DNA of 64,000 nucleotides from a virus, in the IMG/VR virus record IMGVR_UViG_3300017991_000051, positions 64,001-128,000 of that record, one strand, 5' to 3'. Shown here one piece after another: positions 1 to 64,000 of this stretch. The notes below the pieces were generated by a model. That model had not been told where the DNA came from. It did not search any database and saw only the letters and a list, made by a program, of their open reading frames with translations. How positions within the stretch are numbered: the first letter of the stretch is position 1; every line of letters begins with the position of its first letter. The translations under genes and the position numbers were made by a program.

Positions 1-59
1 GGCTTACCTTAATCTCGCCGGGCCCAAACCATCCGAGCCACATGCGCCACCACCATCTT

Positions 60-317
60 TCAAAGCTGTTCATTCTTCCTCTCCTGTTGTTTCTTCCACT
101 CACGCATACGATCATGCGCGATACCCACAGTTGCCATCGTCATTTTCTCCCGCAGGGTATCCCACGGGATATCCGTGAACACGAACATCCGATTGCGTTC
201 CTGTTCCAGTTTGAATTCCGCCTTCTCGTCGGACGTGACCGCCTTGCACAGTTGCTCGAGCGTCTTATCGAACTTCGCGTCCCCTATATGAATACTGTAC
301 CATTGTCTGTCAGCCAT
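60..317 (-). CDS. hypothetical protein (85 aa)
   Basis: Overlaps the stop of the upstream minus-strand gene (coupled); no recognisable motif. Confidence 0.6.
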   Translation of the reverse strand: MADRQWYSIHIGDAKFDKTLEQLCKAVTSDEKAEFKLEQERNRMFVFTDIPWDTLREKMTMATVGIAHDRMREWKKQQERKNEQL

Positions 318-1176
318 TTTTCTTCATGTCCTTTACGACCTTGTCAATCCTCTTCAACAGATCCCCGCGGTCGTCGTCCCGCGAGTACCATTTGAGCGCT
401 GAGCCAACCAGCGCAACGACGTCACTCAAATCGTCGAGCTTGTCCCGGTCGACGAGGCGTGACCTTATATCGTTCTCACGCATCCCGATCAACGCCGGGA
501 TGGGTATGTTGAGCGTAGCAGATACCGCCCGGAGGACTTCTGCGCCCCCGGGCCCCCCCGCTGCCTCGTCACCCGTCACCTTCGCAACCGCACGTGACAA
601 CTCCCACCCAAGCGCGTTAACGCGATCCTGGATAGCGCAGTTGTCCTCCAAATCGACGCGGTCCCTGAGCTGGCGGACTTTCCGTGCCGTGAAAGCACCG
701 GACATGAGTAACGCCTGCACATTGATCGTATCCCAACCGTCGCCGGCCAAGACCTTGGGGGTCTTCACCGTATACCAGCTGTCGGGACCGCGCACGAAAA
801 GTCCTGCCTTCTCCGGTATATCCGCCTTCTTCAGCAGCCCCTTAGGCGCCGCGAAGTAGAACCGCGTACAGTACGGGAGGTACCGCATCCACTTATCCTT
901 CCGGAAACTCGAGTTGAAGTCCGACCGCGATACCTTGATATCGTAGATCGTAGGTGCCGGACGTGTATACGACTTGTTGAGCGTAAGCACGTCAGGCACC
1001 GAGACCTCTCCCCGTGTCAGCCACCGACTATCTACTCCGGACTCCGCGAACACGATCTTGTCGTCGAACATGAACGTCGCCAAGTCCCTGAGCAGCGTAT
1101 GGTGTTGCCACTGCGGGCCCTCATACTCCGGCTTCTTTTCCTTCTTACGCGGCAAGGGTAACTCCCATCTTCTCAC
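310..1176 (-). CDS. MmcB-like PD-(D/E)xK nuclease-family protein
   Basis: VPDVL...YDIKVSRSDF...KW..YLPYCTRFYFAAP.GL....IP..AGL matches the MmcB/DUF1052 pattern. Confidence 0.75.
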   Translation of the reverse strand: MRRWELPLPRKKEKKPEYEGPQWQHHTLLRDLATFMFDDKIVFAESGVDSRWLTRGEVSVPDVLTLNKSYTRPAPTIYDIKVSRSDFNSSFRKDKWMRYLPYCTRFYFAAPKGLLKKADIPEKAGLFVRGPDSWYTVKTPKVLAGDGWDTINVQALLMSGAFTARKVRQLRDRVDLEDNCAIQDRVNALGWELSRAVAKVTGDEAAGGPGGAEVLRAVSATLNIPIPALIGMRENDIRSRLVDRDKLDDLSDVVALVGSALKWYSRDDDRGDLLKRIDKVVKDMKKNG

Positions 1177-2242
1177 GCCATTCGGCGAGCACCTTATCCG
1201 TGTCCGGCCGTTTCAGCAGGTCCGTCAGGAACTGATGCTCTCTCGACGTCGGCGGATGATACTTCTGGATACAGCTCTCCATCGTCTGGTGCTCCGTCGT
1301 CGCCTGCGCCTTGCCGTCATCCCACACAATACGGGAGGAGACAGGCTTTGGCCACAGGTAGGCGCGGCCGGCGATGGCCGCCTCCAGACGTGGTACCACA
1401 TCCAGTACCTCCGCCAGGTACTCAACGACTACGACGGGCTGCTGGTTGTCCACGTCCGGCTCCAGCTTAGCCTCCGTGAGGATGCCAACCACTGCGTCCA
1501 GCTCCGATGCTTGATTGATCGTGTACTTGATGTACTGCCGGCTCTTCAGCGGGATCCGCTCCACGGAGAGTCCCGCGATATCATGATGTTTAACGTCCAA
1601 GAACGACTTCTCAGTCGGCTCATCGATCTTACACAAGTACATGGATCCACTATACCACCCACGTCCGCCCGGTATGCCGAAGGTCACGGGCTCGTGGAAG
1701 TCGCCGAGGAACAGATACTTGATCGTCGACGGCAGGCAACTGGCATCGAAATCCCAACGCCCCTCCATGGGGAACACCTCGCGCGCCAGCTGATGGCCTA
1801 CCAAGCCAACCGCCGTCGACGGGATGTTGAGATCGTTCTTGATCACCTCCGGGTTGGCTATACGATCGAACGCATAGAACTCGGGGCCGTCTGGGATGGG
1901 ATGGAACGTTTTACCGCTGACGTACTGTACGTATGAGTGCAGAGACACAGGCCACGGCGGTGTCGCCATGTCGTGCTGTCCCTGAATCGCGTACACGGGC
2001 AGCTCGTTCTCCTCCATAGTATCCATACTGGCGCGGAATACCTCGACGGACCGGGAGTCCGGGTGTTCGCTGTTGAACAGGTCGCCCATCATCATCAGCG
2101 CGCGGTTATGCTGCACGCAGTAGGCGATAATCTGGACGAGCGCACTATACGCATCGCCATGTATCTCAGGACGCCGCGCCCACGTCTGCGGACGTAGATG
2201 CTGGTCACCCGAGAAGACGCACCCTTCTATCTTCTTGCTCAT
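1145..2242 (-). CDS. SbcD/Mre11-like DNA repair exonuclease (metallophosphoesterase)
   Basis: Motifs GDQH, GDLF, GQHD, GHQ, LGDFH, YSGS; 365 aa. Confidence 0.85.
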   Translation of the reverse strand: MSKKIEGCVFSGDQHLRPQTWARRPEIHGDAYSALVQIIAYCVQHNRALMMMGDLFNSEHPDSRSVEVFRASMDTMEENELPVYAIQGQHDMATPPWPVSLHSYVQYVSGKTFHPIPDGPEFYAFDRIANPEVIKNDLNIPSTAVGLVGHQLAREVFPMEGRWDFDASCLPSTIKYLFLGDFHEPVTFGIPGGRGWYSGSMYLCKIDEPTEKSFLDVKHHDIAGLSVERIPLKSRQYIKYTINQASELDAVVGILTEAKLEPDVDNQQPVVVVEYLAEVLDVVPRLEAAIAGRAYLWPKPVSSRIVWDDGKAQATTEHQTMESCIQKYHPPTSREHQFLTDLLKRPDTDKVLAEWREKMGVTLAA

Positions 2243-3128
2243 ATACCTTCCTCTTCTGGAACCTGATTGTATGTTGTTTCAGTTTGGTAAATCCGTGCTC
2301 GCGCGCAATAAGCCCCTCGAACGCCGTGTGCAGCCGCATCAGGCTGCTGGCGGGGAGCGTGTTGTACAACAGTGCCGGCGGGTAATCCATATACTCAGCC
2401 AGGATCTGCTGCAGCGCATCCTCCGTCGCCGGATAGTATTTCCAGCTTCCTGCAACGCCCAGTTTCTCGCGGGCGTCCCACAATTCGTCCTTGTCTTCCT
2501 TGAGCGCGACGATCACCGCGTTCGCCACCCATATGTGCGGCGCCGCGGTCAGCTGCCGCGGAAGCGAGAGGACTTTGTCGCACTTCCACGTATTCCATCG
2601 GGAATCGTATAGCCGTGTAAGGCACTCGCGTACCTCATCGATCTGCTCCTCACACGGTATCGGATCGTCCGCGAACGGCGTGGCTATGATCCTTAGTACC
2701 GCCAGCTGAGACCCGTACTGGAGTACGGATCTCAGCGTGCAGTATGTTTTCAACAGTCTTCGATACCAGCAGCCTGGACATAACCAGTACCGCTGGCAGG
2801 TGTGATGTACGACGTTACCGTTCTCAGCGCGTTCAGTGACGTTGGGGAGACTGCAGCCGAGCATCCTGCTCACCACATGCTCCGGCAGCATCTTGGATAT
2901 ACGGCCGACCGCCTTGCGGAAGTACGTCCGGCTTACCAATCGCTCCCGTGCCATCGTCGCAAAGTAGCCGTTGTGTATCTGCACCGCCTCCTCCAGCTCA
3001 GCCGTCGGATGCGTTACCAGCTGCTTTACCTGCGCATGCCCATAATGAATCCGGCCGTAAACCGCTCGATGCAGTTTCCGGTGGTATGGTTGCGCGTCCT
3101 TGACGCCGATGACGATAACGTTCGACAT
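2205..3128 (-). CDS. hypothetical protein with C-x4-LCPGC zinc motif
   Basis: 307 aa ORF in operon context; TCQRYWLCPGCW. Confidence 0.65.
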   Translation of the reverse strand: MSNVIVIGVKDAQPYHRKLHRAVYGRIHYGHAQVKQLVTHPTAELEEAVQIHNGYFATMARERLVSRTYFRKAVGRISKMLPEHVVSRMLGCSLPNVTERAENGNVVHHTCQRYWLCPGCWYRRLLKTYCTLRSVLQYGSQLAVLRIIATPFADDPIPCEEQIDEVRECLTRLYDSRWNTWKCDKVLSLPRQLTAAPHIWVANAVIVALKEDKDELWDAREKLGVAGSWKYYPATEDALQQILAEYMDYPPALLYNTLPASSLMRLHTAFEGLIAREHGFTKLKQHTIRFQKRKVYEQEDRRVRLLG

Positions 3129-3131
3129 TCG

Positions 3132-3392
3132 TTATGCTCGCAACCGCTCTCTCGCGGCCTGTACCATCACACGTGCATCCGCCAGCATGGACTTGGCAGC
3201 GACCACGCTGTACGTCACCACCTTTACGAGGATCGGAAACGTCGACATGGCTACGGCTGCCACCAAGATGGGGATGGCTATGAAATCAACGGCGTACTGC
3301 AGAAACCATCCGATGACGAGAGCCACGGATGCCATACGCAGTACCAGTACGCTAAGGCGTTCGTTATCAACTTGAGGGTTGCTTGTGTACAT
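3132..3392 (-). CDS. small membrane protein
   Basis: GGAGG SD before ATG 3392; two hydrophobic segments. Confidence 0.65.
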   Translation of the reverse strand: MYTSNPQVDNERLSVLVLRMASVALVIGWFLQYAVDFIAIPILVAAVAMSTFPILVKVVTYSVVAAKSMLADARVMVQAARERLRA

Positions 3393-3717
3393 TATCCTCC
3401 TCCTTCTTCTTATCAGATGTGTCATCGATCGCTGTCTGCTTGTGAAGCTGCTGGACGGTCTCGAGCAACAACGAGCCGAGATGGTGTGACATCTTCGGCA
3501 ACTGCACCTGCATACCAGTCGTGGTCACAAATGCGTCCCCATCCGGTTGACACCGCCAGACGCCGACTGGCAACGACGCTCCCGCCGAGGGCGGAAGGTC
3601 CCAGTCTACGATGATGGCAATGGAACGGATTTCCCTGTGCTGCTTGATTAACCGATCAGCCGACTCCTCCAGCTCACGAACGATGATTTGATCGAATCGC
3701 TCGGTCTTGTCGGTCAT
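3367..3717 (-). CDS. hypothetical protein
   Basis: GGAGG SD upstream of ATG 3717 (MTDKTERF). Confidence 0.65.
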   Translation of the reverse strand: MTDKTERFDQIIVRELEESADRLIKQHREIRSIAIIVDWDLPPSAGASLPVGVWRCQPDGDAFVTTTGMQVQLPKMSHHLGSLLLETVQQLHKQTAIDDTSDKKKEEDNVHKQPSS

Positions 3718-3910
3718 GGTGTGTGGTTCCTCCTCCACAGTCGTCACTACTAACACCGCTGAATACGATGTTGATAGCCACGATGATGATGACTGATCCG
3801 CATAACAGAAGCCCTCCCGTCGCTCGCGCGCTTGGCACGAAAAGAAGGACCAAGCCGATCAGCATCAGCATGGCGATAATGTAGTTCAGTTGCGGTGGCA
3901 AGTCAAACAT
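3674..3910 (-). CDS. small 2-TM membrane protein
   Basis: Two long hydrophobic stretches; tightly packed operon. Confidence 0.6.
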   Translation of the reverse strand: MFDLPPQLNYIIAMLMLIGLVLLFVPSARATGGLLLCGSVIIIVAINIVFSGVSSDDCGGGTTHHDRQDRAIRSNHRS

Positions 3911-3914
3911 TTTA

Positions 3915-4103
3915 TCATCTTTCTTCTGTAACGACCTTCGTGCCCGGGGACTCCACAGGACGCAGTCTCGGCGCGGGCGTAACCGGCCGGGTGTGCGGAT
4001 GCAAAGTACCCATCCGGTACGTCGGTCGGGGTAGTTGTGGTGTTGGTATGATCTTCTTCCGTTGAAGATAATGCGTAACGCTCCGATTAAGATGTACGCT
4101 CAT
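3915..4103 (-). CDS. hypothetical Pro/Arg-rich protein
   Basis: AAGGAGG SD upstream of ATG 4103. Confidence 0.55.
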   Translation of the reverse strand: MSVHLNRSVTHYLQRKKIIPTPQLPRPTYRMGTLHPHTRPVTPAPRLRPVESPGTKVVTEER

Positions 4104-4132
4104 GACGTCCCTCCTTATGGTAAGAGGTTATC

Positions 4133-4267
4133 CTATGCAGCACCCAGAAGTCGAGCAAATCCGTTGAGAATTAACTTGATCAGGTAGGCGAATGCACGTA
4201 TTATGGGTTCGATGATGCCCTTCCACAGGGCACGTAGCCAGCATTGATAGAATTCTACGTCTGTCAT
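4133..4267 (-). CDS. small hydrophobic/amphipathic protein (44 aa), probably near-leaderless
   Basis: ATG 4267 lies 9 nt after a TATAAT box; MTDVEFYQCWLRALWKGIIEPIIRAFAYLIKLIL. Confidence 0.45.
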   Translation of the reverse strand: MTDVEFYQCWLRALWKGIIEPIIRAFAYLIKLILNGFARLLGAA

Positions 4268-4276
4268 TTTGGCTCT

Positions 4277-4285
4277 ATTATAGCA
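4277..4285 (-). promoter_or_regulatory. extended -10 sigma70-type promoter for the leftward operon
   Basis: TGcTATAAT on the minus strand, at the head of the 60-4267 operon. Confidence 0.6.
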
Positions 4286-6138
4286 TGAATGCCGATATTG
4301 AAAGCAAGAAATCGGCTGAAACACCGGAGGAGGTATTTCAAGCCGCGCGAGCGTTGCTACACGCAACGACTGTGTCCGATGGTGATTTTAACTCAACTCA
4401 TTACAACTCTCATGTTGATGCGTTGGCTACACTGTACGCGACAGGCAAGCTGGCATCGCTGGTCCCCATCCTCCCGCTGTTGCTGAAGCTCAAGGGCCAA
4501 CCATACAGTCTGCGCAACCACTTTCCAATGGAGCCGATGTTCTCTCTCAAGATGCCTCGTAGTTTCGTGTTCAAGTGCGGGCGGCAGGTATCAAAGAGTA
4601 CCACGCTCGGAGCACAAGGCTGTATCCAAGCCGCCGTCATCCCGTACTTTTCTTCGTTATACGTCGCGCCCCGCTTTGAGCAGACGCGACGCTTCTCCAA
4701 CAATTACGTAAAGCCTTTCCTCATCAACACACCGCTGGGCGACGCCATCCTCTCGAAGAAGGACGAGCAATCCGTGCTCCAGCGGTCGTTCAGAAACGGT
4801 TCGACACTCCACTTCTCATTCGCCTTCCTCGATCCCGACCGTGTCCGTGGTATCTCCGCCGACCAGTGCCGGTACGACGAGGTACAGGACTTGGACACGG
4901 ACTTCATCCCCATCATCAACGAAACGCTGTCCGCCAGTGAGTACGATATGCGGCAGTACACCGGCACGCCGAAGACCTTCGACAACACCCTGCAGGGGCT
5001 ATGGGAGCGATCGTCGCAGGCGGAGTGGATCATCCAATGCAGTTGCGGCTACTGGAACATCGCCACCGTCGAGTTCGATCTCCTGCGGATGATCCAGAAG
5101 AACGGCCTCAGCTGCGCAAAGTGCGATCGCTTGATCGACTCATCGACCGGTCACTGGGAACACCGGTTCCCGGAGAAGCGGTTCACCTACGCCGGCTACC
5201 ACGTCCCGCAGCCGGTGATGCCCATGCACTACCTCCCCAACCCGAAGACGGGGATGATGGACAAATGGGCCGACCTGTGGGCGGCGAAGAACACGCTGAC
5301 GAAAGCCGAGCTGTACAACGAAAAACTGGGTGAATCGTGCGATGTTCGGGTCAGCCTCGTCACGAAGACCGACCTGCAGAGCGCTTCGGTACTTAGGCAC
5401 GCCAATGAGTATAAGGCGGCGCTGAAGCTGCGGGACCAGTATACCACGTGCACAATGGGCGTCGACTGGGGCGGTGGCGGAGAGAAGGGCATCAGCCACA
5501 CGGCTATCGCCATCCTCGGCCACAGGCCCAATGGACAAATCGATGTCATCTACGGAGAGCGCCTTGTCAATATAACGGATCCGGCGGAGGAGGTCGCACT
5601 CATCCTCCACTACTACCGCGCGTTCCGCTGCTCCCTCCTCGCTCACGACTTCTGCGGGGCTGGCGCTATACGGGAAACGCTCCTGATTCAGGCCGGCTTC
5701 CCCATACGGCAGGTGTTTAACGCCGCCTACGTGCGGGCTACGGCCGCCGCCATGGTCACCTTCAAGCCACCTACCGGCTCGTCCGCGCGCTGGCAGTATA
5801 CGGTTGATAAGGCGCGGAGTCTCGTCCTCCTCTGCCAGCTGATCAAGCACGGCCATTATCGCTTCCCGCGCTTTGAAACATGGGAGAGTTTGGCCGATGA
5901 CTTCCTCGCGCTGGTGGAGGATAAGCACTCGATGGCTCGCGGCGCGGACATCTATCTCGTCACCTGCAAGGCGAACCGTTCAGACGACTTCGCACACGCC
6001 GTCAACTACGCGTCGCTGTGCCAGTGGCATGTCACGAGGAAATATCCGGACTTGGCGTCCAGGATTGGGATCCGGATTACTGCGGCGCAAGAAGCTGAGC
6101 TGAGTCCGGAAGATCTTGGTGCGACGGAAACGCTTTAA
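4285..6138 (+). CDS. terL: terminase large subunit (lambda GpA-type)
   Basis: Walker A KCGRQVSKST, Walker B RGISADQCRYDEVQD, GTPKT coupling motif, CSC..CAKC zinc site, RNase H-like MGVDWGGGG and DDFAHAVNY; exact start uncertain. Confidence 0.9.
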   Translation: MNADIESKKSAETPEEVFQAARALLHATTVSDGDFNSTHYNSHVDALATLYATGKLASLVPILPLLLKLKGQPYSLRNHFPMEPMFSLKMPRSFVFKCGRQVSKSTTLGAQGCIQAAVIPYFSSLYVAPRFEQTRRFSNNYVKPFLINTPLGDAILSKKDEQSVLQRSFRNGSTLHFSFAFLDPDRVRGISADQCRYDEVQDLDTDFIPIINETLSASEYDMRQYTGTPKTFDNTLQGLWERSSQAEWIIQCSCGYWNIATVEFDLLRMIQKNGLSCAKCDRLIDSSTGHWEHRFPEKRFTYAGYHVPQPVMPMHYLPNPKTGMMDKWADLWAAKNTLTKAELYNEKLGESCDVRVSLVTKTDLQSASVLRHANEYKAALKLRDQYTTCTMGVDWGGGGEKGISHTAIAILGHRPNGQIDVIYGERLVNITDPAEEVALILHYYRAFRCSLLAHDFCGAGAIRETLLIQAGFPIRQVFNAAYVRATAAAMVTFKPPTGSSARWQYTVDKARSLVLLCQLIKHGHYRFPRFETWESLADDFLALVEDKHSMARGADIYLVTCKANRSDDFAHAVNYASLCQWHVTRKYPDLASRIGIRITAAQEAELSPEDLGATETL

Positions 6139-8728
6139 CGATCCACTGGTTCCACGCTGTCGGCCGGATATACACGTAGCGCTCCTGCACGCTCTGTAAC
6201 GCACCGGCGTTGTCGAACGCCTCCAAGAACACATCGTTATCCGGCAGCTCGTACCCCAAGCTTGTCAGCGTCTTCAGCAGGGTCTGCAGGCGCAGCCCCA
6301 CCGGCTCACCCTTCTTCTTCGCAAAGCGTATAATGGACCATCGTGACTTAGGAAACTGTCCGCGATGCTTCCCGATCAAGCGCATGAGGGTAAGAATCAG
6401 GCGGTACGACGCCGAGTAGTTGCTGTCGTCATCACCATAGGTAAGAAGCCCGTCAGCCTCCACCAGCACGCTGATATCGAATTCCTTATACGTATCAGCC
6501 GCCCACGCGCTAAGGCTGTTGAATACGGCCTTCAACGTGGATTGACGGACCGGCAGGTTATGGTCATGATACTGTAACCACTTCAGATAGTAGCTGATGA
6601 TGGAGTCACCGCCGTCGAAAGCGCTCCCGTTGTAGGTCAGCTTCTCCATCCCAGACATAAACACCCAGTTCTCGTACAAGGATCCGGTGGTCACGACCTG
6701 CTTCGACACGGGGATGATGACGTTCGCCTGCGTACCCGTCTTCAGCCACGAACGAATCGTCTTCACGTATGCGGGAGCCGCATCCACCACCACCGGTACC
6801 GGATGCTCCGCGGCCGCCGCCTCCGCGGCTTTAACGTCCCCCGTGCGCGTCAGCCGGAACGTTCTGAGGTTGAACTTCTCCACAAACCAACGTATGACGG
6901 GATGCCTATGCGCCGTCGGCGTCGCTACGCCCATGCTGATCATGGGCCAGTTCTTCAACGAGCTGAGAAGGTTGTGCGCGATGACGGCCAACACCGCCCA
7001 ATGAGCTGCCGTCACCCCGTCGTTAGACATGATACACTTCTTCGGCGCAAGCTTCTCGGCGTATGTCAGTCCCGAGCAGGGCAGATCCAGCGGCGCTGAA
7101 AACGCCTGCAGCTGCTCTACACTGCCCTCCCGCACGCGGAAGTTGGGGAACGACCACCACTCCTGCTTAGCGTTCCAGCCGATCGTTTCGTCGACGATGG
7201 TGATCGCCGGCTGGTAGATCAGCTTCCCGATGTCGTACAGCTTGTGCTGCCACGAGCGATGTATGTAGGATGTCCCAGCGCCGGCGTCCAATACCGTGTT
7301 CTCGACCCACTCGGCCGGCTTCTTCGTTATAGTCCGTACGTCCTCGTCGAACGGTACCTCCTTATCCCCCATCATGATCTTCCCCTGACAGCGTGTGGTA
7401 CCCGCCTTCGTATAGCGCAGGAGACGCTGGGGGATGATCTTCACCGACGAGATACGAAAGGCGTCCGACGTACCCTTGGACAGGTACAGCCCGTCATCCT
7501 TCTCCTCGATCGTCTTCCCCTCGAAATTGATGGTGCGTATAACTTGGCTGGCCGGCATCAGGTCGTGGAAGATCGTACGCTCGCGACTGTCGCAAAGTGC
7601 CAATAGCTGGTCCCTATACGCTTGGTTCAGGTCACTGGTGAGGAGCAGGCCCCGCGCCTCCGGATTGGTCTTGATGTAGTCCTTGAACACCTCAACGGCC
7701 GGCTTCGCGCTCTGTTCCATCATCGCCAGGAACTTCGCGGGTCCCGTACGCGCCAGCTTGGCCGTGATCTTCTTCGGGTCCTCTTCCGGATGCCACGTGG
7801 GTGCCGTCGCGATCATGGCATTCGACCGGCCTAACCGGAAGATATTCTGGAACATCTCCACACTCGGACGCCAGTCCCAGAAGATGATACGTGAGGCGTC
7901 GAGCACATTCCACGCGTAATCGGTGTTCGCACCCCACGCCACGACCGGAGGCGCGTCCGAACTACCGCGTACCACTCGGTAGTTGATGTGGATCTGGAGG
8001 GCCAGCAACGCGTCTCCCAACGCGTATACGGTGGGTGTCCCCGGCCGTATTCGGTCGAGAAACGCCAGCCCGTCGTCGTGATACTCGGTATCGCCACCGG
8101 GCCGGATGTTCAGTTCCTTGTAGTACTGCTTGCCGTGATTGGCCAGAAAATGATAGCCGCGGGCTCTCCCCGGCATGTCCTGAAACGGCACGACCAGCGC
8201 GTACCCTTTCATGCTCGTGATCGAGGACGTGGGCAGCAGCGCAACGTCTTCCTTATGCGCGCCCCCCAGCAGGCCCTCCGTCTTGACGGGGTGCCCAGTA
8301 TACGCCCCCCACGCCATCAACAGGTTTCTGACCGGCGCCTCAAGACCGTCAACACGGCCCTGTGCCGCCTCCCAGAAGCGTTTGTAGGCCTCACGTTCCG
8401 GCCACAACACGTTCACGTAGTAGTCGATAGTGGTCCGATCGGCCTGCAAAAACAGGTTCTGATCGCGCATTTCCTCTATGGCGGCCTCCACCGTCGGGAG
8501 CTGCTTGACCGTCTTGTACAGCTCGACTGGGGCGCCTACGACGCGGCAGTTCATGCAGTGATGCCAGCGCTTCTCGACCGGATCCGAACAAATGTGAAAT
8601 TCTTGCTGGTCACACGCCGGACACTTTGCTATATTTGGTGTTGAAGATGTCTTGACTTTTACGTCGATTGCGCGTAGAAAAGTATCATCGTTCACAAAGG
8701 TGTTAATTGACTTAGGAGGAACAGCCAT
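6077..8728 (-). CDS. putative primase-like replication protein (N-terminal zinc finger)
   Basis: CPAC-x15-CMNC zinc-binding domain followed by a primase-like region (LVVPFQDMPGR..G); 883 aa; GAGGT SD. Confidence 0.55.
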   Translation of the reverse strand: MAVPPKSINTFVNDDTFLRAIDVKVKTSSTPNIAKCPACDQQEFHICSDPVEKRWHHCMNCRVVGAPVELYKTVKQLPTVEAAIEEMRDQNLFLQADRTTIDYYVNVLWPEREAYKRFWEAAQGRVDGLEAPVRNLLMAWGAYTGHPVKTEGLLGGAHKEDVALLPTSSITSMKGYALVVPFQDMPGRARGYHFLANHGKQYYKELNIRPGGDTEYHDDGLAFLDRIRPGTPTVYALGDALLALQIHINYRVVRGSSDAPPVVAWGANTDYAWNVLDASRIIFWDWRPSVEMFQNIFRLGRSNAMIATAPTWHPEEDPKKITAKLARTGPAKFLAMMEQSAKPAVEVFKDYIKTNPEARGLLLTSDLNQAYRDQLLALCDSRERTIFHDLMPASQVIRTINFEGKTIEEKDDGLYLSKGTSDAFRISSVKIIPQRLLRYTKAGTTRCQGKIMMGDKEVPFDEDVRTITKKPAEWVENTVLDAGAGTSYIHRSWQHKLYDIGKLIYQPAITIVDETIGWNAKQEWWSFPNFRVREGSVEQLQAFSAPLDLPCSGLTYAEKLAPKKCIMSNDGVTAAHWAVLAVIAHNLLSSLKNWPMISMGVATPTAHRHPVIRWFVEKFNLRTFRLTRTGDVKAAEAAAAEHPVPVVVDAAPAYVKTIRSWLKTGTQANVIIPVSKQVVTTGSLYENWVFMSGMEKLTYNGSAFDGGDSIISYYLKWLQYHDHNLPVRQSTLKAVFNSLSAWAADTYKEFDISVLVEADGLLTYGDDDSNYSASYRLILTLMRLIGKHRGQFPKSRWSIIRFAKKKGEPVGLRLQTLLKTLTSLGYELPDNDVFLEAFDNAGALQSVQERYVYIRPTAWNQWIVKAFPSHQDLPDSAQLLAPQ
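8652..8680 (+). promoter_or_regulatory. possible sigma70-type promoter for 8727..10734
   Basis: TTGACT-N17-TAGAAA; weak -10. Confidence 0.3.
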
Positions 8729-9977
8729 GGATTACCTCGCTGATACCAGTCTACAGAAACTGCATATTCTTCGCAAGCAATTTCTGGATGGTGACTTACC
8801 AGCTTTCATTAAGAATGCGAATATAGCAGAGGAGAAGCCGGATGTCAACGCTCCTCTCGGCATTTTTGGTGATCCCGTCAAGCGGGAGTTTCCGTGTCAT
8901 ACGAAGGTCGCGACATGGCTTTCCTGTCTCTACTTCTGGGGCAGCAAACACAATGACGAACAGTGGGAGAGTTCCTACCCGCAGGAGAAGGCCGCCAATC
9001 GTCTCGAGAAGGCAGCCAAGTTCTGGGGCGTACTTCCCGCCGTCAAGCAGTTCATCGACGTGATGGAGAAGAAGAGTGAGGCACCGAACCGGCGTCTCAC
9101 GGATGACGACTACGCACTGGTAGTCAACTACGGGTCCGAACGGGTCCGACGCTTCCCCATCGTCAACGCCGCAACGGTGAAGAAGGCAGCCGCCAACCTC
9201 CGGCGCTACCGGGTCAGCTACCCATATGCATGGCGGAAGAAGGCCGCACGGAACATCCTCGAGAAGGCAATGGCGTTCGACGCAAGTGTCGGTGCCGATG
9301 ACCTCGACTATCTCCTGAAAGCCTCCGGCGCCTACATGGCGGAGCCACAGGATATCGCACTCCGCTTACGTATACGGGCCCACGTATTCCCCGATGAGAT
9401 CCGTGACAGGATGCGCAAGGCAGCGGATGCGGTAGAGGATGGGCAGTCACCGAAGATCGATGTACTGTGCAACCTCCTCGACGCCGCCGACCGGCAGTGC
9501 AAGAAGTACGCGCTGTACAACGACGGTATGCCGATGCCGGAAGAAGTATGCTACGCCGGCATGGCCGAGAAGGCCGCAGCCGCCGAGGTTCCCGTTGTCC
9601 AACTGACCACGGGCACGACCTTCACCCTCGACGCGATCAAGGACGCAGGCCTCGAGCCCTTTACGGCTCTGAAATCCGACTACGTGACTGAGCTGGCAGC
9701 CAACGATAAGGGCGATCTCGATATGGATAAGGTCGCCGCCATTCTTCCCACAATTCCGCGGGACGATGCGACGCTGTTGGAAAAAGCTTTCAAGGCCGTG
9801 GGCGTGACGCCGGCGGAGAAGGAAGCTGCACGTGATACCCAAAGGGATTTCTCCATGCGGGGTATCATCGAAGTGTTCGGCCAGCCCGACAACGACTTCA
9901 GCGGTGTCTTCAAGCTTCGCCATGGTGAGGACGTGCACGAGGATCTCCGTAAGAAACAAGAAGCCATGAACAGCTAA
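8727..9977 (+). CDS. hypothetical protein (416 aa), possibly head-associated
   Basis: AGGAGG SD 7 nt before ATG 8727; many K-x-A motifs as in the head genes. Confidence 0.7.
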   Translation: MDYLADTSLQKLHILRKQFLDGDLPAFIKNANIAEEKPDVNAPLGIFGDPVKREFPCHTKVATWLSCLYFWGSKHNDEQWESSYPQEKAANRLEKAAKFWGVLPAVKQFIDVMEKKSEAPNRRLTDDDYALVVNYGSERVRRFPIVNAATVKKAAANLRRYRVSYPYAWRKKAARNILEKAMAFDASVGADDLDYLLKASGAYMAEPQDIALRLRIRAHVFPDEIRDRMRKAADAVEDGQSPKIDVLCNLLDAADRQCKKYALYNDGMPMPEEVCYAGMAEKAAAAEVPVVQLTTGTTFTLDAIKDAGLEPFTALKSDYVTELAANDKGDLDMDKVAAILPTIPRDDATLLEKAFKAVGVTPAEKEAARDTQRDFSMRGIIEVFGQPDNDFSGVFKLRHGEDVHEDLRKKQEAMNS

Positions 9978-10008
9978 TCCGCGTGCCGGGGAGGAGGCAA
10001 GTTCCACC

Positions 10009-10734
10009 ATGCCATTCGCTAGTGACCTCAAGCGAAAGGAAGTCGCAGGCTGGTGGTCCAATCCCAACACATTCGGAACCGCGCTACTTGCGCTCGCCAT
10101 CGACGAGTTTGGTACCGAATGCTTCGGATGGGAACCTGAGACCATCAGGATGGAGGTACAGGATACCTACCATATCACCCTCCCGCAGGCTAATATGGAC
10201 AAGCTCATGGCGATGATCACCGCCCTGAGTACCAACCTCTTCTACGTCTCCGTCGAGTCCTTCACGCATATTGCCAACGCGCTAAATGATTCGGAAGCCG
10301 ACTTCTATACGTGGGATCCCGTCGACGCCGACGAGGCGGCATGGGCCATCACGGAGGTGGCGCTGTCCGACGCACCGCGGCCGCGGGAGTCCTTCGAAGA
10401 TCGCTTCTCCCACGATGTACGCCGTTACGTAGGCGTCATAGTCACCGATGAGGGTATCGTATCGCCGCCCGACGTACTCGGTATCGCGGAGATGGATCCC
10501 TCGGTGCAGAAGGCAGCGGACGTCACGTTCGCCGACGATCCGTCGATGTTCGCCGGCTTCTACCGGCTCAGCCAGGAGAAGGCGAACGACGTCACCCAGT
10601 ATGTGAGAAAGAGAACCGCTGCGCTGCTTAACCAGCTACAACGGCTCCCCCTCCAAAATCGCGATGAGAAGACGTGGAGTAAGTTCCTCGATCGGGCCCA
10701 GCACAGTAAAGCACTCTCCGGCATTGCCGGCTAA
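10009..10734 (+). CDS. hypothetical protein (241 aa)
   Basis: GGAGGAGG SD; acidic globular composition. Confidence 0.75.
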   Translation: MPFASDLKRKEVAGWWSNPNTFGTALLALAIDEFGTECFGWEPETIRMEVQDTYHITLPQANMDKLMAMITALSTNLFYVSVESFTHIANALNDSEADFYTWDPVDADEAAWAITEVALSDAPRPRESFEDRFSHDVRRYVGVIVTDEGIVSPPDVLGIAEMDPSVQKAADVTFADDPSMFAGFYRLSQEKANDVTQYVRKRTAALLNQLQRLPLQNRDEKTWSKFLDRAQHSKALSGIAG

Positions 10735-10767
10735 TCGCGCCTCTGCCTCTCATACTCCGGCTGTTGC

Positions 10768-11043
10768 TCATCGTTTCTTCCGTTTCTTATGCTTGGCCTT
10801 GTAACGACTTTCCCGGCTTTTCAACCGTTCGATCTCGTTACACGCTTCCGTCGTCGTCATGTACTTATGGTCGGGCACCCACGTCTTCTCGGACGCGATC
10901 CATACTCGGAACTCCATCCGGATCCGGCCGCTGCCGGGCGCATCCTCCATCCTCGAGTTGGCGAACCGCTTGCTCCACGCACCCGCAGGCATCGCGATCG
11001 CCAGCTCGTTGTACTCCTTCACCACGTCCGCTGAACGTCTCAT
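10768..11043 (-). CDS. hypothetical protein with basic C-terminus
   Basis: ATGA overlap with the upstream gene. Confidence 0.55.
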   Translation of the reverse strand: MRRSADVVKEYNELAIAMPAGAWSKRFANSRMEDAPGSGRIRMEFRVWIASEKTWVPDHKYMTTTEACNEIERLKSRESRYKAKHKKRKKR

Positions 11044-11255
11044 ACTATCCCCTTTATCAGCCGCTTACGTCCCCGGCTCGTAGCCTTGGGAAGCAGCCCC
11101 TTCTTCCGTGCCTTCGCAATCTGGTATGCGAGCGAGGCCGACGATATGCCGAGATCGCGCGCTAAGTCACGCTGGATGGCAATACCCTGCTCGGTGGAAT
11201 CAACCACACGCCGCAGCGTTGCCAACGACAGCGTCTTCGTCTGTTTCGACGTCAT
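11040..11255 (-). CDS. small winged-HTH DNA-binding protein
   Basis: QRDLARDLGISSASLAYQIAKARKKGLL HTH pattern. Confidence 0.7.
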   Translation of the reverse strand: MTSKQTKTLSLATLRRVVDSTEQGIAIQRDLARDLGISSASLAYQIAKARKKGLLPKATSRGRKRLIKGIV

Positions 11256-11448
11256 CCGGATCCTCCTTCACAAAGTCGATGACCGCATGCTCCACGATGT
11301 CGTAACCACGGTCCACCAGTTTCTGTTCGAGTACGCGCAGGCGACCGAGATCGCTGATTCCAAAACAGTCTGCGTTTACCACCGCGTTGAATAGCTGACG
11401 ATACTCCTTCTGCAGCTCCTCATCCGTCCGATCCTTTATCCCCGACAT
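11200..11448 (-). CDS. hypothetical protein (82 aa)
   Basis: AGGAGG SD before ATG 11448 (MSGIKDRTDEEL). Confidence 0.6.
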   Translation of the reverse strand: MSGIKDRTDEELQKEYRQLFNAVVNADCFGISDLGRLRVLEQKLVDRGYDIVEHAVIDFVKEDPDDVETDEDAVVGNAAACG

Positions 11449-12013
11449 GCTTTCCCTCCTTCCGCGGCCTGCTGATGAGCCGGCCATTTTGAAAATCATC
11501 TGCCGCCTTCTCGAATCCCGACAGTCGCGCGAGCGTCCTGAAATACAGTGCGCCAATCGACAACGATATGGTAAACACTGGCGGCGCTTCTGGAAGGGGC
11601 ACGTACCCTTCAGATGAAATATCCCACAGCTCCGGTACGTTTGCGGACGGCACCGTATCCACCGGCGCCAGGTCGGGCTTCTGCACGCCAACATATCGAT
11701 TGTCGACGATGGACATGAACAGCCACGGTATCTTCGCCGCAAGTCCGTCCACATGCGCTATCAGTGCCGATTCCAGCTCCTGTGCGTAGGCACGTATAGC
11801 TGCCACAAATGGTTCGATGCACGCCGTATAATGCTCCAACGGCATGCCCGTCGCACGAAGGAAGTCGCAGACCACGAGTACGAGTGCGCCGTGTGTGTTG
11901 ATCGTACCACACTGCAGCTCTTCCTTATATCCGACCAACCGCTGAATGAGACGGAGCGTCCGCTCATCCATGTCGATCACTTTCAGCAAATCCTTCAGTT
12001 CTATACGAGCCAT
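11420..12013 (-). CDS. hypothetical protein, possible N-terminal HTH
   Basis: GAGG SD; ELKDLLKVIDMDERTLRLI resembles a MerR-like HTH. Confidence 0.55.
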   Translation of the reverse strand: MARIELKDLLKVIDMDERTLRLIQRLVGYKEELQCGTINTHGALVLVVCDFLRATGMPLEHYTACIEPFVAAIRAYAQELESALIAHVDGLAAKIPWLFMSIVDNRYVGVQKPDLAPVDTVPSANVPELWDISSEGYVPLPEAPPVFTISLSIGALYFRTLARLSGFEKAADDFQNGRLISRPRKEGKHVGDKGSDG

Positions 12014-12030
12014 ATCACCCTCTACACAGG

Positions 12031-12062
12031 GGAAGCCGACAGCCCAAAGACTGCCGGCTTCC
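12031..12062 (-). other. 14-bp RNA hairpin (5' leader or terminator)
   Basis: GGAAGCCGGCAGTC/GGCTGTCGGCTTCC with G-U pairs on the minus strand; no U tract. Confidence 0.55.
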
Positions 12063-12089
12063 AGATTTTGTATTGATGCTACAAACTCT
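12063..12089 (-). promoter_or_regulatory. quasi-palindromic motif copy 1 (candidate phage-sigma promoter/operator)
   Basis: AGATTTTGTA-N7-TACAAACTCT on +; related copies at 25345, 45785, 58946. Confidence 0.55.
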
Positions 12090-12349
12090 TAGATACCTGG
12101 AACGAGTCTGTAGATGATCGCGTACTTGGGCTTGTCGCCCTCCTTCGCGTCCTTCGGCAGGTCCAACGGGAACGGCGCGCGCCACACCTCGATTCCGGCG
12201 TTACCGAAACCGTGGTTGAAACGATCGTTCCATGCCAGCTTCTTCGCATCCAGCGAGTTCAACTCCCCAGGTTCTTCGCCCTCTACGGCGATGAACAGAT
12301 AGCCATCCGTTATCGACGGCTTCAGCGGTCCCTTCTTAATGATCTTCAT
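12089..12349 (-). CDS. hypothetical protein (86 aa)
   Basis: AAGGAG SD; coupled to the upstream gene. Confidence 0.7.
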   Translation of the reverse strand: MKIIKKGPLKPSITDGYLFIAVEGEEPGELNSLDAKKLAWNDRFNHGFGNAGIEVWRAPFPLDLPKDAKEGDKPKYAIIYRLVPGI

Positions 12350-12351
12350 CC

Positions 12352-12951
12352 TCAGTTCTCCTTTATCCAGCTTGTATCTTCCAGAAAGCTGCGGTTCGTC
12401 TCCCGCAGCTCAGCAACGGCTGTTCGCAACGTACCAGCGTCACGAAGCATGGGATCCTGCTTACACAGCATCTTGTTCTTCAGTACCGGCCACGGTACGG
12501 GCTGATAGTCCCATACGTCTATGCCGACATCGCAACTACAGGTATCCGGATATTCCGGGAGCCTGCCGTGGCAATGCCCGTAGAAATGCCACGAGCCGTG
12601 GCACTTCGCATTCCACGACCGTAACGGGTAATGGCAGAAGATGACCATCTGACTATCGATCGACGTCTGCCATATGTCGTGTACGGCCGTAAACTGGTCG
12701 AATACCGCACGGCTCATCTTGTCATGATTGCCGCGGACCAGTATCTTCTTCCCCCGGAGCGCCTGCAGGAAGTGGGCATGCCGCTTCCACGCAAAGTCTC
12801 CGACGATGACCACCGTATCCTTCGGGTCCACCCAGTCGTTCCAGTTGCTGATAAGCAATTCGTTCATACTCTCAAGGTCGATGAACGGACGATCGGCATG
12901 CCGAATGATGTTCTTGTGGTCGAGATGTAGATCCGCGGTCACCCAATACAT
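12352..12951 (-). CDS. calcineurin-like metallophosphoesterase (AQ1575-like, common in phages)
   Basis: DLHLDH, GDF, GNHD, HYP, GHCH motifs. Confidence 0.9.
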   Translation of the reverse strand: MYWVTADLHLDHKNIIRHADRPFIDLESMNELLISNWNDWVDPKDTVVIVGDFAWKRHAHFLQALRGKKILVRGNHDKMSRAVFDQFTAVHDIWQTSIDSQMVIFCHYPLRSWNAKCHGSWHFYGHCHGRLPEYPDTCSCDVGIDVWDYQPVPWPVLKNKMLCKQDPMLRDAGTLRTAVAELRETNRSFLEDTSWIKEN

Positions 12952-13635
12952 TTATGCAGCCCCCTCCGACGCGTACAGGCGCTCGCAGAAGTCGCTGTCG
13001 CGCTCTTGAAGATAGTCCCATCCGGGCTCTTCCCCGTCAACAGCAATCTCGTCCACGAGGTAGTGCGCGTACGTCCACGGGTTCTCCTGCCGCTCCGACG
13101 ACACAGGGTTACTAACCTTCTTGTTCTCCCGTTTCAGGATCACACGTGCCTCTTCACTGGCCGTACAGTGTGCCCAGATCTCGATCACGTTCTTCTCCGG
13201 ATCGAGAATGTAGATCCACTCCATGAAGAGAGGGTCCGTAAAGGGATCGAAATGGTCAGCAGCGGAATCGCCATGTTGGTGCCACTTCGCCTCCGGATCC
13301 GGATGGCCCGTCTTCTTGATGTTCTCCTCGACCTCCTTCTCCTCAGCCGTTTTGGCAGCCGGCTTATTGGTGTCCGGCAGGTCGAATCCGCAAATAAGTC
13401 CGCTGATGCTGTGCGGCTGTCCCTCCTTCTTCCCGCAGTACGCGCAGATACCGCCGGACTCAAACTCCCGCCAGTCCCCGACCGACTTCAGGCCGTCAAG
13501 GACCTTGGCTATACCATCCTTCTGTACCGCGTCCCACACGGACTTTCCGAGTACTGTCGGATACGAATCCCAATGATTGTATACTCCAACGACGTTATCG
13601 CCGTCACGCCACGCAACGGATCCTCGCGTTCCCAT
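12952..13635 (-). CDS. hypothetical phage protein
   Basis: GGAGG SD; MGTRG...YNHWDSYP N-terminus and EWIYILD motif of a common phage family. Confidence 0.75.
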   Translation of the reverse strand: MGTRGSVAWRDGDNVVGVYNHWDSYPTVLGKSVWDAVQKDGIAKVLDGLKSVGDWREFESGGICAYCGKKEGQPHSISGLICGFDLPDTNKPAAKTAEEKEVEENIKKTGHPDPEAKWHQHGDSAADHFDPFTDPLFMEWIYILDPEKNVIEIWAHCTASEEARVILKRENKKVSNPVSSERQENPWTYAHYLVDEIAVDGEEPGWDYLQERDSDFCERLYASEGAA

Positions 13636-13852
13636 GACCTTCCTCCTTCACTTCCACAACTCTGTAATCGTCCTCTGAATACTCCGACTCCATGTAACCG
13701 TCCGCGACGGCAGCTTTCACGTCGTCCAGCAGCACCCGCACCTCGTGCTCGGCGTCTGCCTCGGTATCGAATAGTACGGGTAGGCCGTCCCCACCCGTCC
13801 ATACGTTGACCCACCCGTCAATCAGTGTATGCGTCTGTACCTCCCACGCCAT
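13604..13852 (-). CDS. hypothetical acidic protein
   Basis: TAATG coupling to the upstream gene. Confidence 0.65.
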   Translation of the reverse strand: MAWEVQTHTLIDGWVNVWTGGDGLPVLFDTEADAEHEVRVLLDDVKAAVADGYMESEYSEDDYRVVEVKEEGHGNARIRCVA

Positions 13853-14352
13853 TATTTCTTCTCCACCGGCGGCTTAGTAGTCGCCTGCTTCTTTGGCTTC
13901 GGGGGTGGTTCCTCAACTGTCGGCAGCTCGGGATGGCCACGACGCTCAGGGGCTAGGTCGATGATTTCGAACGCCAGTATATCGGCTACGATCGCGTTCC
14001 ACGTCGACTCCTTATAGGGCCCATCCATCAGGTCCCTACCGCCCGTGAAGTCCTCACCAGGCAGCGGCATCCGGCCGGATACCGCAGCACCGAGGTAACC
14101 GTGATCCCCATTATCCAGCTCAATCTCGTCCGGCTTGAGCGGCGGTCTCGCCACAATAGCGTACACGTGCGTAGACGTATACAGGTGTACCCGCAGGTAC
14201 TCTCCCCGCTCGTCGCCGGGATATGTGCTGAACAGCAGCGCCGCCTTCATGCCGCCGAACCGTGTTATGGGTCGAAGCCACTCCTTAAGCAGGCTGTACC
14301 GCGTGTTCAGCTTCTCCTCGATCTCCGATGTCAATCGCGTCACATTTTGCAT
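13852..14352 (-). CDS. hypothetical protein
   Basis: AAGGAG SD; operon context. Confidence 0.65.
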   Translation of the reverse strand: MQNVTRLTSEIEEKLNTRYSLLKEWLRPITRFGGMKAALLFSTYPGDERGEYLRVHLYTSTHVYAIVARPPLKPDEIELDNGDHGYLGAAVSGRMPLPGEDFTGGRDLMDGPYKESTWNAIVADILAFEIIDLAPERRGHPELPTVEEPPPKPKKQATTKPPVEKK

Positions 14353-14962
14353 CCTTCGTCTCCTTGTTGTTGATTTGTTCGAACGCCGCCTTCAGCCCCT
14401 CGAGGTGACTGACGCAGCGGAAGTTGATGATCTTACCTACGTCTCCACATTCGTAATAGCAGTCACCGAAAAACTCGTAACCGTTATCATGGAGCCACAT
14501 ATGCCACTCGAACTGTGACGACAGCGCACTCTCGCCGAGTGCTAGGGCAAACTTATCCCAGCCGCTGGTACCCTCCGTTGCATCCTCCGCCTCGTCCCCG
14601 CACTCCCGCAGGTAGTCGCGCACGTAGTCGGCGGCCACGCGAGAATCCCACTCCGTGAACTCACGGCCGGTTTCCGACGCCTCGCACTTCCCCGCGAAGT
14701 AATCGAGGCTGCATTCCGTCGCTATCCACTCCAGTGTGATGGCCGTTCCGCCCCAGCGGTAGACAGCAGCACCCAAATCACCACTAACGAAAAGTGTATT
14801 GCGATACAGGATGTAATCGACCCTGTATATAGTCGTGCCCGGATGGGCCCACACTAACCGCTCCACGCCACCGATCTTCGCGCAGTGAATTGCCTCGTGG
14901 TTCCGGTACTCATTCCGGATCAGTTTCTTGAAGTGCTCATACTTCTCCTGCGTCACCGTCAT
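14285..14962 (-). CDS. hypothetical phage protein
   Basis: LFVSGDLGAAVY...LDYFAGK motif seen in phage hypotheticals; ATGA overlap. Confidence 0.7.
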   Translation of the reverse strand: MTVTQEKYEHFKKLIRNEYRNHEAIHCAKIGGVERLVWAHPGTTIYRVDYILYRNTLFVSGDLGAAVYRWGGTAITLEWIATECSLDYFAGKCEASETGREFTEWDSRVAADYVRDYLRECGDEAEDATEGTSGWDKFALALGESALSSQFEWHMWLHDNGYEFFGDCYYECGDVGKIINFRCVSHLEGLKAAFEQINNKETKDAKCDAIDIGDRGEAEHAVQPA

Positions 14963-15210
14963 CTACTCTTCCTCCATGGCTGTATCCAATAGTTCCAGAC
15001 TCCCTGACTCCACGAGTACAGGTACCATACGCTGAGCAGGAGCATGCCCCACTGCTTGTGCTTCCCGAACGTGTAGAACCAGACGGGCTGACTGAACAGG
15101 CCGAGGATGTAACCCCAGCGGCTCCAGCGCTCCTTCCGGCTCACGAACCAGATGGCCGCGCACCCGAAGGTGACGACACCGACTTGACAAATAATATCAT
15201 CGATAGCCAT
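14959..15210 (-). CDS. small 3-TM membrane protein (PnuC/SemiSWEET-like half module)
   Basis: Trp-rich TM pattern RWGYILGLFSQPVWFY...QWGMLLLSVWY...GVWNYW. Confidence 0.6.
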   Translation of the reverse strand: MAIDDIICQVGVVTFGCAAIWFVSRKERWSRWGYILGLFSQPVWFYTFGKHKQWGMLLLSVWYLYSWSQGVWNYWIQPWRKSR

Positions 15211-15214
15211 AATC

Positions 15215-15388
15215 TCAGTCCAGATTGAACCGGCTCAGTTCGTTACGGAGGGTTCGCGCCTCCTTGCGTGTTATGTGAAATGAATACCGGCTCCCTATGC
15301 GCAGGATCAGGCGTCGGTCGCGTACGTCCAACAGCCTATCGCTCGCAGGATCCGAATATACGTGTATACCGCGCATACGCGTACGCAT
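15215..15388 (-). CDS. hypothetical protein (57 aa), absent from the ORF track
   Basis: AAGGAGG SD; MRTRMRGIHVYSDPASDRLLDVRDRRLILRIGSRYSFHITRKEARTLRNELSRFNLD*; fills the gap before the 15210 gene. Confidence 0.65.
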   Translation of the reverse strand: MRTRMRGIHVYSDPASDRLLDVRDRRLILRIGSRYSFHITRKEARTLRNELSRFNLD

Positions 15389-15399
15389 GTAGGGCCTCC

Positions 15400-15745
15400 T
15401 TTCTTCTCCAATAGCTAAACGAAAAGGGATCGTTGCCCGCCCTGGTAAGGGGCGGGCGATACCTACGATTTCGCGTATTATCGCCTAATGTGAAAAAGAC
15501 TCCCGACGAAAAATGTGTAGAGGGTAGTTCATCAAGGATTGAATGTACTCCACACAGGCATTCGGGAGAAAAATGTGTGCACGTGACTGCCGCCCACCCG
15601 GGACACCGGAGTAAACGGCAGCACGCACACGGGGGAAACGGCGGCTTTCGCCGTTCTTTTCCGGAACGCACGACAGAGCCGTGCGTCCCAGAAACAAGAA
15701 AAGAAGAATAAGAATGAGTGCAGCTGAACGCTAATCCGTCTGCAT
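15400..15745 (-). ncRNA. structured non-coding RNA or long 5' leader of unknown family
   Basis: Six to seven consecutive hairpins with G-U pairs specific to the minus strand, directly downstream of a promoter-like site. Confidence 0.6.
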
Positions 15746-15748
15746 CTT

Positions 15749-15777
15749 ATTATGCCGCAATTCACCCCTTTTTTTAA
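15749..15777 (-). promoter_or_regulatory. putative early promoter (TTAAAA-N17-CATAAT)
   Basis: Shares CGGCATAATA with the 16722 site. Confidence 0.55.
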
Positions 15778-15778
15778 C

Positions 15779-16102
15779 CTACTTCCGCTCCTCCGGTTGA
15801 CCGCAGAACAGGCACTGATCTTCCGTCTCGTACTGCGGATCAATCGCGCCCTTTGGTCTCTCTATTGTGGTCCCGTCGAGTAGCTCGACCATTCCATCCA
15901 TACTGAAGTAGTGGCACGTATGGTCCGGACTGTCCGGACACCACCACCCGAAATCCTTCTTGCAGATGTTGCAGTACACGGAATCGCCGTGCTGGAAGAT
16001 CTCATGTGGGCAGCTTTCGATCAGTCGTGACTGAATGATCTGCGCCAGCTCCAGCAACTCCGTCACGTCACTGAACAACTTCCTTCTTTCTTCCTTCTTC
16101 AT
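15779..16102 (-). CDS. Cys/His-rich zinc-finger protein
   Basis: CPH, CNIC, WWCPDSPDHTCHY, CLFCGQPEERK. Confidence 0.75.
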   Translation of the reverse strand: MKKEERRKLFSDVTELLELAQIIQSRLIESCPHEIFQHGDSVYCNICKKDFGWWCPDSPDHTCHYFSMDGMVELLDGTTIERPKGAIDPQYETEDQCLFCGQPEERK

Positions 16103-16388
16103 ACATCCTCCTCAGCATTTGGTCGCGTGCGTTGTTGAATAGGGAGGAGCTACAGCCCTCCCCGATCGCAAGTATCTTCATACGGCGCTTCCGTTCTTCG
16201 TCGGTCGTGCCCCGTAACAGCCCGCACCAGTAACGCCCGTCGTCGAACTGTAGCGCTGGACAGCGTTCGATCTGGTAGTCGAACATCGACTGCACCAGCG
16301 CGCACGGAGCCTTCTGGCAGCAGTAGCCGCAACCGATACACGGCTTCGGCGCCACATCCGTCTCCGGTTTTCGTTTGAACCAGCTCAT
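16068..16388 (-). CDS. YkgJ-like CxxCxxCC cysteine-cluster protein
   Basis: CIGCGYCC...C...CPAL...YWCGL. Confidence 0.7.
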   Translation of the reverse strand: MSWFKRKPETDVAPKPCIGCGYCCQKAPCALVQSMFDYQIERCPALQFDDGRYWCGLLRGTTDEERKRRMKILAIGEGCSSSLFNNARDQMLRRMYEEGRKKEVVQ

Positions 16389-16645
16389 GGCATGACCCCC
16401 GGTATTGCGTCGAGCCCGTGGCTACGATGCTCCAGTATAGCTTTTACGACGATTGCATTCATCTCCTCTGTGTCGATACCCAGCTCGCTGGCCGCAGCGT
16501 ATGCCGCGAGCATGATGCAATCCGTACTGGTGTTGCGGCACATATGCCGAGCAAAGGTTAGGACCCACTCCACTGGTATGTCGTCCACCGCGCGGTACTT
16601 CGACTTCTTCGTCACCGGCGCCTTCTTCGCTACTGCTGTTGTCAT
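16385..16645 (-). CDS. hypothetical protein
   Basis: GGAGGAGGT SD. Confidence 0.7.
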   Translation of the reverse strand: MTTAVAKKAPVTKKSKYRAVDDIPVEWVLTFARHMCRNTSTDCIMLAAYAAASELGIDTEEMNAIVVKAILEHRSHGLDAIPGVMP

Positions 16646-16670
16646 GTGAAACCTCCTCCGTAAAGCACAT

Positions 16671-16703
16671 ACAAAGAAACACGCAGCGCCGGAGCGCTGC
16701 GTG
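16671..16703 (-). terminator. intrinsic terminator / attenuator
   Basis: CACGCAGCGC-tccg-GCGCTGCGTG perfect 10-bp stem followed by TTTCTTTGT. Confidence 0.7.
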
Positions 16704-16721
16704 CTAACATCATTCCATTGT

Positions 16722-16749
16722 ATTATGCCGTAAATTGCCGCCGGTTTAA
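16722..16749 (-). promoter_or_regulatory. putative early promoter (TTAAAC-N16-CATAAT)
   Basis: Shares CGGCATAATA with the 15749 site; heads the accessory-gene block. Confidence 0.5.
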
Positions 16750-17015
16750 CTTGGCAGTTTCGCCGCCTCTTCCTTCGCCGTCTTCAGGAACAGCTCCATA
16801 CTCTCACTCGAGTACGGCTTACCCACGTCGGGGTCGTTGATGCGCGCTTGATTCGCCGCCTTGATCAACGCCTCCACGAGCCATTCGGAATCCTTGTCCA
16901 GTCCGATGATGCCCCGCGCGCGATTCAGCGCCTCTCTCCGATTGATCAGCTCCGAACCGTTCTCGTCCGAAGTGATCTCCACCATGTTACCTTTCGCCGC
17001 GATCTTACGTATCAT
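16746..17015 (-). CDS. hypothetical protein (89 aa)
   Basis: AAGGAGGAG SD before ATG 17015 (MIRKIAAKG). Confidence 0.7.
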   Translation of the reverse strand: MIRKIAAKGNMVEITSDENGSELINRREALNRARGIIGLDKDSEWLVEALIKAANQARINDPDVGKPYSSESMELFLKTAKEEAAKLPS

Positions 17016-17026
17016 TATCTCCTCCT

Positions 17027-17869
17027 TTAGCTGGAACTTTCCACTCCCTCGATCAACAGCGTGTAGTGATCCACGCCGTCGCGCGTGTAGTAGATGTATG
17101 TTTTGTACTCGTCGCTGATATTGCCCGAGTCCACCTCCGAACCATCCAAGTCGCACGTAAATGTATTATCTACCAGTGAAGTAGTCAAGTCCATTTGTTC
17201 CCCGCTGGGAACGCCCGTGAGCCGCCATGTCCGGCGGCAGAGTGGGACGTCACCCTGTACACCCACCTCCGCGAAGTCGGAACCTACCGGAAACTCCGGA
17301 TCGTTGCTCTCCGTAACGGTGAGGGACGCGTAGGCGTCGGGAGGACATTCAACGGCCTCCTCGCTGCCCTCAGGCTCCTCATCTTCCTCCTCAGCCGGCG
17401 CCGGCGTCGGCGGGAAGTAGCCGCCCCGGTCCACGGCCGACAACTGCAGCTCACAGATGCCGACGAGGGTCCGGATCAGCTCGTCGCGGTCGGCGACGAT
17501 ACCGTCCCACGTTTCCTCCAGAAGGATCTCGCTGCGGGACAGGAGATCGACCTCCGCGAGGCGGAAGAACTGCGGACTATCCGACTCCCGCGGGGCTCCG
17601 GACGGGTACTCCTCGAGATCGGTGGGGGAGGCCACGGCCTCGAAGGTGTCCTCCTGATTACCCTCATCGTCCGTGCCGCTACGTAGGTATACGAAGATGT
17701 TGGGATCCACGTTATAGTAGTCGGTGACGGTGACACGGAGACGCCATGCTTGTTGGCGTCCTGGGACGTCGTAGACGCCTAGCTCCTTAGTTAATTCCAG
17801 CCCAAATCTGCAATCTGCTGGCGTAGAACTAGACGAGCTGGACATTTCAAAGTTGGATGTTTCGGCCAT
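17027..17869 (-). CDS. acidic putative virion protein with poly-Ser termini
   Basis: GGAGG SD; N-terminal SSSSSS and C-terminal ESSS. Confidence 0.7.
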   Translation of the reverse strand: MAETSNFEMSSSSSSTPADCRFGLELTKELGVYDVPGRQQAWRLRVTVTDYYNVDPNIFVYLRSGTDDEGNQEDTFEAVASPTDLEEYPSGAPRESDSPQFFRLAEVDLLSRSEILLEETWDGIVADRDELIRTLVGICELQLSAVDRGGYFPPTPAPAEEEDEEPEGSEEAVECPPDAYASLTVTESNDPEFPVGSDFAEVGVQGDVPLCRRTWRLTGVPSGEQMDLTTSLVDNTFTCDLDGSEVDSGNISDEYKTYIYYTRDGVDHYTLLIEGVESSS

Positions 17870-17883
17870 TTCTCAGGTCCTCC

Positions 17884-19881
17884 TTAACGCCCCGGATGCT
17901 TCTGTGACGCGCCTCTCCGGACGTAATCGCTTATTCTGACACCATTGTAGAACTGTTGTATCATAATATCGTTCTGATAGCAAGCTTCTCCCAACATGAC
18001 GTCCCCGCCGTTGTGGCTGATCCGCGGATCCGGCCAGTGCAGGCGCTTGACGGCGGAGGTGCGCATGGCCCACCATCCCCCTGTCAGGAAGTCCGTCTTC
18101 GGCATGCCGCGGCGCGTCCGTTGCGGCTTACCCTTGTACCACTTGGCCTCCTTGATCCACGTGAGCTGCCCGGGTGTCAGATGGTAGAAGTATTTCTTGC
18201 CCACCATCTTCGCCCCCGGGTTGGCTGTCACGAACTTGTCGAGGCCGGCCAGCCAGTTACCGGAGACTGCGTGGCTATCGTCATCGAACCAGATCACCCA
18301 CCGGCTATCAAGTCCTGGTTTGTAGAACATCTTGCGCATGAGCGGATACTTGTAGATGTTCGCCGTCTCCTCGTACAGCCGCACATTCCCCTTCGAAACG
18401 ATGTAGTGGTCGAGGAGCCTGCGCACCCGGGCGCTGACCGCGTTGAGGCCCAGCCGCAACTCGAACAGGGAGGGGTCGACCGTCTGGTAGATGCTCTGCA
18501 GGCAACGTTGCGAGAGGGCGGGGAAGTCCCCATACAGCAGCACACAGATTGTCACCGGCGTACGCAGGCCCTTCAGCGGCCGATCGAACGGTGCGGCACC
18601 GGGAGCCATATTCAATGCGACAGGAGGAAGCCTGCGCTCCGGGAGCTGCGGGCGCTTCCGCATCTTCTTCATGATGGTCCGCGGAGGCTTCGGCGGCTTC
18701 GGAGGTGCGGGGTTCGTGGGTGTCGTTCTCCGCTTCGGGACCTCCTTGATGAAACGCCGGCGGTTGATATGGCCCCGACCGCGACGTGCGCGCCGCACAA
18801 CACGTGACAGCTTAGGCTTCGGGCCCGGCGGGAGCATGATCGGCCGGCGAACCTTCGGGAGCGCCTCCGTGAACATAGGCGGCCGCAACCCCTTCGGCAC
18901 CGGATCGATCGGTATCTTCTCGCCGTTGAGGTACCGACGGACCCCCGCCACCACCTGATCGGGCGTAATCAGTCGCAGGCACTCCGGCAGGTGCTTACCC
19001 GACGGACCCACCACAAGGCGCTTACAGTTCTTCGCCGGGTTCTTCCGCTCGCCGACGCCGGAGCGCCAACAGCCCTGCCGCTTGCAACAGTCGAGTGTGC
19101 CACCGATCGTATGTATGAATGTATGGTCGACGAAGTCCTTAGGCACCGGGTTCTTCAGTATATTCGTCGCCCACGTAGCGCGCGTGTAGGCCTCCCACCA
19201 CCACGCCTCCCTCCCCCCGGCGACGACCACGCAAGGCTTGTTGAAGGCCGCAGCCATATGCATCGTGCACGTAACGGGGCATATGACGCCCTCAGCGTGG
19301 TACACAAGGCACAGGAGGTCCCGCAGGCGTGTCTTCCCCACCAAGTTCTTGACCCCAGCCAGTTTGGGGTGCATGTGGCTCGCGGAGCCCACCTGTACGG
19401 GGAGGATACCATCCTCCTCGCGCAAGGTATCGACTGTCTGCTGCCAGTACTTCGGATCCCATATCTTCGCCGTGAAGTCCGCCTTCCCACCGGCGACGAC
19501 GATCCAGTACGGACGCTTGACGCGCCGGTTCTCCGGATCCTTCTCCTCGTCCGTCAGGTACACGTCCGGCCGCATATCCGTCGGCTTGATCTTGATACCC
19601 AACCGTTCACTCATGTCGCGGGCGAAGCCGGTACAGAAGTGGCCGGCCCGCTGGTTGGAGCTGTTGATCGACGTACTGTAGCCGACGCGATGGTGTACGC
19701 GGTCCTTATTCCTATCCGCGTTGTGGACCAGCGGATTGTTCCGCCAGATATCCGGACATTTTGTCCGGATGCATGTCCGGAACTCGTTCGGGTACTGTTT
19801 GTGCAGGTCACGGATCGCACAGGTGAACATCAGGGAGTCGCCCGGCGCCTGCACGTTCTCGAGTATCAATTGCTTACTCAT
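17884..19881 (-). CDS. bifunctional glycosyltransferase (GT9 heptosyltransferase-like + GT2-like GT-A domain)
   Basis: APGDSLMFT..IRDL, NLVGKTRLRDLL, MHMAAAFNKPCVVVAGGRE (GT9); TICVLLYG, WVIWFDDDS DxD motif (GT-A); start overlaps the upstream stop. Confidence 0.85.
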   Translation of the reverse strand: MSKQLILENVQAPGDSLMFTCAIRDLHKQYPNEFRTCIRTKCPDIWRNNPLVHNADRNKDRVHHRVGYSTSINSSNQRAGHFCTGFARDMSERLGIKIKPTDMRPDVYLTDEEKDPENRRVKRPYWIVVAGGKADFTAKIWDPKYWQQTVDTLREEDGILPVQVGSASHMHPKLAGVKNLVGKTRLRDLLCLVYHAEGVICPVTCTMHMAAAFNKPCVVVAGGREAWWWEAYTRATWATNILKNPVPKDFVDHTFIHTIGGTLDCCKRQGCWRSGVGERKNPAKNCKRLVVGPSGKHLPECLRLITPDQVVAGVRRYLNGEKIPIDPVPKGLRPPMFTEALPKVRRPIMLPPGPKPKLSRVVRRARRGRGHINRRRFIKEVPKRRTTPTNPAPPKPPKPPRTIMKKMRKRPQLPERRLPPVALNMAPGAAPFDRPLKGLRTPVTICVLLYGDFPALSQRCLQSIYQTVDPSLFELRLGLNAVSARVRRLLDHYIVSKGNVRLYEETANIYKYPLMRKMFYKPGLDSRWVIWFDDDSHAVSGNWLAGLDKFVTANPGAKMVGKKYFYHLTPGQLTWIKEAKWYKGKPQRTRRGMPKTDFLTGGWWAMRTSAVKRLHWPDPRISHNGGDVMLGEACYQNDIMIQQFYNGVRISDYVRRGASQKHPGR

Positions 19882-22800
19882 AATAGACGAAATTGGGCCG
19901 TAGAATGATCTCAGTGTGCTCGAAGACGTATAGGTAGGGTCGCATCTGGTAGTACGCTTGGTGCATCTCGTGTTCCATGTGTGCGTTCGCATCCGTATAC
20001 GTATCGGTCCGTGAAAAAGGTCCTAGCCAGTTGTCATGCCATGACACCCCGCCGGGCGATAACTTCATCTGTGCGTAGTCGTACGAGTTAGTAATGTACC
20101 GTTGTCCGCCTGCATCGATGAACGTGTTTCGCCGATGGCGAAACATCGTGTTGTCGAACGACGCATGCAATGGCTTGAACGTGGTGTTCGTCACGTACAT
20201 TGTGAGAATATCATCAATGTAACGGACGCGACCGCCAGTTAGAGGGACCGGCAGCACGAATACGAAGTTTGTCTCCCCAACATCAAAGCCAAGCTCTTCA
20301 CCGATACTCTTCGGGTACAGCGGAAATGACGTGTACTTGCCGGGTCGATAATCAACGAACGTATAGATGTCAACATCTGAATCCGTACCGACGGTTGACC
20401 GAACTACCTCCACATTGCCGGTCATAGCCCAGTACCCTACACGCGGACGCCGGTCGCGTACGAATCCGGACGGCCAGTCACCCGCCGGCCACCAGCCGCC
20501 GCGGCTCATACCGGTATGCATCCAGCTCGTCCGTATGATTCCCTGATCAGATGACGCTGGTGGATCCTTCAGGACCTTCGGAATCAAGTCCCCTGTCGCT
20601 GGGTCAGGAATACCGAATAGCTTGGAGTTGCGTACTCCACGCCCTTCGACGATGCCGGCCCCGTACCACTCCACCTTACGCCCAAGCGGCTGGTTCTGAT
20701 CGTAGTAGCCACCAACGCTCCAGTACGGACGCCTGTTACGGCGTCGGAAGACGGTGCCCTCCGTAAGATCACGTGACGACGATCCGACAGGGCCTCCCTG
20801 GTACGTATTGCCAGCCTTATGTTCCCACTTCCACCACGAGTTGGTAAAGCTCCAGAAATCGTAGAAGGTTGCATTGCCTAGGTGGGACGGTGCCTTGTAA
20901 TCAGACAGCCAGCGCCCTTCTGACGACTCGGCCGTTCGAATACAGGTCATCTTGTTCAGCAGCCTATACATACCATCGAAAAAGGTCTGGTTTATCGCAT
21001 ACGATACCGGCGGGAACGGAGGAGTCCAATTGAAATCCTGATACATGGCAAACCGGTTCGTGACCGAGAACAGGATGCGCGTGCCACCAGCACCCTTACT
21101 CTGATCCACCGTCAGGACGTCGTTCGTCTGCACGAGTCGCGGGTTGATGGCGATGCGCCCGTCGTTCGTTACCGAATGTCCGATACTGGCCACGTAGTAG
21201 GTGTCAGTCACCGACGCGAGGGGCGTAACCCATACTTCCTCCGCCGTCCACACGCTCGTCGTCTTCCGCGTGGACGGTGACTCCTCTACAGCCAGCATGG
21301 GTATCCACGTGTTGGTTCCCGGCGCCGTCGCCGTGTACACCAGCGTTGTGTACGCGATATCATCACCGCCGCCCTTCAACGCCCCGAGGTCGTCAACGTA
21401 TATCGTACGGCTGCGGATATCGAAAGGCATCGGCGGTATCGTCGTCGTATTCGGGGAGGGTGCCACCACATCGACCTCGACGCCCGGCCAGTTCGTAAGC
21501 GTGTCCCACGTAAGAAAATCCAGCCTGTACGGTGCGCTATCCCAGTCACCAAACTGACCCTCTCCCCACTGGATGGTCTGTCCGCGTCGAACGTAGTACA
21601 GCTCCATCGCGTAGTCGCTTGGCCGCAAGACGCCCCCCGGATAGTAGTAGCCGGAGGGCCCGCAGCTGGGGCGCCCAATCTTGTACTCCTCTACGCGTGT
21701 GGGGAACCCCATGCGATGCAGCCTCTTGATCGCTTCCGTGTAGTCGGAGCCGAGCAGGGTCTCCCAATCGTCCCGTATCTGTTCGGCGATATCGAAATCG
21801 TTGACGAGCACCCACGTATCCTTCGCATTGTAATCCAAGCTGTCGTCTCGCCGCATCTGCACGAAGAACGCATTACTCGCTGCGTTCCGGTAGTAGCGCG
21901 GCTGCGTACTGCTCATTGTGAGCGGATCCTGCGGCGTAAACGATTGCCCGTTGATGGCCGCGATCCACTGCTGCCCGGTCACGACCGTAACCACCCCGTT
22001 CGTCTCCTCGAACCAGAATACGTCGCTGAAGCCGTACGGTACCAGCGTCTGCTCATAGATCGGCTGCATCGCGTACTCCCCCAAGAACAGATCAACGTCC
22101 CGCTCCGGATGGATGTTGATCCCCCCCTTCGACACCTGTGAGGTCCAGATATTGACGTTCTCCGCATACACGAATTCTTCGTAAGGCTGTCCAAACTCCC
22201 AACCCTCACCGAGAAGGACATCGAAAGGCCCGACGTGCTGTACGTACCCCCACCCGCTGCGTCCGGGGTAAACCGTGTTATCGATCTCGACGATCTGCCA
22301 TCCGAGGTTCGTGCCCGCGCCCGTCAAGCTGTATATCTTCTCGGGCGTCCACGTCGGCACCTCCTTGACGATCTCGTACGCGCCCGCGCCGGACGGTATG
22401 TAGCGATCGCCGTTAGTCATCTCCACCCATTGCGGCGTACCCCCGATGTCGGTCCACACATAGCTTTCCTCCGTATCGTACCACGTGTCGAACGTACCGT
22501 CGGGGTCGGCATACGTCGTGTCTAGGTAGTACTCCATCATGATCGCTATCGTCGGCAGGAGGGTGCCCAGCAACTCTGTGGGGGGCATCCCGCGGAATGG
22601 TGTGGGCGTACCGTACCGTGGATCGGCGATCAGCTTCTTGTAAGTGTTCGTCCACACCACATAGTCATCCCGTGCGTATACACGGGTGGTTATGTTACTG
22701 GCCAGTATCGACATAGGCCCCCGGCCCTCATAGACCGCAGGGATCTGCTCCGTCGTGTAGTTCGTGTAGGTGACTGCGACATCGACGTTCGTAAACTGCT

Positions 22801-23626
22801 TTGCGGTGTAATCGTAGATCCGGAATGGCATTGTCGTGCTAACCGTCGTCACGACCTGAGTGTACATGTTCCACGGCGCCTGCACGGTACCGGAGCCCAT
22901 CTCGTACCAGAATTTAGCCACGCGCTGCGTATACATTGTCGCAGTCGGCTGGAACGCTTTCATCTGGTCGGTATCAGTGTAGTAATCCTCAGGGTAGGTA
23001 TTGTCGCCGCGGTAAAAACGGGGGTGGAATACGTTGCTCGCCAGCCCCTGTTCGACAGAGGCGTAGTAGGGGAACATAGACGGCCCCTCGATGTCGTACA
23101 GCCAGTTGGTGACGTACTCACCGCCCGTACGCACCAGCTCGCGGCGGATAACTGACGTAACCATACCGTCCGGGTTGCCCGGCGTTGGGTTCGGTATAAC
23201 GGCCACGACCTCGTTGGTCGTCCACGTCCAGTTTGTGTAGACGGTCTCCACCCCAATTACGGATACGACCACCGTATTGGTTATGGGATAATACAGATTT
23301 TCAGAATAGTACGTCGGGTTGCGTACCACCAGATTGAGCTGGTCCCAGTTCGTTACACCGACCGGCCAGTTGTAGAACGTCTCGTAACGGGGGAGGTTAC
23401 CGTCAACTGTTCGGTAGATGGGGAAAGCAATGCCGGAAGAGAATTCCGTCTCCGCCGCACGTTCGTAAGCGGCGAAGAAGAGGTTGCTCATGTATACGGC
23501 GTAGTTATCCTGCGGCACGCCCGTCAGGTCCTCCAACGGCCAGTCTGGGCTCCAGCCGCCTGCGTACACGAAAACCGACACGAGCAGGCACAACAGGATT
23601 GCGATGATAATTCGTCGAACGATCAT
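19874..23626 (-). CDS. large exported protein (1250 aa) in the tail-fibre region
   Basis: Sec-type signal peptide MIVRRIIIAILLCLLVSVFVYA; beta-rich, Thr-Asn-rich. Confidence 0.8.
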   Translation of the reverse strand: MIVRRIIIAILLCLLVSVFVYAGGWSPDWPLEDLTGVPQDNYAVYMSNLFFAAYERAAETEFSSGIAFPIYRTVDGNLPRYETFYNWPVGVTNWDQLNLVVRNPTYYSENLYYPITNTVVVSVIGVETVYTNWTWTTNEVVAVIPNPTPGNPDGMVTSVIRRELVRTGGEYVTNWLYDIEGPSMFPYYASVEQGLASNVFHPRFYRGDNTYPEDYYTDTDQMKAFQPTATMYTQRVAKFWYEMGSGTVQAPWNMYTQVVTTVSTTMPFRIYDYTAKQFTNVDVAVTYTNYTTEQIPAVYEGRGPMSILASNITTRVYARDDYVVWTNTYKKLIADPRYGTPTPFRGMPPTELLGTLLPTIAIMMEYYLDTTYADPDGTFDTWYDTEESYVWTDIGGTPQWVEMTNGDRYIPSGAGAYEIVKEVPTWTPEKIYSLTGAGTNLGWQIVEIDNTVYPGRSGWGYVQHVGPFDVLLGEGWEFGQPYEEFVYAENVNIWTSQVSKGGINIHPERDVDLFLGEYAMQPIYEQTLVPYGFSDVFWFEETNGVVTVVTGQQWIAAINGQSFTPQDPLTMSSTQPRYYRNAASNAFFVQMRRDDSLDYNAKDTWVLVNDFDIAEQIRDDWETLLGSDYTEAIKRLHRMGFPTRVEEYKIGRPSCGPSGYYYPGGVLRPSDYAMELYYVRRGQTIQWGEGQFGDWDSAPYRLDFLTWDTLTNWPGVEVDVVAPSPNTTTIPPMPFDIRSRTIYVDDLGALKGGGDDIAYTTLVYTATAPGTNTWIPMLAVEESPSTRKTTSVWTAEEVWVTPLASVTDTYYVASIGHSVTNDGRIAINPRLVQTNDVLTVDQSKGAGGTRILFSVTNRFAMYQDFNWTPPFPPVSYAINQTFFDGMYRLLNKMTCIRTAESSEGRWLSDYKAPSHLGNATFYDFWSFTNSWWKWEHKAGNTYQGGPVGSSSRDLTEGTVFRRRNRRPYWSVGGYYDQNQPLGRKVEWYGAGIVEGRGVRNSKLFGIPDPATGDLIPKVLKDPPASSDQGIIRTSWMHTGMSRGGWWPAGDWPSGFVRDRRPRVGYWAMTGNVEVVRSTVGTDSDVDIYTFVDYRPGKYTSFPLYPKSIGEELGFDVGETNFVFVLPVPLTGGRVRYIDDILTMYVTNTTFKPLHASFDNTMFRHRRNTFIDAGGQRYITNSYDYAQMKLSPGGVSWHDNWLGPFSRTDTYTDANAHMEHEMHQAYYQMRPYLYVFEHTEIILRPNFVYYE

Positions 23627-23633
23627 ACCACAA

Positions 23634-25319
23634 CTACGGTACTGTAATCGTCGGCCGAACGGCGTACAGGTAAACCTCGTCGTCGAGTGCCGTCAACACC
23701 GTCCCGTCCCATGACAGCTTCAGGAACAGTACCTCCTCCGCACTGAGTTCAATTTCCTCGCTCCGAATCATGAAATACGTATTCGTCGGGATAGCCGTGA
23801 CGTCCGCCGGCCCCGTAGACCAATCGAACGCCAGCTCCGATGTCGCAACCTCCGACAGCAACTTCGTCAGCCCCGTCGTGGGCCTCGACATGCGCGAGAG
23901 CGTCATCGTGAAGCCACCAACGATATCCAGAATCGTTGCGGCTGTCAAGGTCGGACTCCCGCTCAGCACCAGCTCGAACCGGAGCATGGACCGCCGTCCC
24001 GCCGGCGTCGAGAAGTCACGTGCCGACGCACGGTAGATGACGTCGTTGGCACCGGCTGCACTGGAAGAGGAGGATGAGCTACCGGACGCGAAGAACCGAA
24101 GGTACCGCATGGCCGTCTCCGAGAACGTACCGGATTCGATGTTGCTCCCCACCTCCAACGGTGTAAGGTCCGGCAACGCACCGATCTCCAGATCGATATG
24201 ATTCGATAACGCCATCAGCGTCGTACCATGTATCACCTTCGTGAACCACACCTCGATCCGCACCGGCCAGTCCGGATAAGGTGCCTCGGACGAGGGAGAG
24301 GACTCGGCGCTTGCCGAACTCTCACACGGGTAGTTGACGGACCACGGGGCCTTCCCGTAGTTGTCGTCCATCCACCAGATACCGTCATTGTTCACGATCA
24401 CGAGGTCGCCAACTTCTCCCACGCCGTCAACTTCCACGTACACCTGATCGATCGGCATCGGCGGCCACAACGGTGCGAGGCTCTCATCCGCGGGGATATT
24501 GTACCCGAACTTGGCTCCCTCTGGGATATCCATACCGTCGAAGGCTGGGCTGTCCGCCGGCAACCAGCCGATCGCGTCCGTGTTCGGGCTCACGATCGTA
24601 TGTGTGATACCTGGGTAAGGCCCCTCGGGCTCCATCTCCCCCCACATGAAGGCAAACTTCGTAGGCACGCAGTTGACGCCGCCTGCCGGCTGATCCGCCA
24701 GCACCACATGATAATGTCCGTGGCTCTCCAGTAACGCCCGCTGGTCGGGGTTCACAATCACGTGGTATCCGTCGTCCTGCAGGCTCGACAGGCATACCCT
24801 GACGGGCGCTACCGTCCGCAGGGACGTCATCTGCCCCGCGTAGAACGGCGACAGGTACTGGATACCGTCAATGTAATCGCCGGCGATCACGTCCGCGAAT
24901 TCGTCGCCGAATACGGCCTCGCCCTGGATGATGACCGTGCCGGTCGTGTAATAGATCCCGCCGGAGATAAACCCAGAGGCGGTATCGCTCTTCTGCAACA
25001 CGAGTCCGCCGACGTACGCCTTCGACGTCAGCTGGTACAGCGTACTGTTCGGCGCGCTCGACAGTTCTGCCAGCGCCGGATACCACAAGCCATTCGAGGC
25101 GAGATAGACGGGAGACGCCAAGTCCGTGCCCACGAGGATACGCTGTTCCGTCAGGATCAGGGACTTGCCCGTCGTCAGGTTATCAACGAGGTTCTTCAGG
25201 TAGAGAAGGTTGTTCCACAGGTCGTCCGGCGGTCGGTTCGCGACCGCGCTCTCAACGTTCTCCCCGTTCCGTATCTGGCGATAGCTCGTCCGCCATGTCA
25301 GTGTTTCACTGCCTGCCAT
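23634..25319 (-). CDS. putative baseplate/tail-fibre attachment protein
   Basis: GGAGG SD at ATG 25319; IRNGENVESAVANRPPDDLWNNLLYLK is a typical fibre N-terminal motif; poly-Ser tracts. Confidence 0.65.
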   Translation of the reverse strand: MAGSETLTWRTSYRQIRNGENVESAVANRPPDDLWNNLLYLKNLVDNLTTGKSLILTEQRILVGTDLASPVYLASNGLWYPALAELSSAPNSTLYQLTSKAYVGGLVLQKSDTASGFISGGIYYTTGTVIIQGEAVFGDEFADVIAGDYIDGIQYLSPFYAGQMTSLRTVAPVRVCLSSLQDDGYHVIVNPDQRALLESHGHYHVVLADQPAGGVNCVPTKFAFMWGEMEPEGPYPGITHTIVSPNTDAIGWLPADSPAFDGMDIPEGAKFGYNIPADESLAPLWPPMPIDQVYVEVDGVGEVGDLVIVNNDGIWWMDDNYGKAPWSVNYPCESSASAESSPSSEAPYPDWPVRIEVWFTKVIHGTTLMALSNHIDLEIGALPDLTPLEVGSNIESGTFSETAMRYLRFFASGSSSSSSSAAGANDVIYRASARDFSTPAGRRSMLRFELVLSGSPTLTAATILDIVGGFTMTLSRMSRPTTGLTKLLSEVATSELAFDWSTGPADVTAIPTNTYFMIRSEEIELSAEEVLFLKLSWDGTVLTALDDEVYLYAVRPTITVP

Positions 25320-25344
25320 GATATTTCCTCCATATGCAGCCGTA

Positions 25345-25370
25345 AGATTCTGTAACGCAATACAAACTCT
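25345..25370 (-). promoter_or_regulatory. quasi-palindromic motif copy 2
   Basis: AGATTCTGTA-N6-TACAAACTCT in a short intergenic gap. Confidence 0.55.
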
Positions 25371-25371
25371 A

Positions 25372-25875
25372 TTAGCTGCTGGACAGCATCGACTCCCCGA
25401 ATGTATGGGGCCATACGATGCTGATCTCTTCATTCACCAACTTCAGTTTAGCCGTAAAGTCCGCGGGGGCGTAGCTCCTGCTGAACACGATATCCTGCGT
25501 CGGGTCGTCCGGATCCGGAGCCGCTACCAACGCCACCCCGTATACCACGCTCTGTGCTGCCGCGGAGAACGCATGGCCGCCGCGTCCGATGGTGTACCCG
25601 CCGCTCAAGGCCACAAACTGAACCCTGTTCGTCGAGAACTTCGTCGGGTCCGAGGACTCCAACGTAGGATCCGCCGTAAGCGGTACCCGAATGTAGTCAC
25701 GATCGGACAGTCCGGTATCCAACGCCGCGTAGTAGGAACGCCCTTCCGATGGATCCGGCGTTACTACGGGTGCCGGCAGCCCCCCGTTCCGGAACTCCAT
25801 GTACATGGTGTTGATCTCGTAGTCTTCCCCTGCAAGGAGTTTACCCAGCAAATCGATTCCGTCGTAGATGATCAT
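25372..25875 (-). CDS. putative baseplate/tail-collar protein
   Basis: Follows the wedge gene; beta-rich; C-terminal LSSS. Confidence 0.6.
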   Translation of the reverse strand: MIIYDGIDLLGKLLAGEDYEINTMYMEFRNGGLPAPVVTPDPSEGRSYYAALDTGLSDRDYIRVPLTADPTLESSDPTKFSTNRVQFVALSGGYTIGRGGHAFSAAAQSVVYGVALVAAPDPDDPTQDIVFSRSYAPADFTAKLKLVNEEISIVWPHTFGESMLSSS

Positions 25876-25893
25876 TGTATCCTATTCCTCCTG

Positions 25894-28557
25894 TTAACCA
25901 ACGACCGCGCCCTCAATGGCGTCGACCGCAACTTGTTCTGTCAATGAGACACCGATAGTCTCCTCGAAGTCAGGCCCCGCACCGAGTCTCACTTCCTCGG
26001 TCAGAGGTGTTGTGATCAGGTTATCATCAACGATGATCTCCGTGAAGACGATATACGTCATGGGCGCGGGAAGCGCTTTCCGCAACTCTTCCATCATCTC
26101 CATGCCCAATGCGTTGTCACCCTCCAGACCAGCCTTCATGGTGACAATCAGAAGATTATAGCTGAGAATGCTTCGGAGTACAAACAACATCGGGTTGATC
26201 TTCTCCGGCAGATTGGCAGCCGTTGGGTCCCAACGAGCATCCGGATTCGCATGGTCGCTCCAGTCCAACAAGCGTTTGAAGGACGATCGCTGGTCCAGAT
26301 AGTTGGCGAGGGTGTACCACTGATCGAGGCCACGCTCGTGCACGTAGTCCCAGAACAGCTCGACGTCCCCCGGATAACCCCCAACCTCGAAGCGTACGAC
26401 CGCACGGCCTTCCTCCTCCCCCACGTACTCCACGTCCACGAGCTTGTTGGGGAAGTAGAGTGATCCGCTGTAGCCCTCGCCGCCCAACAGGCCTGGGCTC
26501 AGGCTGATACCGTCGATACCCACAGGCTGCAACAGGTGTCCGGGGATGGGCACCAACGGCGGCCGGTTTTCAATGATGGCCGTGAACTTAACATTGCTGA
26601 GGATCCAGCACGGCGTTGGATAGGTAACAAACTTCTGAACCTCCCACGGAGTAGTCCCCGGCGGTGTCACCAAGCTGCCAGGCGCTGGGTAACCGAACTC
26701 CGCCTGGAACTCCGCTTCCGTGAACGGACCACCCTTGAATATGGGGTAGGTTCCGGGCGTCGATTCCGGCTCCCACTCCTGCGTTTCCGCGTTGAAGCGA
26801 GGTTCCGTCCGAATCTGATCCACGGCCATGGGGTCAACCGCGCACCATTTGGTTTCCGGCAGACCGTTGACGCGGAAGAAGATCTGGCCCCTGTCACCGA
26901 ACTCGTCCACCGTGAACTCAAAATGATAGGCGGCATTGACCTCACTGTTCGCCCCGAAAGCACGCCAGCGGATGCCGTCATTCAGCTCGCTGACTGCCGC
27001 GCCGGTATGCCGCGGGTTGTTCCCCCCGATCTCGTCTGGATAGGCCTGCGTTGCGCCAGCCACGTTGCTGAAGTTAGTCCGGAACAGGACTTGCTCCTCC
27101 ACCCTCCCCGGCTCGAAGTGGACGATCTCGAAGACGATATTGTCCTCGTTACCCCGCCAGTCCCCGACGATAATGAGATCGAACTCTATCTTCAACCCGA
27201 GACTCAGTGTGACATGCTGCTCCTCGAACGAAGCTGGTATGTCGTCCTCACCAACGAGTGTGTAGGATCCAACCCCGATGAGCCCCTTCGCACCCGTGTT
27301 ACCGTAGCACGCATACGACAGATCCAACGGGTTGGAGATGCTGAATAGGTAGTTACGCGGGTTATCGTAATCGAATGTCCCGTCCGCGAAGTAGTCGCTC
27401 CATGGCCGGCCATCAAGGTAAAGCGGTTTGATGGTATTTCTCAACTGGTACTCTGTGGTGACCGATGGCCTATAGTTCGGATCAACACCCTTCGTGGGCC
27501 CGTCCTCGGTACGTGTTATGTACGGTTTGGAGTTGATATCCGGATATGCCGACGGCTGCAGATTACCGTCGCCATCCACGAAGTATTCGGTGATCCCGTC
27601 CGGCACGTTCTTCGGGTCGATGACGTCGAAGGTATCGACCAGCCGATCATCGCGGTTGACCGTATCGCCTACGGCAACTATCGGCGTCGAGTTGAGATGA
27701 TAGGTGTACACGTTCTGATCCGTCACAATCTGCAGTTTACGGCCCTCGAGGATCGCCTCCACGGTCTCCGTCCCGCGTGCGACAGGAACATCCATTACGG
27801 CGGCGATCGTGCGCTGGAGACCATTCTGGAACGATGTGCGGGTATGCATGTCCCAGATGGCGTTGACGTAGTCGCGGTAGGGCTCACTCGAATCCGCCTT
27901 CGTCCCCAACACGTACCCGAAGTGGTTCCATATGTACTCGTAGTCCACGCTGCAAGAGAAAGCCCAGAGCAATGCCTCGTAGTCCTGCTCACCGTCGGAG
28001 TTGATAATGGAGCGGACGGCGATCCGCTCATCGTTGAATACGTCGATTGTGAAGAATATGATCCCCTGCTCAACATCCACGCCGAAGTCCACACCCTCCA
28101 CGAGCACCAAGCTCGGGTTCGTCAGCCGGTTGCAGATCAACTTGATATGCTTCACATCCGTCGGGAGCGGGAACGCATAGTTGTTATCATCGATCAGGGA
28201 GTCACCGTACTGGAATATCTGGTTGTACGGCGGGTTGAGTGCCTCCTCCCCGTACAGTGCGCGCCGCGGCCCGTACTGGAGGGGCACCGCCGCCATGTCG
28301 CTGGTAACGCCTTGCTGCAGGTAGAGAGGCTTCCACAGCTCCGTATGATATACCGGCACCGTGAATCGGGAGACGACGTCACGCATCTCGTTCGCATCCT
28401 GCGTGGCCTGCTCGAAGAGCATCGCCCGCCCTTGGAACAACCCGTCGACAACCGCTCGATCGTTGAATCGTTCGGACCAGAACGACCCGAGTGTGGCCGT
28501 CATCTGCGCCGGCTGATCCAGATCACCGCGAGGAAATACTGGAAGCACTGTACTCAT
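25894..28557 (-). CDS. putative baseplate wedge protein
   Basis: Directly after the J-like gene; FGYVLG...YRDYVNAIW...LQRTIAAVMDVP wedge-like region. Confidence 0.65.
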   Translation of the reverse strand: MSTVLPVFPRGDLDQPAQMTATLGSFWSERFNDRAVVDGLFQGRAMLFEQATQDANEMRDVVSRFTVPVYHTELWKPLYLQQGVTSDMAAVPLQYGPRRALYGEEALNPPYNQIFQYGDSLIDDNNYAFPLPTDVKHIKLICNRLTNPSLVLVEGVDFGVDVEQGIIFFTIDVFNDERIAVRSIINSDGEQDYEALLWAFSCSVDYEYIWNHFGYVLGTKADSSEPYRDYVNAIWDMHTRTSFQNGLQRTIAAVMDVPVARGTETVEAILEGRKLQIVTDQNVYTYHLNSTPIVAVGDTVNRDDRLVDTFDVIDPKNVPDGITEYFVDGDGNLQPSAYPDINSKPYITRTEDGPTKGVDPNYRPSVTTEYQLRNTIKPLYLDGRPWSDYFADGTFDYDNPRNYLFSISNPLDLSYACYGNTGAKGLIGVGSYTLVGEDDIPASFEEQHVTLSLGLKIEFDLIIVGDWRGNEDNIVFEIVHFEPGRVEEQVLFRTNFSNVAGATQAYPDEIGGNNPRHTGAAVSELNDGIRWRAFGANSEVNAAYHFEFTVDEFGDRGQIFFRVNGLPETKWCAVDPMAVDQIRTEPRFNAETQEWEPESTPGTYPIFKGGPFTEAEFQAEFGYPAPGSLVTPPGTTPWEVQKFVTYPTPCWILSNVKFTAIIENRPPLVPIPGHLLQPVGIDGISLSPGLLGGEGYSGSLYFPNKLVDVEYVGEEEGRAVVRFEVGGYPGDVELFWDYVHERGLDQWYTLANYLDQRSSFKRLLDWSDHANPDARWDPTAANLPEKINPMLFVLRSILSYNLLIVTMKAGLEGDNALGMEMMEELRKALPAPMTYIVFTEIIVDDNLITTPLTEEVRLGAGPDFEETIGVSLTEQVAVDAIEGAVVG

Positions 28558-28570
28558 AAGTCACTCTTCC

Positions 28571-30364
28571 TTATACGTTTATAGTCGAAACCGGTGTCAG
28601 CGTCAGAAAGATGTCGTCGGTCGAGAGATAGTACGCAACCGTCCGTCGCGACACGCTGAGCGATGGATCATCCGTAATCACCAGCTCGGACTGGCTCTCC
28701 AAACTCTCCGTGGTGCCGTCCGGCTTGAGTACCGAGCCCCGCATCGTCAGCGGCAGTACAGCGTACCCGTTGTTGCCCAGCAGATCCGCCACCGCGTCCA
28801 CGATGGTTGCCGCCGGCAACGACGGTGCCGTAAACCTCACCGCGTTCACCGCGTTGGCAATAGCGGTCTTGACCGACGTCTCAGTCGGTGCCGTCTGTGT
28901 CGCTGGGTACGCCACCTCGACATCGATCGATACGAAACACGGGATCGCCGCGCGCACCAAGTAGTCGGCGGCCGGCGATCGACGCGACCGCGAGTTCACA
29001 AAGTTCTGGATGTCGACGATGCTAGGAATGTAGCTCATGTAGAGGTCATAGAAGCGGTAGCCGTTCGTCAGGTAGGTGTCGATCGTAACATCGCCCTCAC
29101 TGACCGGAATAGCGGTCAGGACGCCGTCAATGTACACGCTGACGGTATCGAGGCCGCGCACTGCCGCAAGTATACGCTCACGATGATCAGGCTGAGACTC
29201 CGCATCCTGCACGTTGACCGTCGCGCTCCCTTGGTAGGCGCTGAACGTCGCTTCCGACGGCTCGTTGATCGTCGGCTCGAACTCCGCGTCCGGCGGGCTA
29301 TAGATTCCCCGCTCGCCCGTCTCCAGCAGCGTCAGGTTGATCGTGGTCTCCGACGCGGGATCCATCGGCGCCGCGCGTTCGAAGCGGTAGAACGCCGGCA
29401 ACACCGTCGGCGAGATTGAGAACTGGGTGGTCACATCCATCGAACTGTAGGGAATTGTCGCCTCCGCATCCCGCACGGACATCGGCAGCGCGGCCACGGA
29501 TATCTTCGTCGTGTAGGGGGCGGCCGCCGTCCGCACGTAGATATCACCCTTTCCGCCGCAGCTGATCCCGAATATGTTGTTCCGGTCACGACGCATCTCC
29601 TCATCCCCGAAACCGATGATGCTCAGGTCGATAATGGACGCGAAATTCGTGCGAAGCATGGACTCGATGGATACGCGGTCGGCCGTTGCCTGCGCGGCAA
29701 TACCATCATCTAGACGGGATACCAAGTCCGCGTTGCTCTCCTCGACCGTACCCGCCTGGAAGTCGGAAACGGCGTAGGCCTCGACGAAGCCTGTTGGCTC
29801 CGGGGAGGCGGTGAATATGGCTCCTTGGTCGACGCGGCTTCCGCTGTCCACCTGCTCCACGACCGTGATGGTGAACCAGTAGTTACCATCCGGACGTTGC
29901 TGGATCGCCCGCTCGTTATCGGCAGTGATCAGGCTGGCATTGATCAACCCCACGTAATCTTGGTTGGGCACGAACGTACGGTCGTTGTTTGTAAACACCG
30001 TCGTCGCCGGCACTTGCGTGGTCGCCAGCGAGGATATAACGATCGCCATCTCGCCTGTCGCAGCGGTTGCGGCCGTGCGGGTGATAAAGTAGTTGCTCAT
30101 CAAGGAGTCAACGATATCTTCGTCGGCCAGTGTCGGATCATCATTGATCTCCTGCAGCGACATACTTCGGCGCATGGCGTCGACTTCGTCACGGTTCATC
30201 GTGTCGAACAGCGCGTTCGGGTACATCAACAGCTGTTGGAGAATACCACCTTTGCCAAGGTCCAGCTCCGGAAACAGTTCGGACAGCAACGTCGTGAGCA
30301 GTTGTTCCCGCTCCTCAACGGTAGCTTGATCCAGTTCGCTCAAATCAGTTGTATTGATGGTCAT
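28571..30364 (-). CDS. baseplate J-like wedge protein
   Basis: DSLMSNYFITRTAATAATG and AGTVEESNADLVSR are Baseplate_J motifs. Confidence 0.8.
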   Translation of the reverse strand: MTINTTDLSELDQATVEEREQLLTTLLSELFPELDLGKGGILQQLLMYPNALFDTMNRDEVDAMRRSMSLQEINDDPTLADEDIVDSLMSNYFITRTAATAATGEMAIVISSLATTQVPATTVFTNNDRTFVPNQDYVGLINASLITADNERAIQQRPDGNYWFTITVVEQVDSGSRVDQGAIFTASPEPTGFVEAYAVSDFQAGTVEESNADLVSRLDDGIAAQATADRVSIESMLRTNFASIIDLSIIGFGDEEMRRDRNNIFGISCGGKGDIYVRTAAAPYTTKISVAALPMSVRDAEATIPYSSMDVTTQFSISPTVLPAFYRFERAAPMDPASETTINLTLLETGERGIYSPPDAEFEPTINEPSEATFSAYQGSATVNVQDAESQPDHRERILAAVRGLDTVSVYIDGVLTAIPVSEGDVTIDTYLTNGYRFYDLYMSYIPSIVDIQNFVNSRSRRSPAADYLVRAAIPCFVSIDVEVAYPATQTAPTETSVKTAIANAVNAVRFTAPSLPAATIVDAVADLLGNNGYAVLPLTMRGSVLKPDGTTESLESQSELVITDDPSLSVSRRTVAYYLSTDDIFLTLTPVSTINV

Positions 30365-30365
30365 C

Positions 30366-30791
30366 TTATCCCTCCACATTCTTTGTCGGCAGGACGATCG
30401 TACGCGACGTACCGTCCCGAGTTGTCAGCAGTACTTCCAATCGCAGACCCGGAGGGTCCAGTGTGAAATTGCTCAGTACGGCGGATACGAGGACCTCATC
30501 GTCCGGCTCGTCGCCCGTCAGCTGCGTTGCCATATACTGCAGCACGGCGTCCGCCGCTTCGTTGAAATAGGTCGTTACGTCCATCTCCGTGCGGACGATA
30601 CCATTCTTCAGTACAGTAATGAATTCCGTACCAAAATCAAGCTCGTATTCCTGCGTACCCACCTCCATGAGGAAGGCGAGTGCGAACTTCTGAGACACCT
30701 TCAGAGGCCCGGTAACCGCATACGTTATGTTCCCAAAGCCGGAGAGTGCCACGTTGCCCTCGAACAGCCCTATGTCGTATGTTGTGCTCAT
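30366..30791 (-). CDS. gp25-like baseplate wedge/sheath initiator
   Basis: KVSQKFALAFLMEVGT...DFGT; 141 aa, directly before J. Confidence 0.7.
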   Translation of the reverse strand: MSTTYDIGLFEGNVALSGFGNITYAVTGPLKVSQKFALAFLMEVGTQEYELDFGTEFITVLKNGIVRTEMDVTTYFNEAADAVLQYMATQLTGDEPDDEVLVSAVLSNFTLDPPGLRLEVLLTTRDGTSRTIVLPTKNVEG

Positions 30792-31240
30792 CTTGATAGA
30801 TCCAGTTGCATCAGTTCAATGTCCGCATCCGCCAGCGATTTCCGCCGGGAGAGCGCGGCTCCAATGTGCCTTATTCTCGAGCTGTACCGAAGGATCATCG
30901 CCTGCTGCATGGACGACAGGGCATCGCTCTGCCGTTTGGCACGCATAGCCACCCCCGCAGCCTCCTTCTTGTCTACAGCATCCTTGTATACCTTCCCCAC
31001 CGCCTCACGATCGAACAGCGGATAGATCGCATCGAAGTCCAGTATGTCCGGATCGTCCGTCTTCGTCACCGCGGGAATGGTGTCATCCTCGGCATCCGAT
31101 GGCGGCGCACTGTTATCCACGCCGCCGGTGGAGAATTTCTCCCAGATCCCGCCGGATTTGTTGAGCAGCTGCCCCTCGATGTAGCGGGCCATGACCCGCA
31201 GATCCGTGAGGCGCTTTAGCAGTGTGGCGTCGTTGCTCAT
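30788..31240 (-). CDS. hypothetical protein
   Basis: ATGA-coupled on both sides. Confidence 0.65.
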   Translation of the reverse strand: MSNDATLLKRLTDLRVMARYIEGQLLNKSGGIWEKFSTGGVDNSAPPSDAEDDTIPAVTKTDDPDILDFDAIYPLFDREAVGKVYKDAVDKKEAAGVAMRAKRQSDALSSMQQAMILRYSSRIRHIGAALSRRKSLADADIELMQLDLSR

Positions 31241-31968
31241 AGTATCTCGTACTCCATACCCTCGGACACGCGGGCGGATAGCCGGCGCGCACGCTGCGTG
31301 ATAGCCGGTATGCTTATGCCCAGCTTGGTTGCCATCTGCGTCTTGCTTATCCGCGGCTGCCCGTGCATTCCGAGCGACCAGTCCAAGATCTTCTTATCGA
31401 TCGGATCCAGCTCGGCGTACAGGGCGTCTAACCACAACCGCTCCGACTCGTTGCCGCGCGTTGCCGGCACGTCACGGACACCGATGTCGCTCTCGAAAGC
31501 CTGCTCCGTCACCGTCGGTATCGCATACCGGCGGCGGATACTGTTGATCCGTCGTACTGATAGCCCTGACTTGTCCGCCAACTCCGGCGGCGTCGGCTCC
31601 CGGCCCAGCTCGTGTACAAGGTCGTGCTCTATCCGCTGCAGGGAGCGAAGGTCCAGTGCCGCCTGCTCAGGGATCGGGATCGCATGCTGCTGCTTCGGCC
31701 CGAACCGCTGGATGCGTTTCAACTCGTTGAACACGAATGTGTTAAGCTTGGCCCGCTTCGGATCATAACGGGGTAACGCTTTGATGACATGCAGTTGCGC
31801 CGTCGTCCTCATGTTCGGATCATCGGCGTACCCGTAGGTCCTCAGCGCGCTGTCAATAGTCGGACGCAGCGACGAGACCAGTGGCGTCAGCGTCCCAGGG
31901 TTTGGAGATGCCTTCCACTGCTTGTACAGCTGTGTCGGATCCGGTTGATTATCAGGATTGGGTTTCAT
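31237..31968 (-). CDS. phage-encoded sigma70-family RNA polymerase sigma factor (FliA/SigF-like)
   Basis: Region 2 KALPRYDPKRAKLNTFVFNEL, region 3 ELGREPTPPELADKSGLS, region 4 KTQMATKLGISIPAITQR. Confidence 0.85.
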   Translation of the reverse strand: MKPNPDNQPDPTQLYKQWKASPNPGTLTPLVSSLRPTIDSALRTYGYADDPNMRTTAQLHVIKALPRYDPKRAKLNTFVFNELKRIQRFGPKQQHAIPIPEQAALDLRSLQRIEHDLVHELGREPTPPELADKSGLSVRRINSIRRRYAIPTVTEQAFESDIGVRDVPATRGNESERLWLDALYAELDPIDKKILDWSLGMHGQPRISKTQMATKLGISIPAITQRARRLSARVSEGMEYEIL

Positions 31969-33580
31969 CTGTATCCACGTTCTCAATCGTTGGCGCCGCA
32001 AGCAAATCGGATGACGCGAGCAGTGTCGTATACAGTGGATTGCTCGCCACTCCTCCCTTGCTGTCCTCCGCACTCCGGAGATGCGTCAGTCGGTATGATG
32101 TCATCGCCAGCGAGCGCTGAATGTTTATGTCTATAGTAACACCAGTTACGTGTCCACACACGACTTTTCTTGCCGTCGTCATATCCGGGATCTCGATGCC
32201 GATATTGGTACCGACGCCGACGTCGAACCGGAGCGGGCCTTGTAATGTCCCAGTATTGTAACGGTACTGACGATCTAATAGTACCATTTGCGCAAAATTC
32301 CTCCCTAACGCAGCAACGCTATCACTTTCACGTTCGCGCTGCGTAGCAACGCTCTCGAGTACACGTCTCTCCTCTGCCGTCGGTACCCTACCACGACTAC
32401 GAATTGAAACATCGGTATAGGTTCCAGCATCATTCTTTATGGGGCTTCGTAGCCATTGAGGCAACGGCATGGCATCGACCATACCTACCTCATCTGTCTC
32501 AACAAAGTATGCAGATTTCAGAACGGTAGCCTTAACATCAGGCCTTGAGTCCATTGTATCCTCGTCGTAAAGAACAAGGCCTATGATGCGTTTACGGACT
32601 TGATCGCTCATTCGCAAGTAAACATACTCGTCGCTACTCAGAACGTTGCTAACGTTGTCAAGCACGGGCGCCCATGGCACAAATGCCGCATAGTCAACCG
32701 TGGGTACTATGGCATATAGAAACTGTCCTGCCAGCTTGACATATGAATCCCACAAAACACCGCCTGCAAATACCATGACGAACGCATTGACAAACGCCTT
32801 AGCTACGCCGCCCGCAACCGATCCGGACATTTCGAACGCAAGTTTCAACGATGCGGATATCTTTGAGAAAACTGATTTGGCCGCCTCGTTGGATAATTCC
32901 GTTTTGCCAATCTCGCCAGACGCCAGCTGGTTTGACATCGTACTTATCATGCTGCCTAAGTCTGAAGTCGCAATCTCCTCTACTTCAGCGTAGTACCCGT
33001 CCAAACTAAACGTCGGTTTGTCATTCCCTACTAAGCTTCGTTGCGTAATAGGGTTCTCAACATCCCATAAGGCCAACGGGGTCCTAGAATCCGACAATGC
33101 AGATGTCGCACGTAACGTGTCCAACCAGTGAACAACCATCACCATCACCCCGACTTGGTTAGGCGCGCGCGATGTCGAGATGCCGGATGTGTATCCGTCA
33201 AACACTTTGTAGCGGGTACCGTTGATGCGAATGTACACCTGTACCGCGCGGCGAACCTTCAACTCGGCAGTGGACGTACCGGCACCCACCTTCTTGCTCG
33301 TCACCTCACGGCCCACGGCAAGCGTTATAGATCCCCTCGGCACTTGGTTGATGTCGAAGTTCAGGTTCATACCGATGATGTCTATAGTGCCCAAGCCGTC
33401 AAGTACGGCCCACGCCTCGACCTCATAGTACGAGTAGTCACCGGTACCGCGTATAGGCGCCGTAGTACCGATATCGAGCTGGCTCGGCGTCGATCCGCGC
33501 AGGTCTATCTCCGCCGGATTGCGTTCCTCGATCTCGATAACGCCTTCCGGTGTATCCCCTATTCTGACTACCTCACTCAT
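31952..33580 (-). CDS. putative baseplate hub (gp27/GpD-like)
   Basis: KVFDGYTSG; C-terminal GTLQGPLRFDVGVGTNIGI...GHVTGVTIDI hub-like pattern. Confidence 0.6.
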   Translation of the reverse strand: MSEVVRIGDTPEGVIEIEERNPAEIDLRGSTPSQLDIGTTAPIRGTGDYSYYEVEAWAVLDGLGTIDIIGMNLNFDINQVPRGSITLAVGREVTSKKVGAGTSTAELKVRRAVQVYIRINGTRYKVFDGYTSGISTSRAPNQVGVMVMVVHWLDTLRATSALSDSRTPLALWDVENPITQRSLVGNDKPTFSLDGYYAEVEEIATSDLGSMISTMSNQLASGEIGKTELSNEAAKSVFSKISASLKLAFEMSGSVAGGVAKAFVNAFVMVFAGGVLWDSYVKLAGQFLYAIVPTVDYAAFVPWAPVLDNVSNVLSSDEYVYLRMSDQVRKRIIGLVLYDEDTMDSRPDVKATVLKSAYFVETDEVGMVDAMPLPQWLRSPIKNDAGTYTDVSIRSRGRVPTAEERRVLESVATQRERESDSVAALGRNFAQMVLLDRQYRYNTGTLQGPLRFDVGVGTNIGIEIPDMTTARKVVCGHVTGVTIDINIQRSLAMTSYRLTHLRSAEDSKGGVASNPLYTTLLASSDLLAAPTIENVDTDETQS

Positions 33581-34341
33581 TACTCAACTCTCAACGCATC
33601 CAGTGCGTAAATGAACGCGAGCAGCCACCCGCTCAGCTGGTACGGCAACGCGTAGTGCTTCCTTGCCAGATTGTAGAACGTAAGCTGCGGCTCCTGCTTA
33701 GGAGACGATCCGAATATGGTTGTCTGCGTAGTTCGCGGAAGTGTCCGGAGGGACGCCAGTACCGCACCGATATCCGGCTGCGGCCGCGACTTGTAATCGA
33801 TGAACCACTCGGTGCCGGCGGCCGGCGACGTATCCGCGAACGCGATCGCCAAGTCCGTACGGGGGAGCTTCTTCACCTCGTCCCAATCGTACTCGACAAT
33901 CCACCCGTCATTCTGGTTCTCGATGAGGACCCGATCGGCCGCGGACATGAGCACGCGCCACCGCGTATTGACACGACCGGACATTCCTTCGTCATCCCAC
34001 GTACCCGTGACGCTTATGTCGGATGGGCCGGTTACGATAGGGCCGTATATTCCCTCGGAGAGGATATTGATGTTGTTCGTATCGTAGGTGATGCGCGGAT
34101 CCAGCGCCGTAACATACGCCTCGTACTCCGTCGAGTGCAGGACCGCCATGTACTGCGCGGCCCTGTAGACGACGCCTTCATAGTCCGGCGCGCCCCCAAA
34201 TAGTGTATCCCACAGTACACGCAACGGCGCCGACAGTGTCAACGTCTCGTATTCCGGAATGTACACGTCCCCTGGGATGTCCGTCTGCTCGTTATGCGGA
34301 CCGTTCTGGTTTATCAGTACTGTACGTGCATGGTTTATCAT
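33580..34341 (-). CDS. putative baseplate protein
   Basis: Position between the tube-initiator and hub genes. Confidence 0.55.
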   Translation of the reverse strand: MINHARTVLINQNGPHNEQTDIPGDVYIPEYETLTLSAPLRVLWDTLFGGAPDYEGVVYRAAQYMAVLHSTEYEAYVTALDPRITYDTNNINILSEGIYGPIVTGPSDISVTGTWDDEGMSGRVNTRWRVLMSAADRVLIENQNDGWIVEYDWDEVKKLPRTDLAIAFADTSPAAGTEWFIDYKSRPQPDIGAVLASLRTLPRTTQTTIFGSSPKQEPQLTFYNLARKHYALPYQLSGWLLAFIYALDALRVE

Positions 34342-34351
34342 CGTCCGCTCC

Positions 34352-34813
34352 TTACCACATCTCCGGCATCGTCGACAGTATCAGTGTGAAACCGATAACG
34401 CCGCGCGCCGGATCCTGAAATGTCGACCGGATACTGCGCAGGAATCCGCTTATCTTCTCCTGCCCCAGCGTAACCGTCAGCGGATCAGACCGTCGCGACA
34501 CGCTGTTATCCTTGTAGTAGTTCAGTATCGCCTTGATGCCCGTCTGTCCGATTACGACTGGGTCGCACAGCCGGTAGAAGGCAACACCGCTGATCTCTAC
34601 CGTACCCATACGCTCGCCGAAGGAGTACACGTAGATCATCTTCCGGAGCGACTGCATGAACTGCACATTAGCGTCCTGCCCGAAACCCACGGAGGTTATC
34701 GCAAGCGTGGATGACCGTGTGAGTCCTGGCACGTTGATCACCGCCGGCGTTGACGCGCCGGGTATTGTGTACACCCGACTTCCTGTCCCCGGTGCTGTTC
34801 CAAAAATAGCCAT
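34352..34813 (-). CDS. tail tube initiator / tube-like baseplate protein
   Basis: Directly after the tape measure; YVYSFGERMGTVEISG tube-fold pattern. Confidence 0.6.
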   Translation of the reverse strand: MAIFGTAPGTGSRVYTIPGASTPAVINVPGLTRSSTLAITSVGFGQDANVQFMQSLRKMIYVYSFGERMGTVEISGVAFYRLCDPVVIGQTGIKAILNYYKDNSVSRRSDPLTVTLGQEKISGFLRSIRSTFQDPARGVIGFTLILSTMPEMW

Positions 34814-34822
34814 TTTTCTCTC

Positions 34823-37378
34823 CTACACTGCCTCGCCGCCACCGTTTTCTTGGCGCGTACCGTGCTCTACCGATTCACCGTTTCCGGTATTCTCACCAGT
34901 ATTTTTTTCCTCTTTCTCCGTACGAACGATGACGGTTACGCTATGGGCAACATCGCCGCCGACCTCTCCCTTCGACTTTCCGACATCGACATTTACAGTA
35001 ACATTCCGGGCGGTAATATCGGCGTTCTCGGCGTCGACCTTGGTCATCTTCTCCTCGCGAGACTTCTCATCAACCGTTTCCTTCAACGCCTTTTCGATTT
35101 CCCCTAGCTCTTCCTTACGCTTCTGAACCTGCGCCTTCTCGGATTCCGTCAGCTCCTCGCCGCGCTCCATCTTCGCCCGCAACTCTGGCGTCATACCCGA
35201 CAGTATTTCTTCGATGCGCTGACGGGCTTGACGGCCCCGCTTGAGGACCCGACGCCGACGCGCAGCGGAAATGTTCGGATCCTTCAGCTCGACCATCGCC
35301 TGCGCCATGATCTGCCCTTCCTTGAAGATCGTTTCAAACTCGGTTCCGAACTTCTCCATCTGTTCCTTGGTCGGCGCACCCAACCACTTACCGAGTGTCT
35401 CCTTGAAGCTGCGCTTCCGGACTTTGCCGGTCTTTGGATCTATATCCGGTGTCATGAAGTCCGTGATCATATTCCGGAGAATAGTGTCCGTCCCCAATGC
35501 TTCCTTCATCAGATCCGAAGCACGCATCATCGCATCCACTTGTATCGTTCTGCTGCGTGCAACCGCACGCGCACGCCTACCGCCAAGAATCTCGTAAAAG
35601 CCGCCCTCTTGTTCAAGCACGCTGTAAGTTGTAGTATATATGTCGGCAGCTGCTTCGCGCAGTTGTTTGTCGCCAGCAGTAACGCCACCTCCCGCGGCAC
35701 GTGCCATCGCAGTAGCCATAGCTTTATGTGCCGCTTCTACGTCAGTTAGGTCGCTGATACCTTGAAGCGCTTTAAGCGCGGCTGCTGCCATCCGCTGACC
35801 CCGCGGGCCGCGAAACTCTCCACCCATCCTACGGCCGATAACGCCGCGCAGTCTCGGAACAATTTTCTTATTGAACAGTTCCTGCTCTTGAACGTCCAGT
35901 ATCTGTTCGGACATATAGCGACTATACATCTCTTGGCCGCCGCGTGTTAGTTTCGTCATTGCTGTAAATGCTTCTTGTCGTCCGACACCTATTGTACCTA
36001 ACAGCCCCGCCGTACCCGCCATTCCCTCCGGCCCGAAAGCACGAAGAACGCCGGCTGGATCCCTTCCAGTCTCTACATCGCGCATCAGTTGCCGTAGTTC
36101 GCGCGATCCGCCCATTCGGCGCACCATTTCGCTCGGGCTCATACCCTCAACATTTATGCCCTGCATACGCGCACGCTCACGTATAACATTCATAACCCCG
36201 CCGGTGGCGATACCTACTCGTGACGCAGCGCCCAATAACATACGCTGGTTCATCATCCCCTGCAGTTCGGTGGCATTCCTCATACCAAAATACTGTTGTC
36301 CGCCTCGAGCCTCCACGTGTCCCAGACCAACTTGCGTCGCTCTAATCGCTAAATCGGCGCCCATTGACGGTACTAAACCTAAATGACGCGCCGCTTGCGC
36401 ACCATACTGCATCGTACCGAGCAAAAACTCTGTGGCAATCCCAGCACCCAGTTGGAGACCGCGGACCCGGTTCATGAGCGACGTCAACTGACCTGCCCCC
36501 ATCTGCGTCACGCCGCCCTGCGTAGCCTGATCCAGATCGTTTAGAAGCTGGGGTATCCCCTTATCACGGCCGAAGAGGGCCTTCATCGGCTCTATGAGGT
36601 CCTTATAGCCCTTTATGCGCCTCTCAATGCGCCTGACGGTACTCCTGAAGGTATCGACGTTCTCCAGCCCCTCCATACGGCCGGGGAGTAGCCCTCGCAT
36701 ACCAAGCCCCTGTACGAGGCCGCCGACATCGGACGCCAACATGGTTGAGCCCGGACCTGTAAACGTCTCCGCCAACTCTCCCGATACACGTCGCGATAGA
36801 TGACCCCAGTGTGCGAGCGGACCCGCGCCGGCCATACCGCGCAGGCCTAAGAAGACGCCCTGACCTATCGTCTGCTGCGCCCGGCCAGGAATATTCTGAA
36901 GTGCCCGCTGCCAGTTTTCGGGCATCAACTGCTCGAACATGGCAAGCGGACCGCCGAGAAATTCGCTGATCTGTTTGGCTTCATCGCGTTGACGCTCGGC
37001 CACCGACTTTGGAATCTCCCCCGGCCCGTATTGCGTGCGGTACTGCGTCTCCAACGCCTTCCGTATGGTTGCCTCATCGTAACGCCGGCGTACGTTCTCC
37101 GCAGCCCCAGGAACACGCTGCATCCCCATCGCCAAGCGCATCTGCTGCTGGAACGTCTGCCCCATGTAGGCCTCCATTGGACTCGTCGGGCCGAATACGA
37201 AGTTCGGCGGGAGTCCCATTTTCTCCAGTGCCGGACGCACCGCAAAGTGCTCGAGCATGGCCGAGGCCCACGCCGGAACACCGGGAATGGTGGGCATCGC
37301 ACCCATCTGAGGTGTATACGCCCCTCGGATAGGTATATAACTGCCCGGATGTGGGTAACTCATTCCGCCGTTTGGCAT
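34823..37378 (-). CDS. tape measure protein
   Basis: 851 aa, helical, Gly/Ala/Met-rich; follows the chaperone pair. Confidence 0.7.
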   Translation of the reverse strand: MPNGGMSYPHPGSYIPIRGAYTPQMGAMPTIPGVPAWASAMLEHFAVRPALEKMGLPPNFVFGPTSPMEAYMGQTFQQQMRLAMGMQRVPGAAENVRRRYDEATIRKALETQYRTQYGPGEIPKSVAERQRDEAKQISEFLGGPLAMFEQLMPENWQRALQNIPGRAQQTIGQGVFLGLRGMAGAGPLAHWGHLSRRVSGELAETFTGPGSTMLASDVGGLVQGLGMRGLLPGRMEGLENVDTFRSTVRRIERRIKGYKDLIEPMKALFGRDKGIPQLLNDLDQATQGGVTQMGAGQLTSLMNRVRGLQLGAGIATEFLLGTMQYGAQAARHLGLVPSMGADLAIRATQVGLGHVEARGGQQYFGMRNATELQGMMNQRMLLGAASRVGIATGGVMNVIRERARMQGINVEGMSPSEMVRRMGGSRELRQLMRDVETGRDPAGVLRAFGPEGMAGTAGLLGTIGVGRQEAFTAMTKLTRGGQEMYSRYMSEQILDVQEQELFNKKIVPRLRGVIGRRMGGEFRGPRGQRMAAAALKALQGISDLTDVEAAHKAMATAMARAAGGGVTAGDKQLREAAADIYTTTYSVLEQEGGFYEILGGRRARAVARSRTIQVDAMMRASDLMKEALGTDTILRNMITDFMTPDIDPKTGKVRKRSFKETLGKWLGAPTKEQMEKFGTEFETIFKEGQIMAQAMVELKDPNISAARRRRVLKRGRQARQRIEEILSGMTPELRAKMERGEELTESEKAQVQKRKEELGEIEKALKETVDEKSREEKMTKVDAENADITARNVTVNVDVGKSKGEVGGDVAHSVTVIVRTEKEEKNTGENTGNGESVEHGTRQENGGGEAV

Positions 37379-37390
37379 CGTCTCTGTCCT

Positions 37391-37921
37391 CTATCGTTTA
37401 CGCCGATTCGTACGCCTTAACCGGATCTCCCGCAGCAGCTCCTCACGCTTCTTGACCTCCGAGGCCTCCATCTTCTTCTGCTGCTCCCGTTCCAGCTTCT
37501 GCCGTTTCCTCGACTCTGCGTCCCGCTTAGCCCTCGCCTTCGCTTCCGGTGAGCTTGGATCACCGAACTTGGACACGTACTCTTCGCGCATACGCTGCAG
37601 TTCCGACTTGTAGTACTCCTTCTCATCCCATACGAGGTACGGGAACAGCGTCTTGCCGATCGTCAACAAGTGCCCGTTCGACGTATTGAAGTGAGACTGA
37701 TAAACTTCCTGTCCACCATCTACGTCCGGCCATACCGTCGTCGCCGCCTGCTGCAACTGCTTCCGCTTGAACAGCGCAAGTTTCAGCTCACGCTCCATGT
37801 CGTGAAGCATCAACCGCTCACGCACCAGCCAGCGGCTGTCGAAACTGTCAGCATCCTTATAGTTGAGCCGGCCGGTCGCCGACGCTCGAATCATTAAGTA
37901 GTTTCGCCGGCCGGCTTCCAA
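37391..37921 (-). CDS. tail assembly chaperone, second (T-like) ORF, probably expressed by -1 frameshift
   Basis: -1 frame relative to 37894..38721; opens just before G GAT TTT. Confidence 0.6.
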   Translation of the reverse strand: MEAGRRNYLMIRASATGRLNYKDADSFDSRWLVRERLMLHDMERELKLALFKRKQLQQAATTVWPDVDGGQEVYQSHFNTSNGHLLTIGKTLFPYLVWDEKEYYKSELQRMREEYVSKFGDPSSPEAKARAKRDAESRKRQKLEREQQKKMEASEVKKREELLREIRLRRTNRRKR

Positions 37922-38721
37922 AAATCCGCTTCTTCACTGTGCCGCAACAGCTCCACCGTCAACGACTCAAAACGTCGATGTGCGGCCATCAACGCCCCGA
38001 GGAAGCCCTCGTCCATCTCCCCCGTAATCCTATCGTGCGCCGTAAGGATCGGACGGGTGCCGTCCTCAGCCGGATACGCATCGGCGGTAATCAACGGGTA
38101 GGTCATGCTCTTCGGCGCCGTGTTCTCATCCAGTTGCCTGTCCAATCGCTCGAGACTACACACGAACATGAACCGCTGCATACGCGCGATATACGCCGGA
38201 CTCCCGAATGCCGGAGCCTCCGGGATCAACCCGTTCGAGATATCGTCGCCCAGCTGATTGAAAATCTCATCGTTCTCCTTCGTCAACCGCGTCCGGAACT
38301 TGACGGTGACACGACCACCGAGCAACTCAAATTCGCTGGAGAAACGCTCTTCTCCCAGCATATGCCGTAACCAACGCGTCTTCTCCTCATCCGTGGGGAT
38401 GATCGCCGCATTCGCGTAGATGTCGCAACCGCAGGCCGGACAGTGCGTAACCGGCTCCTTCGCCTCGTCGCCCGGCTTGTCGTCCTCTGGCTCACTATCC
38501 AGACTGACCGTCTTACCAACTTCAGGCCCCACCTCTTCCGGGGATACCTTGTTATCCGGCGCTTCCGCCCCCGGAGTAGCCACCTGAAGCCCGGGAATGG
38601 TCCGTGAACGGTCCTTTTCCGGCTCCTGATCTATCGCATCCGGTGTAAAGGGTTCTGCTGCCGGCGGCGACGGAAAATCGTCACCGGTGCTCTTCGTCGT
38701 CAGATCTGATTTCACTTCCAT
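37894..38721 (-). CDS. tail assembly chaperone (G-like)
   Basis: AGGAGG SD; VTVKFRTRLTKEND motif; ends ..ADFWK..; upstream of the tape measure. Confidence 0.65.
   Translation of the reverse strand: MEVKSDLTTKSTGDDFPSPPAAEPFTPDAIDQEPEKDRSRTIPGLQVATPGAEAPDNKVSPEEVGPEVGKTVSLDSEPEDDKPGDEAKEPVTHCPACGCDIYANAAIIPTDEEKTRWLRHMLGEERFSSEFELLGGRVTVKFRTRLTKENDEIFNQLGDDISNGLIPEAPAFGSPAYIARMQRFMFVCSLERLDRQLDENTAPKSMTYPLITADAYPAEDGTRPILTAHDRITGEMDEGFLGALMAAHRRFESLTVELLRHSEEADFWKPAGETT
37921..37927 (-). other. putative -1 ribosomal frameshift heptamer G_GAT_TTT
   Basis: In-frame GAT TTT codons; -1 frame has a TGA three codons upstream and is open for 176 codons downstream. Confidence 0.6.
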
Positions 38722-38735
38722 CGTCCTTCCTCCTC

Positions 38736-41513
38736 CTATGGTGTGGCGCTCGGCGCCGTTGAACCGTACTGCTTTGATATTAGATAATTTGTGCTCAAAA
38801 AGCGATACCGAAGTGACGTCTCAGTGTCATCGGCGTGCTTGTTGCGCACATCGTCATAGACCGGTACGTCGTCCTCCGTGTCCGCCCGGTCACGCGCTTT
38901 CGCGTCATCTTGACTCCAGAGTACCGTATCGCACTCCATATACTGCTGAGATTGCAACCACATCCGCTGTCCGGGGTGTGGCCGTGTGTATCGTACAGCG
39001 GCGTCTACAGCCACGCCCGGGATCTCAACCGTCGGCTCGTACCATACAAGGCCAATATCCTTCTGACGGTATACCTGCTGCCACCGCGTCTCCGAGATCT
39101 GGAAGTCGTCACCGAGTCCGTACTGGTCCTGATCCCGGCATGTGAAGCCCGCCACGGAGATGAACGTGGCATTCCCCTTGATACCCTGCTCGTAGATGTC
39201 CGTATAGTAGAAGTTCAGCATGCCCGGCAGGGTGTCCGGATCCCCCGGGTCGCCGGTCAGCCACTGGTTGTATTCCGTACTCCACGCACTTATCATACCC
39301 GCCAGCGTATTGCTCGGGTACGGGACAACGCCGTATACGACACCGATCGAACCTGATACGAACAGCCCGCTGGCCGCCTCCGTGGACGTGAGGCATACAT
39401 AGCGCGATTGGATCATGCACAGATGCGTACTGCTGAGGACCGTATTCTCCTTGTCGAAGCGGTTGACGATGGATCCAGAGAGGGTACTGCCGTCGCCCAC
39501 CTTCTGCCCGATGACGTCCGTGAAGCCCTGCTCCGAGTACCGGATGTACTGCTCGCCGGAGACGACAACCCCGCGGCTGGCCTCCTGTTCAATATGACCA
39601 CCGACGTCCTGGCCGCCTCCTTGCGTGTAGCTGATGGCCTTCGTATACACGTCGCGTCCGTACACCATCACCGGCGCATTCGGGGCCTTGATGACCATGC
39701 CGTAGGTATCCACGTCCTCACCCACCAGCGGATTACCCTGAGCATCACGGAACTTGAAGGTGCCTCCGAAGCCGTACACCGAGCGATTCTCGATAAACGT
39801 ACCGCCCACGACACCGCCGTTACCGGATAGCATGTGCAGGTTCCGCTCCGCTTTGACGCGCACGTCCGCATTCGCCGCCGTGATGTCCACGGAGCTACCG
39901 GCGCGCGCTATGAGGTCGTCAGGAGCCCACATGACGACGTTACGGCCCGGTTTGACCCATACATCGCCGGGCCCTGACAGGAAGATATTGCCCCCGCCCA
40001 TGTGGATGCTGCTGCCGTAACCGTCTTCGATGATAATCGATCCGTCTGGGAGCTGGCTGATGATGCTGCGTGAGTAGTAGTACCGGCTGCTTCCCGTCCG
40101 GTGGTCAATCTGCAGGTCCGCAAACTGCGGGAGCGGGAACCGGAAGGTGTCGGAGAGGGATTCGTCGGGCTGATACGCACCCGCCGGCGCGTCCTCATTC
40201 GCGAAGAATCCCTCTTCTGGGAGGTACCAATCGTTCTCGTGCGCTACGATCGGCTTCACACCGTACCAGTTGAACAGGTAGGCGTTGAAGTCGTACAGCT
40301 CCGCCAGCCACGCGTCGGGCTGCACGCTGCCGTCGATTTGCGACCACGCCCACGAGTTCTTCGTGTGCAGCGTAGCCGCCTCCTCCTCGTCCGTACCCCA
40401 GTAGCCTGACGGCTTGTAGTTGGTGGCCCCATCCCCCAATTCGTCAGACCCCTCCGGCGGCTCCAGTTGCTTTGGAACTGGAATGAAAATGTACTTCTCG
40501 TGGACGAGGCCGCGCGCGGACCGGACGGTGTACATGCCGTCCGTGTGCTTCTGAATGTCGAGAACCCCCGTGTAGTTCGTCCTGTTCAGGTACTGTTCAG
40601 TAAACGGGTCATCCGCCGTACCGCCCCACGCCTCCCCGTCGATCCTCGGGATGATAACCATCTTCCGCTCGGCGTCGCCGAGATACCCGCGAACACGCAT
40701 GAGCCGGGGGAGTATGAGCTGCCCCTGCCGCCGTGGCTCATACCACAGCTGCTTCTGACCCGGCTTGTACTGGCCTCCGTCAGTGATCTCCTCCATACTC
40801 GCCTGATCGGGTGCGAGCATACCCATGGCCTCCCACGGATACGGTGTGAACAAGTCGACATCATTGACCTCCCCCTCGTCGTTCTTGATCCACCGTTCTC
40901 CGCCGGAGTGCCAAAATTCGTAGTTGTAAGCCGCAAGCCGCGTCAGGTTGTCGAGGTAGAAGAACCACAGGCCGGCGATATCGGACGCCCGCATCCACGC
41001 GAAGAAGCGGCTCATACCGTAACCGACGCCCAGCTCGTTGATCAGTCCCGCGTCCGATCCGGGGACGGAATCCATTGGCTGGTTGACATTCCAGTCCTTG
41101 TACTGGTTGGCGAAGGTGACGGCTGGGTAGTGGTGGACGATGTCGTTCACGGAGTCCGCACCGGTGAACGGTGCGATCCAGTCGCAGACACGCCGCGCGT
41201 TGCTGCCGACGACGTCGGTCACGCCGCAGAGGATGTACCCAGGCGGCTCCAGTTTGTAGTTCTTCGCGCCGCCTGTTTGGTCGTAAGTGGTCCGAAGGGG
41301 TATGTACACCAGCACGAACGTGCCAGGCTCGTAGACGGCGAAATTGGAGGGTCCAAGGGGGTTGTATGAGCCGATGCTGGCACCGGCTATACATGAGATG
41401 GGGGCCTCCGCGCCCAGCCGGACATTGTACCAACGCGGTCCGGCCAACACGTCGACCACCTGCCCTATCGCCAAGTGTACAGGCGTTGGGCGAATGGTAG
41501 AAGGATCGGCCAT
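38736..41513 (-). CDS. baseplate central spike-like protein (gp5/VgrG-type)
   Basis: N-terminal OB-like (IGQVVDV...YEPGTFVLVY); beta-helix-like DGSIIIEDGYGSSIHMGGGNIFLS...VDITA...VRVKAERNLH. Confidence 0.65.
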   Translation of the reverse strand: MADPSTIRPTPVHLAIGQVVDVLAGPRWYNVRLGAEAPISCIAGASIGSYNPLGPSNFAVYEPGTFVLVYIPLRTTYDQTGGAKNYKLEPPGYILCGVTDVVGSNARRVCDWIAPFTGADSVNDIVHHYPAVTFANQYKDWNVNQPMDSVPGSDAGLINELGVGYGMSRFFAWMRASDIAGLWFFYLDNLTRLAAYNYEFWHSGGERWIKNDEGEVNDVDLFTPYPWEAMGMLAPDQASMEEITDGGQYKPGQKQLWYEPRRQGQLILPRLMRVRGYLGDAERKMVIIPRIDGEAWGGTADDPFTEQYLNRTNYTGVLDIQKHTDGMYTVRSARGLVHEKYIFIPVPKQLEPPEGSDELGDGATNYKPSGYWGTDEEEAATLHTKNSWAWSQIDGSVQPDAWLAELYDFNAYLFNWYGVKPIVAHENDWYLPEEGFFANEDAPAGAYQPDESLSDTFRFPLPQFADLQIDHRTGSSRYYYSRSIISQLPDGSIIIEDGYGSSIHMGGGNIFLSGPGDVWVKPGRNVVMWAPDDLIARAGSSVDITAANADVRVKAERNLHMLSGNGGVVGGTFIENRSVYGFGGTFKFRDAQGNPLVGEDVDTYGMVIKAPNAPVMVYGRDVYTKAISYTQGGGQDVGGHIEQEASRGVVVSGEQYIRYSEQGFTDVIGQKVGDGSTLSGSIVNRFDKENTVLSSTHLCMIQSRYVCLTSTEAASGLFVSGSIGVVYGVVPYPSNTLAGMISAWSTEYNQWLTGDPGDPDTLPGMLNFYYTDIYEQGIKGNATFISVAGFTCRDQDQYGLGDDFQISETRWQQVYRQKDIGLVWYEPTVEIPGVAVDAAVRYTRPHPGQRMWLQSQQYMECDTVLWSQDDAKARDRADTEDDVPVYDDVRNKHADDTETSLRYRFLSTNYLISKQYGSTAPSATP

Positions 41514-41554
41514 AGGTCGCCTTCCCTGCTCCTCATACTATTACTGTTGCGCGC

Positions 41555-41601
41555 GTGTAACGGCGGGGGCGTCCGTGAGGTGCGCCCCCGCCAACTTACA
41601 C
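41555..41601 (-). terminator. GC-rich hairpin after the tail tube gene
   Basis: GGCGGGGGCG/CGCCCCCGCC stem extended by GTGTAA/TTACAC. Confidence 0.55.
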
Positions 41602-41619
41602 GTCGATTTATCGACGGCT

Positions 41620-42054
41620 TTAGACGGTCAGATACAGATACGTTCCGCCCACACCCTCGTTGATGATCATATCATCGGATGTGACTGCAACGTTCACCGT
41701 GGCCGTCACGACATCGTGCAGGGTGTACTGCGCGCTGCCGCTGCCTGGATCACACAAGCCATTCTCACCACTGAATGACAATGTACCCGGGTTACACACG
41801 GTGTACTCTGCCAAGGAGCCTACGGACACGCCTGGGCCGGCGATCTTGCCGATACCCCACGTGCCGTTAGTATGGCCCGCGATGAAGAAACACTTGCCGG
41901 TCCCCAAATCCCAGATTCGGCTGAGTGCCTGCTCATAACCGATACTGATGTTCCGAACGATAGCCCCACCGGTGATACCGGAGAAGTTAACGGTCGTCCC
42001 CTCAGGCTGGAAGCCGCCGCCATATGCTAGATTGCGACCAAATATATCAGCCAT
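41620..42054 (-). CDS. tail tube protein
   Basis: 144 aa directly after the sheath; VRNISIGYEQALSRIWDLG tube pattern. Confidence 0.75.
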   Translation of the reverse strand: MADIFGRNLAYGGGFQPEGTTVNFSGITGGAIVRNISIGYEQALSRIWDLGTGKCFFIAGHTNGTWGIGKIAGPGVSVGSLAEYTVCNPGTLSFSGENGLCDPGSGSAQYTLHDVVTATVNVAVTSDDMIINEGVGGTYLYLTV

Positions 42055-42074
42055 TATTCATCTCCTTCTGCTAC

Positions 42075-44876
42075 TTATACCACCAAGTGGACTTCCACGT
42101 TGTTCAGTGGCTCCGGCAGATCCAGATCCAACACGATCACCACACGGTCATGCAGTGTCGGATGTCGCTGGATGCTGACGATGTCTCCGCTAATCAGCTG
42201 ACCACCCACGGTCGGCAGATTAGAATTGTTCACCAAGTAATCGATCGCATCGGTGATTTCAGCGCGCAGCTGGTTCATGGTCTGCTCCGTCACATTGGAG
42301 ATACCAATGTACGGTGCCACCTGCGCGAGGATCACGTAGCTGATCGAATCCAAGTTGGCGCTGATCATTTCCTCCCTGCTGTTGAGATCGGTCATGTCCG
42401 TTGTAAGGTCGTGTCGGACATAGATCTCGCCAGCTGGGGATTCGGTGACGATGCATGTACCGGAAGCGGCCATTGTATCCAGCTCGTCTTCCGTGAACAT
42501 CTCGGTCGTCCGCTCGACGGAGTCGACGCCGGCGACTGCAACGTTGGTCAGGCTCCTCTGAGGGGCCGTACCGGACCGCAAACCCGCGAGGGCCGCTGCC
42601 AGGTAGAAGCCAGACACCAGATCGGTGCCGCTCTCGAAGTAGTCAGGCCAGACGTTGGACACACGCCGGTTCGAGAAGTGTGCGCTGCCGGCTGCAACCG
42701 CGGCCGCCATCTCGGCGTCGCTGAGGTCGCGCCAGATCTCGATCTTGGCTGCGACACTGATCGGGGACGATGGACCGGTCAGGAGCCGGACGCTGTCCTC
42801 CGACAGTACGGCATCGATCGTGTACTCGCTGTACGTCACGTTCCCGAAACCGTCGGTGGAGTACTGTGCCCGGACCTTGTCGCCGGCAATCACACCCGCC
42901 GTGATGATATCGACGTCGGTCGTGATCTCCACCAGCGTGTACTGCAGTCCGCTTGTGCCCGGATCGTCGGTGATCGTCGCGAGGACGGGGTCGCCGCTCG
43001 AATCCGCGGTCACGATCCCGCTCTCTTCCGCCAGCTCCGTGGATGTCCACATACGCCGCCAGCGACCGAACTCTGCGGCGCTCATGGCGTCACAGTGAGC
43101 TGCCACCGCGTCGTGGATAGCGGTCGTGAAGGTCATCGGCACGAGGCCGTGCACGTCGTTACGCTGCGTCAGCTTGCCCAGCGCGGCGTTGTAGCCCGCC
43201 AGATCGTCGGTTGGCACGCAGATGTACTTGACGTCCGTCCCGTTCGAATTCAGGAGGGCCATGTACACACCGTACGCAACCGGGTTGTCGACCGACAGCG
43301 TACCGAGCGCTGCTGCGAGGGCGCTGGTGAGGCTGATGGTGCCGACGGCAGTGCAACAGCCTTGCAGGAGAGCCCTGTAATAGACCCATGCATCCCCGCC
43401 CTTTACTGGGAGAGGCAGCATGACACCGTCGTCGTCCACCCACGTCGAATCGTAGGAGAGGATGCCGTCCGCCAGGCAGATCTCTGTGGCGGAGGTCGTC
43501 CAGTTGACGATAGGTGCGAAGCCGGTCCGGTCTTCCGGCACCTCGATATCCTTCTGGATATACAGAGTAACGGAGAGGTCGGGCACCGTCGCACATACGC
43601 CGGCGTCGTTCAGGCCGATAAGGTCGTCAGGCAGGTTGTGACCGAGCACCAGCGTCCGGATAGCACCGGCTGCTGGAGCCGTAACCGGAATGTAGTACCT
43701 GTCGCCCCTGTAGAGACCTTGGCCGGCCCCGATAAGCGATGTGAATCGGATCGTGACCCCGTAGGAGCCGATCGCAACATTCGTGTCCAGTGCGGCCACG
43801 GAATGCGGTCCGCTGGAGTCGATACCGGTTGTCGTCGAGATGGTGACCTGCGGGGTGCTCGCACCGCCGAACATACCACCTGTGGTAACCTCGATGACGT
43901 ACGTGGTGTCGGAGGGCCCACTGTAGGTACCGCCGGACACAGGATCCACGTCCACGGCGCCGAAGTTGACCGTCAGTTCCCACTTCATACCGTCGACGAA
44001 GATGTCCGCGCCTGCACGGGTCCACGTCACGCTGAGGCTCTTGTTACCGAACGGCGTCGCAACGCCCCAGTCGTTTGGTGTCAGTTCCGCCGTATCATCG
44101 GTACCGCTGGCGCTCGTCACACGGATAATCGCATCCGCCGGCGCGCCGCCGACAATGACTTCCAGCGTATACTCATCGGATTGAACACCGTCAATGTATC
44201 CCTGCTCCGGATGGTCTGGGGGAGTCGCCGCATCCGTGATGTCCACGGAATTGCCGGCAAAGCCGATCTTGTCGATGACGATGGAGGGGTTGATAGACGA
44301 AGATTCGTCGAGAGGTGCGGATTCGTTGTTCGGATCCTCTACGGCATCCCCAACAACACCGGGGATCTCGTCGGCCATGAAACCGGCCACGTAGGTCCAC
44401 AGTGTCACGGTCTCGGCGCCGATGACGGCTTCCACCTTGGCGATATCGCCGACGGTCACGTCACGGTTGCGGAGGGCCGCAGCGCGCGCGTACGCGCCGG
44501 AGGTCACCCAGTTGGTGTTCGCAGCCCGAATGGCGTTCTTGACTTGAGGATCACCCACCACGTCGGGCAGGTTGCAGAAAGTAGCTTGGATTTCATCGCC
44601 GGTACTGGCTGGGTTGTGGAAGTACTGGAGCAGCGCGTCATCAATAAACACCCGGGTCCAGTCCTGATCCACCACCGCGCCCGCCGAACGATTCGGCCAG
44701 CTGTAACATGTTTCGGAGTTCGGATCGTACTCTCCGAGTGCTCCCTGTGCAGCAGTCGTCACCAGCTCATAATTCGGCCCTATGATACACGCCCGCAGCG
44801 GTTCCGTAATCGCCGTAGGCAACAGGGTGAACTCCTGGTAGACAAGTGCTTGTGGTACTACGTATGATGTAGGCAT
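42075..44876 (-). CDS. contractile tail sheath protein
   Basis: N-terminal YVVPQALVYQE; C-terminal YLAAALAG...SLTN...ELDTMAASG...VRHDLTT...PLNNVEVHLVV. Confidence 0.9.
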   Translation of the reverse strand: MPTSYVVPQALVYQEFTLLPTAITEPLRACIIGPNYELVTTAAQGALGEYDPNSETCYSWPNRSAGAVVDQDWTRVFIDDALLQYFHNPASTGDEIQATFCNLPDVVGDPQVKNAIRAANTNWVTSGAYARAAALRNRDVTVGDIAKVEAVIGAETVTLWTYVAGFMADEIPGVVGDAVEDPNNESAPLDESSSINPSIVIDKIGFAGNSVDITDAATPPDHPEQGYIDGVQSDEYTLEVIVGGAPADAIIRVTSASGTDDTAELTPNDWGVATPFGNKSLSVTWTRAGADIFVDGMKWELTVNFGAVDVDPVSGGTYSGPSDTTYVIEVTTGGMFGGASTPQVTISTTTGIDSSGPHSVAALDTNVAIGSYGVTIRFTSLIGAGQGLYRGDRYYIPVTAPAAGAIRTLVLGHNLPDDLIGLNDAGVCATVPDLSVTLYIQKDIEVPEDRTGFAPIVNWTTSATEICLADGILSYDSTWVDDDGVMLPLPVKGGDAWVYYRALLQGCCTAVGTISLTSALAAALGTLSVDNPVAYGVYMALLNSNGTDVKYICVPTDDLAGYNAALGKLTQRNDVHGLVPMTFTTAIHDAVAAHCDAMSAAEFGRWRRMWTSTELAEESGIVTADSSGDPVLATITDDPGTSGLQYTLVEITTDVDIITAGVIAGDKVRAQYSTDGFGNVTYSEYTIDAVLSEDSVRLLTGPSSPISVAAKIEIWRDLSDAEMAAAVAAGSAHFSNRRVSNVWPDYFESGTDLVSGFYLAAALAGLRSGTAPQRSLTNVAVAGVDSVERTTEMFTEDELDTMAASGTCIVTESPAGEIYVRHDLTTDMTDLNSREEMISANLDSISYVILAQVAPYIGISNVTEQTMNQLRAEITDAIDYLVNNSNLPTVGGQLISGDIVSIQRHPTLHDRVVIVLDLDLPEPLNNVEVHLVV

Positions 44877-44899
44877 CGTTTTCCTCCGTCAGATTTCCC

Positions 44900-45592
44900 T
44901 TATGCGGTTAGTGTTATACCCTTCAACTTCAGTGCTTCCGGAGTCAGTTGCCATACGTGATTGAACGCATAGGTCACAACTACCGGCACGACCCAATGTT
45001 CTCTTGATTCCTCGAGCTTCCCGATGCCCCCTAACTCCATGACCTCGAACCTGTTCAGGTTTGTATCCTTACGGATCAGCGGAGCGAACTCCACCAGCTC
45101 AAAGAAAACTTCTGTTCCGACCGTTTCGGCTTCCGCCCCGGTCCCGCCGATACAGAACACTGTATGGCTTCCTGCTATTATTACCTCATAACGGTATCCA
45201 TTGTCAACAGCATTATCGGTCACAATGTTCGATTTGTCAATGCTCGAACGTGTGCCCAGCATATGCTTGTCCCCGATACCCAGCTTGATGCGTCCGTACC
45301 GGTTACGTTTGACGTATATCCCAGGCCGGCGTTGTATCGCCTGCGTGGGTGATTTAGGCCACTTTGTCACGGATTCAATGGCGATCCGCGAGGCCTCCGT
45401 CTCGCTGTTCCAGATGTAGTCCTTCAGACTCGCATCAACGATCTGCGCCGGATCGGAGAAGTGCCGGCGGATCACCCACAGTAAAACACCCGTCATGACC
45501 AGCGGAGGGTGCCCGATGGTACACAGTGCGCTGAACTCGCTATCCACCCACTGCGGGTCAATTACGCCTGTTATTGGGGATGCCAAGCTCAT
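44900..45592 (-). CDS. putative tail terminator/completion protein
   Basis: Directly upstream of the sheath; RPGIYVKR and VVPVVVTY pattern. Confidence 0.6.
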   Translation of the reverse strand: MSLASPITGVIDPQWVDSEFSALCTIGHPPLVMTGVLLWVIRRHFSDPAQIVDASLKDYIWNSETEASRIAIESVTKWPKSPTQAIQRRPGIYVKRNRYGRIKLGIGDKHMLGTRSSIDKSNIVTDNAVDNGYRYEVIIAGSHTVFCIGGTGAEAETVGTEVFFELVEFAPLIRKDTNLNRFEVMELGGIGKLEESREHWVVPVVVTYAFNHVWQLTPEALKLKGITLTA

Positions 45593-45773
45593 GTAGTACG
45601 TCCTCCCACTCCGGCTCGTAGTTCAATGAAATCAGCGGCAACATCCTCGTCCCCTGTGTCCGCTCACGCCTACGCTCCCTCCTGCGGGAGGGTGGAGGCG
45701 CCGGCTCGGGCGAAGCCGGCGCACTCACGGGCGGTGACGGGCTGGCACCGGGGTTGAAAGTCTTGCGCGCCAT
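45558..45773 (-). CDS. small Pro/Arg-rich protein
   Basis: GGAG SD; downstream of motif copy 3. Confidence 0.5.
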   Translation of the reverse strand: MARKTFNPGASPSPPVSAPASPEPAPPPSRRRERRRERTQGTRMLPLISLNYEPEWEDVLHELGIPNNRRN

Positions 45774-45784
45774 TTACTCTCCAA

Positions 45785-45811
45785 AGATTGTCTAGCAATG
45801 ATACAAAATCT
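45785..45811 (-). promoter_or_regulatory. quasi-palindromic motif copy 3
   Basis: AGATTGTCTA-N7-TACAAAATCT at the head of the tail gene block. Confidence 0.55.
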
Positions 45812-46647
45812 TAGAACCTGTCCACCTTCACGATCGCATCGAAAATGAGGTGGTCCCACTCCTCGAGCGCCTTCGGGATCAGCGCAGCGTTGTCCATCGC
45901 CCACCCCTTCTTCCGCTCGAACTGGATCCGGAGATGTTTCTTCAGCGGAAGATTGGTCACGAAGTACTCGTGCATCTTATTCGCCGCACCCGACAACAGG
46001 ATGCTTAGTATGAACCGCCCCCACTTCAGCACCGTCCACCACTTCGTGGACCCGACGGTGTTGTTCTTGCAGCGTTCACCGGTTCCGATCGAGCACAGCT
46101 CCAGCTCCGACAGCGACACCCCCAGCTTGGCGATGGAACCAACGGTGGCGACCATGGCCGGATTGTTCGCGAACGGTCCACCGTCCGCCAGGCCCTTCCA
46201 CGGCAGGAAGTAGCCTTCGGCGGCCACGGCCATGCGCACGACCTCCCACAACCACAGCTCGCCGTCCTCCGAGTCGCCGGAGAAGAAGACCTTGAGGGTC
46301 TCTCGATTCAAATCCGCCGCGGTAATGAAAAGCGGCACCTTCACGTCCTTCAACTTCCCCGGGAAGAGGGACTTCAGCGCCGCATTCAGCTCCTTGTCGG
46401 AGTAGCGGGGCGTGAACGGGTTGAACCGCTTCCACGTATAGCCGGCAAATATCTTCGGCGCCTTCTCGAGGAAGAAGTCCATGAACTGCGCTTGATCGAT
46501 CTTCGTGGCGATGGACGCGCCGACGATGGCTCCCACCGACGTGCCGGCCACGAAGTCGAACTTATCCAAATCCTTGACTTGGCTCAGGATCGACGCCTGC
46601 CCCACACCGAACACCCCGCCCCCGTCTAGTGCTAAACCTTTCATCAC
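45811..46647 (-). CDS. patatin-like phospholipase
   Basis: LALDGGG glycine loop, GTSVG nucleophile elbow, LADGGPFANNP catalytic Asp, CSIGTG. Confidence 0.92.
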   Translation of the reverse strand: MMKGLALDGGGVFGVGQASILSQVKDLDKFDFVAGTSVGAIVGASIATKIDQAQFMDFFLEKAPKIFAGYTWKRFNPFTPRYSDKELNAALKSLFPGKLKDVKVPLFITAADLNRETLKVFFSGDSEDGELWLWEVVRMAVAAEGYFLPWKGLADGGPFANNPAMVATVGSIAKLGVSLSELELCSIGTGERCKNNTVGSTKWWTVLKWGRFILSILLSGAANKMHEYFVTNLPLKKHLRIQFERKKGWAMDNAALIPKALEEWDHLIFDAIVKVDRF

Positions 46648-46960
46648 TACGCTCCACTGTCTTTCGCTGTTCGCATAACTCCCTGACGTTCTCCACGTAC
46701 CGCGTGGCGAAGCTACGGTTATGACCGACGATCAGATGGCACCGCCGGCACAACGTTATGAAGTTGTCCGGATCCAACGCCAGCGACTCGTCCGCCCACA
46801 ACGGAACGATGTGATGCGCCTGCAGCTTCTTTATCGCACCACACCAGCAACAGTAAGGCTCCTTCTCGATGTGCTGCCTGCATGCCTTACGCACCCTCCA
46901 CGTCCTCGTGGGGTACTTCACCACGTAGGACCAGTTCCGTGTCTCCAACGTTGTAAACAC
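46562..46960 (-). CDS. HNH endonuclease
   Basis: CCWCG...LQAHHIVP...NFITLCRRCH. Confidence 0.85.
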   Translation of the reverse strand: MFTTLETRNWSYVVKYPTRTWRVRKACRQHIEKEPYCCWCGAIKKLQAHHIVPLWADESLALDPDNFITLCRRCHLIVGHNRSFATRYVENVRELCEQRKTVERSDERFSTRRGRGVRCGAGVDPEPSQGFG

Positions 46961-47277
46961 TATGCCTTCTTCTTCAGGCGGTAATGCGGAACATTCTTCA
47001 GTCGACCATTAACCATGATCCTGAACTGCTTCATCTCCGCCATACCGCTGTTCACCATCGTCTGCACGTAGCGATTCACTACCGAATGACTCTTCTGCAT
47101 CACAGCCACCAGCTCGCGCATGGGATGCCAATCAGGTGGCACTTCATCCAAGTCCGGCATAGTCGCCTCCGCCGCCGCGCTCACCCACGCCTCGATGTCA
47201 TCTTGTGACATCTTCACGTTTAGAGTTTCACGGTGCGGGCTTTTTGACGCTTTAGATCTGCGAGATGCGCCTGCCAT
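46960..47277 (-). CDS. small winged-HTH protein
   Basis: WHPMRELVAVMQKSHSVVNRYVQTMVNSG; start uncertain. Confidence 0.6.
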   Translation of the reverse strand: MAGASRRSKASKSPHRETLNVKMSQDDIEAWVSAAAEATMPDLDEVPPDWHPMRELVAVMQKSHSVVNRYVQTMVNSGMAEMKQFRIMVNGRLKNVPHYRLKKKA

Positions 47278-48044
47278 ACGTAACCTCCATCCGGATTGAC
47301 ATCGAAGTGTACAAACCCGTAGTTAACACGTCCAGAACACTTACGTGCACCGAACTTGGTTCCCATCGCCTGCAACGCCGGCGTCGTCATAGCCAGCACG
47401 TCGTCTTCGCCACAGAACACGTGATAGTGTACGTGGCTGCGTATGATGACGTCGCCTTTCGGCTGCTCCTTGTGGTCCGACCACAGGCAGTTCCACAGGC
47501 GATCGCGCGCCAGTGCCGTGTAACGGCCGTGCGGAATCTGCGACGACCCGATATGGTGTTTCACATCGAATACGCAACCGTTCACGTCCACCCACTCGTG
47601 ACTCCCGATCTTCACCGACTTGACGCCCTTCACGTCGCGCAACCGATCGGCGATGATGTCTTCAAAGTCTTCCTTGTCGCCCGTATGATACGGGGTGCCG
47701 TAGGTGAGCACATAGTGCTTTGCCTTGAGCTGCTTAAGCACGTCCAGCGCCATGTCCACCTGCGTAATCCTGTTCGTTGTAATCAGCTCTGTACCGCCCG
47801 ATCGCTCGCCGCGACCATCAATCATATCCGCATTGAAGATCACGACATCGAAAGGCCCCGTTGCATTGGTCTCCTTCTCGAACCAGTTCCACGACTCGCG
47901 CTCGAGATCCGCCGCCTTATCCCGCCACGTACCACGCTGCTTCGTGTACGTCATCTGATATTGCGGTGAGGTTAGACCAACCAAGTGGCCACAATGTGAG
48001 TCGGAGAAGATACCGACCCGTTTCGTTTTACGGCTACCACCCAT
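47220..48044 (-). CDS. metallophosphoesterase
   Basis: SDSHCG, NADMIDG, GTPYH, KHH, RSHVH motifs; AAGGAGG SD. Confidence 0.85.
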   Translation of the reverse strand: MGGSRKTKRVGIFSDSHCGHLVGLTSPQYQMTYTKQRGTWRDKAADLERESWNWFEKETNATGPFDVVIFNADMIDGRGERSGGTELITTNRITQVDMALDVLKQLKAKHYVLTYGTPYHTGDKEDFEDIIADRLRDVKGVKSVKIGSHEWVDVNGCVFDVKHHIGSSQIPHGRYTALARDRLWNCLWSDHKEQPKGDVIIRSHVHYHVFCGEDDVLAMTTPALQAMGTKFGARKCSGRVNYGFVHFDVNPDGGYVWQAHLADLKRQKARTVKL

Positions 48045-48100
48045 CGTGATGCCCTCCTTCTATTCCATCCAGCAGAACTATTCCGCCGATGGTGCTGCTG

Positions 48101-48129
48101 ATTAAACAACAAAATAACTAAGCCGTCAA
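48101..48129 (-). promoter_or_regulatory. sigma70-type promoter for the phosphoesterase-patatin cassette
   Basis: TTGACG-N17-TTTAAT with an AT-rich UP-like tract upstream. Confidence 0.65.
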
Positions 48130-48277
48130 GCAACAAATTAAGGAAAAAAATAACTTATCAAATAGGCAAACGGCACGCCATATGACTAGCCAAAATAAAA
48201 GGCAAAACGCTATTACGCTGCTCCATACAAGCAGTGAGATGGCGCCGTGTAGTGCCCGTCGCCAATTCGCCCGTTTC

Positions 48278-48655
48278 CTAGAACTCTGCATTGAGTGTCA
48301 GGGTGGCTGCACCGTTCGTACTGTTCACGAACCGAAGGGTGTCGCCGTCCCGGAAGTATACCCGCCCAGGTATGTACCATGTGACATGCGTCATGTTGGT
48401 CTCCGGTACGTTCAGCAACACGTTCGTCACGTCGTTGCGGACGTACGATACCGTAAACTCATTGGTCACCGGCTCCGGGAAGCTCAACAGTACAGACGTC
48501 AGATAGTACGGACGAACCGATGTACCTGTCACTGGGATCTCCAGCGTGCCGGAGATCGCTCGAGCCGTATTGAAAATGAAGGTGTCGCCGGCGATCGCTG
48601 CAACAGCGATCAGCAGCCCCACCAATACCAGCCGTATGATCTTTTGTCGCTTCAT
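48278..48655 (-). CDS. small exported beta-rich protein
   Basis: Signal peptide MKRQKIIRLVLVGLLIAVAAIA; four TN dipeptides in 125 aa. Confidence 0.8.
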   Translation of the reverse strand: MKRQKIIRLVLVGLLIAVAAIAGDTFIFNTARAISGTLEIPVTGTSVRPYYLTSVLLSFPEPVTNEFTVSYVRNDVTNVLLNVPETNMTHVTWYIPGRVYFRDGDTLRFVNSTNGAATLTLNAEF

Positions 48656-48669
48656 GTTCGTATACTCCT

Positions 48670-49050
48670 TTACGGGAGGCGGCTCTTGCCAACCTTGATA
48701 GCAGCGCGCCTCCAGCGTACCATCTCCTGAATGCCGTTGGTCGAACCAAGCGCCTCAAGCGCGTTCTTCCACTGGGTCCGCGTGGCCTTGACCTCCAAAA
48801 ACTCAAGGAGTTCGCCGTCCACGTTTATTGGTACACGGTCGCCGGCCGCGTCGCGCAGCATCACCGCGAACTCGAAGGTGTTCTCGTTCAGATCTATGAA
48901 GATCCCGCGCTTCTTCTCGAGGCGTATGCTTTCGGGCGTCCGCGATACGGTCTGCTCCGTCGTGTACGATTCCTGCTGGTCGGCTCCCATAACTATGAAT
49001 GTCGCCACCAACAGTGCCAGGACTACGCCTGCTGTAATATACTTCTTCAT
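48670..49050 (-). CDS. small exported protein, paralog of 49423..49809
   Basis: Signal peptide MKKYITAGVVLALLVATFIVMG. Confidence 0.8.
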   Translation of the reverse strand: MKKYITAGVVLALLVATFIVMGADQQESYTTEQTVSRTPESIRLEKKRGIFIDLNENTFEFAVMLRDAAGDRVPINVDGELLEFLEVKATRTQWKNALEALGSTNGIQEMVRWRRAAIKVGKSRLP

Positions 49051-49416
49051 CTTACCGTCTCCTTTTTCTCAAATATTACTCCTGCTCCGTTTCCTCGAAC
49101 GCCGCATCGGCCTCCGCCTTAGCCGCATCGATGGCGGCGTTGACGGCGTCTACCCGCTTATGCTCGGCCAACGCTGTACGCCAGTACTCCAGAACGGCAG
49201 CGGTCGACGCGTCCTTAAACCGTGCTTGGTAGTCGCCGCCAGCGTTGTCCGGATCGATCTTCTCGTCTAGGAGTTCCTTGACCGCGTCAACTTCAAGGCT
49301 CTTGATCGTAATCTTAATCGTAAGATCGATGTCTGCCGCCCACGCAACAACAGCAATACCAACGACACCGACCAGAACCAATATCATCAGATGTTTCTTC
49401 ATCTTACCGTCTCCTT
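49043..49416 (-). repeat. identical 22-bp RBS/start repeat at 49043-49064 and 49395-49416
   Basis: AAGGAGACGGTAAGATGAAGAA in both copies. Confidence 0.85.
49076..49402 (-). CDS. small exported acidic helical protein
   Basis: Signal peptide MKKHLMILVLVGVVGIAVVAWA. Confidence 0.8.
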   Translation of the reverse strand: MKKHLMILVLVGVVGIAVVAWAADIDLTIKITIKSLEVDAVKELLDEKIDPDNAGGDYQARFKDASTAAVLEYWRTALAEHKRVDAVNAAIDAAKAEADAAFEETEQE

Positions 49417-49422
49417 GTCGTA

Positions 49423-49809
49423 TTATAGTTGATCGTATAGTGCTTTCGCCACACGAAGATGCGCGCGCTTAAGCGTCAGAAGAAATCCGACGTCATTCGT
49501 AGCCGCCGCGTAACCCTCTTGATTCAAACCCCACTTAAGGTTCGAGAGCGTGGGCGTCACCGCGTAGAACTCCTGATCCCCAGGGAGCTTGGTCATCTTG
49601 ACCACCGTCCCGTCAGCCTTCTGGAGCTGGACGACATACTCTTGGCTCCAGTCGTTAATGTCGTAGACGAGCTTTGTGTCGTCAGCGAACACCATCTTCG
49701 CCGGTGTTTGGTCGTAAGTTTGCGGCGTGTTGTAGTCGATGGACGTACCAAGGGAAATCCCCGCGATAAGCCCCGTTACCGTCATTATAATTGCATATCT
49801 GATCTTCAT
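49423..49809 (-). CDS. small exported protein, paralog of 48670..49050
   Basis: Signal peptide MKIRYAIIMTVTGLIAGISLG. Confidence 0.8.
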   Translation of the reverse strand: MKIRYAIIMTVTGLIAGISLGTSIDYNTPQTYDQTPAKMVFADDTKLVYDINDWSQEYVVQLQKADGTVVKMTKLPGDQEFYAVTPTLSNLKWGLNQEGYAAATNDVGFLLTLKRAHLRVAKALYDQL

Positions 49810-49830
49810 TCTTAACCTTCTCCTTCTTCT

Positions 49831-52800
49831 TTACGGGCTTACCATTAACGTTCCCGTAGCGTTTGTATAAAGCAATCCCGATGCTCCGGCAGCACTAGGA
49901 AGCGGCAGTTGGAATATAACATTATGCACGGTAGCTGTCCCGTTTACAGTTAGACGGGTTGGTGCGTTCGTTGTTCCGACACCAGTATTCCCCTGCGCCT
50001 GTGACGCTGACTCGTCCCAGTTCAAGGCGATGTGGCCAAAGCCGCTCCCCGTGTTTGTACCGGGAGCCATGTGAATGTGTGCCCCTGCTGTGTAAACTGT
50101 AGCCGTCGGGCAAGCATCTGCGGCCTCGAACACGAAGTTGCTTTGAACCTCATCGTGATACCCGTCGGTGGCGATCACACGGAAGGCGTTCGGCATATTG
50201 TTCCTGTGGCCGTGAAGCGACATAGTAACGCCGAGGTTCTGACTCTCCTTGCCGCCATAGAGTATGAGGCTGTTCTGCGAGTTATTTCCGTCCGGTCGAA
50301 TGCCATAGCCCTTTAGGTATATCGACCCAACAAGCAACGACTGGTATATCCACGCATCACCATCCTTATCACAATTCATCCTAGTCGAACCAGAACCCGT
50401 CGTAACCTTCAATAAAACCTCGTTCACCGCTGGGTCCGCATTGTGGATATGCAGCATACAACTCGGATTATTGGTTCCGATACCCACCCAGTTCGTCGGT
50501 GATGTGCCGTACGCGTTCGTATAGTACAGATGTCCTAATGAGTTCTGCCCCCACGTCGAGTTAGCTGAAAGATACCGTAGATTCACACACTCGAGGTCGT
50601 TTGTCGGGTCGGCCGTCAAAAGATGGTTGTCGTTCGTCCACACCATGAACTCATCGAACCACACCGACTCATAGCGGAAGTTGGCGGTGTTGGTTCCGTG
50701 CGCCGTATAATCAGCGTTGTGGTTGTCCGACAGGACAAGCGCACCCACGAAACCGCCGCCCTGAGATCTGCGGCCACCCATGATCTGATAAGAAGCGTCA
50801 ACGTCATTCCCCTGACCGCCGATGATCGTGGCATAGTCTGAGTTTGCCGCCATGTCATTATCATCTCCACCACCAATGACAGAGTCAGTGCAGCCGTTAC
50901 CCACGCTGTGGTTACGACCGCCGCCTATCACGAGGTAGTCGGCTGTTGAGCCGATCTGGATAGACTGACCTGAGCCGATGAAGTTGTAGTCGGAGTTGAT
51001 ACCGCTCGACCAGCTTCGTCCGTGGTAGTTGTTGTCACTACCGTCAGCCGATCCGTACCGTCCACTGATCCGGCAGAACTTCACCTTTGAGGTCGTTTCG
51101 TTTCTGTAACCACGAATCCATGACCACTTGGAAGCGTTGACGACGTTGGAATGCCCGAAGACATCACACTCTTCCGCTGCGTTGCTAACAGCATTACTCT
51201 GACCACCTATCCGAGAGAAAATAACATCAGAAGCTACCGAGTGACCGCGCCCCAAGATCATGTTATTGGTTGCCGAGTTACCAGCATCGAGAACCTCTTG
51301 AAGTGTCCCAGCGCCACCGCCGCCGCCAGCAACCGCCATCGACTGGGTTACGGTGCCGTCCGCGGAGACATACAGAAGGTTTGTAGCGAGGTCACTTATC
51401 TTAGCCCCGCTCTCAAACACGAGCGAGTTGGACGCTATGTTGTATAGCGTATTTGACATGAAGTTGAAACCTGATGCAGCTGTAATCTGGAGCATAGTTG
51501 TGCCGTCGTACATGAACTTCCAGTAGCCACCACTCGCGGCAGTCTTCTCGATACCGGTGTCACCGTGCGTGATTGTCGTACCAGCAACGCCGTCAAACCA
51601 GAGCTGACTCCCAGCCTGCATTGTGCCGTCACCTTTCCACGCCAAGCCCCGGAAGCCACCGCCGTATGAATGGTAGTAGAGGCCGCCGTTCCAGACGTTC
51701 ATGGCCAGCGTCACGGTAATGCCGCTCCAATCAATAGCCGGCACACTTGCACTTCCGACATACAGATCGCCACCCCGGACGCGAAGGTCCCCTTGGTTGG
51801 TCGAGATACTGCTCAATCCGCCTGCTACGGTAAACGGCGCCGTAAGCGTAACATTCGGCTGAAGGTTCGTGATGCCGCCGCCCCCGCCTGAGATCATGCT
51901 GTTTGTGTTCGCCCCGTCCGCCGACACGTAGAAGATATCCGTCCCCCTCGAGAAAATGCGAGAGTTATCGTCACACACCAGCATCAGGTTAGTCGACACG
52001 TTTGTAATACCGTAGCTCGACATATTGATGTTCGTCACCGCGACCTCTACACCTACCAACGGGTTCGTGCTCACGCCGTTAGAGGACGTGTAGTAGATCT
52101 GCGTACCATCCACGGACAGCCGCGAACCGTCTACGAATTCAATCGATTCCGTGGCCACGTTCGTGATGCTGTACCCGCCAGCGTTAATATTCGTACTGGC
52201 AGGACGGTTGGCCCAGTAGTCGAAATAGGTCTTTTCCGTGATACTCCGCGTATACAGCCGGAGGTCCCCAGACACCCTGTCCTGATAGACGATGTAAAGC
52301 ACGTCGTCAATCAGTACCGAATCAAACTCGTTGTCGCAGTCGAGAGGGAGTCGCACGTACGTCATGGCGCTCACCTTGTAATCGCCACCCGCGAGTCGCG
52401 GCATCGTAAGCAGCACGAGGTCGGTGTCGGACACGGTGCCGGCACCGGTCCCGTCGTTCGGCTGGTAGAGAACGAGGACGTCGCCGTTAGTACGTACGTT
52501 TACGGAGATCGTAGCAGAGTCGGAAGGATCGGAGTCCTTGGGGCCCTTATAGGGGCTGGGAGCGAGCCCAGCGTCGTTCTGAGCGATCATGAACGACTCC
52601 CATGCCGTGTTCGTACCCTCACCAGGATACTGGAAGGCGAAGCCGAGGTTAGCGTTATCGGCCGTAATACCGTTACGGAACCAGAAGCCCTCGAAGACCG
52701 CGACCATCTGGTCGTTGTTAGTGTTACGCCCCAGCCTGACGGCGCTGAAGCCGAACGGGGCCTGATACGGCGAAACGCCGTTGTAGACGATCACGTTAGT

Positions 52801-53754
52801 AGTCGCCGGCCGCCCTCCGCTGACAGGCTGTTTCTCGTACATGATGCCGGTATTCCGCTTCTGATAGGCGACGTGGATGTTACTGTTCTCATCGATCAGC
52901 ATATCGATCGCATGCGAGTCACGACCGTCGTTCTCGCCATACACTTCAGGGGTCCCCCACGCGCCGCCGGAGCGCACATTGCGCCTGTTGTAGGTGGCTC
53001 CGCTGTTGTATCCGTTATCCTCACCCACGTGGTATAGAACGAACACGTCATCGTTGGTCTGCACCTGAATGATCTGCGGCCGTGTACCGTGCCGGGGGTT
53101 CCCGTCATCCACCTGCTCTTTCGCCAGCCACGCACCACTCTTCCGCGTATACTGAATAGAGGTATCGCCCTTAACACCATCGAGGTTCCACGCGATGTGG
53201 GGCTGATTGTTGGTATCGATATCGATGTCGACGGTCTTCCCCTTGTAATCATATGCCTTCGTCTGCCCAGTATCCTCGAGGCTCCACGAGGATAGGTTGT
53301 AGACGCCGTACCGGATCGTACTCGCGTCGGAGTAGGCAAGCACGAGCCAGCCGTTGGTGTCGACAGCAACCGCCGGGGAGTAACCGGCATCGCCCACAGG
53401 CGTATCATTCGTCACGTAGACTGTCTCGAGCCCGATGTCGCGATCGTTGATAACGCCGGAGAAGTCCTTCAGCTCAACGGAGTAGCGATTGCTGGCAGCA
53501 ACCCACACGGGATCCGTCTCGAGTCCAGGAAGGCCGGCGATCGTCACGTAATCGACCTTGGCAGTGGACCACACGGGATCCACCTCGACGCTGATACCGC
53601 CCCCGCCAGCGCCCGCGGTGTCGATCGGTCGCCCATTAACGTAGATGAAGCCGCCGCCGGTGGAAGGCTGCATTGTCGCAGACACAGCGCCTGCGAGCGC
53701 GAACAGGATCAAACTACCGACAATCAGCGGCAGTGCTTTGAATGGCCGTATCAT
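49831..53754 (-). CDS. exported fibre/adhesin-like protein (1307 aa)
   Basis: Signal peptide ending AVSA; propeller-like region (PHIAW, IHVAY); TLQEVLDAGN; IGGG..N beta-roll repeats; VGIGTNNP fibre motifs. Confidence 0.8.
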   Translation of the reverse strand: MIRPFKALPLIVGSLILFALAGAVSATMQPSTGGGFIYVNGRPIDTAGAGGGGISVEVDPVWSTAKVDYVTIAGLPGLETDPVWVAASNRYSVELKDFSGVINDRDIGLETVYVTNDTPVGDAGYSPAVAVDTNGWLVLAYSDASTIRYGVYNLSSWSLEDTGQTKAYDYKGKTVDIDIDTNNQPHIAWNLDGVKGDTSIQYTRKSGAWLAKEQVDDGNPRHGTRPQIIQVQTNDDVFVLYHVGEDNGYNSGATYNRRNVRSGGAWGTPEVYGENDGRDSHAIDMLIDENSNIHVAYQKRNTGIMYEKQPVSGGRPATTNVIVYNGVSPYQAPFGFSAVRLGRNTNNDQMVAVFEGFWFRNGITADNANLGFAFQYPGEGTNTAWESFMIAQNDAGLAPSPYKGPKDSDPSDSATISVNVRTNGDVLVLYQPNDGTGAGTVSDTDLVLLTMPRLAGGDYKVSAMTYVRLPLDCDNEFDSVLIDDVLYIVYQDRVSGDLRLYTRSITEKTYFDYWANRPASTNINAGGYSITNVATESIEFVDGSRLSVDGTQIYYTSSNGVSTNPLVGVEVAVTNINMSSYGITNVSTNLMLVCDDNSRIFSRGTDIFYVSADGANTNSMISGGGGGITNLQPNVTLTAPFTVAGGLSSISTNQGDLRVRGGDLYVGSASVPAIDWSGITVTLAMNVWNGGLYYHSYGGGFRGLAWKGDGTMQAGSQLWFDGVAGTTITHGDTGIEKTAASGGYWKFMYDGTTMLQITAASGFNFMSNTLYNIASNSLVFESGAKISDLATNLLYVSADGTVTQSMAVAGGGGGAGTLQEVLDAGNSATNNMILGRGHSVASDVIFSRIGGQSNAVSNAAEECDVFGHSNVVNASKWSWIRGYRNETTSKVKFCRISGRYGSADGSDNNYHGRSWSSGINSDYNFIGSGQSIQIGSTADYLVIGGGRNHSVGNGCTDSVIGGGDDNDMAANSDYATIIGGQGNDVDASYQIMGGRRSQGGGFVGALVLSDNHNADYTAHGTNTANFRYESVWFDEFMVWTNDNHLLTADPTNDLECVNLRYLSANSTWGQNSLGHLYYTNAYGTSPTNWVGIGTNNPSCMLHIHNADPAVNEVLLKVTTGSGSTRMNCDKDGDAWIYQSLLVGSIYLKGYGIRPDGNNSQNSLILYGGKESQNLGVTMSLHGHRNNMPNAFRVIATDGYHDEVQSNFVFEAADACPTATVYTAGAHIHMAPGTNTGSGFGHIALNWDESASQAQGNTGVGTTNAPTRLTVNGTATVHNVIFQLPLPSAAGASGLLYTNATGTLMVSP

Positions 53755-53769
53755 GGTCTTGCTCCGTAG

Positions 53770-56700
53770 CTACTTAACTTTTTCAACGATCAGCGACAGA
53801 TCAGTAAACTCCAACTGTCGTGCGCCGGCAAACGTATTGTATAATCGAATGTCAAGAACGTCACCATCTGCTAGGTCAACAATGCGTTGCCCAGAAATGC
53901 ACTGAGCCTCACCGGTATCAATAAACTGTCGCCCACCTATACGTCCGAGCTTCACACCGTCCTTATACGCATACACCTCGATGACGGTGGTCGCATCCGT
54001 ATCCAAGCTGCCCGACAGTGTCAACCTGTTCTGACCGGCGCTCGTAGCGCTCACAGTGATATTCGACGTGCTGACAGTATACCCGTCGGAGAAGCCCGCT
54101 GACAAGTTCGTTATGATGATCGTAGACGTCGCCCCAACGTTCTGCGTGCTCACGTACGTCGTACCCAGCTCACATATGTCGAAGACGTTGGTCAGCGTCT
54201 GGTAATTGACCGCCTGCTTGCCGCTCGACGCGTCCTCAACCTCCGTGGGGGACCCGACCAAGTAGAAGCCGTTGGTCATTCTCACGAGGAACTCTGAATC
54301 CTGCACCGATGTCATGAAGTTCCCGCCGTCGCCGTTCCAGTAGAAACCACGGTCGTGCTTGTTCAGAACCTCAACGCCCCTGCCGCCGACGAACACGTTA
54401 TCCCCGCGGTTGGTAAGTCCACGGCCAACCATGAACGACTCGGTACCGTTGTCGTAGATACGACTTCCGAACGCCGCGCTCCTGTCCGCCGTTCCGGTCA
54501 TAGTAATGGTATTTCCGCTCGCGAACGAGTCGGTGGCCTGCATTGAAATGGTATCACCACCGGCAGCACTGTTGTCACCACCGCTCGTGAACGTGACGAA
54601 GCGACCCCATATAACGTTCCGGCTGGAATCAACGCTCTGATTGGACCCAACCACAAGCCCCTGATTCGCACCGCTGTTCGCCGTGAGGGTGTTCCCAGCC
54701 ATCACCATCGCAAAGGCGCTCGCGTGTATGGAGCCGCCAGCCGACCGCAGCAGGATTACGCTGTTGGAGCTGGCGATATTGCCGCCGTCTAAGCACGATT
54801 GCAGGTTGCTGACCGACCCACCAGCGCTGGTAAGGAATCCTGCGTCGTTGTTGTAGGTCGACAGGTTGGTGGATGTCCCAGCCGTACCGACCACGATATA
54901 CGCATTGGTCTCGCCGTTTGTCGCAACCATGCTGATATTCGTACCATCGGACGTGATCCTCGAGCCGTCCGTGAACTCCAAGGACGAGGGCGCGATGTTG
55001 ATGATGCTCTTGCCCTTCACATCGATCACGTCGTTGCTCCACGAGAGCATGACCGTCGAGCCATCAGTATCACGCAACTCACGGTCCTCCCAGTCGATAG
55101 CAATCGCCGGCGTGGAGTCAGACAGATGACGGCTATCCCACTCAATCGATTCATTGAAGCTGTCATCGTACGCGGTGGTGAGGTTCCAATCCATGACGAT
55201 CGATGGGCCCGATACTTGGTAGAGGTACCGGTTGTTCCAGTCGAAAGAGGCAACGCCATTGGCGTCGAAGCTCTGCTGCTCATCCCAGTCCGTCACGATC
55301 GTCGTACCGTCCGCATCGTAACACTCGCGGTTCTGCCAATCGAGTGCGTCGTTGCCCGCTGTATCGTAGGCCACCTGCGTATCCCAATCCAGCACGATGG
55401 AGGTGCCGTCCGCATCCATTGCCTGCCGGTTCTGGTAATCGATTGCCGCATTCTCCGAGCTGTCAATAAGCTCACGCACTTCCCACCAGATCGAAGTATT
55501 GCCGGACGTATCGTAAGCGGCCGCATTGAACCAATCTACAATCTCGACCCCGACGCTGTCATACAGCTTCATCGCCTTCGGGTCCATCCGGTTGGTCAGG
55601 TTCAGCCCCTCGATGTAATAGGAGCCCTCTCCCACGTACACGTGCCGGAAGGGCCTGTCAACGGATCCCGCATCCAGCGTGTTGCTGGTTGCAGGTAGCA
55701 GATGTTTGTTGAGCTGTACGGCGCTGTTCGAATACGAGAACACCTTAGTTAAACCATCCTCGGCGTAGAACGTACGCTCATCCCATTCGAAACAGTTGAA
55801 GCCGCCTGCGTCATATGCCGTCCTGTTCGGCCAATCGATGGCCAAGTTGCCGGACGCATCGTTCAGGTAGCCATCATCCCACTCAACCATCTCGTTCGTG
55901 TAGCCGTCGAAGAGACCCATATTCTCGTAGTCGATGGTGTAACCGCCGGAGTCCTTGAATGCGCGCCGGTTGATGACGTGAATGCTGTAGTCCTCATCAT
56001 CGTCGTAGATGATTCCATTCTGCCAGTCGTAGGCCTTACCGACCGCGACCCCGAGACGGTAGAGTATCTTGTTTTCCCAGTCCAGTGACTGTTCGGTAAC
56101 GACGGATGTGTAAAGCTTCCGGTTGGACGCATCCACGTTCAGCGGCGTATCGAGAACGAAGTTGGTGCCGCCGACGGAGATGCTGCCGTTAGTAAGCCGT
56201 AGATCTGTGAAGACCTGGAAGAGATTATTCGACCACGCGAAGATCTTGGTTGTGCCGTTTTCCGCGTAACCTTCCCGGCCGTCCCAATTCAGCGACGTAT
56301 CTTGACCAGCGTCATTCAACGCCATGATATCCCAATCGAGGACAATGCTCCCGTTGTCATCCAGCAGGTTCTGCAAACCCCAGTCTATGATGGTGGTTGT
56401 CCCGTCCGTTTCGTACATCCTACGCAAGCCGTAATCGATGGACAGCGCAGGGGTAGTATCTGACAACTGCCTTTGTGACCAGTCCAAGGACACGTCCTGA
56501 TCCCCGTCGTTCAGGACCATCGTAAGCCAGTCAAGCACGATGTCACCGCCAGCATCAAACGCGGTTCCAAGGTTCCAGTCCAACGTGGCGACGCCGCCCG
56601 CCGTATATAACGTCATCGCCTTCGGATCCATCCGGTTCGTCAGGTTCAGGCCTTCGATGTAATAGGAACCGGGCCCAACATACACGTGCTTCACTGGGTT

Positions 56701-58104
56701 ATCGATGGAGCCGATGTTCACGACGTTACTGGCCCACGGGATCAGGTTGGAGTGCAGTGTGATCGACGTATCGTTCGTCCACGACAGCATCGGAGCCCCG
56801 TTGGTCCCGATCAGCGTCTTGTTCGGTAGATCCAGCCCCTCGACGTACAGCACGCGATAAATAGAGTTGGAGTCCGCATAAGTAACCTGCAGGTCCGGGT
56901 CCACGCGTCGCGGGTTGTACATGGAATACCCGACATCCATGGTACAGCTTGCTTGGAAGCCGGTGATGACACCCGTTATCTCACAATCCCTTATCACGAG
57001 ATCGCTGTTAATATTCTCCGGGATGGCGAGGCCTAAGATATGGCCGTTCAGCGTGCACTCGATCAACGTCAGGGACCCGTTATCAGATAGTGAGAAACAG
57101 TCAGTCGCTCCGTTGATCGTCATGTACGCAAAGGTGTTCGTATAGTTGATTGTCAACTCGGCCGGCGCCGGGAGGTTGACAGTTGTCGCATCCCGACCGG
57201 CGCCTACGACGGTCACGTCAGCACCGATGGAAGGCGTAAGTGTTCCGTATATGCCAGGCCCGACGGCCACAATATCGTTGGCTACAGCCGCGTTCAGAGC
57301 GCTGGTGAGGTTAGTTCCATACCCAGCCTTGAAGTCGCCAGTATGGGCATAGATCTTGATGCCGTGAGCGTTGTTGGTGATGAGAGACATAATGCTCTCG
57401 CCGCCGAGAAAGAGGTTGTTGAAGTAACCGGCGTTGAACGGCCGGTCACGGCGCCCGACGCTGAGCGTATTGCTCGTAGCGGGGAAGAAGTTCATCCCCG
57501 TCAGGAAGACACCGGACGTCGATATCGTCATGTACTCCGAAACGTTCGCATTGAACAGGCGTATCTCGCTGTCGACATTCGTACTCGTACCCAAGTACAG
57601 GTCGCCGTGGTCCGTATGATCAGCAGAGTACAGGAATATATATGCTCCCGCGTTCTGTGCCGCACCCACCGGCGGAAACTTGAGATCGAGGCGGCCACCC
57701 ACCGGACCCCATATGACGCTGTCCGCGTCCGTGAAGTACAGTTCATTAACGTTGGTGATGCCCTGTGAGTTAATGTCAACGGGCGCAAGTGCCGGATAGA
57801 AAGCCCACTGGGCAACAGCGTTCGTCAAACCGTTGGTAACGGACTGCCAGTTGGCAGCGTCGGTCGGGTTCACCGGATCGCCAAGGTTGAGGATCCGGAA
57901 GTTGGCCATATTCACGTTCTGGATCGCCGGCTTCGTCGACCATTCGGTGGCCACGCCGCCGGCCTTGACCTTGTTGAAGTTCCGATTGAGTTTGTTCCGA
58001 ACCTGCGTCATCGTATCATTCGGACGGATCGGTTCGAAATTGACCGCCCATACGGCGGTGGCCAACAGGGCGGCAATGGCAGCAACACTGATAAACTTCT
58101 TCAT
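53770..58104 (-). CDS. exported fibre/adhesin-like protein (1444 aa)
   Basis: Signal peptide MKKFISVAAIAALLATAVWA; DPVNPTDAAN and KQAVNYQTL neck motifs; pectin-lyase-like segment; DW repeats; C1q/TNF-like C-terminus. Confidence 0.8.
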   Translation of the reverse strand: MKKFISVAAIAALLATAVWAVNFEPIRPNDTMTQVRNKLNRNFNKVKAGGVATEWSTKPAIQNVNMANFRILNLGDPVNPTDAANWQSVTNGLTNAVAQWAFYPALAPVDINSQGITNVNELYFTDADSVIWGPVGGRLDLKFPPVGAAQNAGAYIFLYSADHTDHGDLYLGTSTNVDSEIRLFNANVSEYMTISTSGVFLTGMNFFPATSNTLSVGRRDRPFNAGYFNNLFLGGESIMSLITNNAHGIKIYAHTGDFKAGYGTNLTSALNAAVANDIVAVGPGIYGTLTPSIGADVTVVGAGRDATTVNLPAPAELTINYTNTFAYMTINGATDCFSLSDNGSLTLIECTLNGHILGLAIPENINSDLVIRDCEITGVITGFQASCTMDVGYSMYNPRRVDPDLQVTYADSNSIYRVLYVEGLDLPNKTLIGTNGAPMLSWTNDTSITLHSNLIPWASNVVNIGSIDNPVKHVYVGPGSYYIEGLNLTNRMDPKAMTLYTAGGVATLDWNLGTAFDAGGDIVLDWLTMVLNDGDQDVSLDWSQRQLSDTTPALSIDYGLRRMYETDGTTTIIDWGLQNLLDDNGSIVLDWDIMALNDAGQDTSLNWDGREGYAENGTTKIFAWSNNLFQVFTDLRLTNGSISVGGTNFVLDTPLNVDASNRKLYTSVVTEQSLDWENKILYRLGVAVGKAYDWQNGIIYDDDEDYSIHVINRRAFKDSGGYTIDYENMGLFDGYTNEMVEWDDGYLNDASGNLAIDWPNRTAYDAGGFNCFEWDERTFYAEDGLTKVFSYSNSAVQLNKHLLPATSNTLDAGSVDRPFRHVYVGEGSYYIEGLNLTNRMDPKAMKLYDSVGVEIVDWFNAAAYDTSGNTSIWWEVRELIDSSENAAIDYQNRQAMDADGTSIVLDWDTQVAYDTAGNDALDWQNRECYDADGTTIVTDWDEQQSFDANGVASFDWNNRYLYQVSGPSIVMDWNLTTAYDDSFNESIEWDSRHLSDSTPAIAIDWEDRELRDTDGSTVMLSWSNDVIDVKGKSIINIAPSSLEFTDGSRITSDGTNISMVATNGETNAYIVVGTAGTSTNLSTYNNDAGFLTSAGGSVSNLQSCLDGGNIASSNSVILLRSAGGSIHASAFAMVMAGNTLTANSGANQGLVVGSNQSVDSSRNVIWGRFVTFTSGGDNSAAGGDTISMQATDSFASGNTITMTGTADRSAAFGSRIYDNGTESFMVGRGLTNRGDNVFVGGRGVEVLNKHDRGFYWNGDGGNFMTSVQDSEFLVRMTNGFYLVGSPTEVEDASSGKQAVNYQTLTNVFDICELGTTYVSTQNVGATSTIIITNLSAGFSDGYTVSTSNITVSATSAGQNRLTLSGSLDTDATTVIEVYAYKDGVKLGRIGGRQFIDTGEAQCISGQRIVDLADGDVLDIRLYNTFAGARQLEFTDLSLIVEKVK
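55570..56689. repeat. ~76-bp intragenic duplication (55570-55645 and 56614-56689)
   Basis: Both copies encode HVYVGxGSYYIEGLNLTNRMDPKAM, differing mostly at synonymous sites. Confidence 0.85.
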
Positions 58105-58116
58105 TCCTATCTCCCC

Positions 58117-58932
58117 CTAGCTGGAGCTTGATTCATGATCTTCAGGTCTCTCTAAACTGTACACTATATCCGTTGTAGGAGCAAGCCTCAGTTCCACGGG
58201 ATCGAAGATGAACGGGATGTCCCGGAAGTTGATTTCCTTCACCCGCTGCACGATGTACCGCTGATCCGAATCATACTTGATCCACACGTCCCCCGTGTCC
58301 AGCCAAGGACAGTTCAAGGCCCTCACAGGCCGCACACGGTCCTCGATGACCCCCTGACCCTCCGGCTGCGTCGTCGTCCGCCTGTTGACCCCCTGCGTGC
58401 TGTCAGCGACCCAGTAAACGAGGGGATCGAAGTAGCCGGCGACGAAGCCGGTGCCGAAGCAGTCCGGGCAGTGCGCGTTCTTCACCTCGCCGGTATCGTA
58501 GTCGAGGCAGGTGGGACATTGTGTACCCCACCGCTTCCTCTTATAGAGGTAGCCGCACATACCGGCGTACTTCTGAAGCCGGAGGGTCTCCTTCCGGATG
58601 ATCTCACGGTAGATGGGTAGGTCATGGTCCGACAAGTTGCCGACCATCTGCTTGTCCTCCGAATCGTAATTCACGCCATCGGCGGTCATACGTATCCGGT
58701 AGTACAGCCGCGGTGCCTTCCCGTACAGACGCCAGTTGGGGTCCTCAGCGATGTACTGGTCGGTTACCGTCGTAACGGTCTCCCAGGCACCGGCTGTGGT
58801 GCGGGAGACCATTACGCGGAAGGTGAGAGGACCTGTCGATCTGAACATGGGATGGAGATCCCATGCCAACAGCGCGCCGCCACGCATGCGGTAGTATACT
58901 TCAAACCTATTGAATACAGGAATGTCTGCCAT
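58117..58932 (-). CDS. putative neck/head-closure protein with zinc finger
   Basis: CPTC...CPDCFGTGFVAGY; position after the head genes; ends ESSSS. Confidence 0.65.
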   Translation of the reverse strand: MADIPVFNRFEVYYRMRGGALLAWDLHPMFRSTGPLTFRVMVSRTTAGAWETVTTVTDQYIAEDPNWRLYGKAPRLYYRIRMTADGVNYDSEDKQMVGNLSDHDLPIYREIIRKETLRLQKYAGMCGYLYKRKRWGTQCPTCLDYDTGEVKNAHCPDCFGTGFVAGYFDPLVYWVADSTQGVNRRTTTQPEGQGVIEDRVRPVRALNCPWLDTGDVWIKYDSDQRYIVQRVKEINFRDIPFIFDPVELRLAPTTDIVYSLERPEDHESSSS

Positions 58933-58945
58933 CGTACCCGCCCGT

Positions 58946-58971
58946 AAATTGTGTAGCACGCTACACGGTTC
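58946..58971 (-). promoter_or_regulatory. quasi-palindromic motif copy 4 (degenerate)
   Basis: AAATTGTGTA-N6-TACACGGTTC. Confidence 0.4.
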
Positions 58972-58976
58972 GTCGC

Positions 58977-59873
58977 TTACCAGCGCGTCGAGTACGTGTA
59001 GCCGGAGCCCATTGTACCAAAACCGCCCTCGATGTTCATCTCGATTTTGCGCTCCTTCACGAACTGGCGCCAGTCGGCCAGCAACTGATTCGCCAGCTCA
59101 ACGTATATCTTCGCCTTGTCCCTGTCACTGACCGTTACTCCGCCCGCCACGTAGTTCAGGTGATCCCGGGCGTACCCGCGCGCCGCGATCTCCATGAGGT
59201 AGCCGGCGGTTGCCCGCAGCCAGTGAAAACGCCATGGGAATGTTCTCGGCGAGTACGTCGTCTTCGGTTGGTACTTCTCATTGAACTCGTCAATAGGAAG
59301 CCGCATACACGCCACGATCTGAGAGTCGTTGAATTCGAAATCGTCCAGCAGGAAGTTCTGCTCTGGGCACGAATCGCGCAGGATGAGCCGCACCTCCGGA
59401 ATCGTGATCGGGCCCGTGGAGGTCACGTTGAGCGACGGGTTGAACACTGCCCAGTACGGCGTATTCCATATCAGATCATCAGCTGCGTTGAATACCTGTA
59501 CCTGCGCAACGAAGATGCCGGCGAAACGGGTCTGCGTCGGCGTCAGCTTGGCTAGAACGATACCCTGCGCCGCGTCGGTAATCTCGCAGGTAACGTTGAA
59601 GATGGGGAGGGAGCTGACCTCGCGGTCCTTGATAATGAACTTGACCGTAAAGGAGCCGGTGGAAAGATCCACAGCGGCTCCATTACGATCCATCACGTAG
59701 AGCTTGAAATTGGTCTTCTGACATTGGTATGTCTGAACAACGGGCCGATCGCCGAAACACTTGCTCCGGCCCATGTCGACGGTTTCGTGCGCAAGGTCAT
59801 CGGACCCGCGGTTACCCGCAAACTGATCCTGGCTCCCTGTTGGGGATATCGATCCCTGATCGCATGCCGTCAT
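58977..59873 (-). CDS. putative head-tail adaptor (neck) with BppU-like N-terminal domain
   Basis: AVDLS...ITDAAQGIVLAKLTPTQT Ig/BppU-like domain; IPEVRLILRD...LNYVAGGVTVSD adaptor-like C-domain. Confidence 0.65.
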   Translation of the reverse strand: MTACDQGSISPTGSQDQFAGNRGSDDLAHETVDMGRSKCFGDRPVVQTYQCQKTNFKLYVMDRNGAAVDLSTGSFTVKFIIKDREVSSLPIFNVTCEITDAAQGIVLAKLTPTQTRFAGIFVAQVQVFNAADDLIWNTPYWAVFNPSLNVTSTGPITIPEVRLILRDSCPEQNFLLDDFEFNDSQIVACMRLPIDEFNEKYQPKTTYSPRTFPWRFHWLRATAGYLMEIAARGYARDHLNYVAGGVTVSDRDKAKIYVELANQLLADWRQFVKERKIEMNIEGGFGTMGSGYTYSTRW

Positions 59874-59897
59874 GATTCATAACCCCGTGACACGACC

Positions 59898-60431
59898 CTA
59901 AACGGTGTGCTCCTCGAGTATGTCAATCTGCCCGCCGTTGATGAAGTTGACCGTGACCTTGTACTTGGTGTTAGGAATGTTTCGCAGGGTGATCAACGTA
60001 TCAGTCAAAACACTCTGTTCGTGCATCAGGCACCAGCGACCATCGATCTCGGTCGTATCCAGCGGACCGCCCCACGCCCATACGCGGATATCCGCATGGC
60101 ACCGCTCATCCATTTCGCCCAGCAAACCGTCAACCAGTCCCTGGAAGGATGCCGCGCAAACGCCGGGATCGCCGGCGTCCTCAGGCGGTGTGTAGTAGAC
60201 ATACAGTTCAAGGTGCCCGTTATACGCCCGGGCAGCAACCTCATGCTTCGGAGTATCACCGGAGATCGCGGTCATCTGCTCGGAGTAGTGTAACTTCGAG
60301 CTGTCGATGTCCAACCTGATCTCGGGGATGCTACCAGCATCCGGGGTTGCATCCGCGGCCACAAGGCCCTGCCGATAAACGACCCGCTCGGTCAGGTAGG
60401 TCATGTCAAAAGTTGTGTTCCTACCAGCCAC
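59898..60431 (-). CDS. hypothetical virion protein
   Basis: GGAGGT SD with GTG start. Confidence 0.65.
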   Translation of the reverse strand: MAGRNTTFDMTYLTERVVYRQGLVAADATPDAGSIPEIRLDIDSSKLHYSEQMTAISGDTPKHEVAARAYNGHLELYVYYTPPEDAGDPGVCAASFQGLVDGLLGEMDERCHADIRVWAWGGPLDTTEIDGRWCLMHEQSVLTDTLITLRNIPNTKYKVTVNFINGGQIDILEEHTV

Positions 60432-60457
60432 AAAACACCTCCGAATCGGTTCCTACC

Positions 60458-60775
60458 TTACTGAGCAAACACGCCAGCGACCTCAGGATCCTGCAGCAAC
60501 GCGGCTACCTGATCCTGTGTGCCAAACGTCATACTCTCCAAGCTGGCAGCTGCAGCCTTGACGAGGTCGGCTTGCGAACCCGCTTCGGGAGCTGCTTCAT
60601 TGGACTGATGCATCCGCGTCATGACGGCAATCTTCAGGAGGTCCTGAAGTTCGTCTTCACTCTGCACCTGCACGCCCAGCTCGGCCAGTTTGCTCATGAA
60701 AGCAGGCAGATACACCTTCTCGGTGATCACAGCAAGTTTCTGTTCCATCGCCTTGTTGGTATCTTCCGCTGACAT
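60458..60775 (-). CDS. hypothetical head-associated protein (105 aa)
   Basis: GAGGAG SD before ATG 60775. Confidence 0.7.
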   Translation of the reverse strand: MSAEDTNKAMEQKLAVITEKVYLPAFMSKLAELGVQVQSEDELQDLLKIAVMTRMHQSNEAAPEAGSQADLVKAAAASLESMTFGTQDQVAALLQDPEVAGVFAQ

Positions 60776-60800
60776 GTTGATTTCTCCTCTCTTATGGTCG

Positions 60801-60847
60801 AAAACCCACCGGGCGCCCGGCTCGGACGAGCCGGACACCCAAGGGCT
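60801..60847 (-). terminator. intrinsic terminator after the major capsid gene
   Basis: GGGTGTCCGGCTC/GAGCCGGGCGCCC stem followed by GGTGGGTTTT. Confidence 0.7.
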
Positions 60848-60879
60848 GTGTTCAATTCCGTTTCACGGATGGCACTGAC

Positions 60880-61848
60880 TTAGTAGCGCCACACGTCGAG
60901 ATCCTCGACCGTACCCGTGAAGTCGGCACGCGCCACGCCGGCGACGTTACCGATTGCACTACCCAGCTCTTCGTAAGCGAAGAAGTTGAGCATGTAGGCC
61001 TTTTTCTCGATGTGCATGGTCGTGTCCTCGAGGATGAAGAACTTCCCGAGGAACTTCGGTTCCGCGAACATGTACATGCTGCCGTCACCCACCAGATCGC
61101 GCTTGATCGTGATGATCCAGCGGACGGCGAGGAAGGTGCGTTCCGCAAAGCCGTTTCGGACGATTTCCTCGGAGAGGTCACCACCGACTTCGTCACGGCC
61201 CCACTTCTGCAGGTCCTTCACGAACACGTTGTTGATCAGGGCCGTCGAGACTTCGAGATGGCTCGGGGTCTGAGGCATGATCTTCAGCGCGTCGTTGACT
61301 GTTTCACGGGTCACGCCACCACCGAACGTGCGCCACTGGATGGTGCCCGTCTCGGGAACGACCTGATTCAGGCCCACGAGGGCCGCGATGCAGGCGCGGA
61401 TGGCTTTGCCGTCTTCTTCTGCCAGCATATCCTTGATCGCGTTGTCGGACAGGACCTGACGAATGTCCATGTCCCATGTACGCAGCCGGCCCACGTCGGT
61501 CGTGAAGTTCGGCGTAACAATACGGTCGAACATAACACGGTACCGGGGACCTTGGATGTACCGGTTCATCGGAAGGGTGGCGTACGGAATGCTGATAGCC
61601 GCCGGGCTGTCAGGTTCCTTATCCACGACCTTCACGTTCTTCTCCGTGTCGACCTGGCGATCCAGCTCATCATTGCTGATGGGCACCGGAGGAAGAATTT
61701 TGCGCCAGAAACCGTCTTCACGCATCTTCACGCGGGTGAAGTCGTTGACGGCCTGTTGGGCGTCCTTCTGAAGGGCACTGTCATCCGACGTGATCTTCTC
61801 GAAGAAAGCCTGGTTGATTGCCTTGGTTGAGTATTCTTGCTCACTCAT
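60880..61848 (-). CDS. major capsid protein (HK97 fold, 322 aa)
   Basis: GAGGT SD; REDGFWRKILPP, IKDMLAEEDGK, FAEPKFLGK, FFAYEELG; follows the scaffold and decoration genes; followed by a terminator. Confidence 0.8.
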   Translation of the reverse strand: MSEQEYSTKAINQAFFEKITSDDSALQKDAQQAVNDFTRVKMREDGFWRKILPPVPISNDELDRQVDTEKNVKVVDKEPDSPAAISIPYATLPMNRYIQGPRYRVMFDRIVTPNFTTDVGRLRTWDMDIRQVLSDNAIKDMLAEEDGKAIRACIAALVGLNQVVPETGTIQWRTFGGGVTRETVNDALKIMPQTPSHLEVSTALINNVFVKDLQKWGRDEVGGDLSEEIVRNGFAERTFLAVRWIITIKRDLVGDGSMYMFAEPKFLGKFFILEDTTMHIEKKAYMLNFFAYEELGSAIGNVAGVARADFTGTVEDLDVWRY

Positions 61849-61884
61849 GACTTTACCTCTTGTTGGTTGTTCACAACCTTGTTT

Positions 61885-61915
61885 GGTTCCAGCGGCCATT
61901 ACGACCGCCGGAACC
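61885..61915 (-). other. strong RNA hairpin in the capsid 5' leader
   Basis: GGTTCCGGCGGTC/GGCCGCTGGAACC with G-U pairs on the minus strand. Confidence 0.55.
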
Positions 61916-61934
61916 GGCACGTTATTGGCCACAA

Positions 61935-62465
61935 TTAGTCACTGCTTACCGGAGGGCACTCCAGTGGCGGCAGCCACACGGGCCAGAACCGAATCACTGT
62001 ACGCTGGAATTCGTTCGTCAGAACACCGTCACTGACAACACCGCAAATGGTGTCCGTGTAGGCGGTCCCCGGCTTGATGACGCCGGCGTCGGCTGCGCCA
62101 GGGGCGCCCGCTGTCAGCGTATCGTTCGGGTTGTAGTTCTGATCCGAGTCGTATTCCGTCGACTCGACCTCGAGGCCGGATACTGCGACCAGACCGGACA
62201 TACGAGGGATTCCGCTGCCACTGCCGACGAGGTTGTAGTCGTCACCGACCACATCGTAATTCGTGCTGGTGTTCAGCAGGAAGATCGGCATTGCAGCACA
62301 TTCCAAACCGAGCTGGAAGTTGCCGTTGGAGTCCAGCGACACGACCTGACCGCGGTATGCGGTGTCGTCGCCACTGTAGTCCGCGTGCTTGTCCACAGCG
62401 TACGGGCTTGGCCAACCCTTGACAGGATTGAGTTCGTGATCGTACATTTGTGCAGGTGTACTCAT
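61935..62465 (-). CDS. putative capsid decoration/cement protein
   Basis: 176 aa immediately upstream of the capsid gene; YNPNDTLTAG...ICGVVS beta-tulip-like pattern. Confidence 0.6.
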   Translation of the reverse strand: MSTPAQMYDHELNPVKGWPSPYAVDKHADYSGDDTAYRGQVVSLDSNGNFQLGLECAAMPIFLLNTSTNYDVVGDDYNLVGSGSGIPRMSGLVAVSGLEVESTEYDSDQNYNPNDTLTAGAPGAADAGVIKPGTAYTDTICGVVSDGVLTNEFQRTVIRFWPVWLPPLECPPVSSD

Positions 62466-62497
62466 TTCCCTACTCCTTTGTGTTGTACCTTTCGCCG

Positions 62498-62836
62498 TTA
62501 GCCCATCAACCGGTCAACGAAGACCTGATCAGCGGACGGCTTCTCGTTATCGTTGGCCTTGGTTTCGTCGCCCTGTCCGATGGAAGGGGCCTGTACCAGT
62601 GCCGCCGTTTTCTCCAGCATCTCGAGAATTTCTACCGGGTTTTCGCTCAGCGCCTTAACCTTTGCCTCCTTCAGATGAGGACTGACGAGGCCTTGCTGTA
62701 TCAGCGCGTCAACGACTGCCGGAGCCTTCTCTGAGAGCGTACTCGTCTGCTGGGATGCCTTCTCCAAAATGGATTGTGCACCACCAACATACTCTACAAC
62801 CTTACGCAGCTTGTCAAGATCATAAAGAACGTTCAT
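62498..62836 (-). CDS. hypothetical head-assembly protein
   Basis: Helical, K-x-A motifs; lies between the scaffold and decoration genes. Confidence 0.6.
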   Translation of the reverse strand: MNVLYDLDKLRKVVEYVGGAQSILEKASQQTSTLSEKAPAVVDALIQQGLVSPHLKEAKVKALSENPVEILEMLEKTAALVQAPSIGQGDETKANDNEKPSADQVFVDRLMG

Positions 62837-62839
62837 CAG

Positions 62840-64000
62840 TTATTCTCCCTTCTTGTCGTCTTCCTTCGGAGCGTCGGCGTTCCGCGCGGCAGCGATCTTC
62901 TCGACCGCCTTACGCAGTTCAGCTTTCTTCTCCTCAGTCGACATATCTTTCCAAGCCTTCTGTTCAGGCTCCGTCTTCGCTTCAGCAACCTTCGGTGCCT
63001 CCGCCTCGGCGGCGACTGCTTCCTCGGCTACTGCCGGAACCGCTGCTGCCGCTTCCGCGGGGACGGCTTCGCCACCACCCTCGGCCAGTGCCAACAGTTC
63101 TTCCGGTGTCACTCCGGCTTCGATCAACGCTTGCACGATCTGTGCGAGATCGTCCTCGGCGGGCCCCTCGGCAACCGCCCCAACGTCCGAAGCGTCTTCC
63201 ATTACCGGCGCCGCGTCACCCGCCGCTTCGGGGGCAACATCTTCGACCGGCATTGGCATGGCCGACTTGCTCTTGAATCCCTTCAAGAATTCGTCCACGT
63301 TTATAGCGTCGACCTCCGCGCTCTTCAGCACGCTGCCAACGATTTCTTCCGCTGATGCCTGTGAGGTTGCTTCCTCACCCATCTGCAACTGGTCGGTGAC
63401 CAGCGATGCCGCCTCTTTGCCGGCCTCTTCGGCCTGCTTCACGGACTCGTCGGACTTGTCTTCCGCTTCAGCGGACTTTGGGCAGGGGTTATCCTCCGCC
63501 TCCGACTCGTCGTCCTTATCCTTGTCCTCGGCCTTCTCCTTCATATCCTCGGCCTTTTCCTTTAAGGCTGGGGGAAGGTCAGCAGCTGGCTTTTCCTCGG
63601 CGGACTTTTCGCCTTCGGCTGGTTGCTCAGCTTCCGCGGACTTCTCGCCCTCTTCGGCCTGCTTTTCGCCTTCGGCTGGTTTTTCCGCTGATGCCGGCTT
63701 CTCCGCAGCGGCCGTGGCCACCGCGATGTCTGCCAGGATCGTGTCGCCCATGTCACGCAACTGGGCTGCGGAGTACTTTTCGCCCATGTCAGCGCGAGCT
63801 GGCATCGACGTGCCCGGGTCATCCGGCTTCGCCTTTACGCTCGCAGTTTCAACCGACGGATCTTCACCGGTGGGCGCAGCCTTGGTGCCAATGGAATTGG
63901 ACGGAACGTTCTCGCCCCGACCAGGCCCTTCTGCCGCTGCCCCGGAAGCTTCGTCGACTGACTCTGCTGGGATCTCGGACTTCACATCGCTCTCGTTCTC
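62840..64000 (-). CDS. putative scaffolding/core protein, 5' end beyond the window
   Basis: Very Glu/Ala/Lys-rich; frame stays open to position 64000; repeated EKSA/EKQA/KVA. Confidence 0.65.
   Translation of the reverse strand, partial: ENESDVKSEIPAESVDEASGAAAEGPGRGENVPSNSIGTKAAPTGEDPSVETASVKAKPDDPGTSMPARADMGEKYSAAQLRDMGDTILADIAVATAAAEKPASAEKPAEGEKQAEEGEKSAEAEQPAEGEKSAEEKPAADLPPALKEKAEDMKEKAEDKDKDDESEAEDNPCPKSAEAEDKSDESVKQAEEAGKEAASLVTDQLQMGEEATSQASAEEIVGSVLKSAEVDAINVDEFLKGFKSKSAMPMPVEDVAPEAAGDAAPVMEDASDVGAVAEGPAEDDLAQIVQALIEAGVTPEELLALAEGGGEAVPAEAAAAVPAVAEEAVAAEAEAPKVAEAKTEPEQKAWKDMSTEEKKAELRKAVEKIAAARNADAPKEDDKKGE

Follow-up and report, generated by a model that had tools for sequence, protein, structure and literature searches.

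The 390-nt gap at positions 15389 to 15778 of the DNA analyzed here is very likely a real noncoding RNA or leader, and we regard it as a credible candidate for a well-delimited, promoter-driven structured RNA element of no known family. The DNA, referred to below as the window, is a stretch of 64,000 nt that corresponds to bases 64001 to 128000 of a complete 169,252-bp virus genome with direct terminal repeats; positions are those of the window unless marked otherwise. Our preferred reading, to which we assign a probability of roughly 0.45, is a leader that is cotranscribed with a 12-gene accessory operon and attenuates or insulates its transcription.

A noncoding gap ahead of an accessory operon

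The window has a GC content of ∼57%, and its minus strand carries almost all genes between 10.8 and 64 kb. Along that strand, tail and baseplate genes are followed by genes for a GT9 glycosyltransferase, a 280-aa protein, and an 89-aa protein; after a 100-nt gap come genes for proteins of 86, 106, and 107 aa, then the 390-nt gap, and then twelve small genes, whose products have 57, 83, 225, 163, 82, 227, 199, 86, 197, 82, 71, and 91 aa. This accessory operon ends near 10768, where a plus-strand gene converges. The gap and its immediate neighbors are as follows.

15779-16102, minus strand: 107-aa gene, the upstream neighbor of the gap
15389-15778: noncoding gap of 390 nt between two minus-strand genes
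15215-15388, minus strand: 57-aa gene, the first of the 12-gene accessory operon, with AGGAGG at 15400-15395, 6 nt before the ATG

In the public gene call, the gap is empty. When scored with a codon model derived from 42 long genes of the same phage, all four ORFs in the gap came out negative (−0.04 to −0.32 per codon, versus +0.2 to +0.4 for the neighboring genes). A protein-coding reading was rejected on both counts, and the gap is noncoding, as an earlier note on this DNA had proposed. The same note called it the largest gap, a statement borne out over the publicly gene-called part of the window, the scope of that comparison.

Apart from a metallophosphoesterase further down the operon, the neighbors of the gap gave no informative match to Pfam, PHROG, or PADLOC. 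The accessory region differs completely between related phages, and the nine flanking proteins that the collection contains are all singleton clusters at 90% identity. The 57-aa protein is Arg-rich and belongs to a small family of phage proteins of 53 to 63 aa (40 to 55% identity); the 57-aa unit is present six times within one 527-aa protein. Weak homologues of 53 to 63 aa in other phages have no gap ahead of their genes, and a leader tied to this gene family was rejected for that reason. Further upstream, the GT9 glycosyltransferase gene (17884-19992, minus strand) was rejected by the phage-trained codon model; its codon usage is thus atypical, and it may have been acquired. The gene is nevertheless syntenic and 45 to 56% identical in relatives.

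A recurrent and conserved promoter

A promoter of the form TTAAAA-N17-CATAAT had been proposed ahead of the hairpins. A consensus scan finds it there, with 9 of 12 consensus matches and a spacer within the 16 to 18 nt of sigma-70-type hexamer pairs; transcription would start near 15742. The motif TTAAA-N15/16-GGCATAAT occurs four times in the genome, versus 0.2 to 0.55 copies expected from block shuffles, and all four copies are intergenic and lie on the minus strand, which is the transcribed strand.

Genome 10727-10755 (L030:5728-5756), minus strand: P1
15749-15777, minus strand, starting at 15777: P2, with TTAAAA at 15777-15772, a 17-nt spacer, and GG plus CATAAT (CATAAT at 15754-15749)
From 16749, minus strand: P3, directly past the stop codon of the 89-aa gene
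Genome 158474, minus strand: P4, ending 20 nt before a tRNA-Met gene

The motif is also present at the syntenic gap in seven related loci (L012, L015/16/19, L026, L027, L029, and L035). In these relatives it occupies the gap right past a ∼98-aa gene, which is the position of P3, and the similarity between P3 and L012 extends 31 nt beyond the −10 element. Recurrence within the genome, conservation in relatives, and the tRNA behind one copy all bear out the proposal that the RNA has its own promoter. Judged from these sequence comparisons, the promoter appears real and conserved across the clade, and it is the firmest new result of the analysis. No sigma factor was detectable in the phage, so the motif is probably read by the host holoenzyme.

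At P1, P3, L015, and L027, one hairpin and a U-run lie within 10 to 60 nt past the promoter, ahead of a ribosome-binding site and an ORF. Within P1, the −10 region is repeated in perfect inverted form over 11 nt, with 3 nt between the copies (ATTATGCCGTA and TACGGCATAAT), an arrangement that resembles an operator; then come a 23-bp hairpin with T7, a ribosome-binding site, and an ORF. In a scan of 390-nt windows, the one at P1 also ranked with the most structured of the genome. The P3 unit (16646-16749, minus strand) has an 11- to 12-bp hairpin and U-rich tail at 16705-16678, ahead of the ribosome-binding site of the 86-aa gene.

Seven hairpins and a U-rich trailer

RNAfold recovered all seven hairpins of the earlier note at its coordinates, with small differences in pair counts; together they comprise 132 base pairs. 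From the predicted 5′ end of the transcript, the parts are as follows.

15719-15744, minus strand: H1, a hairpin at the predicted 5′ end of the transcript, 9 bp with 2 G-U pairs
15688-15716, minus strand: CU (pyrimidine) tract of 29 nt, which can pair with the purine tract and SD site at 15395-15410
15654-15700, minus strand: H2, a hairpin of 21 bp with 3 G-U pairs, −28.9 kcal/mol on the minus strand versus −17.9 kcal/mol on the plus strand
15636-15656, minus strand: H3, a hairpin of 8 bp, or alternatively a 3-bp stem with a GAAA loop; C5 is next
15569-15630, minus strand: H4 with U5 (stem 15577-15630), 24 bp with 5 G-U pairs
15492-15568, minus strand: H5, nested stems of 7 + 9 + 4 bp (RNAfold hairpin 15500-15568)
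15455-15485, minus strand: H6, a hairpin whose extended form has 3 nt in common with H7
15435-15457, minus strand: H7, a hairpin with an 8-bp all-GC stem and a 7-nt loop
15403-15436, minus strand: 3′ junction or trailer, U-rich, containing TTTAGCTATTGG at 15419-15408

Two of the hairpins are larger or richer in G-U than first described. The core of H2 at 15660-15692 was recovered, within a fold of 21 bp and 3 G-U pairs rather than 13 bp and 2 G-U pairs, and the long hairpin H4 has 5 G-U pairs instead of 3; its energy is −40.7 kcal/mol on the minus strand versus −33.0 kcal/mol on the plus strand. The 11-nt repeat ACACATTTTTC is indeed present in two copies, the second of which is housed in H5. 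Hairpins near the 5′ end, like H1, also lie past the same promoter at P1, P3, L015, L029, and L012. In the minimum free energy (MFE) structure of the whole gap, a 12-bp helix that includes the promoter sequence closes domain 1.

Pairing between the CU tract and the SD region is highly probable in the ensemble folded from the predicted start site. The duplex is no better than composition-matched shuffles, however, so the pairing is only suggestive and the complementarity could follow from composition alone.

H4, both H5 stems, and H7 are each followed by U4 to U5. A terminator scan, which called for a GC-rich stem, a loop of 3 to 8 nt, and at least 5 U in a window of 8 nt starting 0 to 2 nt past the stem, made no call in the gap. 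On visual inspection, H5 has U5 immediately after its inner stem and again after its outer stem, but both stems enclose long loops, and the U-runs of H4 and H7 lie at least 3 nt past the stem. H4 is terminator-like in look, with its U5 (15573-15569) beginning three nt past the stem, and was not called by the scan. The earlier suggestion that H6 and H7 exclude each other proved weak: they overlap by only 3 nt, and both are present together in the MFE structure. The mutually exclusive helices of a riboswitch-type attenuator are therefore not found in H6 and H7.

Fold stability and strand preference

The structure is far more stable than expected by chance, as an RNAfold comparison with shuffled sequences on both strands confirmed. 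The minus strand of the gap folds at −165.8 kcal/mol (z = −8.16) and the plus strand at −147.4 kcal/mol (z = −6.09), with none of 100 shuffles as stable in either case; the first 260 nt past the −10 element give a z of −8.3. In a genome scan of 390-nt windows, which covered ∼132 of 169 kb, windows overlapping the gap ranked second and third on the minus strand. Once GC was corrected for, the gap itself (GC 0.51) had a residual of about −4.6 standard deviations, larger than that of any other window scanned. The other 390-nt stretch with top-ranking structure, again on both strands, is at genome 43161-43550, outside the window analyzed here.

The earlier note had stated that mismatches resolve as G-U pairs only on the minus strand. 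Among the stems shared by both strands (H1, H2, H4, and H5), we counted 11 G-U pairs versus 1 C-A (binomial P = 0.006); the 11 minus-strand G-U pairs are C-A mismatches on the plus strand, and one case is reversed. The bias thus stands, with one opposite case and with H5 to H7 symmetric. Since G and C are equal in the RNA, at 100 each, base composition does not explain it. It is located in the 5′ half, where domain 1 folds at −63.3 kcal/mol on the minus strand versus −49.6 kcal/mol on the plus strand; H5 to H7 show no strand preference. Strand-biased C-to-T mutation pressure could add to the G-U bias, which is supportive of, and not decisive for, selection on a minus-strand RNA. The data support a structure that favors the minus, transcribed strand.

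A trailer shared with a tRNA-Met unit

The trailer takes in the final three bases of H7 and extends as far as the purine tract. Over 15436-15403 it is identical at 27 of 34 positions to the 3′ end and trailer of the tRNA-Met behind P4 (z = 8.6). This tRNA-Met gene (genome 158347-158425, L031:1348-1426, minus strand) lies 20 nt past P4 and was identified by both ARAGORN and Rfam, with 59 to 64 bits. The 12-mer TTTAGCTATTGG also occurs exactly near the 3′ end of the L029 leader, where 15 of 16 positions match when flanks are included, and with one substitution in L012. Variants with two substitutions lie past the P1 hairpin and past tRNA-Trp; at two substitutions ∼8.5 chance hits per genome are expected, so only exact or near-exact copies carry weight.

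ARAGORN found nine tRNAs in the phage, most of which have a ribosome-binding site and an ORF within ∼25 nt downstream. This spacing points to tRNA-mRNA cotranscripts, and operon-embedded RNA genes directly ahead of ribosome-binding sites would thus be ordinary in this genome. From the sequence, P2 and P4 look like two copies of one module, consisting of a promoter, an RNA, a trailer, and a ribosome-binding site. The genome also contains a full-length tmRNA outside the window (genome 8958-9318, L030:3959-4319, minus strand; Rfam RF00023, 131.5 bits). Its gene lies ∼1.4 kb downstream of P1, and ARAGORN gives the tag peptide as ADNEALPMAA.

Known RNA families and DNA elements

No Rfam 15 family matched anywhere in the window at gathering scores, in agreement with the earlier claim that the RNA belongs to no known family. 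At E values of up to 10, the region 15100-16000 gave only two hits, both at chance level: a plant miRNA and the terminator stem of the Thr leader, the latter matching H7 (E = 1.4) too weakly to be meaningful. A tRNA or tmRNA was rejected, because ARAGORN finds none in the window yet finds nine tRNAs and a tmRNA elsewhere in the genome; a repeat array, CRISPR, or TIGR was rejected because the repeats are two-copy only and 9 to 16 nt long. Both results accord with the earlier remark that tRNA, tmRNA, and CRISPR hallmarks are missing.

Several DNA-level and gene-associated elements were also considered. A replication origin found no backing, as there are no iterons or repeat family and cumulative GC skew is monotonic across the window. 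No pair of R″ (RYYYAAC) and R′ (GTTRRRY) sites occurs on either strand of 15300-15850, which rejects an integron attC site, and the gap has no similarity to the rest of the genome. A retron or DRT noncoding RNA was rejected, since the genome has no RVT_1 match and the neighbors have no such match to Pfam, PHROG, or PADLOC. A group I or II intron splitting one gene was rejected because both flanking ORFs have free-standing homologues and no intron model matched. GGA occurs 7 times in 390 nt versus ∼6 expected, by hand count, which rejects a CsrA-type sponge; nothing supported the earlier idea of a sponge or anti-defense RNA.

The Q (PF06530) and NusG (PF02357) families are absent from the complete genome, whereas control genomes matched; this leaves room for a novel antitermination factor. 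No RNase III is encoded by the phage, and cleavage of the 20- to 24-bp stems, if any, would therefore fall to the host enzyme.

Unrelated structured RNAs behind the same promoter in relatives

A search with the 280-aa protein family gained real relatives (37 to 57% identity) and thereby allowed the promoter comparison. Their contigs keep the order fiber, GT9, 280 aa, and ∼98 aa, and one lineage has a TerL of 56% identity. Beyond these, the 280-aa family search gave nothing further in IMG/VR or GTDB, and only five short loci in metagenomes. The units with structured RNAs behind the promoter are as follows.

P2 unit: ∼330 nt; sense z of −8.3 over the first 260 nt
L012 unit: 225 nt; sense z of −4.6, with no sense-strand preference
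L029 unit, 833-1105, plus strand: 273 nt; z of −9.0 sense and −6.4 antisense
L035 unit: at least 117 nt, with the contig ending there; sense z of −3.7

The L029 leader, on a 1.3-kb contig, contains a near-perfect 26-bp hairpin and ends in the 12-mer. At L035:3592-3810 (plus strand), a tRNA-Asn is followed by C runs of 8 to 10 and G10, which could form a hairpin, and then by the conserved promoter and four hairpins up to the contig end.

The bodies behind the promoter in P2, L012, L029, and L035 have no detectable common sequence, and a covariance model of H2 to H4 (R1) matched none of the relatives' bodies. The L011 to L014 leaders are identical and therefore yield no covariation. Homologues of the RNA were absent from 50,697 GenBank phages (blastn) and from ∼60 retrieved loci (nhmmer, blastn, and R1), and blastn-short and R1 gave no paralogue in the phage's own genome. 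The pattern ACACATTTTTC-N-ACACATTTTTC had six hits in IMG/VR, none similar to the RNA. The pattern GGCATAAT-N310-340-TTTAGCTATTGG had two hits in IMG/VR, both AT-rich and unstructured (z = −0.5), and 29 hits in GTDB, about the number estimated by chance, none of which matched R1. Searches of IMG/VR with the 107-aa, 225-aa, and TerL proteins gave no syntenic relatives; homologues of the 225-aa and 107-aa proteins (34 to 52% and 40 to 47% identity, respectively) lie in unrelated contexts with no comparable gap, and at L009 the gap contains a small zinc-ribbon ORF (z = +0.3).

A proposed leader for the accessory operon

In the preferred reading, the gap would be transcribed from the minus strand into a highly structured noncoding RNA of ∼330 to 350 nt, starting at the sigma-70-like early promoter TTAAA-N16-GGCATAAT that is conserved in the phage clade, and the same transcript would carry the RNA and the 12 small accessory genes downstream. 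Acting in cis, the hairpin/U-run elements H4, H5, and H7 would stop or slow RNA polymerase, which would shield the accessory operon from the upstream genes and set the level of read-through transcript. The 20- to 24-bp hairpins and the 5′ hairpin are probably also processing or stabilizing sites, and the CU tract may mask the ribosome-binding site of the first gene. We infer the transcript ends, the termination or attenuation, the processing, and the masking from the sequence and its predicted folds.

Since the stretch from the hairpins to the 57-aa gene contains nothing promoter-like, the operon must be transcribed through the structure, and the element is in that literal sense a leader. The earlier proposal of a leader for the 10.7- to 15.4-kb operon is sustained in that the element directly precedes the operon at 15.4 to 10.8 kb; a terminator/antiterminator alternative between H6 and H7 is weak. 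The arrangement of a promoter and then a hairpin with a U-run also recurs at P1, P3, L027, and L015. Against a leader stand the failure to find a homologue of the RNA, the negative terminator scan of the gap with the U-runs of H4 and H7 at least 3 nt past their stems, and the absence of a detected Q, NusG-like, or sigma factor that would allow read-through of terminators. Seven hairpins with 132 bp also far exceed what attenuation needs, given that one hairpin suffices at P1 and P3.

That excess of structure is one reason to consider the main rival, a stand-alone stable RNA gene, either cut from the operon transcript as the phage's tRNAs are or ending at H7, that would act in trans, for example as a decoy or regulator; we consider this possible if somewhat doubtful. 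It holds that the space between promoter and trailer is a slot with a different RNA in each lineage. The promoter and 34-nt trailer in common with the tRNA-Met unit (27/34, z = 8.6) fit this idea well, as do the tRNAs that adjoin ORF ribosome-binding sites in the same phage, its bona fide tmRNA, the unrelated hairpin RNAs behind the same promoter in L029, L012, and L035, and the identical 12-mer that ends the L029 leader. Yet such an RNA has no known target, partner protein, or conserved core, its antisense matches to the genome are not above chance, and GGA is not enriched as in a CsrA-type sponge; from lineage to lineage the bodies have no sequence in common, and what occupies the slot may just be unrelated leaders. 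A bolder form of the idea, which we think distinctly unlikely, is an "RNA cargo slot" in a large sediment phage clade, in which the early promoter and the U-rich trailer TTTAGCTATTGG bracket a lineage-swapped body (a tRNA, a single hairpin, or an unrelated highly structured RNA) and the bodies are fast-evolving trans-acting RNAs exchanged like cassettes; they could, for example, be decoys against host RNA-sensing or RNA-guided defenses. The same RNA could be a cis-acting leader and an excised trans-acting molecule; the pR′ leader of lambda is a short RNA as well as a regulatory leader.

Three further explanations each have very little probability. The gap might chiefly serve as the 3′ end of the three-gene unit that starts at P3, a stack of terminator or stabilizer hairpins to which P2 contributes little. 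There is no terminator between the 107-aa gene and the gap, since the −35 element starts 2 nt past the stop codon, and the 12-bp helix that closes domain 1 in the whole-gap MFE includes the promoter; several hairpins also carry U-runs. The promoter motif is conserved and used for a tRNA, however, the structure is equally significant without the closing helix, and the downstream operon has no other promoter, all of which make this very unlikely. An element acting as DNA, such as a transcription-primed replication origin or a recombination site of the attC type, would accord with the folding of both strands far better than chance, with the lack of strand preference in the 3′ half (H5 to H7), and with the precedent of ColE1 RNA II and the T4 origins, where a promoter and a structured RNA form an origin. 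It is hard to reconcile with the want of iterons, of a repeat family, of a GC-skew turn anywhere in the window, of an attC R″/R′ core pair, and of anything similar elsewhere in the genome, and the G-U bias favors one strand while relatives hold unrelated sequences at the same position. Equally improbable is that the gap has no specific function and is leftover or fast-evolving palindromic DNA, tolerated as noncoding in a hypervariable accessory region. An orphan sequence for which conservation is not seen, in a region entirely different from one related phage to the next, accords with such a view. Neutral sequence would not, however, be expected to reach a z of −8 with a G-U bias on the sense strand; the gap is the largest nearby, in the generally compact setting of a phage genome, and the lack of repeat copies speaks against a multicopy mobile palindrome.

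Comparison with known systems

The leader reading has a close parallel in phage lambda, where the pR′-tR′ region gives a 194-nt "6S" leader transcript that is read through by Q; HK022 put RNA is a related case. As in pR′-tR′, a presumably constitutive promoter is followed here by hairpin/U-run stops within tens to hundreds of nt and by an operon without its own promoter, in a layout that recurs at P1, at P3, and in relatives. Unlike lambda, the phage has no PF06530 or NusG paralogue (Q was checked by Pfam search only), the leader is longer and has seven hairpins, and its stops are not canonical terminators by the scan; unlike in HK022 put, no conserved stem-loop pair could be defined, as no homologues were found. 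The lambda N leader consists of nutL and an RNase III hairpin, and the T7 early region has RNase III sites. Here, too, irregular hairpins of at least 20 bp lie between a promoter and small early genes, and, as in the N leader, the first gene encodes a small Arg-rich protein. In contrast to the N leader, no boxA or boxB was identified, the phage has no RNase III, and no such leader precedes the genes for the 57-aa protein's homologues in other phages.

Stable RNA genes in phage operons are exemplified by tRNA clusters and by the T4 "species 1 and 2" RNAs of unknown function. The RNA described here resembles them in that its promoter and 3′ trailer match the phage's own tRNA-Met unit and that it directly precedes the ribosome-binding site of an ORF; it differs in being no tRNA, tmRNA, or Rfam family and in having four times the length of a tRNA. 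With riboswitches and T-boxes it has in common a long structured 5′ leader and a GC hairpin with a U-rich tail before the first gene, whereas it has no Rfam match even at an E value of 10, an overlap of H6 and H7 of only 3 nt, and downstream genes without a metabolic theme.

To our knowledge, phage noncoding RNAs that are understood are few, and the majority of candidates do not even have a credible promoter. The candidate RNA has a promoter backed by recurrence, conservation, and a tRNA, a strand-biased structure among the strongest in its genome, and a 3′ junction in common with a tRNA unit, which make it a well-defined target for study. The presence of other hairpin-rich RNAs at the same place in relatives hints at a general means of controlling accessory operons, or at RNA cargo for them.

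Follow-up and report, generated by a model that had tools for sequence, protein, structure and literature searches.

Textbook accounts place the assembly of tailed phages entirely in the cytoplasm. Phages do encode exported accessory proteins, among them Llp of T5, Cor of T1 and phi80, Lom and Bor of lambda, and Imm, Sp and RI of T4; these are dispensable for particle assembly and several are encoded beside receptor-binding genes. To our knowledge, all characterised exported proteins of tailed phages are non-virion proteins. The proteins just named are under ~200 aa, often lipoproteins, and expressed early or in lysogeny, whereas the locus described here encodes two fibre-like products of >1300 aa within a run of structural genes. 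Its six products have no Pfam or PHROG match to a family of the Llp/Cor/Lom type and no lipobox, as none of the predicted cleavage sites is followed by Cys at +1. The signal of T4 RI is cleavable (PMC8385771). In Porphyromonas gingivalis phages, Sec signals have been reported on phage genes, not all of known function, and use of the host secretion system has been proposed; in the available part of that paper the signal-bearing genes named encode capsid proteins and spanins or, in five cases, have no known function, with no tail fibres and no block of the present kind (Matrishin et al. 2023, PMC10367356). A literature search turned up exported phage proteins that are not part of the virion and signal-bearing genes without an explanation, but nothing direct on fibres and no account of tailed phages exporting their tail fibres by Sec.

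Two cellular systems offer likenesses to the large proteins of the locus, P0001 and P0002. The MAT (mosaic adhesive trimer) fibres of Bdellovibrio bacteriovorus are displayed on the predator surface; their signal is followed by a conserved domain of 130 aa, and 13 of 21 have an S74 domain (Caulton et al. 2024, PMC10769870). Going by their description, they share with P0001 and P0002 a Sec signal, a long trimeric shaft of phage-fibre type, a variable C-terminal tip and the lack of an outer-membrane barrel, but they are encoded by cellular genes and not in a phage structural operon, and the S74 domain of many MATs (Peptidase_S74, PF13884) has no Pfam match in P0001 or P0002. Trimeric autotransporter adhesins (type Vc) are likewise very long trimeric fibres that begin with a Sec signal and contain short repeats rich in glycine. 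Membership of that family was rejected: P0001 and P0002 have no Pfam match at E <=0.1 to a YadA anchor, head or stalk or to an autotransporter, and neither ends in an aromatic residue (C-termini ...EKVK and ...MVSP). A first-pass annotation of this DNA had likewise seen no autotransporter barrel or membrane anchor in the two proteins, and none of the six has a further hydrophobic segment beyond its N-terminus.

Six neighbouring genes with signal-like N-termini

The locus belongs to an uncultured, contractile-tailed phage with a genome of 169 kb and 230 genes (IMGVR_UViG_3300017991_000051), and lies in a window of 64,000 nucleotides, positions 64,001 to 128,000 of that record. Positions 48278-58104 hold six consecutive signal-bearing genes, two giants and four small ones, all on the minus strand, with head-completion genes on one side and the tail sheath on the other. 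The features, with predicted cleavage sites marked by a hyphen, are:

42075-44876, tail sheath
44900..45592 (-), 230-aa protein, conserved flank next to the sheath gene on its upstream side; the relatives G002 and G003 have orthologues
45811..58104 (-), ~12.3 kb that two complete relatives lack: the six signal-bearing genes and genes of patatin, wHTH and phosphoesterase type
48278..48655 (-), 125-aa small predicted exported protein (AIA-G after residue 22): N-terminal helix and eight-strand beta-sandwich
48670..49050 (-), 126-aa small predicted exported protein (VMG-A or MGA-D after residues 22/23), paralogue of the 128-aa protein
49076..49402 (-), 108-aa small predicted exported protein (AWA-A after residue 22); mature part acidic and, from its sequence, probably helical
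49423..49809 (-), 128-aa small predicted exported protein (SLG-T after residue 21), paralogue of the 126-aa protein
49831..53754 (-), P0002, 1307 aa: signal peptide 1-26 (VSA-T after residue 26), repeat-rich N-terminal part, shared module, GGxxN repeats, C-terminal VGIGTNNP part
53770..58104 (-), P0001, 1444 aa: signal peptide, N-terminal region, beta-rich part, repeat arrays, shared module, tip
58045..58104 (-), predicted signal peptide of P0001, residues 1-20 (MKK, 12-residue core, VWA-V after residue 20)
58117..58959 (-), head-completion or neck-region protein, 243/271 aa, conserved flank with orthologues in G001, G002 and G003
60880-61848, major capsid gene

The first-pass annotation had placed six ORFs of 1444, 1307, 128, 108, 126 and 125 aa between neck and tail genes. 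The lengths are exact, the same six products are present in the public record's own gene calls, and the capsid and sheath positions bear out the placement. The block lies on the same strand as the upstream head-completion gene at a gap of 12 nt, and promoter and terminator sites in the block region were not in excess over shuffles. Pfam, PHROGs and PDB sequence searches with all six proteins gave no usable match.

By inspection, all six N-termini have the signal-like architecture originally ascribed to them: 2-4 Lys/Arg, then a hydrophobic core that at 12-16 residues falls short of the usual length of a membrane anchor, and directly after it small residues at -3/-1, a rule of thumb for cleavage. 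The basic residues ahead of the core fit the positive-inside rule. Each of the six ATGs is preceded, at a distance of 6-9 nt, by a Shine-Dalgarno (SD) sequence (AAGGAG, GGGGAG or GGAG), which supports the annotated starts; the gaps to the upstream stop are 12-25 nt. No SD precedes the first internal Met of P0001 or P0002, so no isoform of the giants lacking the signal peptide is seen, and the suggestion that the real starts might lie downstream was not borne out. Under one fixed rule, a signal-type N-terminus was assigned to 10 of the 230 genes of the genome, six of the ten being these neighbours; a run of at least six such genes arose in 0 of 200,000 permutations. Homologues of the 125-aa protein in the closest relative and on a 515-bp contig (56% and 23% identity) both retain a basic, hydrophobic, small-residue N-terminus despite their divergence, while the other five proteins have no homologues that span the N-terminus.

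The signal peptides, judged from these sequence features, look genuine, and export of the six proteins is probable. That they are not exported at all, the hydrophobic N-termini being due to chance or to structure (a buried trimer helix, for example) or the true starts lying downstream, is very improbable. MAFFT did align the signal region of P0001 with the first helix of homologues that lack a signal peptide, at only 7-23% identity, but this would have to be reconciled with the positions of the SD sites, a run of six far beyond chance, the basic residues before each core and an architecture kept in diverged homologues of the 125-aa protein.

Export without cleavage is another reading, under which the six would be signal-anchored proteins that stay attached to the inner membrane, their bulk facing into the periplasm, in a complex that might serve lysis or release. 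Four of the six cores, at 15-16 residues, are at the upper end for cleavable signals, and the 108-aa protein, in which a single hydrophobic segment at the N-terminus precedes an acidic and probably helical body, is similar in outline to an inner-membrane spanin (features from PMC3556154). This reading seems improbable, because small residues follow the core directly in 6/6 and because neither an endolysin, nor a holin, nor a lipoprotein partner was found within 44900-58959 (Pfam, PHROG and N-terminus scan). The genome's lipobox gene lies beyond the window, at a distance of 12.6 kb.

Why the proteins should be exported is not obvious, since no signature of periplasm-only chemistry is apparent in Cys or sequon content. 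A role for disulfides was rejected on low and odd Cys counts (9 and 9 in the giants, none in the small proteins), and N-glycosylation on N-x-S/T sequons that are not enriched over the expectation from composition (12 vs 17 expected and 22 vs 20 expected).

Two giant fibre proteins and four small ones

The fibre motifs quoted in the first-pass annotation (DPVNPTDAAN, KQAVNYQTL, TLQEVLDAGN and VGIGTNNP) are all present in the giants, for which the following parts were delimited:

50650..51222 (-), P0002 residues 845-1035: GGxxN repeats, common to signal-bearing fibre proteins
53773..54267 (-), P0001 residues 1280-1444: C-terminal tip, a homotrimer in the model
55015..56637 (-), P0001 residues ~490-1030: ~24 units of SxDWxxRxLxDxxG in three arrays

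P0001 contains three arrays of a 16-17-aa fibre repeat followed by a module common with P0002 and a globular tip predicted to be trimeric. Its repeat region has 768 protein matches (HMMER), 13 of them at E 1e-30 or below, and the best 149 of the 768 look for the most part like phage tail fibres without a signal peptide, many with N-termini such as Mtd_N. Among these best 149, 140 lack a signal, in agreement with the general statement that phage fibres are normally made without one; P0001 thus shares its repeat with the tail fibres of uncultured phages but differs from most of them in carrying a signal. The SxDWxxRxLxDxxG repeat corresponds to no Pfam, PHROG or PDB entry and its profile matched no solved structure; the profile is also too variable for a genome scan. 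Trimer modelling, which the first-pass annotation had proposed as a check, gave an ipSAE of 0.92 for the tip vs 0.00 for the best control, with pLDDT >=87 and agreement between runs in at least 92% of contacts. In calibration, the ipSAE mark was reached by 21 of 30 solved pairs and by 0 of 23 single chains, a scale only roughly valid for three copies. The C-terminal tip of P0001 is therefore modelled as a trimer. For residues 21-500, AlphaFold without an alignment returned a pLDDT of 38, too low for use. On its sequence, P0001 is a real fibre.

The module shared by P0002 and P0001 is 46% identical over 59 aa, and the repeat-rich N-terminal part of P0002 reads, by eye, like a propeller. The GGxxN module of P0002 matches signal-bearing fibres with pairwise E values of 3e-12 to 9e-12; three of four of these relatives contain Peptidase_S74, and one secreted fibre matching the repeats is encoded in an ordinary bacterial chromosome context. 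No tblastn match to P0001, P0002 or P0156 was found among 50,697 phage records. Both giants are real modular fibre proteins and have no outer-membrane anchor.

Of the small proteins, those of 126 and 128 aa are 27% identical, with a z of 13.7 on their mature parts, and Foldseek with the model of the 125-aa protein returned only generic beta-sandwich matches (TM ~0.45). From their position and shared compartment, the four are probably partners of the giants, acting as assembly factors or adaptors.

An accessory, swappable block

Relatives of the phage were found by a capsid query, while queries with a 298-aa neighbour, P0002 and the sheath gave none. In G002 and G003, both rated complete, the structural module is collinear and a single gene of 76-78 aa stands where this phage has 12.3 kb; neither encodes a homologue of P0001 or P0002 anywhere, and none was found in G001. 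In G001, the closest relative, the block is rearranged and a different signal-bearing fibre (fragment P0160) is present at this spot, with no similarity to P0001, P0002 or P0006 (z <=1.5), while a signal-bearing homologue of the 125-aa protein is kept at the same place. Since G002 and G003 build the same module without the block and G001 has a different fibre, the six-gene block is a dispensable and swappable accessory cassette. The expectation that homologous loci would retain the signals held for the homologues of the 125-aa protein and for the fibre of G001, but the block itself is absent from G002 and G003. The alternative raised at first pass, a recent host-derived insertion missing in relatives, proved partly right: the block is missing from G002 and G003, but its composition is native and its SD sequences are strong; judged by composition, it is not a recent foreign insertion. 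It occupies a variable spot beside a mobile patatin/phosphoesterase cassette. Of the named phages, Salmonella phage Arash is the nearest by its capsid (32%), and the genes after its capsid gene carry no signals.

The pattern is not unique to the window, since it recurs in unrelated phages. Signal-bearing fibre or tail proteins were found in six unrelated phage contigs or records; such fibre-like genes occupy canonical fibre slots after the baseplate wedge genes in L043 and between tail and lysis genes in L006. One of the six is the cultured myovirus Bdellovibrio phage phi1422 (NC_019525), in which the 615-aa signal-bearing gp68 directly follows the tail fibre gp67, with the signal-bearing gp75 (171 aa) encoded nearby; gp68 and gp75 are annotated as hypothetical only. 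They have no detectable sequence similarity to P0001 or P0002, and neither gp68 nor the other signal-bearing neighbours are homologous to the proteins of the window.

Recurrence and swapping bear on whether the giants might be accessory neck or side fibres of the particle, folded in the periplasm with the small proteins as chaperones and docked once the holin has opened the membrane or in the lysate. The genes directly follow the conserved head-completion or neck-region gene, at what we take to be the position of the neck-whisker gene in the gene order of T4, and P0001 as modelled has the full layout of a receptor-binding protein, with shaft repeats and a trimeric tip. A fibre swapped between closest relatives while the 125-aa homologue stays is what is seen in adaptor-plus-fibre modules, and the genes of L043, phi1422 and L006 occupy canonical fibre slots. 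Such a role is nevertheless doubtful. No docking domain is common to P0001 and P0002 or to any relative, and no N-terminal similarity exists between P0001, P0002 and P0160. Furthermore, G002 and G003 do without these genes, a conventional fibre candidate without a signal is already encoded at 25894-28557 (N-terminal 322 aa conserved, C-terminus variable), and no described case in tailed phages was found in the literature.

Possible fates after export

The explanation we hold with somewhat more confidence than doubt is an accessory cassette of exported fibres whose fate after export admits several readings; export, compartment, the role of the small proteins as partners and whatever happens later are what we infer in it. 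The six genes would form one swappable accessory cassette in the structural, presumably late, gene run at the junction of neck and tail genes. Because each product carries a signal of the Sec/signal-peptidase-I type, the most likely course for all six is passage through the inner membrane of the host, probably a diderm, and maturation in the periplasm. There the giants would be trimeric, modular host-binding proteins of tail-fibre type, sharing the compartment with the four small proteins as their probable assembly factors or adaptors. Since head and tail assemble in the cytoplasm, the fibres could not belong to the particle until the inner membrane has been opened by the holin and would therefore not be core parts of the virion.

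From that point the fibres might, as a tentative first possibility, act free of the particle on the envelope or receptors of the infected cell and its debris. As exported non-virion accessory proteins they could mask, strip or modify receptors, block superinfection or protect progeny from debris, as giant-fibre counterparts to Llp of T5, Cor or Lom of lambda. Exported phage genes often adjoin receptor-binding genes, and the block is dispensable and lies beside a mobile cassette in a variable spot. The matches of the P0002 repeats to secreted fibres, one of them in a bacterial chromosome, are in line with such a role. Phage exclusion genes are typically early, whereas the position in a structural run suggests late expression. 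A periplasmic protein would also need a further secretion step to reach a receptor on the outer surface, and the proteins have neither an outer-membrane anchor nor a lipobox. No enzymatic domain pointing to an envelope-acting role was detected in the block (Pfam, PHROG), and a shaft of ~24 repeats with a trimeric tip seems excessive for masking. An envelope-modifying function has been proposed for signal-bearing phage genes of unknown function in the available part of one study (Matrishin et al. 2023, PMC10367356).

Pickup by particles at lysis is an unlikelier second fate, and tethering, should the signal stay uncleaved, a still more remote third. The broader idea behind pickup, that Sec-exported fibres of some tailed phages trimerise with small partners in the periplasm and dock after holin action, within the interval still bounded by the outer membrane, is likewise rather unlikely. 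If true, it would amount to a two-compartment assembly pathway for Caudoviricetes, with part of the host-recognition gear built outside the cytoplasm; the alternative is that phages export giant adhesin-like fibres for an envelope function. Either reading affects the prediction of receptor-binding proteins from genomes, their expression for phage engineering and the interpretation of host range, and related phages with the block, without it and with a swapped fibre make the locus a natural comparison.

The first-pass annotation had expected signals only on these six genes and on one further gene of the window:

19874..23626 (-), P0006, 1250 aa, encoded in the tail module: a third large protein, lineage-specific, whose N-terminus is signal-like; start ambiguous

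The six stand, but three or four further signal- or anchor-like N-termini occur in the genome outside the window, and P0006 may start either at an ATG 7 nt past the upstream stop or at a GTG 36 codons later, behind GGAGG.

A run of signal-bearing genes within the structural module

The window covers bases 64001-128000 of one phage contig of 169,252 bp. Gene calling by codon usage and SD sequences gave approximately 230 genes on the whole contig, of which 226 lie on the minus strand. The positions of the capsid and sheath genes place the six-gene block within a run of structural genes, between the head-completion and tail genes:

42075-44876, minus strand, contractile-tail sheath gene
48278-58104, minus strand, six-gene block: P0001 (1444 aa), P0002 (1307 aa) and small proteins of 128, 108, 126 and 125 aa
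60880-61848, major capsid gene (PHROG 2522; 32% identity to the Salmonella phage Arash capsid)

The plus strand opposite the GC3-rich sheath gene holds an open frame of 947 aa (42024-44867), almost certainly a shadow ORF.

The six ORFs proposed in the first-pass annotation were confirmed and are identical to the stored gene calls of the public record. AAGGAG, GGGGAG or GGAG precedes each start by 6-9 nt, and the previous stop is only 12-25 nt away; AAGGAG, present in only 20% of genes, is used by all four small genes. The first internal methionines of P0001 (M32) and P0002 (M28) have no SD, so no isoform lacking the signal peptide is seen for either giant. Signal-type N-termini were likewise found on all six products, as had been claimed, each comprising 2-4 basic residues, a 12-16-residue hydrophobic core and small residues at -3/-1; the signals are cleavable as judged by classical rules, at predicted sites.

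Putative cleavage sites of the six products (the hyphen marks the site)
P0001: VWA-V
P0002: VSA-T
128 aa: SLG-T
108 aa: AWA-A
126 aa: VMG-A
125 aa: AIA-G

Genome-wide, one fixed rule detected a signal-type N-terminus in 10 of 230 genes, six of which are the block neighbours, and a run of six signal-bearing genes arose in 0 of 200,000 permutations. The six proteins contain no second hydrophobic segment, and the earlier claim that they lack an autotransporter barrel or membrane anchor held up, with no match to an autotransporter, YadA or S74 domain. Export of the six products is well supported by this sequence logic and is considered probable. Periplasm-requiring chemistry was looked for in the block proteins and none was found; cysteines are few and odd in number, and there is no enrichment of sequons.

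The giant proteins and their small neighbours

In P0001, residues ~490-1030 form three arrays that together hold ~24 units of a repeat 16-17 residues long (consensus SxDWxxRxLxDxxG). The repeat is absent from every Pfam family and solved structure searched and was matched in 768 proteins by an exhaustive HMMER search. The best 149 of these 768 mostly resemble phage tail fibres, with N-termini of the Mtd_N or another fibre type and weak matches to tail-fibre PHROGs, and only 9 of the 149 have a signal-like N-terminus. P0001 belongs to this uncharacterised family of tail-fibre repeat proteins and is set apart from most members by its signal. Two near-identical 35-residue segments (..HVYVG.GSYYIEGLNLTNRMDPKAM.LY..; residues ~470-505 and ~815-850, within window 54267-56700), one before each of two repeat arrays, show that a shaft unit has been duplicated within the protein. 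The C-terminal 165 residues, in three copies, were modelled as a tight trimer (median ipSAE 0.92 versus 0.00 for the best control; pLDDT at least 87), and runs agreed in at least 92% of contacts. In calibration the mark was reached by 21 of the 30 solved pairs and by none of the 23 single chains, counts that apply only roughly to three copies, and the model supports, but does not show, trimerisation of the tip.

P0002 has a 59-residue module in common with P0001 (46% identity) plus a longer weak stretch. Four signal-bearing fibre proteins match its GGxxN repeats (845-1035), and Peptidase_S74 is present in three of the four. One of these four relatives lies in an ordinary bacterial chromosome context and another directly 3' of myovirus baseplate-wedge genes. 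Among the small proteins, those of 128 and 126 aa are paralogues (z 13.7 on mature parts), while the 125-aa protein is modelled as an N-terminal helix with an eight-strand beta-sandwich (pLDDT 71; generic matches only in fold comparison) and has a further homologue with 54-56% identity that keeps the signal. The giants would be of the secreted trimeric fibre type, like Bdellovibrio MAT fibres (PMC10769870) and trimeric autotransporters, but lack the features that define each, namely the S74 domain of the former and the anchor of the latter.

Conservation in related and unrelated phages

A capsid query identified three relatives with a collinear structural module: G001 (59-kb fragment, capsid 77% identical), G002 (216.5 kb) and G003 (202.6 kb), the last two rated complete by CheckV. 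In G002 and G003 the orthologues of the genes at 44900-45592 (230 aa) and 58117-58959 (243/271 aa) are separated by a single gene of 76-78 aa. The corresponding interval in the window phage measures ~12.3 kb and holds the six signal-bearing genes along with genes for patatin, wHTH and phosphoesterase proteins; neither complete genome has a homologue of P0001 or P0002. In G001, phosphoesterase and wHTH genes are followed by a 134-aa protein and a fibre-like ORF running off the contig end. The 134-aa protein has its own signal, and its mature part is a homologue of the 125-aa protein (Smith-Waterman score 72, z 11.2, 0/500 shuffles); a signal is likewise present on the fibre-like ORF, which shows no sequence relation to P0001, P0002 or P0006, a 1250-aa protein of the tail module. 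In both GC and codon usage the six block genes stay within one standard deviation of the average for the genome. Collinear relatives without the block, the swapped G001 fibre, native composition and signal-keeping homologues together indicate a block that is native, well adapted, swappable and dispensable for the core particle, with a signal under constraint.

The genes for patatin (Pfam E 1.5e-15), the wHTH-like protein and the phosphoesterase (45811-48044) are part of the same lineage-specific insertion. G001 carries its phosphoesterase gene (58% identical) and the small gene on the opposite side of the signal-bearing genes, adjoined by an extra 305-aa gene whose N-terminus is, by eye, putatively HNH endonuclease-like. 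Far from its structural module, G002 has a cluster of its own (L012, 4021-19720) that encodes six proteins, 211-419 aa long, whose N-termini are signal-like or lipoprotein-like; two are paralogues.

Judged by their N-termini, signal-bearing homologues or analogues are present in structural modules of unrelated phages. One 49-kb contig (L006; terminase, portal and capsid confirmed by PHROGs) has 5-6 such genes with signal-like or lipoprotein-like N-termini; three occur consecutively in L039, two in L041, one between head and adaptor genes in L040, and two after baseplate wedge genes, with a small one further on, in L043. In L006 a 213-aa signal-like protein (7054-7695) lies directly 3' of the major capsid gene, additional to two signal-bearing fibre-like genes. 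Canonical signal-like N-termini are also found in Bdellovibrio phage phi1422 (NC_019525), on gp68 (615 aa, 11196-13040), directly after tail fibre gp67, and on gp75 (171 aa, 15065-15577); phi1422 is in culture and would allow export to be studied directly.

Possible fates of the probably exported products

The first-pass annotation had exported fibres and small chaperones joining virions at or after lysis, or displayed on the infected cell; its observation is real, and its interpretation is partly supported. Pick-up of exported fibres by virions is unlikely: no docking domain was found, G002 and G003 manage without the block, and a candidate conventional tail fibre or spike is encoded at 25894-28557 (887 aa, no signal), with the usual signature of a conserved N-terminus (residues 1-322, 31-36% in G002/G003) and variable C-terminal part. 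Such pick-up would nonetheless fit the neck-side position of the block, the complete receptor-binding layout of P0001, the swapping of the fibre between relatives while the small partner was retained, and the occupied canonical fibre slots in other phages. No precedent for it was found; the nearest cases in the literature searched are phage genes that carry signals but have no assigned function (PMC10367356) and small exported phage proteins such as T4 RI (PMC8385771).

Action of the fibres and small proteins on the envelope of the infected cell is possible, if doubtful, given the apparent late position, the lack of a route across the outer membrane and the absence of any detected enzyme domain, against which stands the accessory, mobile context of the block. 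It would also fit the characterised exported proteins of tailed phages, none of which is known to belong to the virion.

P0006 (19874-23626, minus strand) is a third large lineage-specific protein, W/Y/T-rich with a signal-like N-terminus, and both G002 and G003 lack a homologue. It has two candidate starts, an ATG coupled to the stop that precedes it and a GTG 36 codons further on. Outside the window (L037 5724-7176, contig 133724-135176), the gene for a signal-less S8 peptidase of the subtilisin type shares 20 nt with a lipoprotein-like gene of 155 aa (lipobox LAGC), and G001 too has an S8 peptidase (55% identical) with a lipobox gene nearby.
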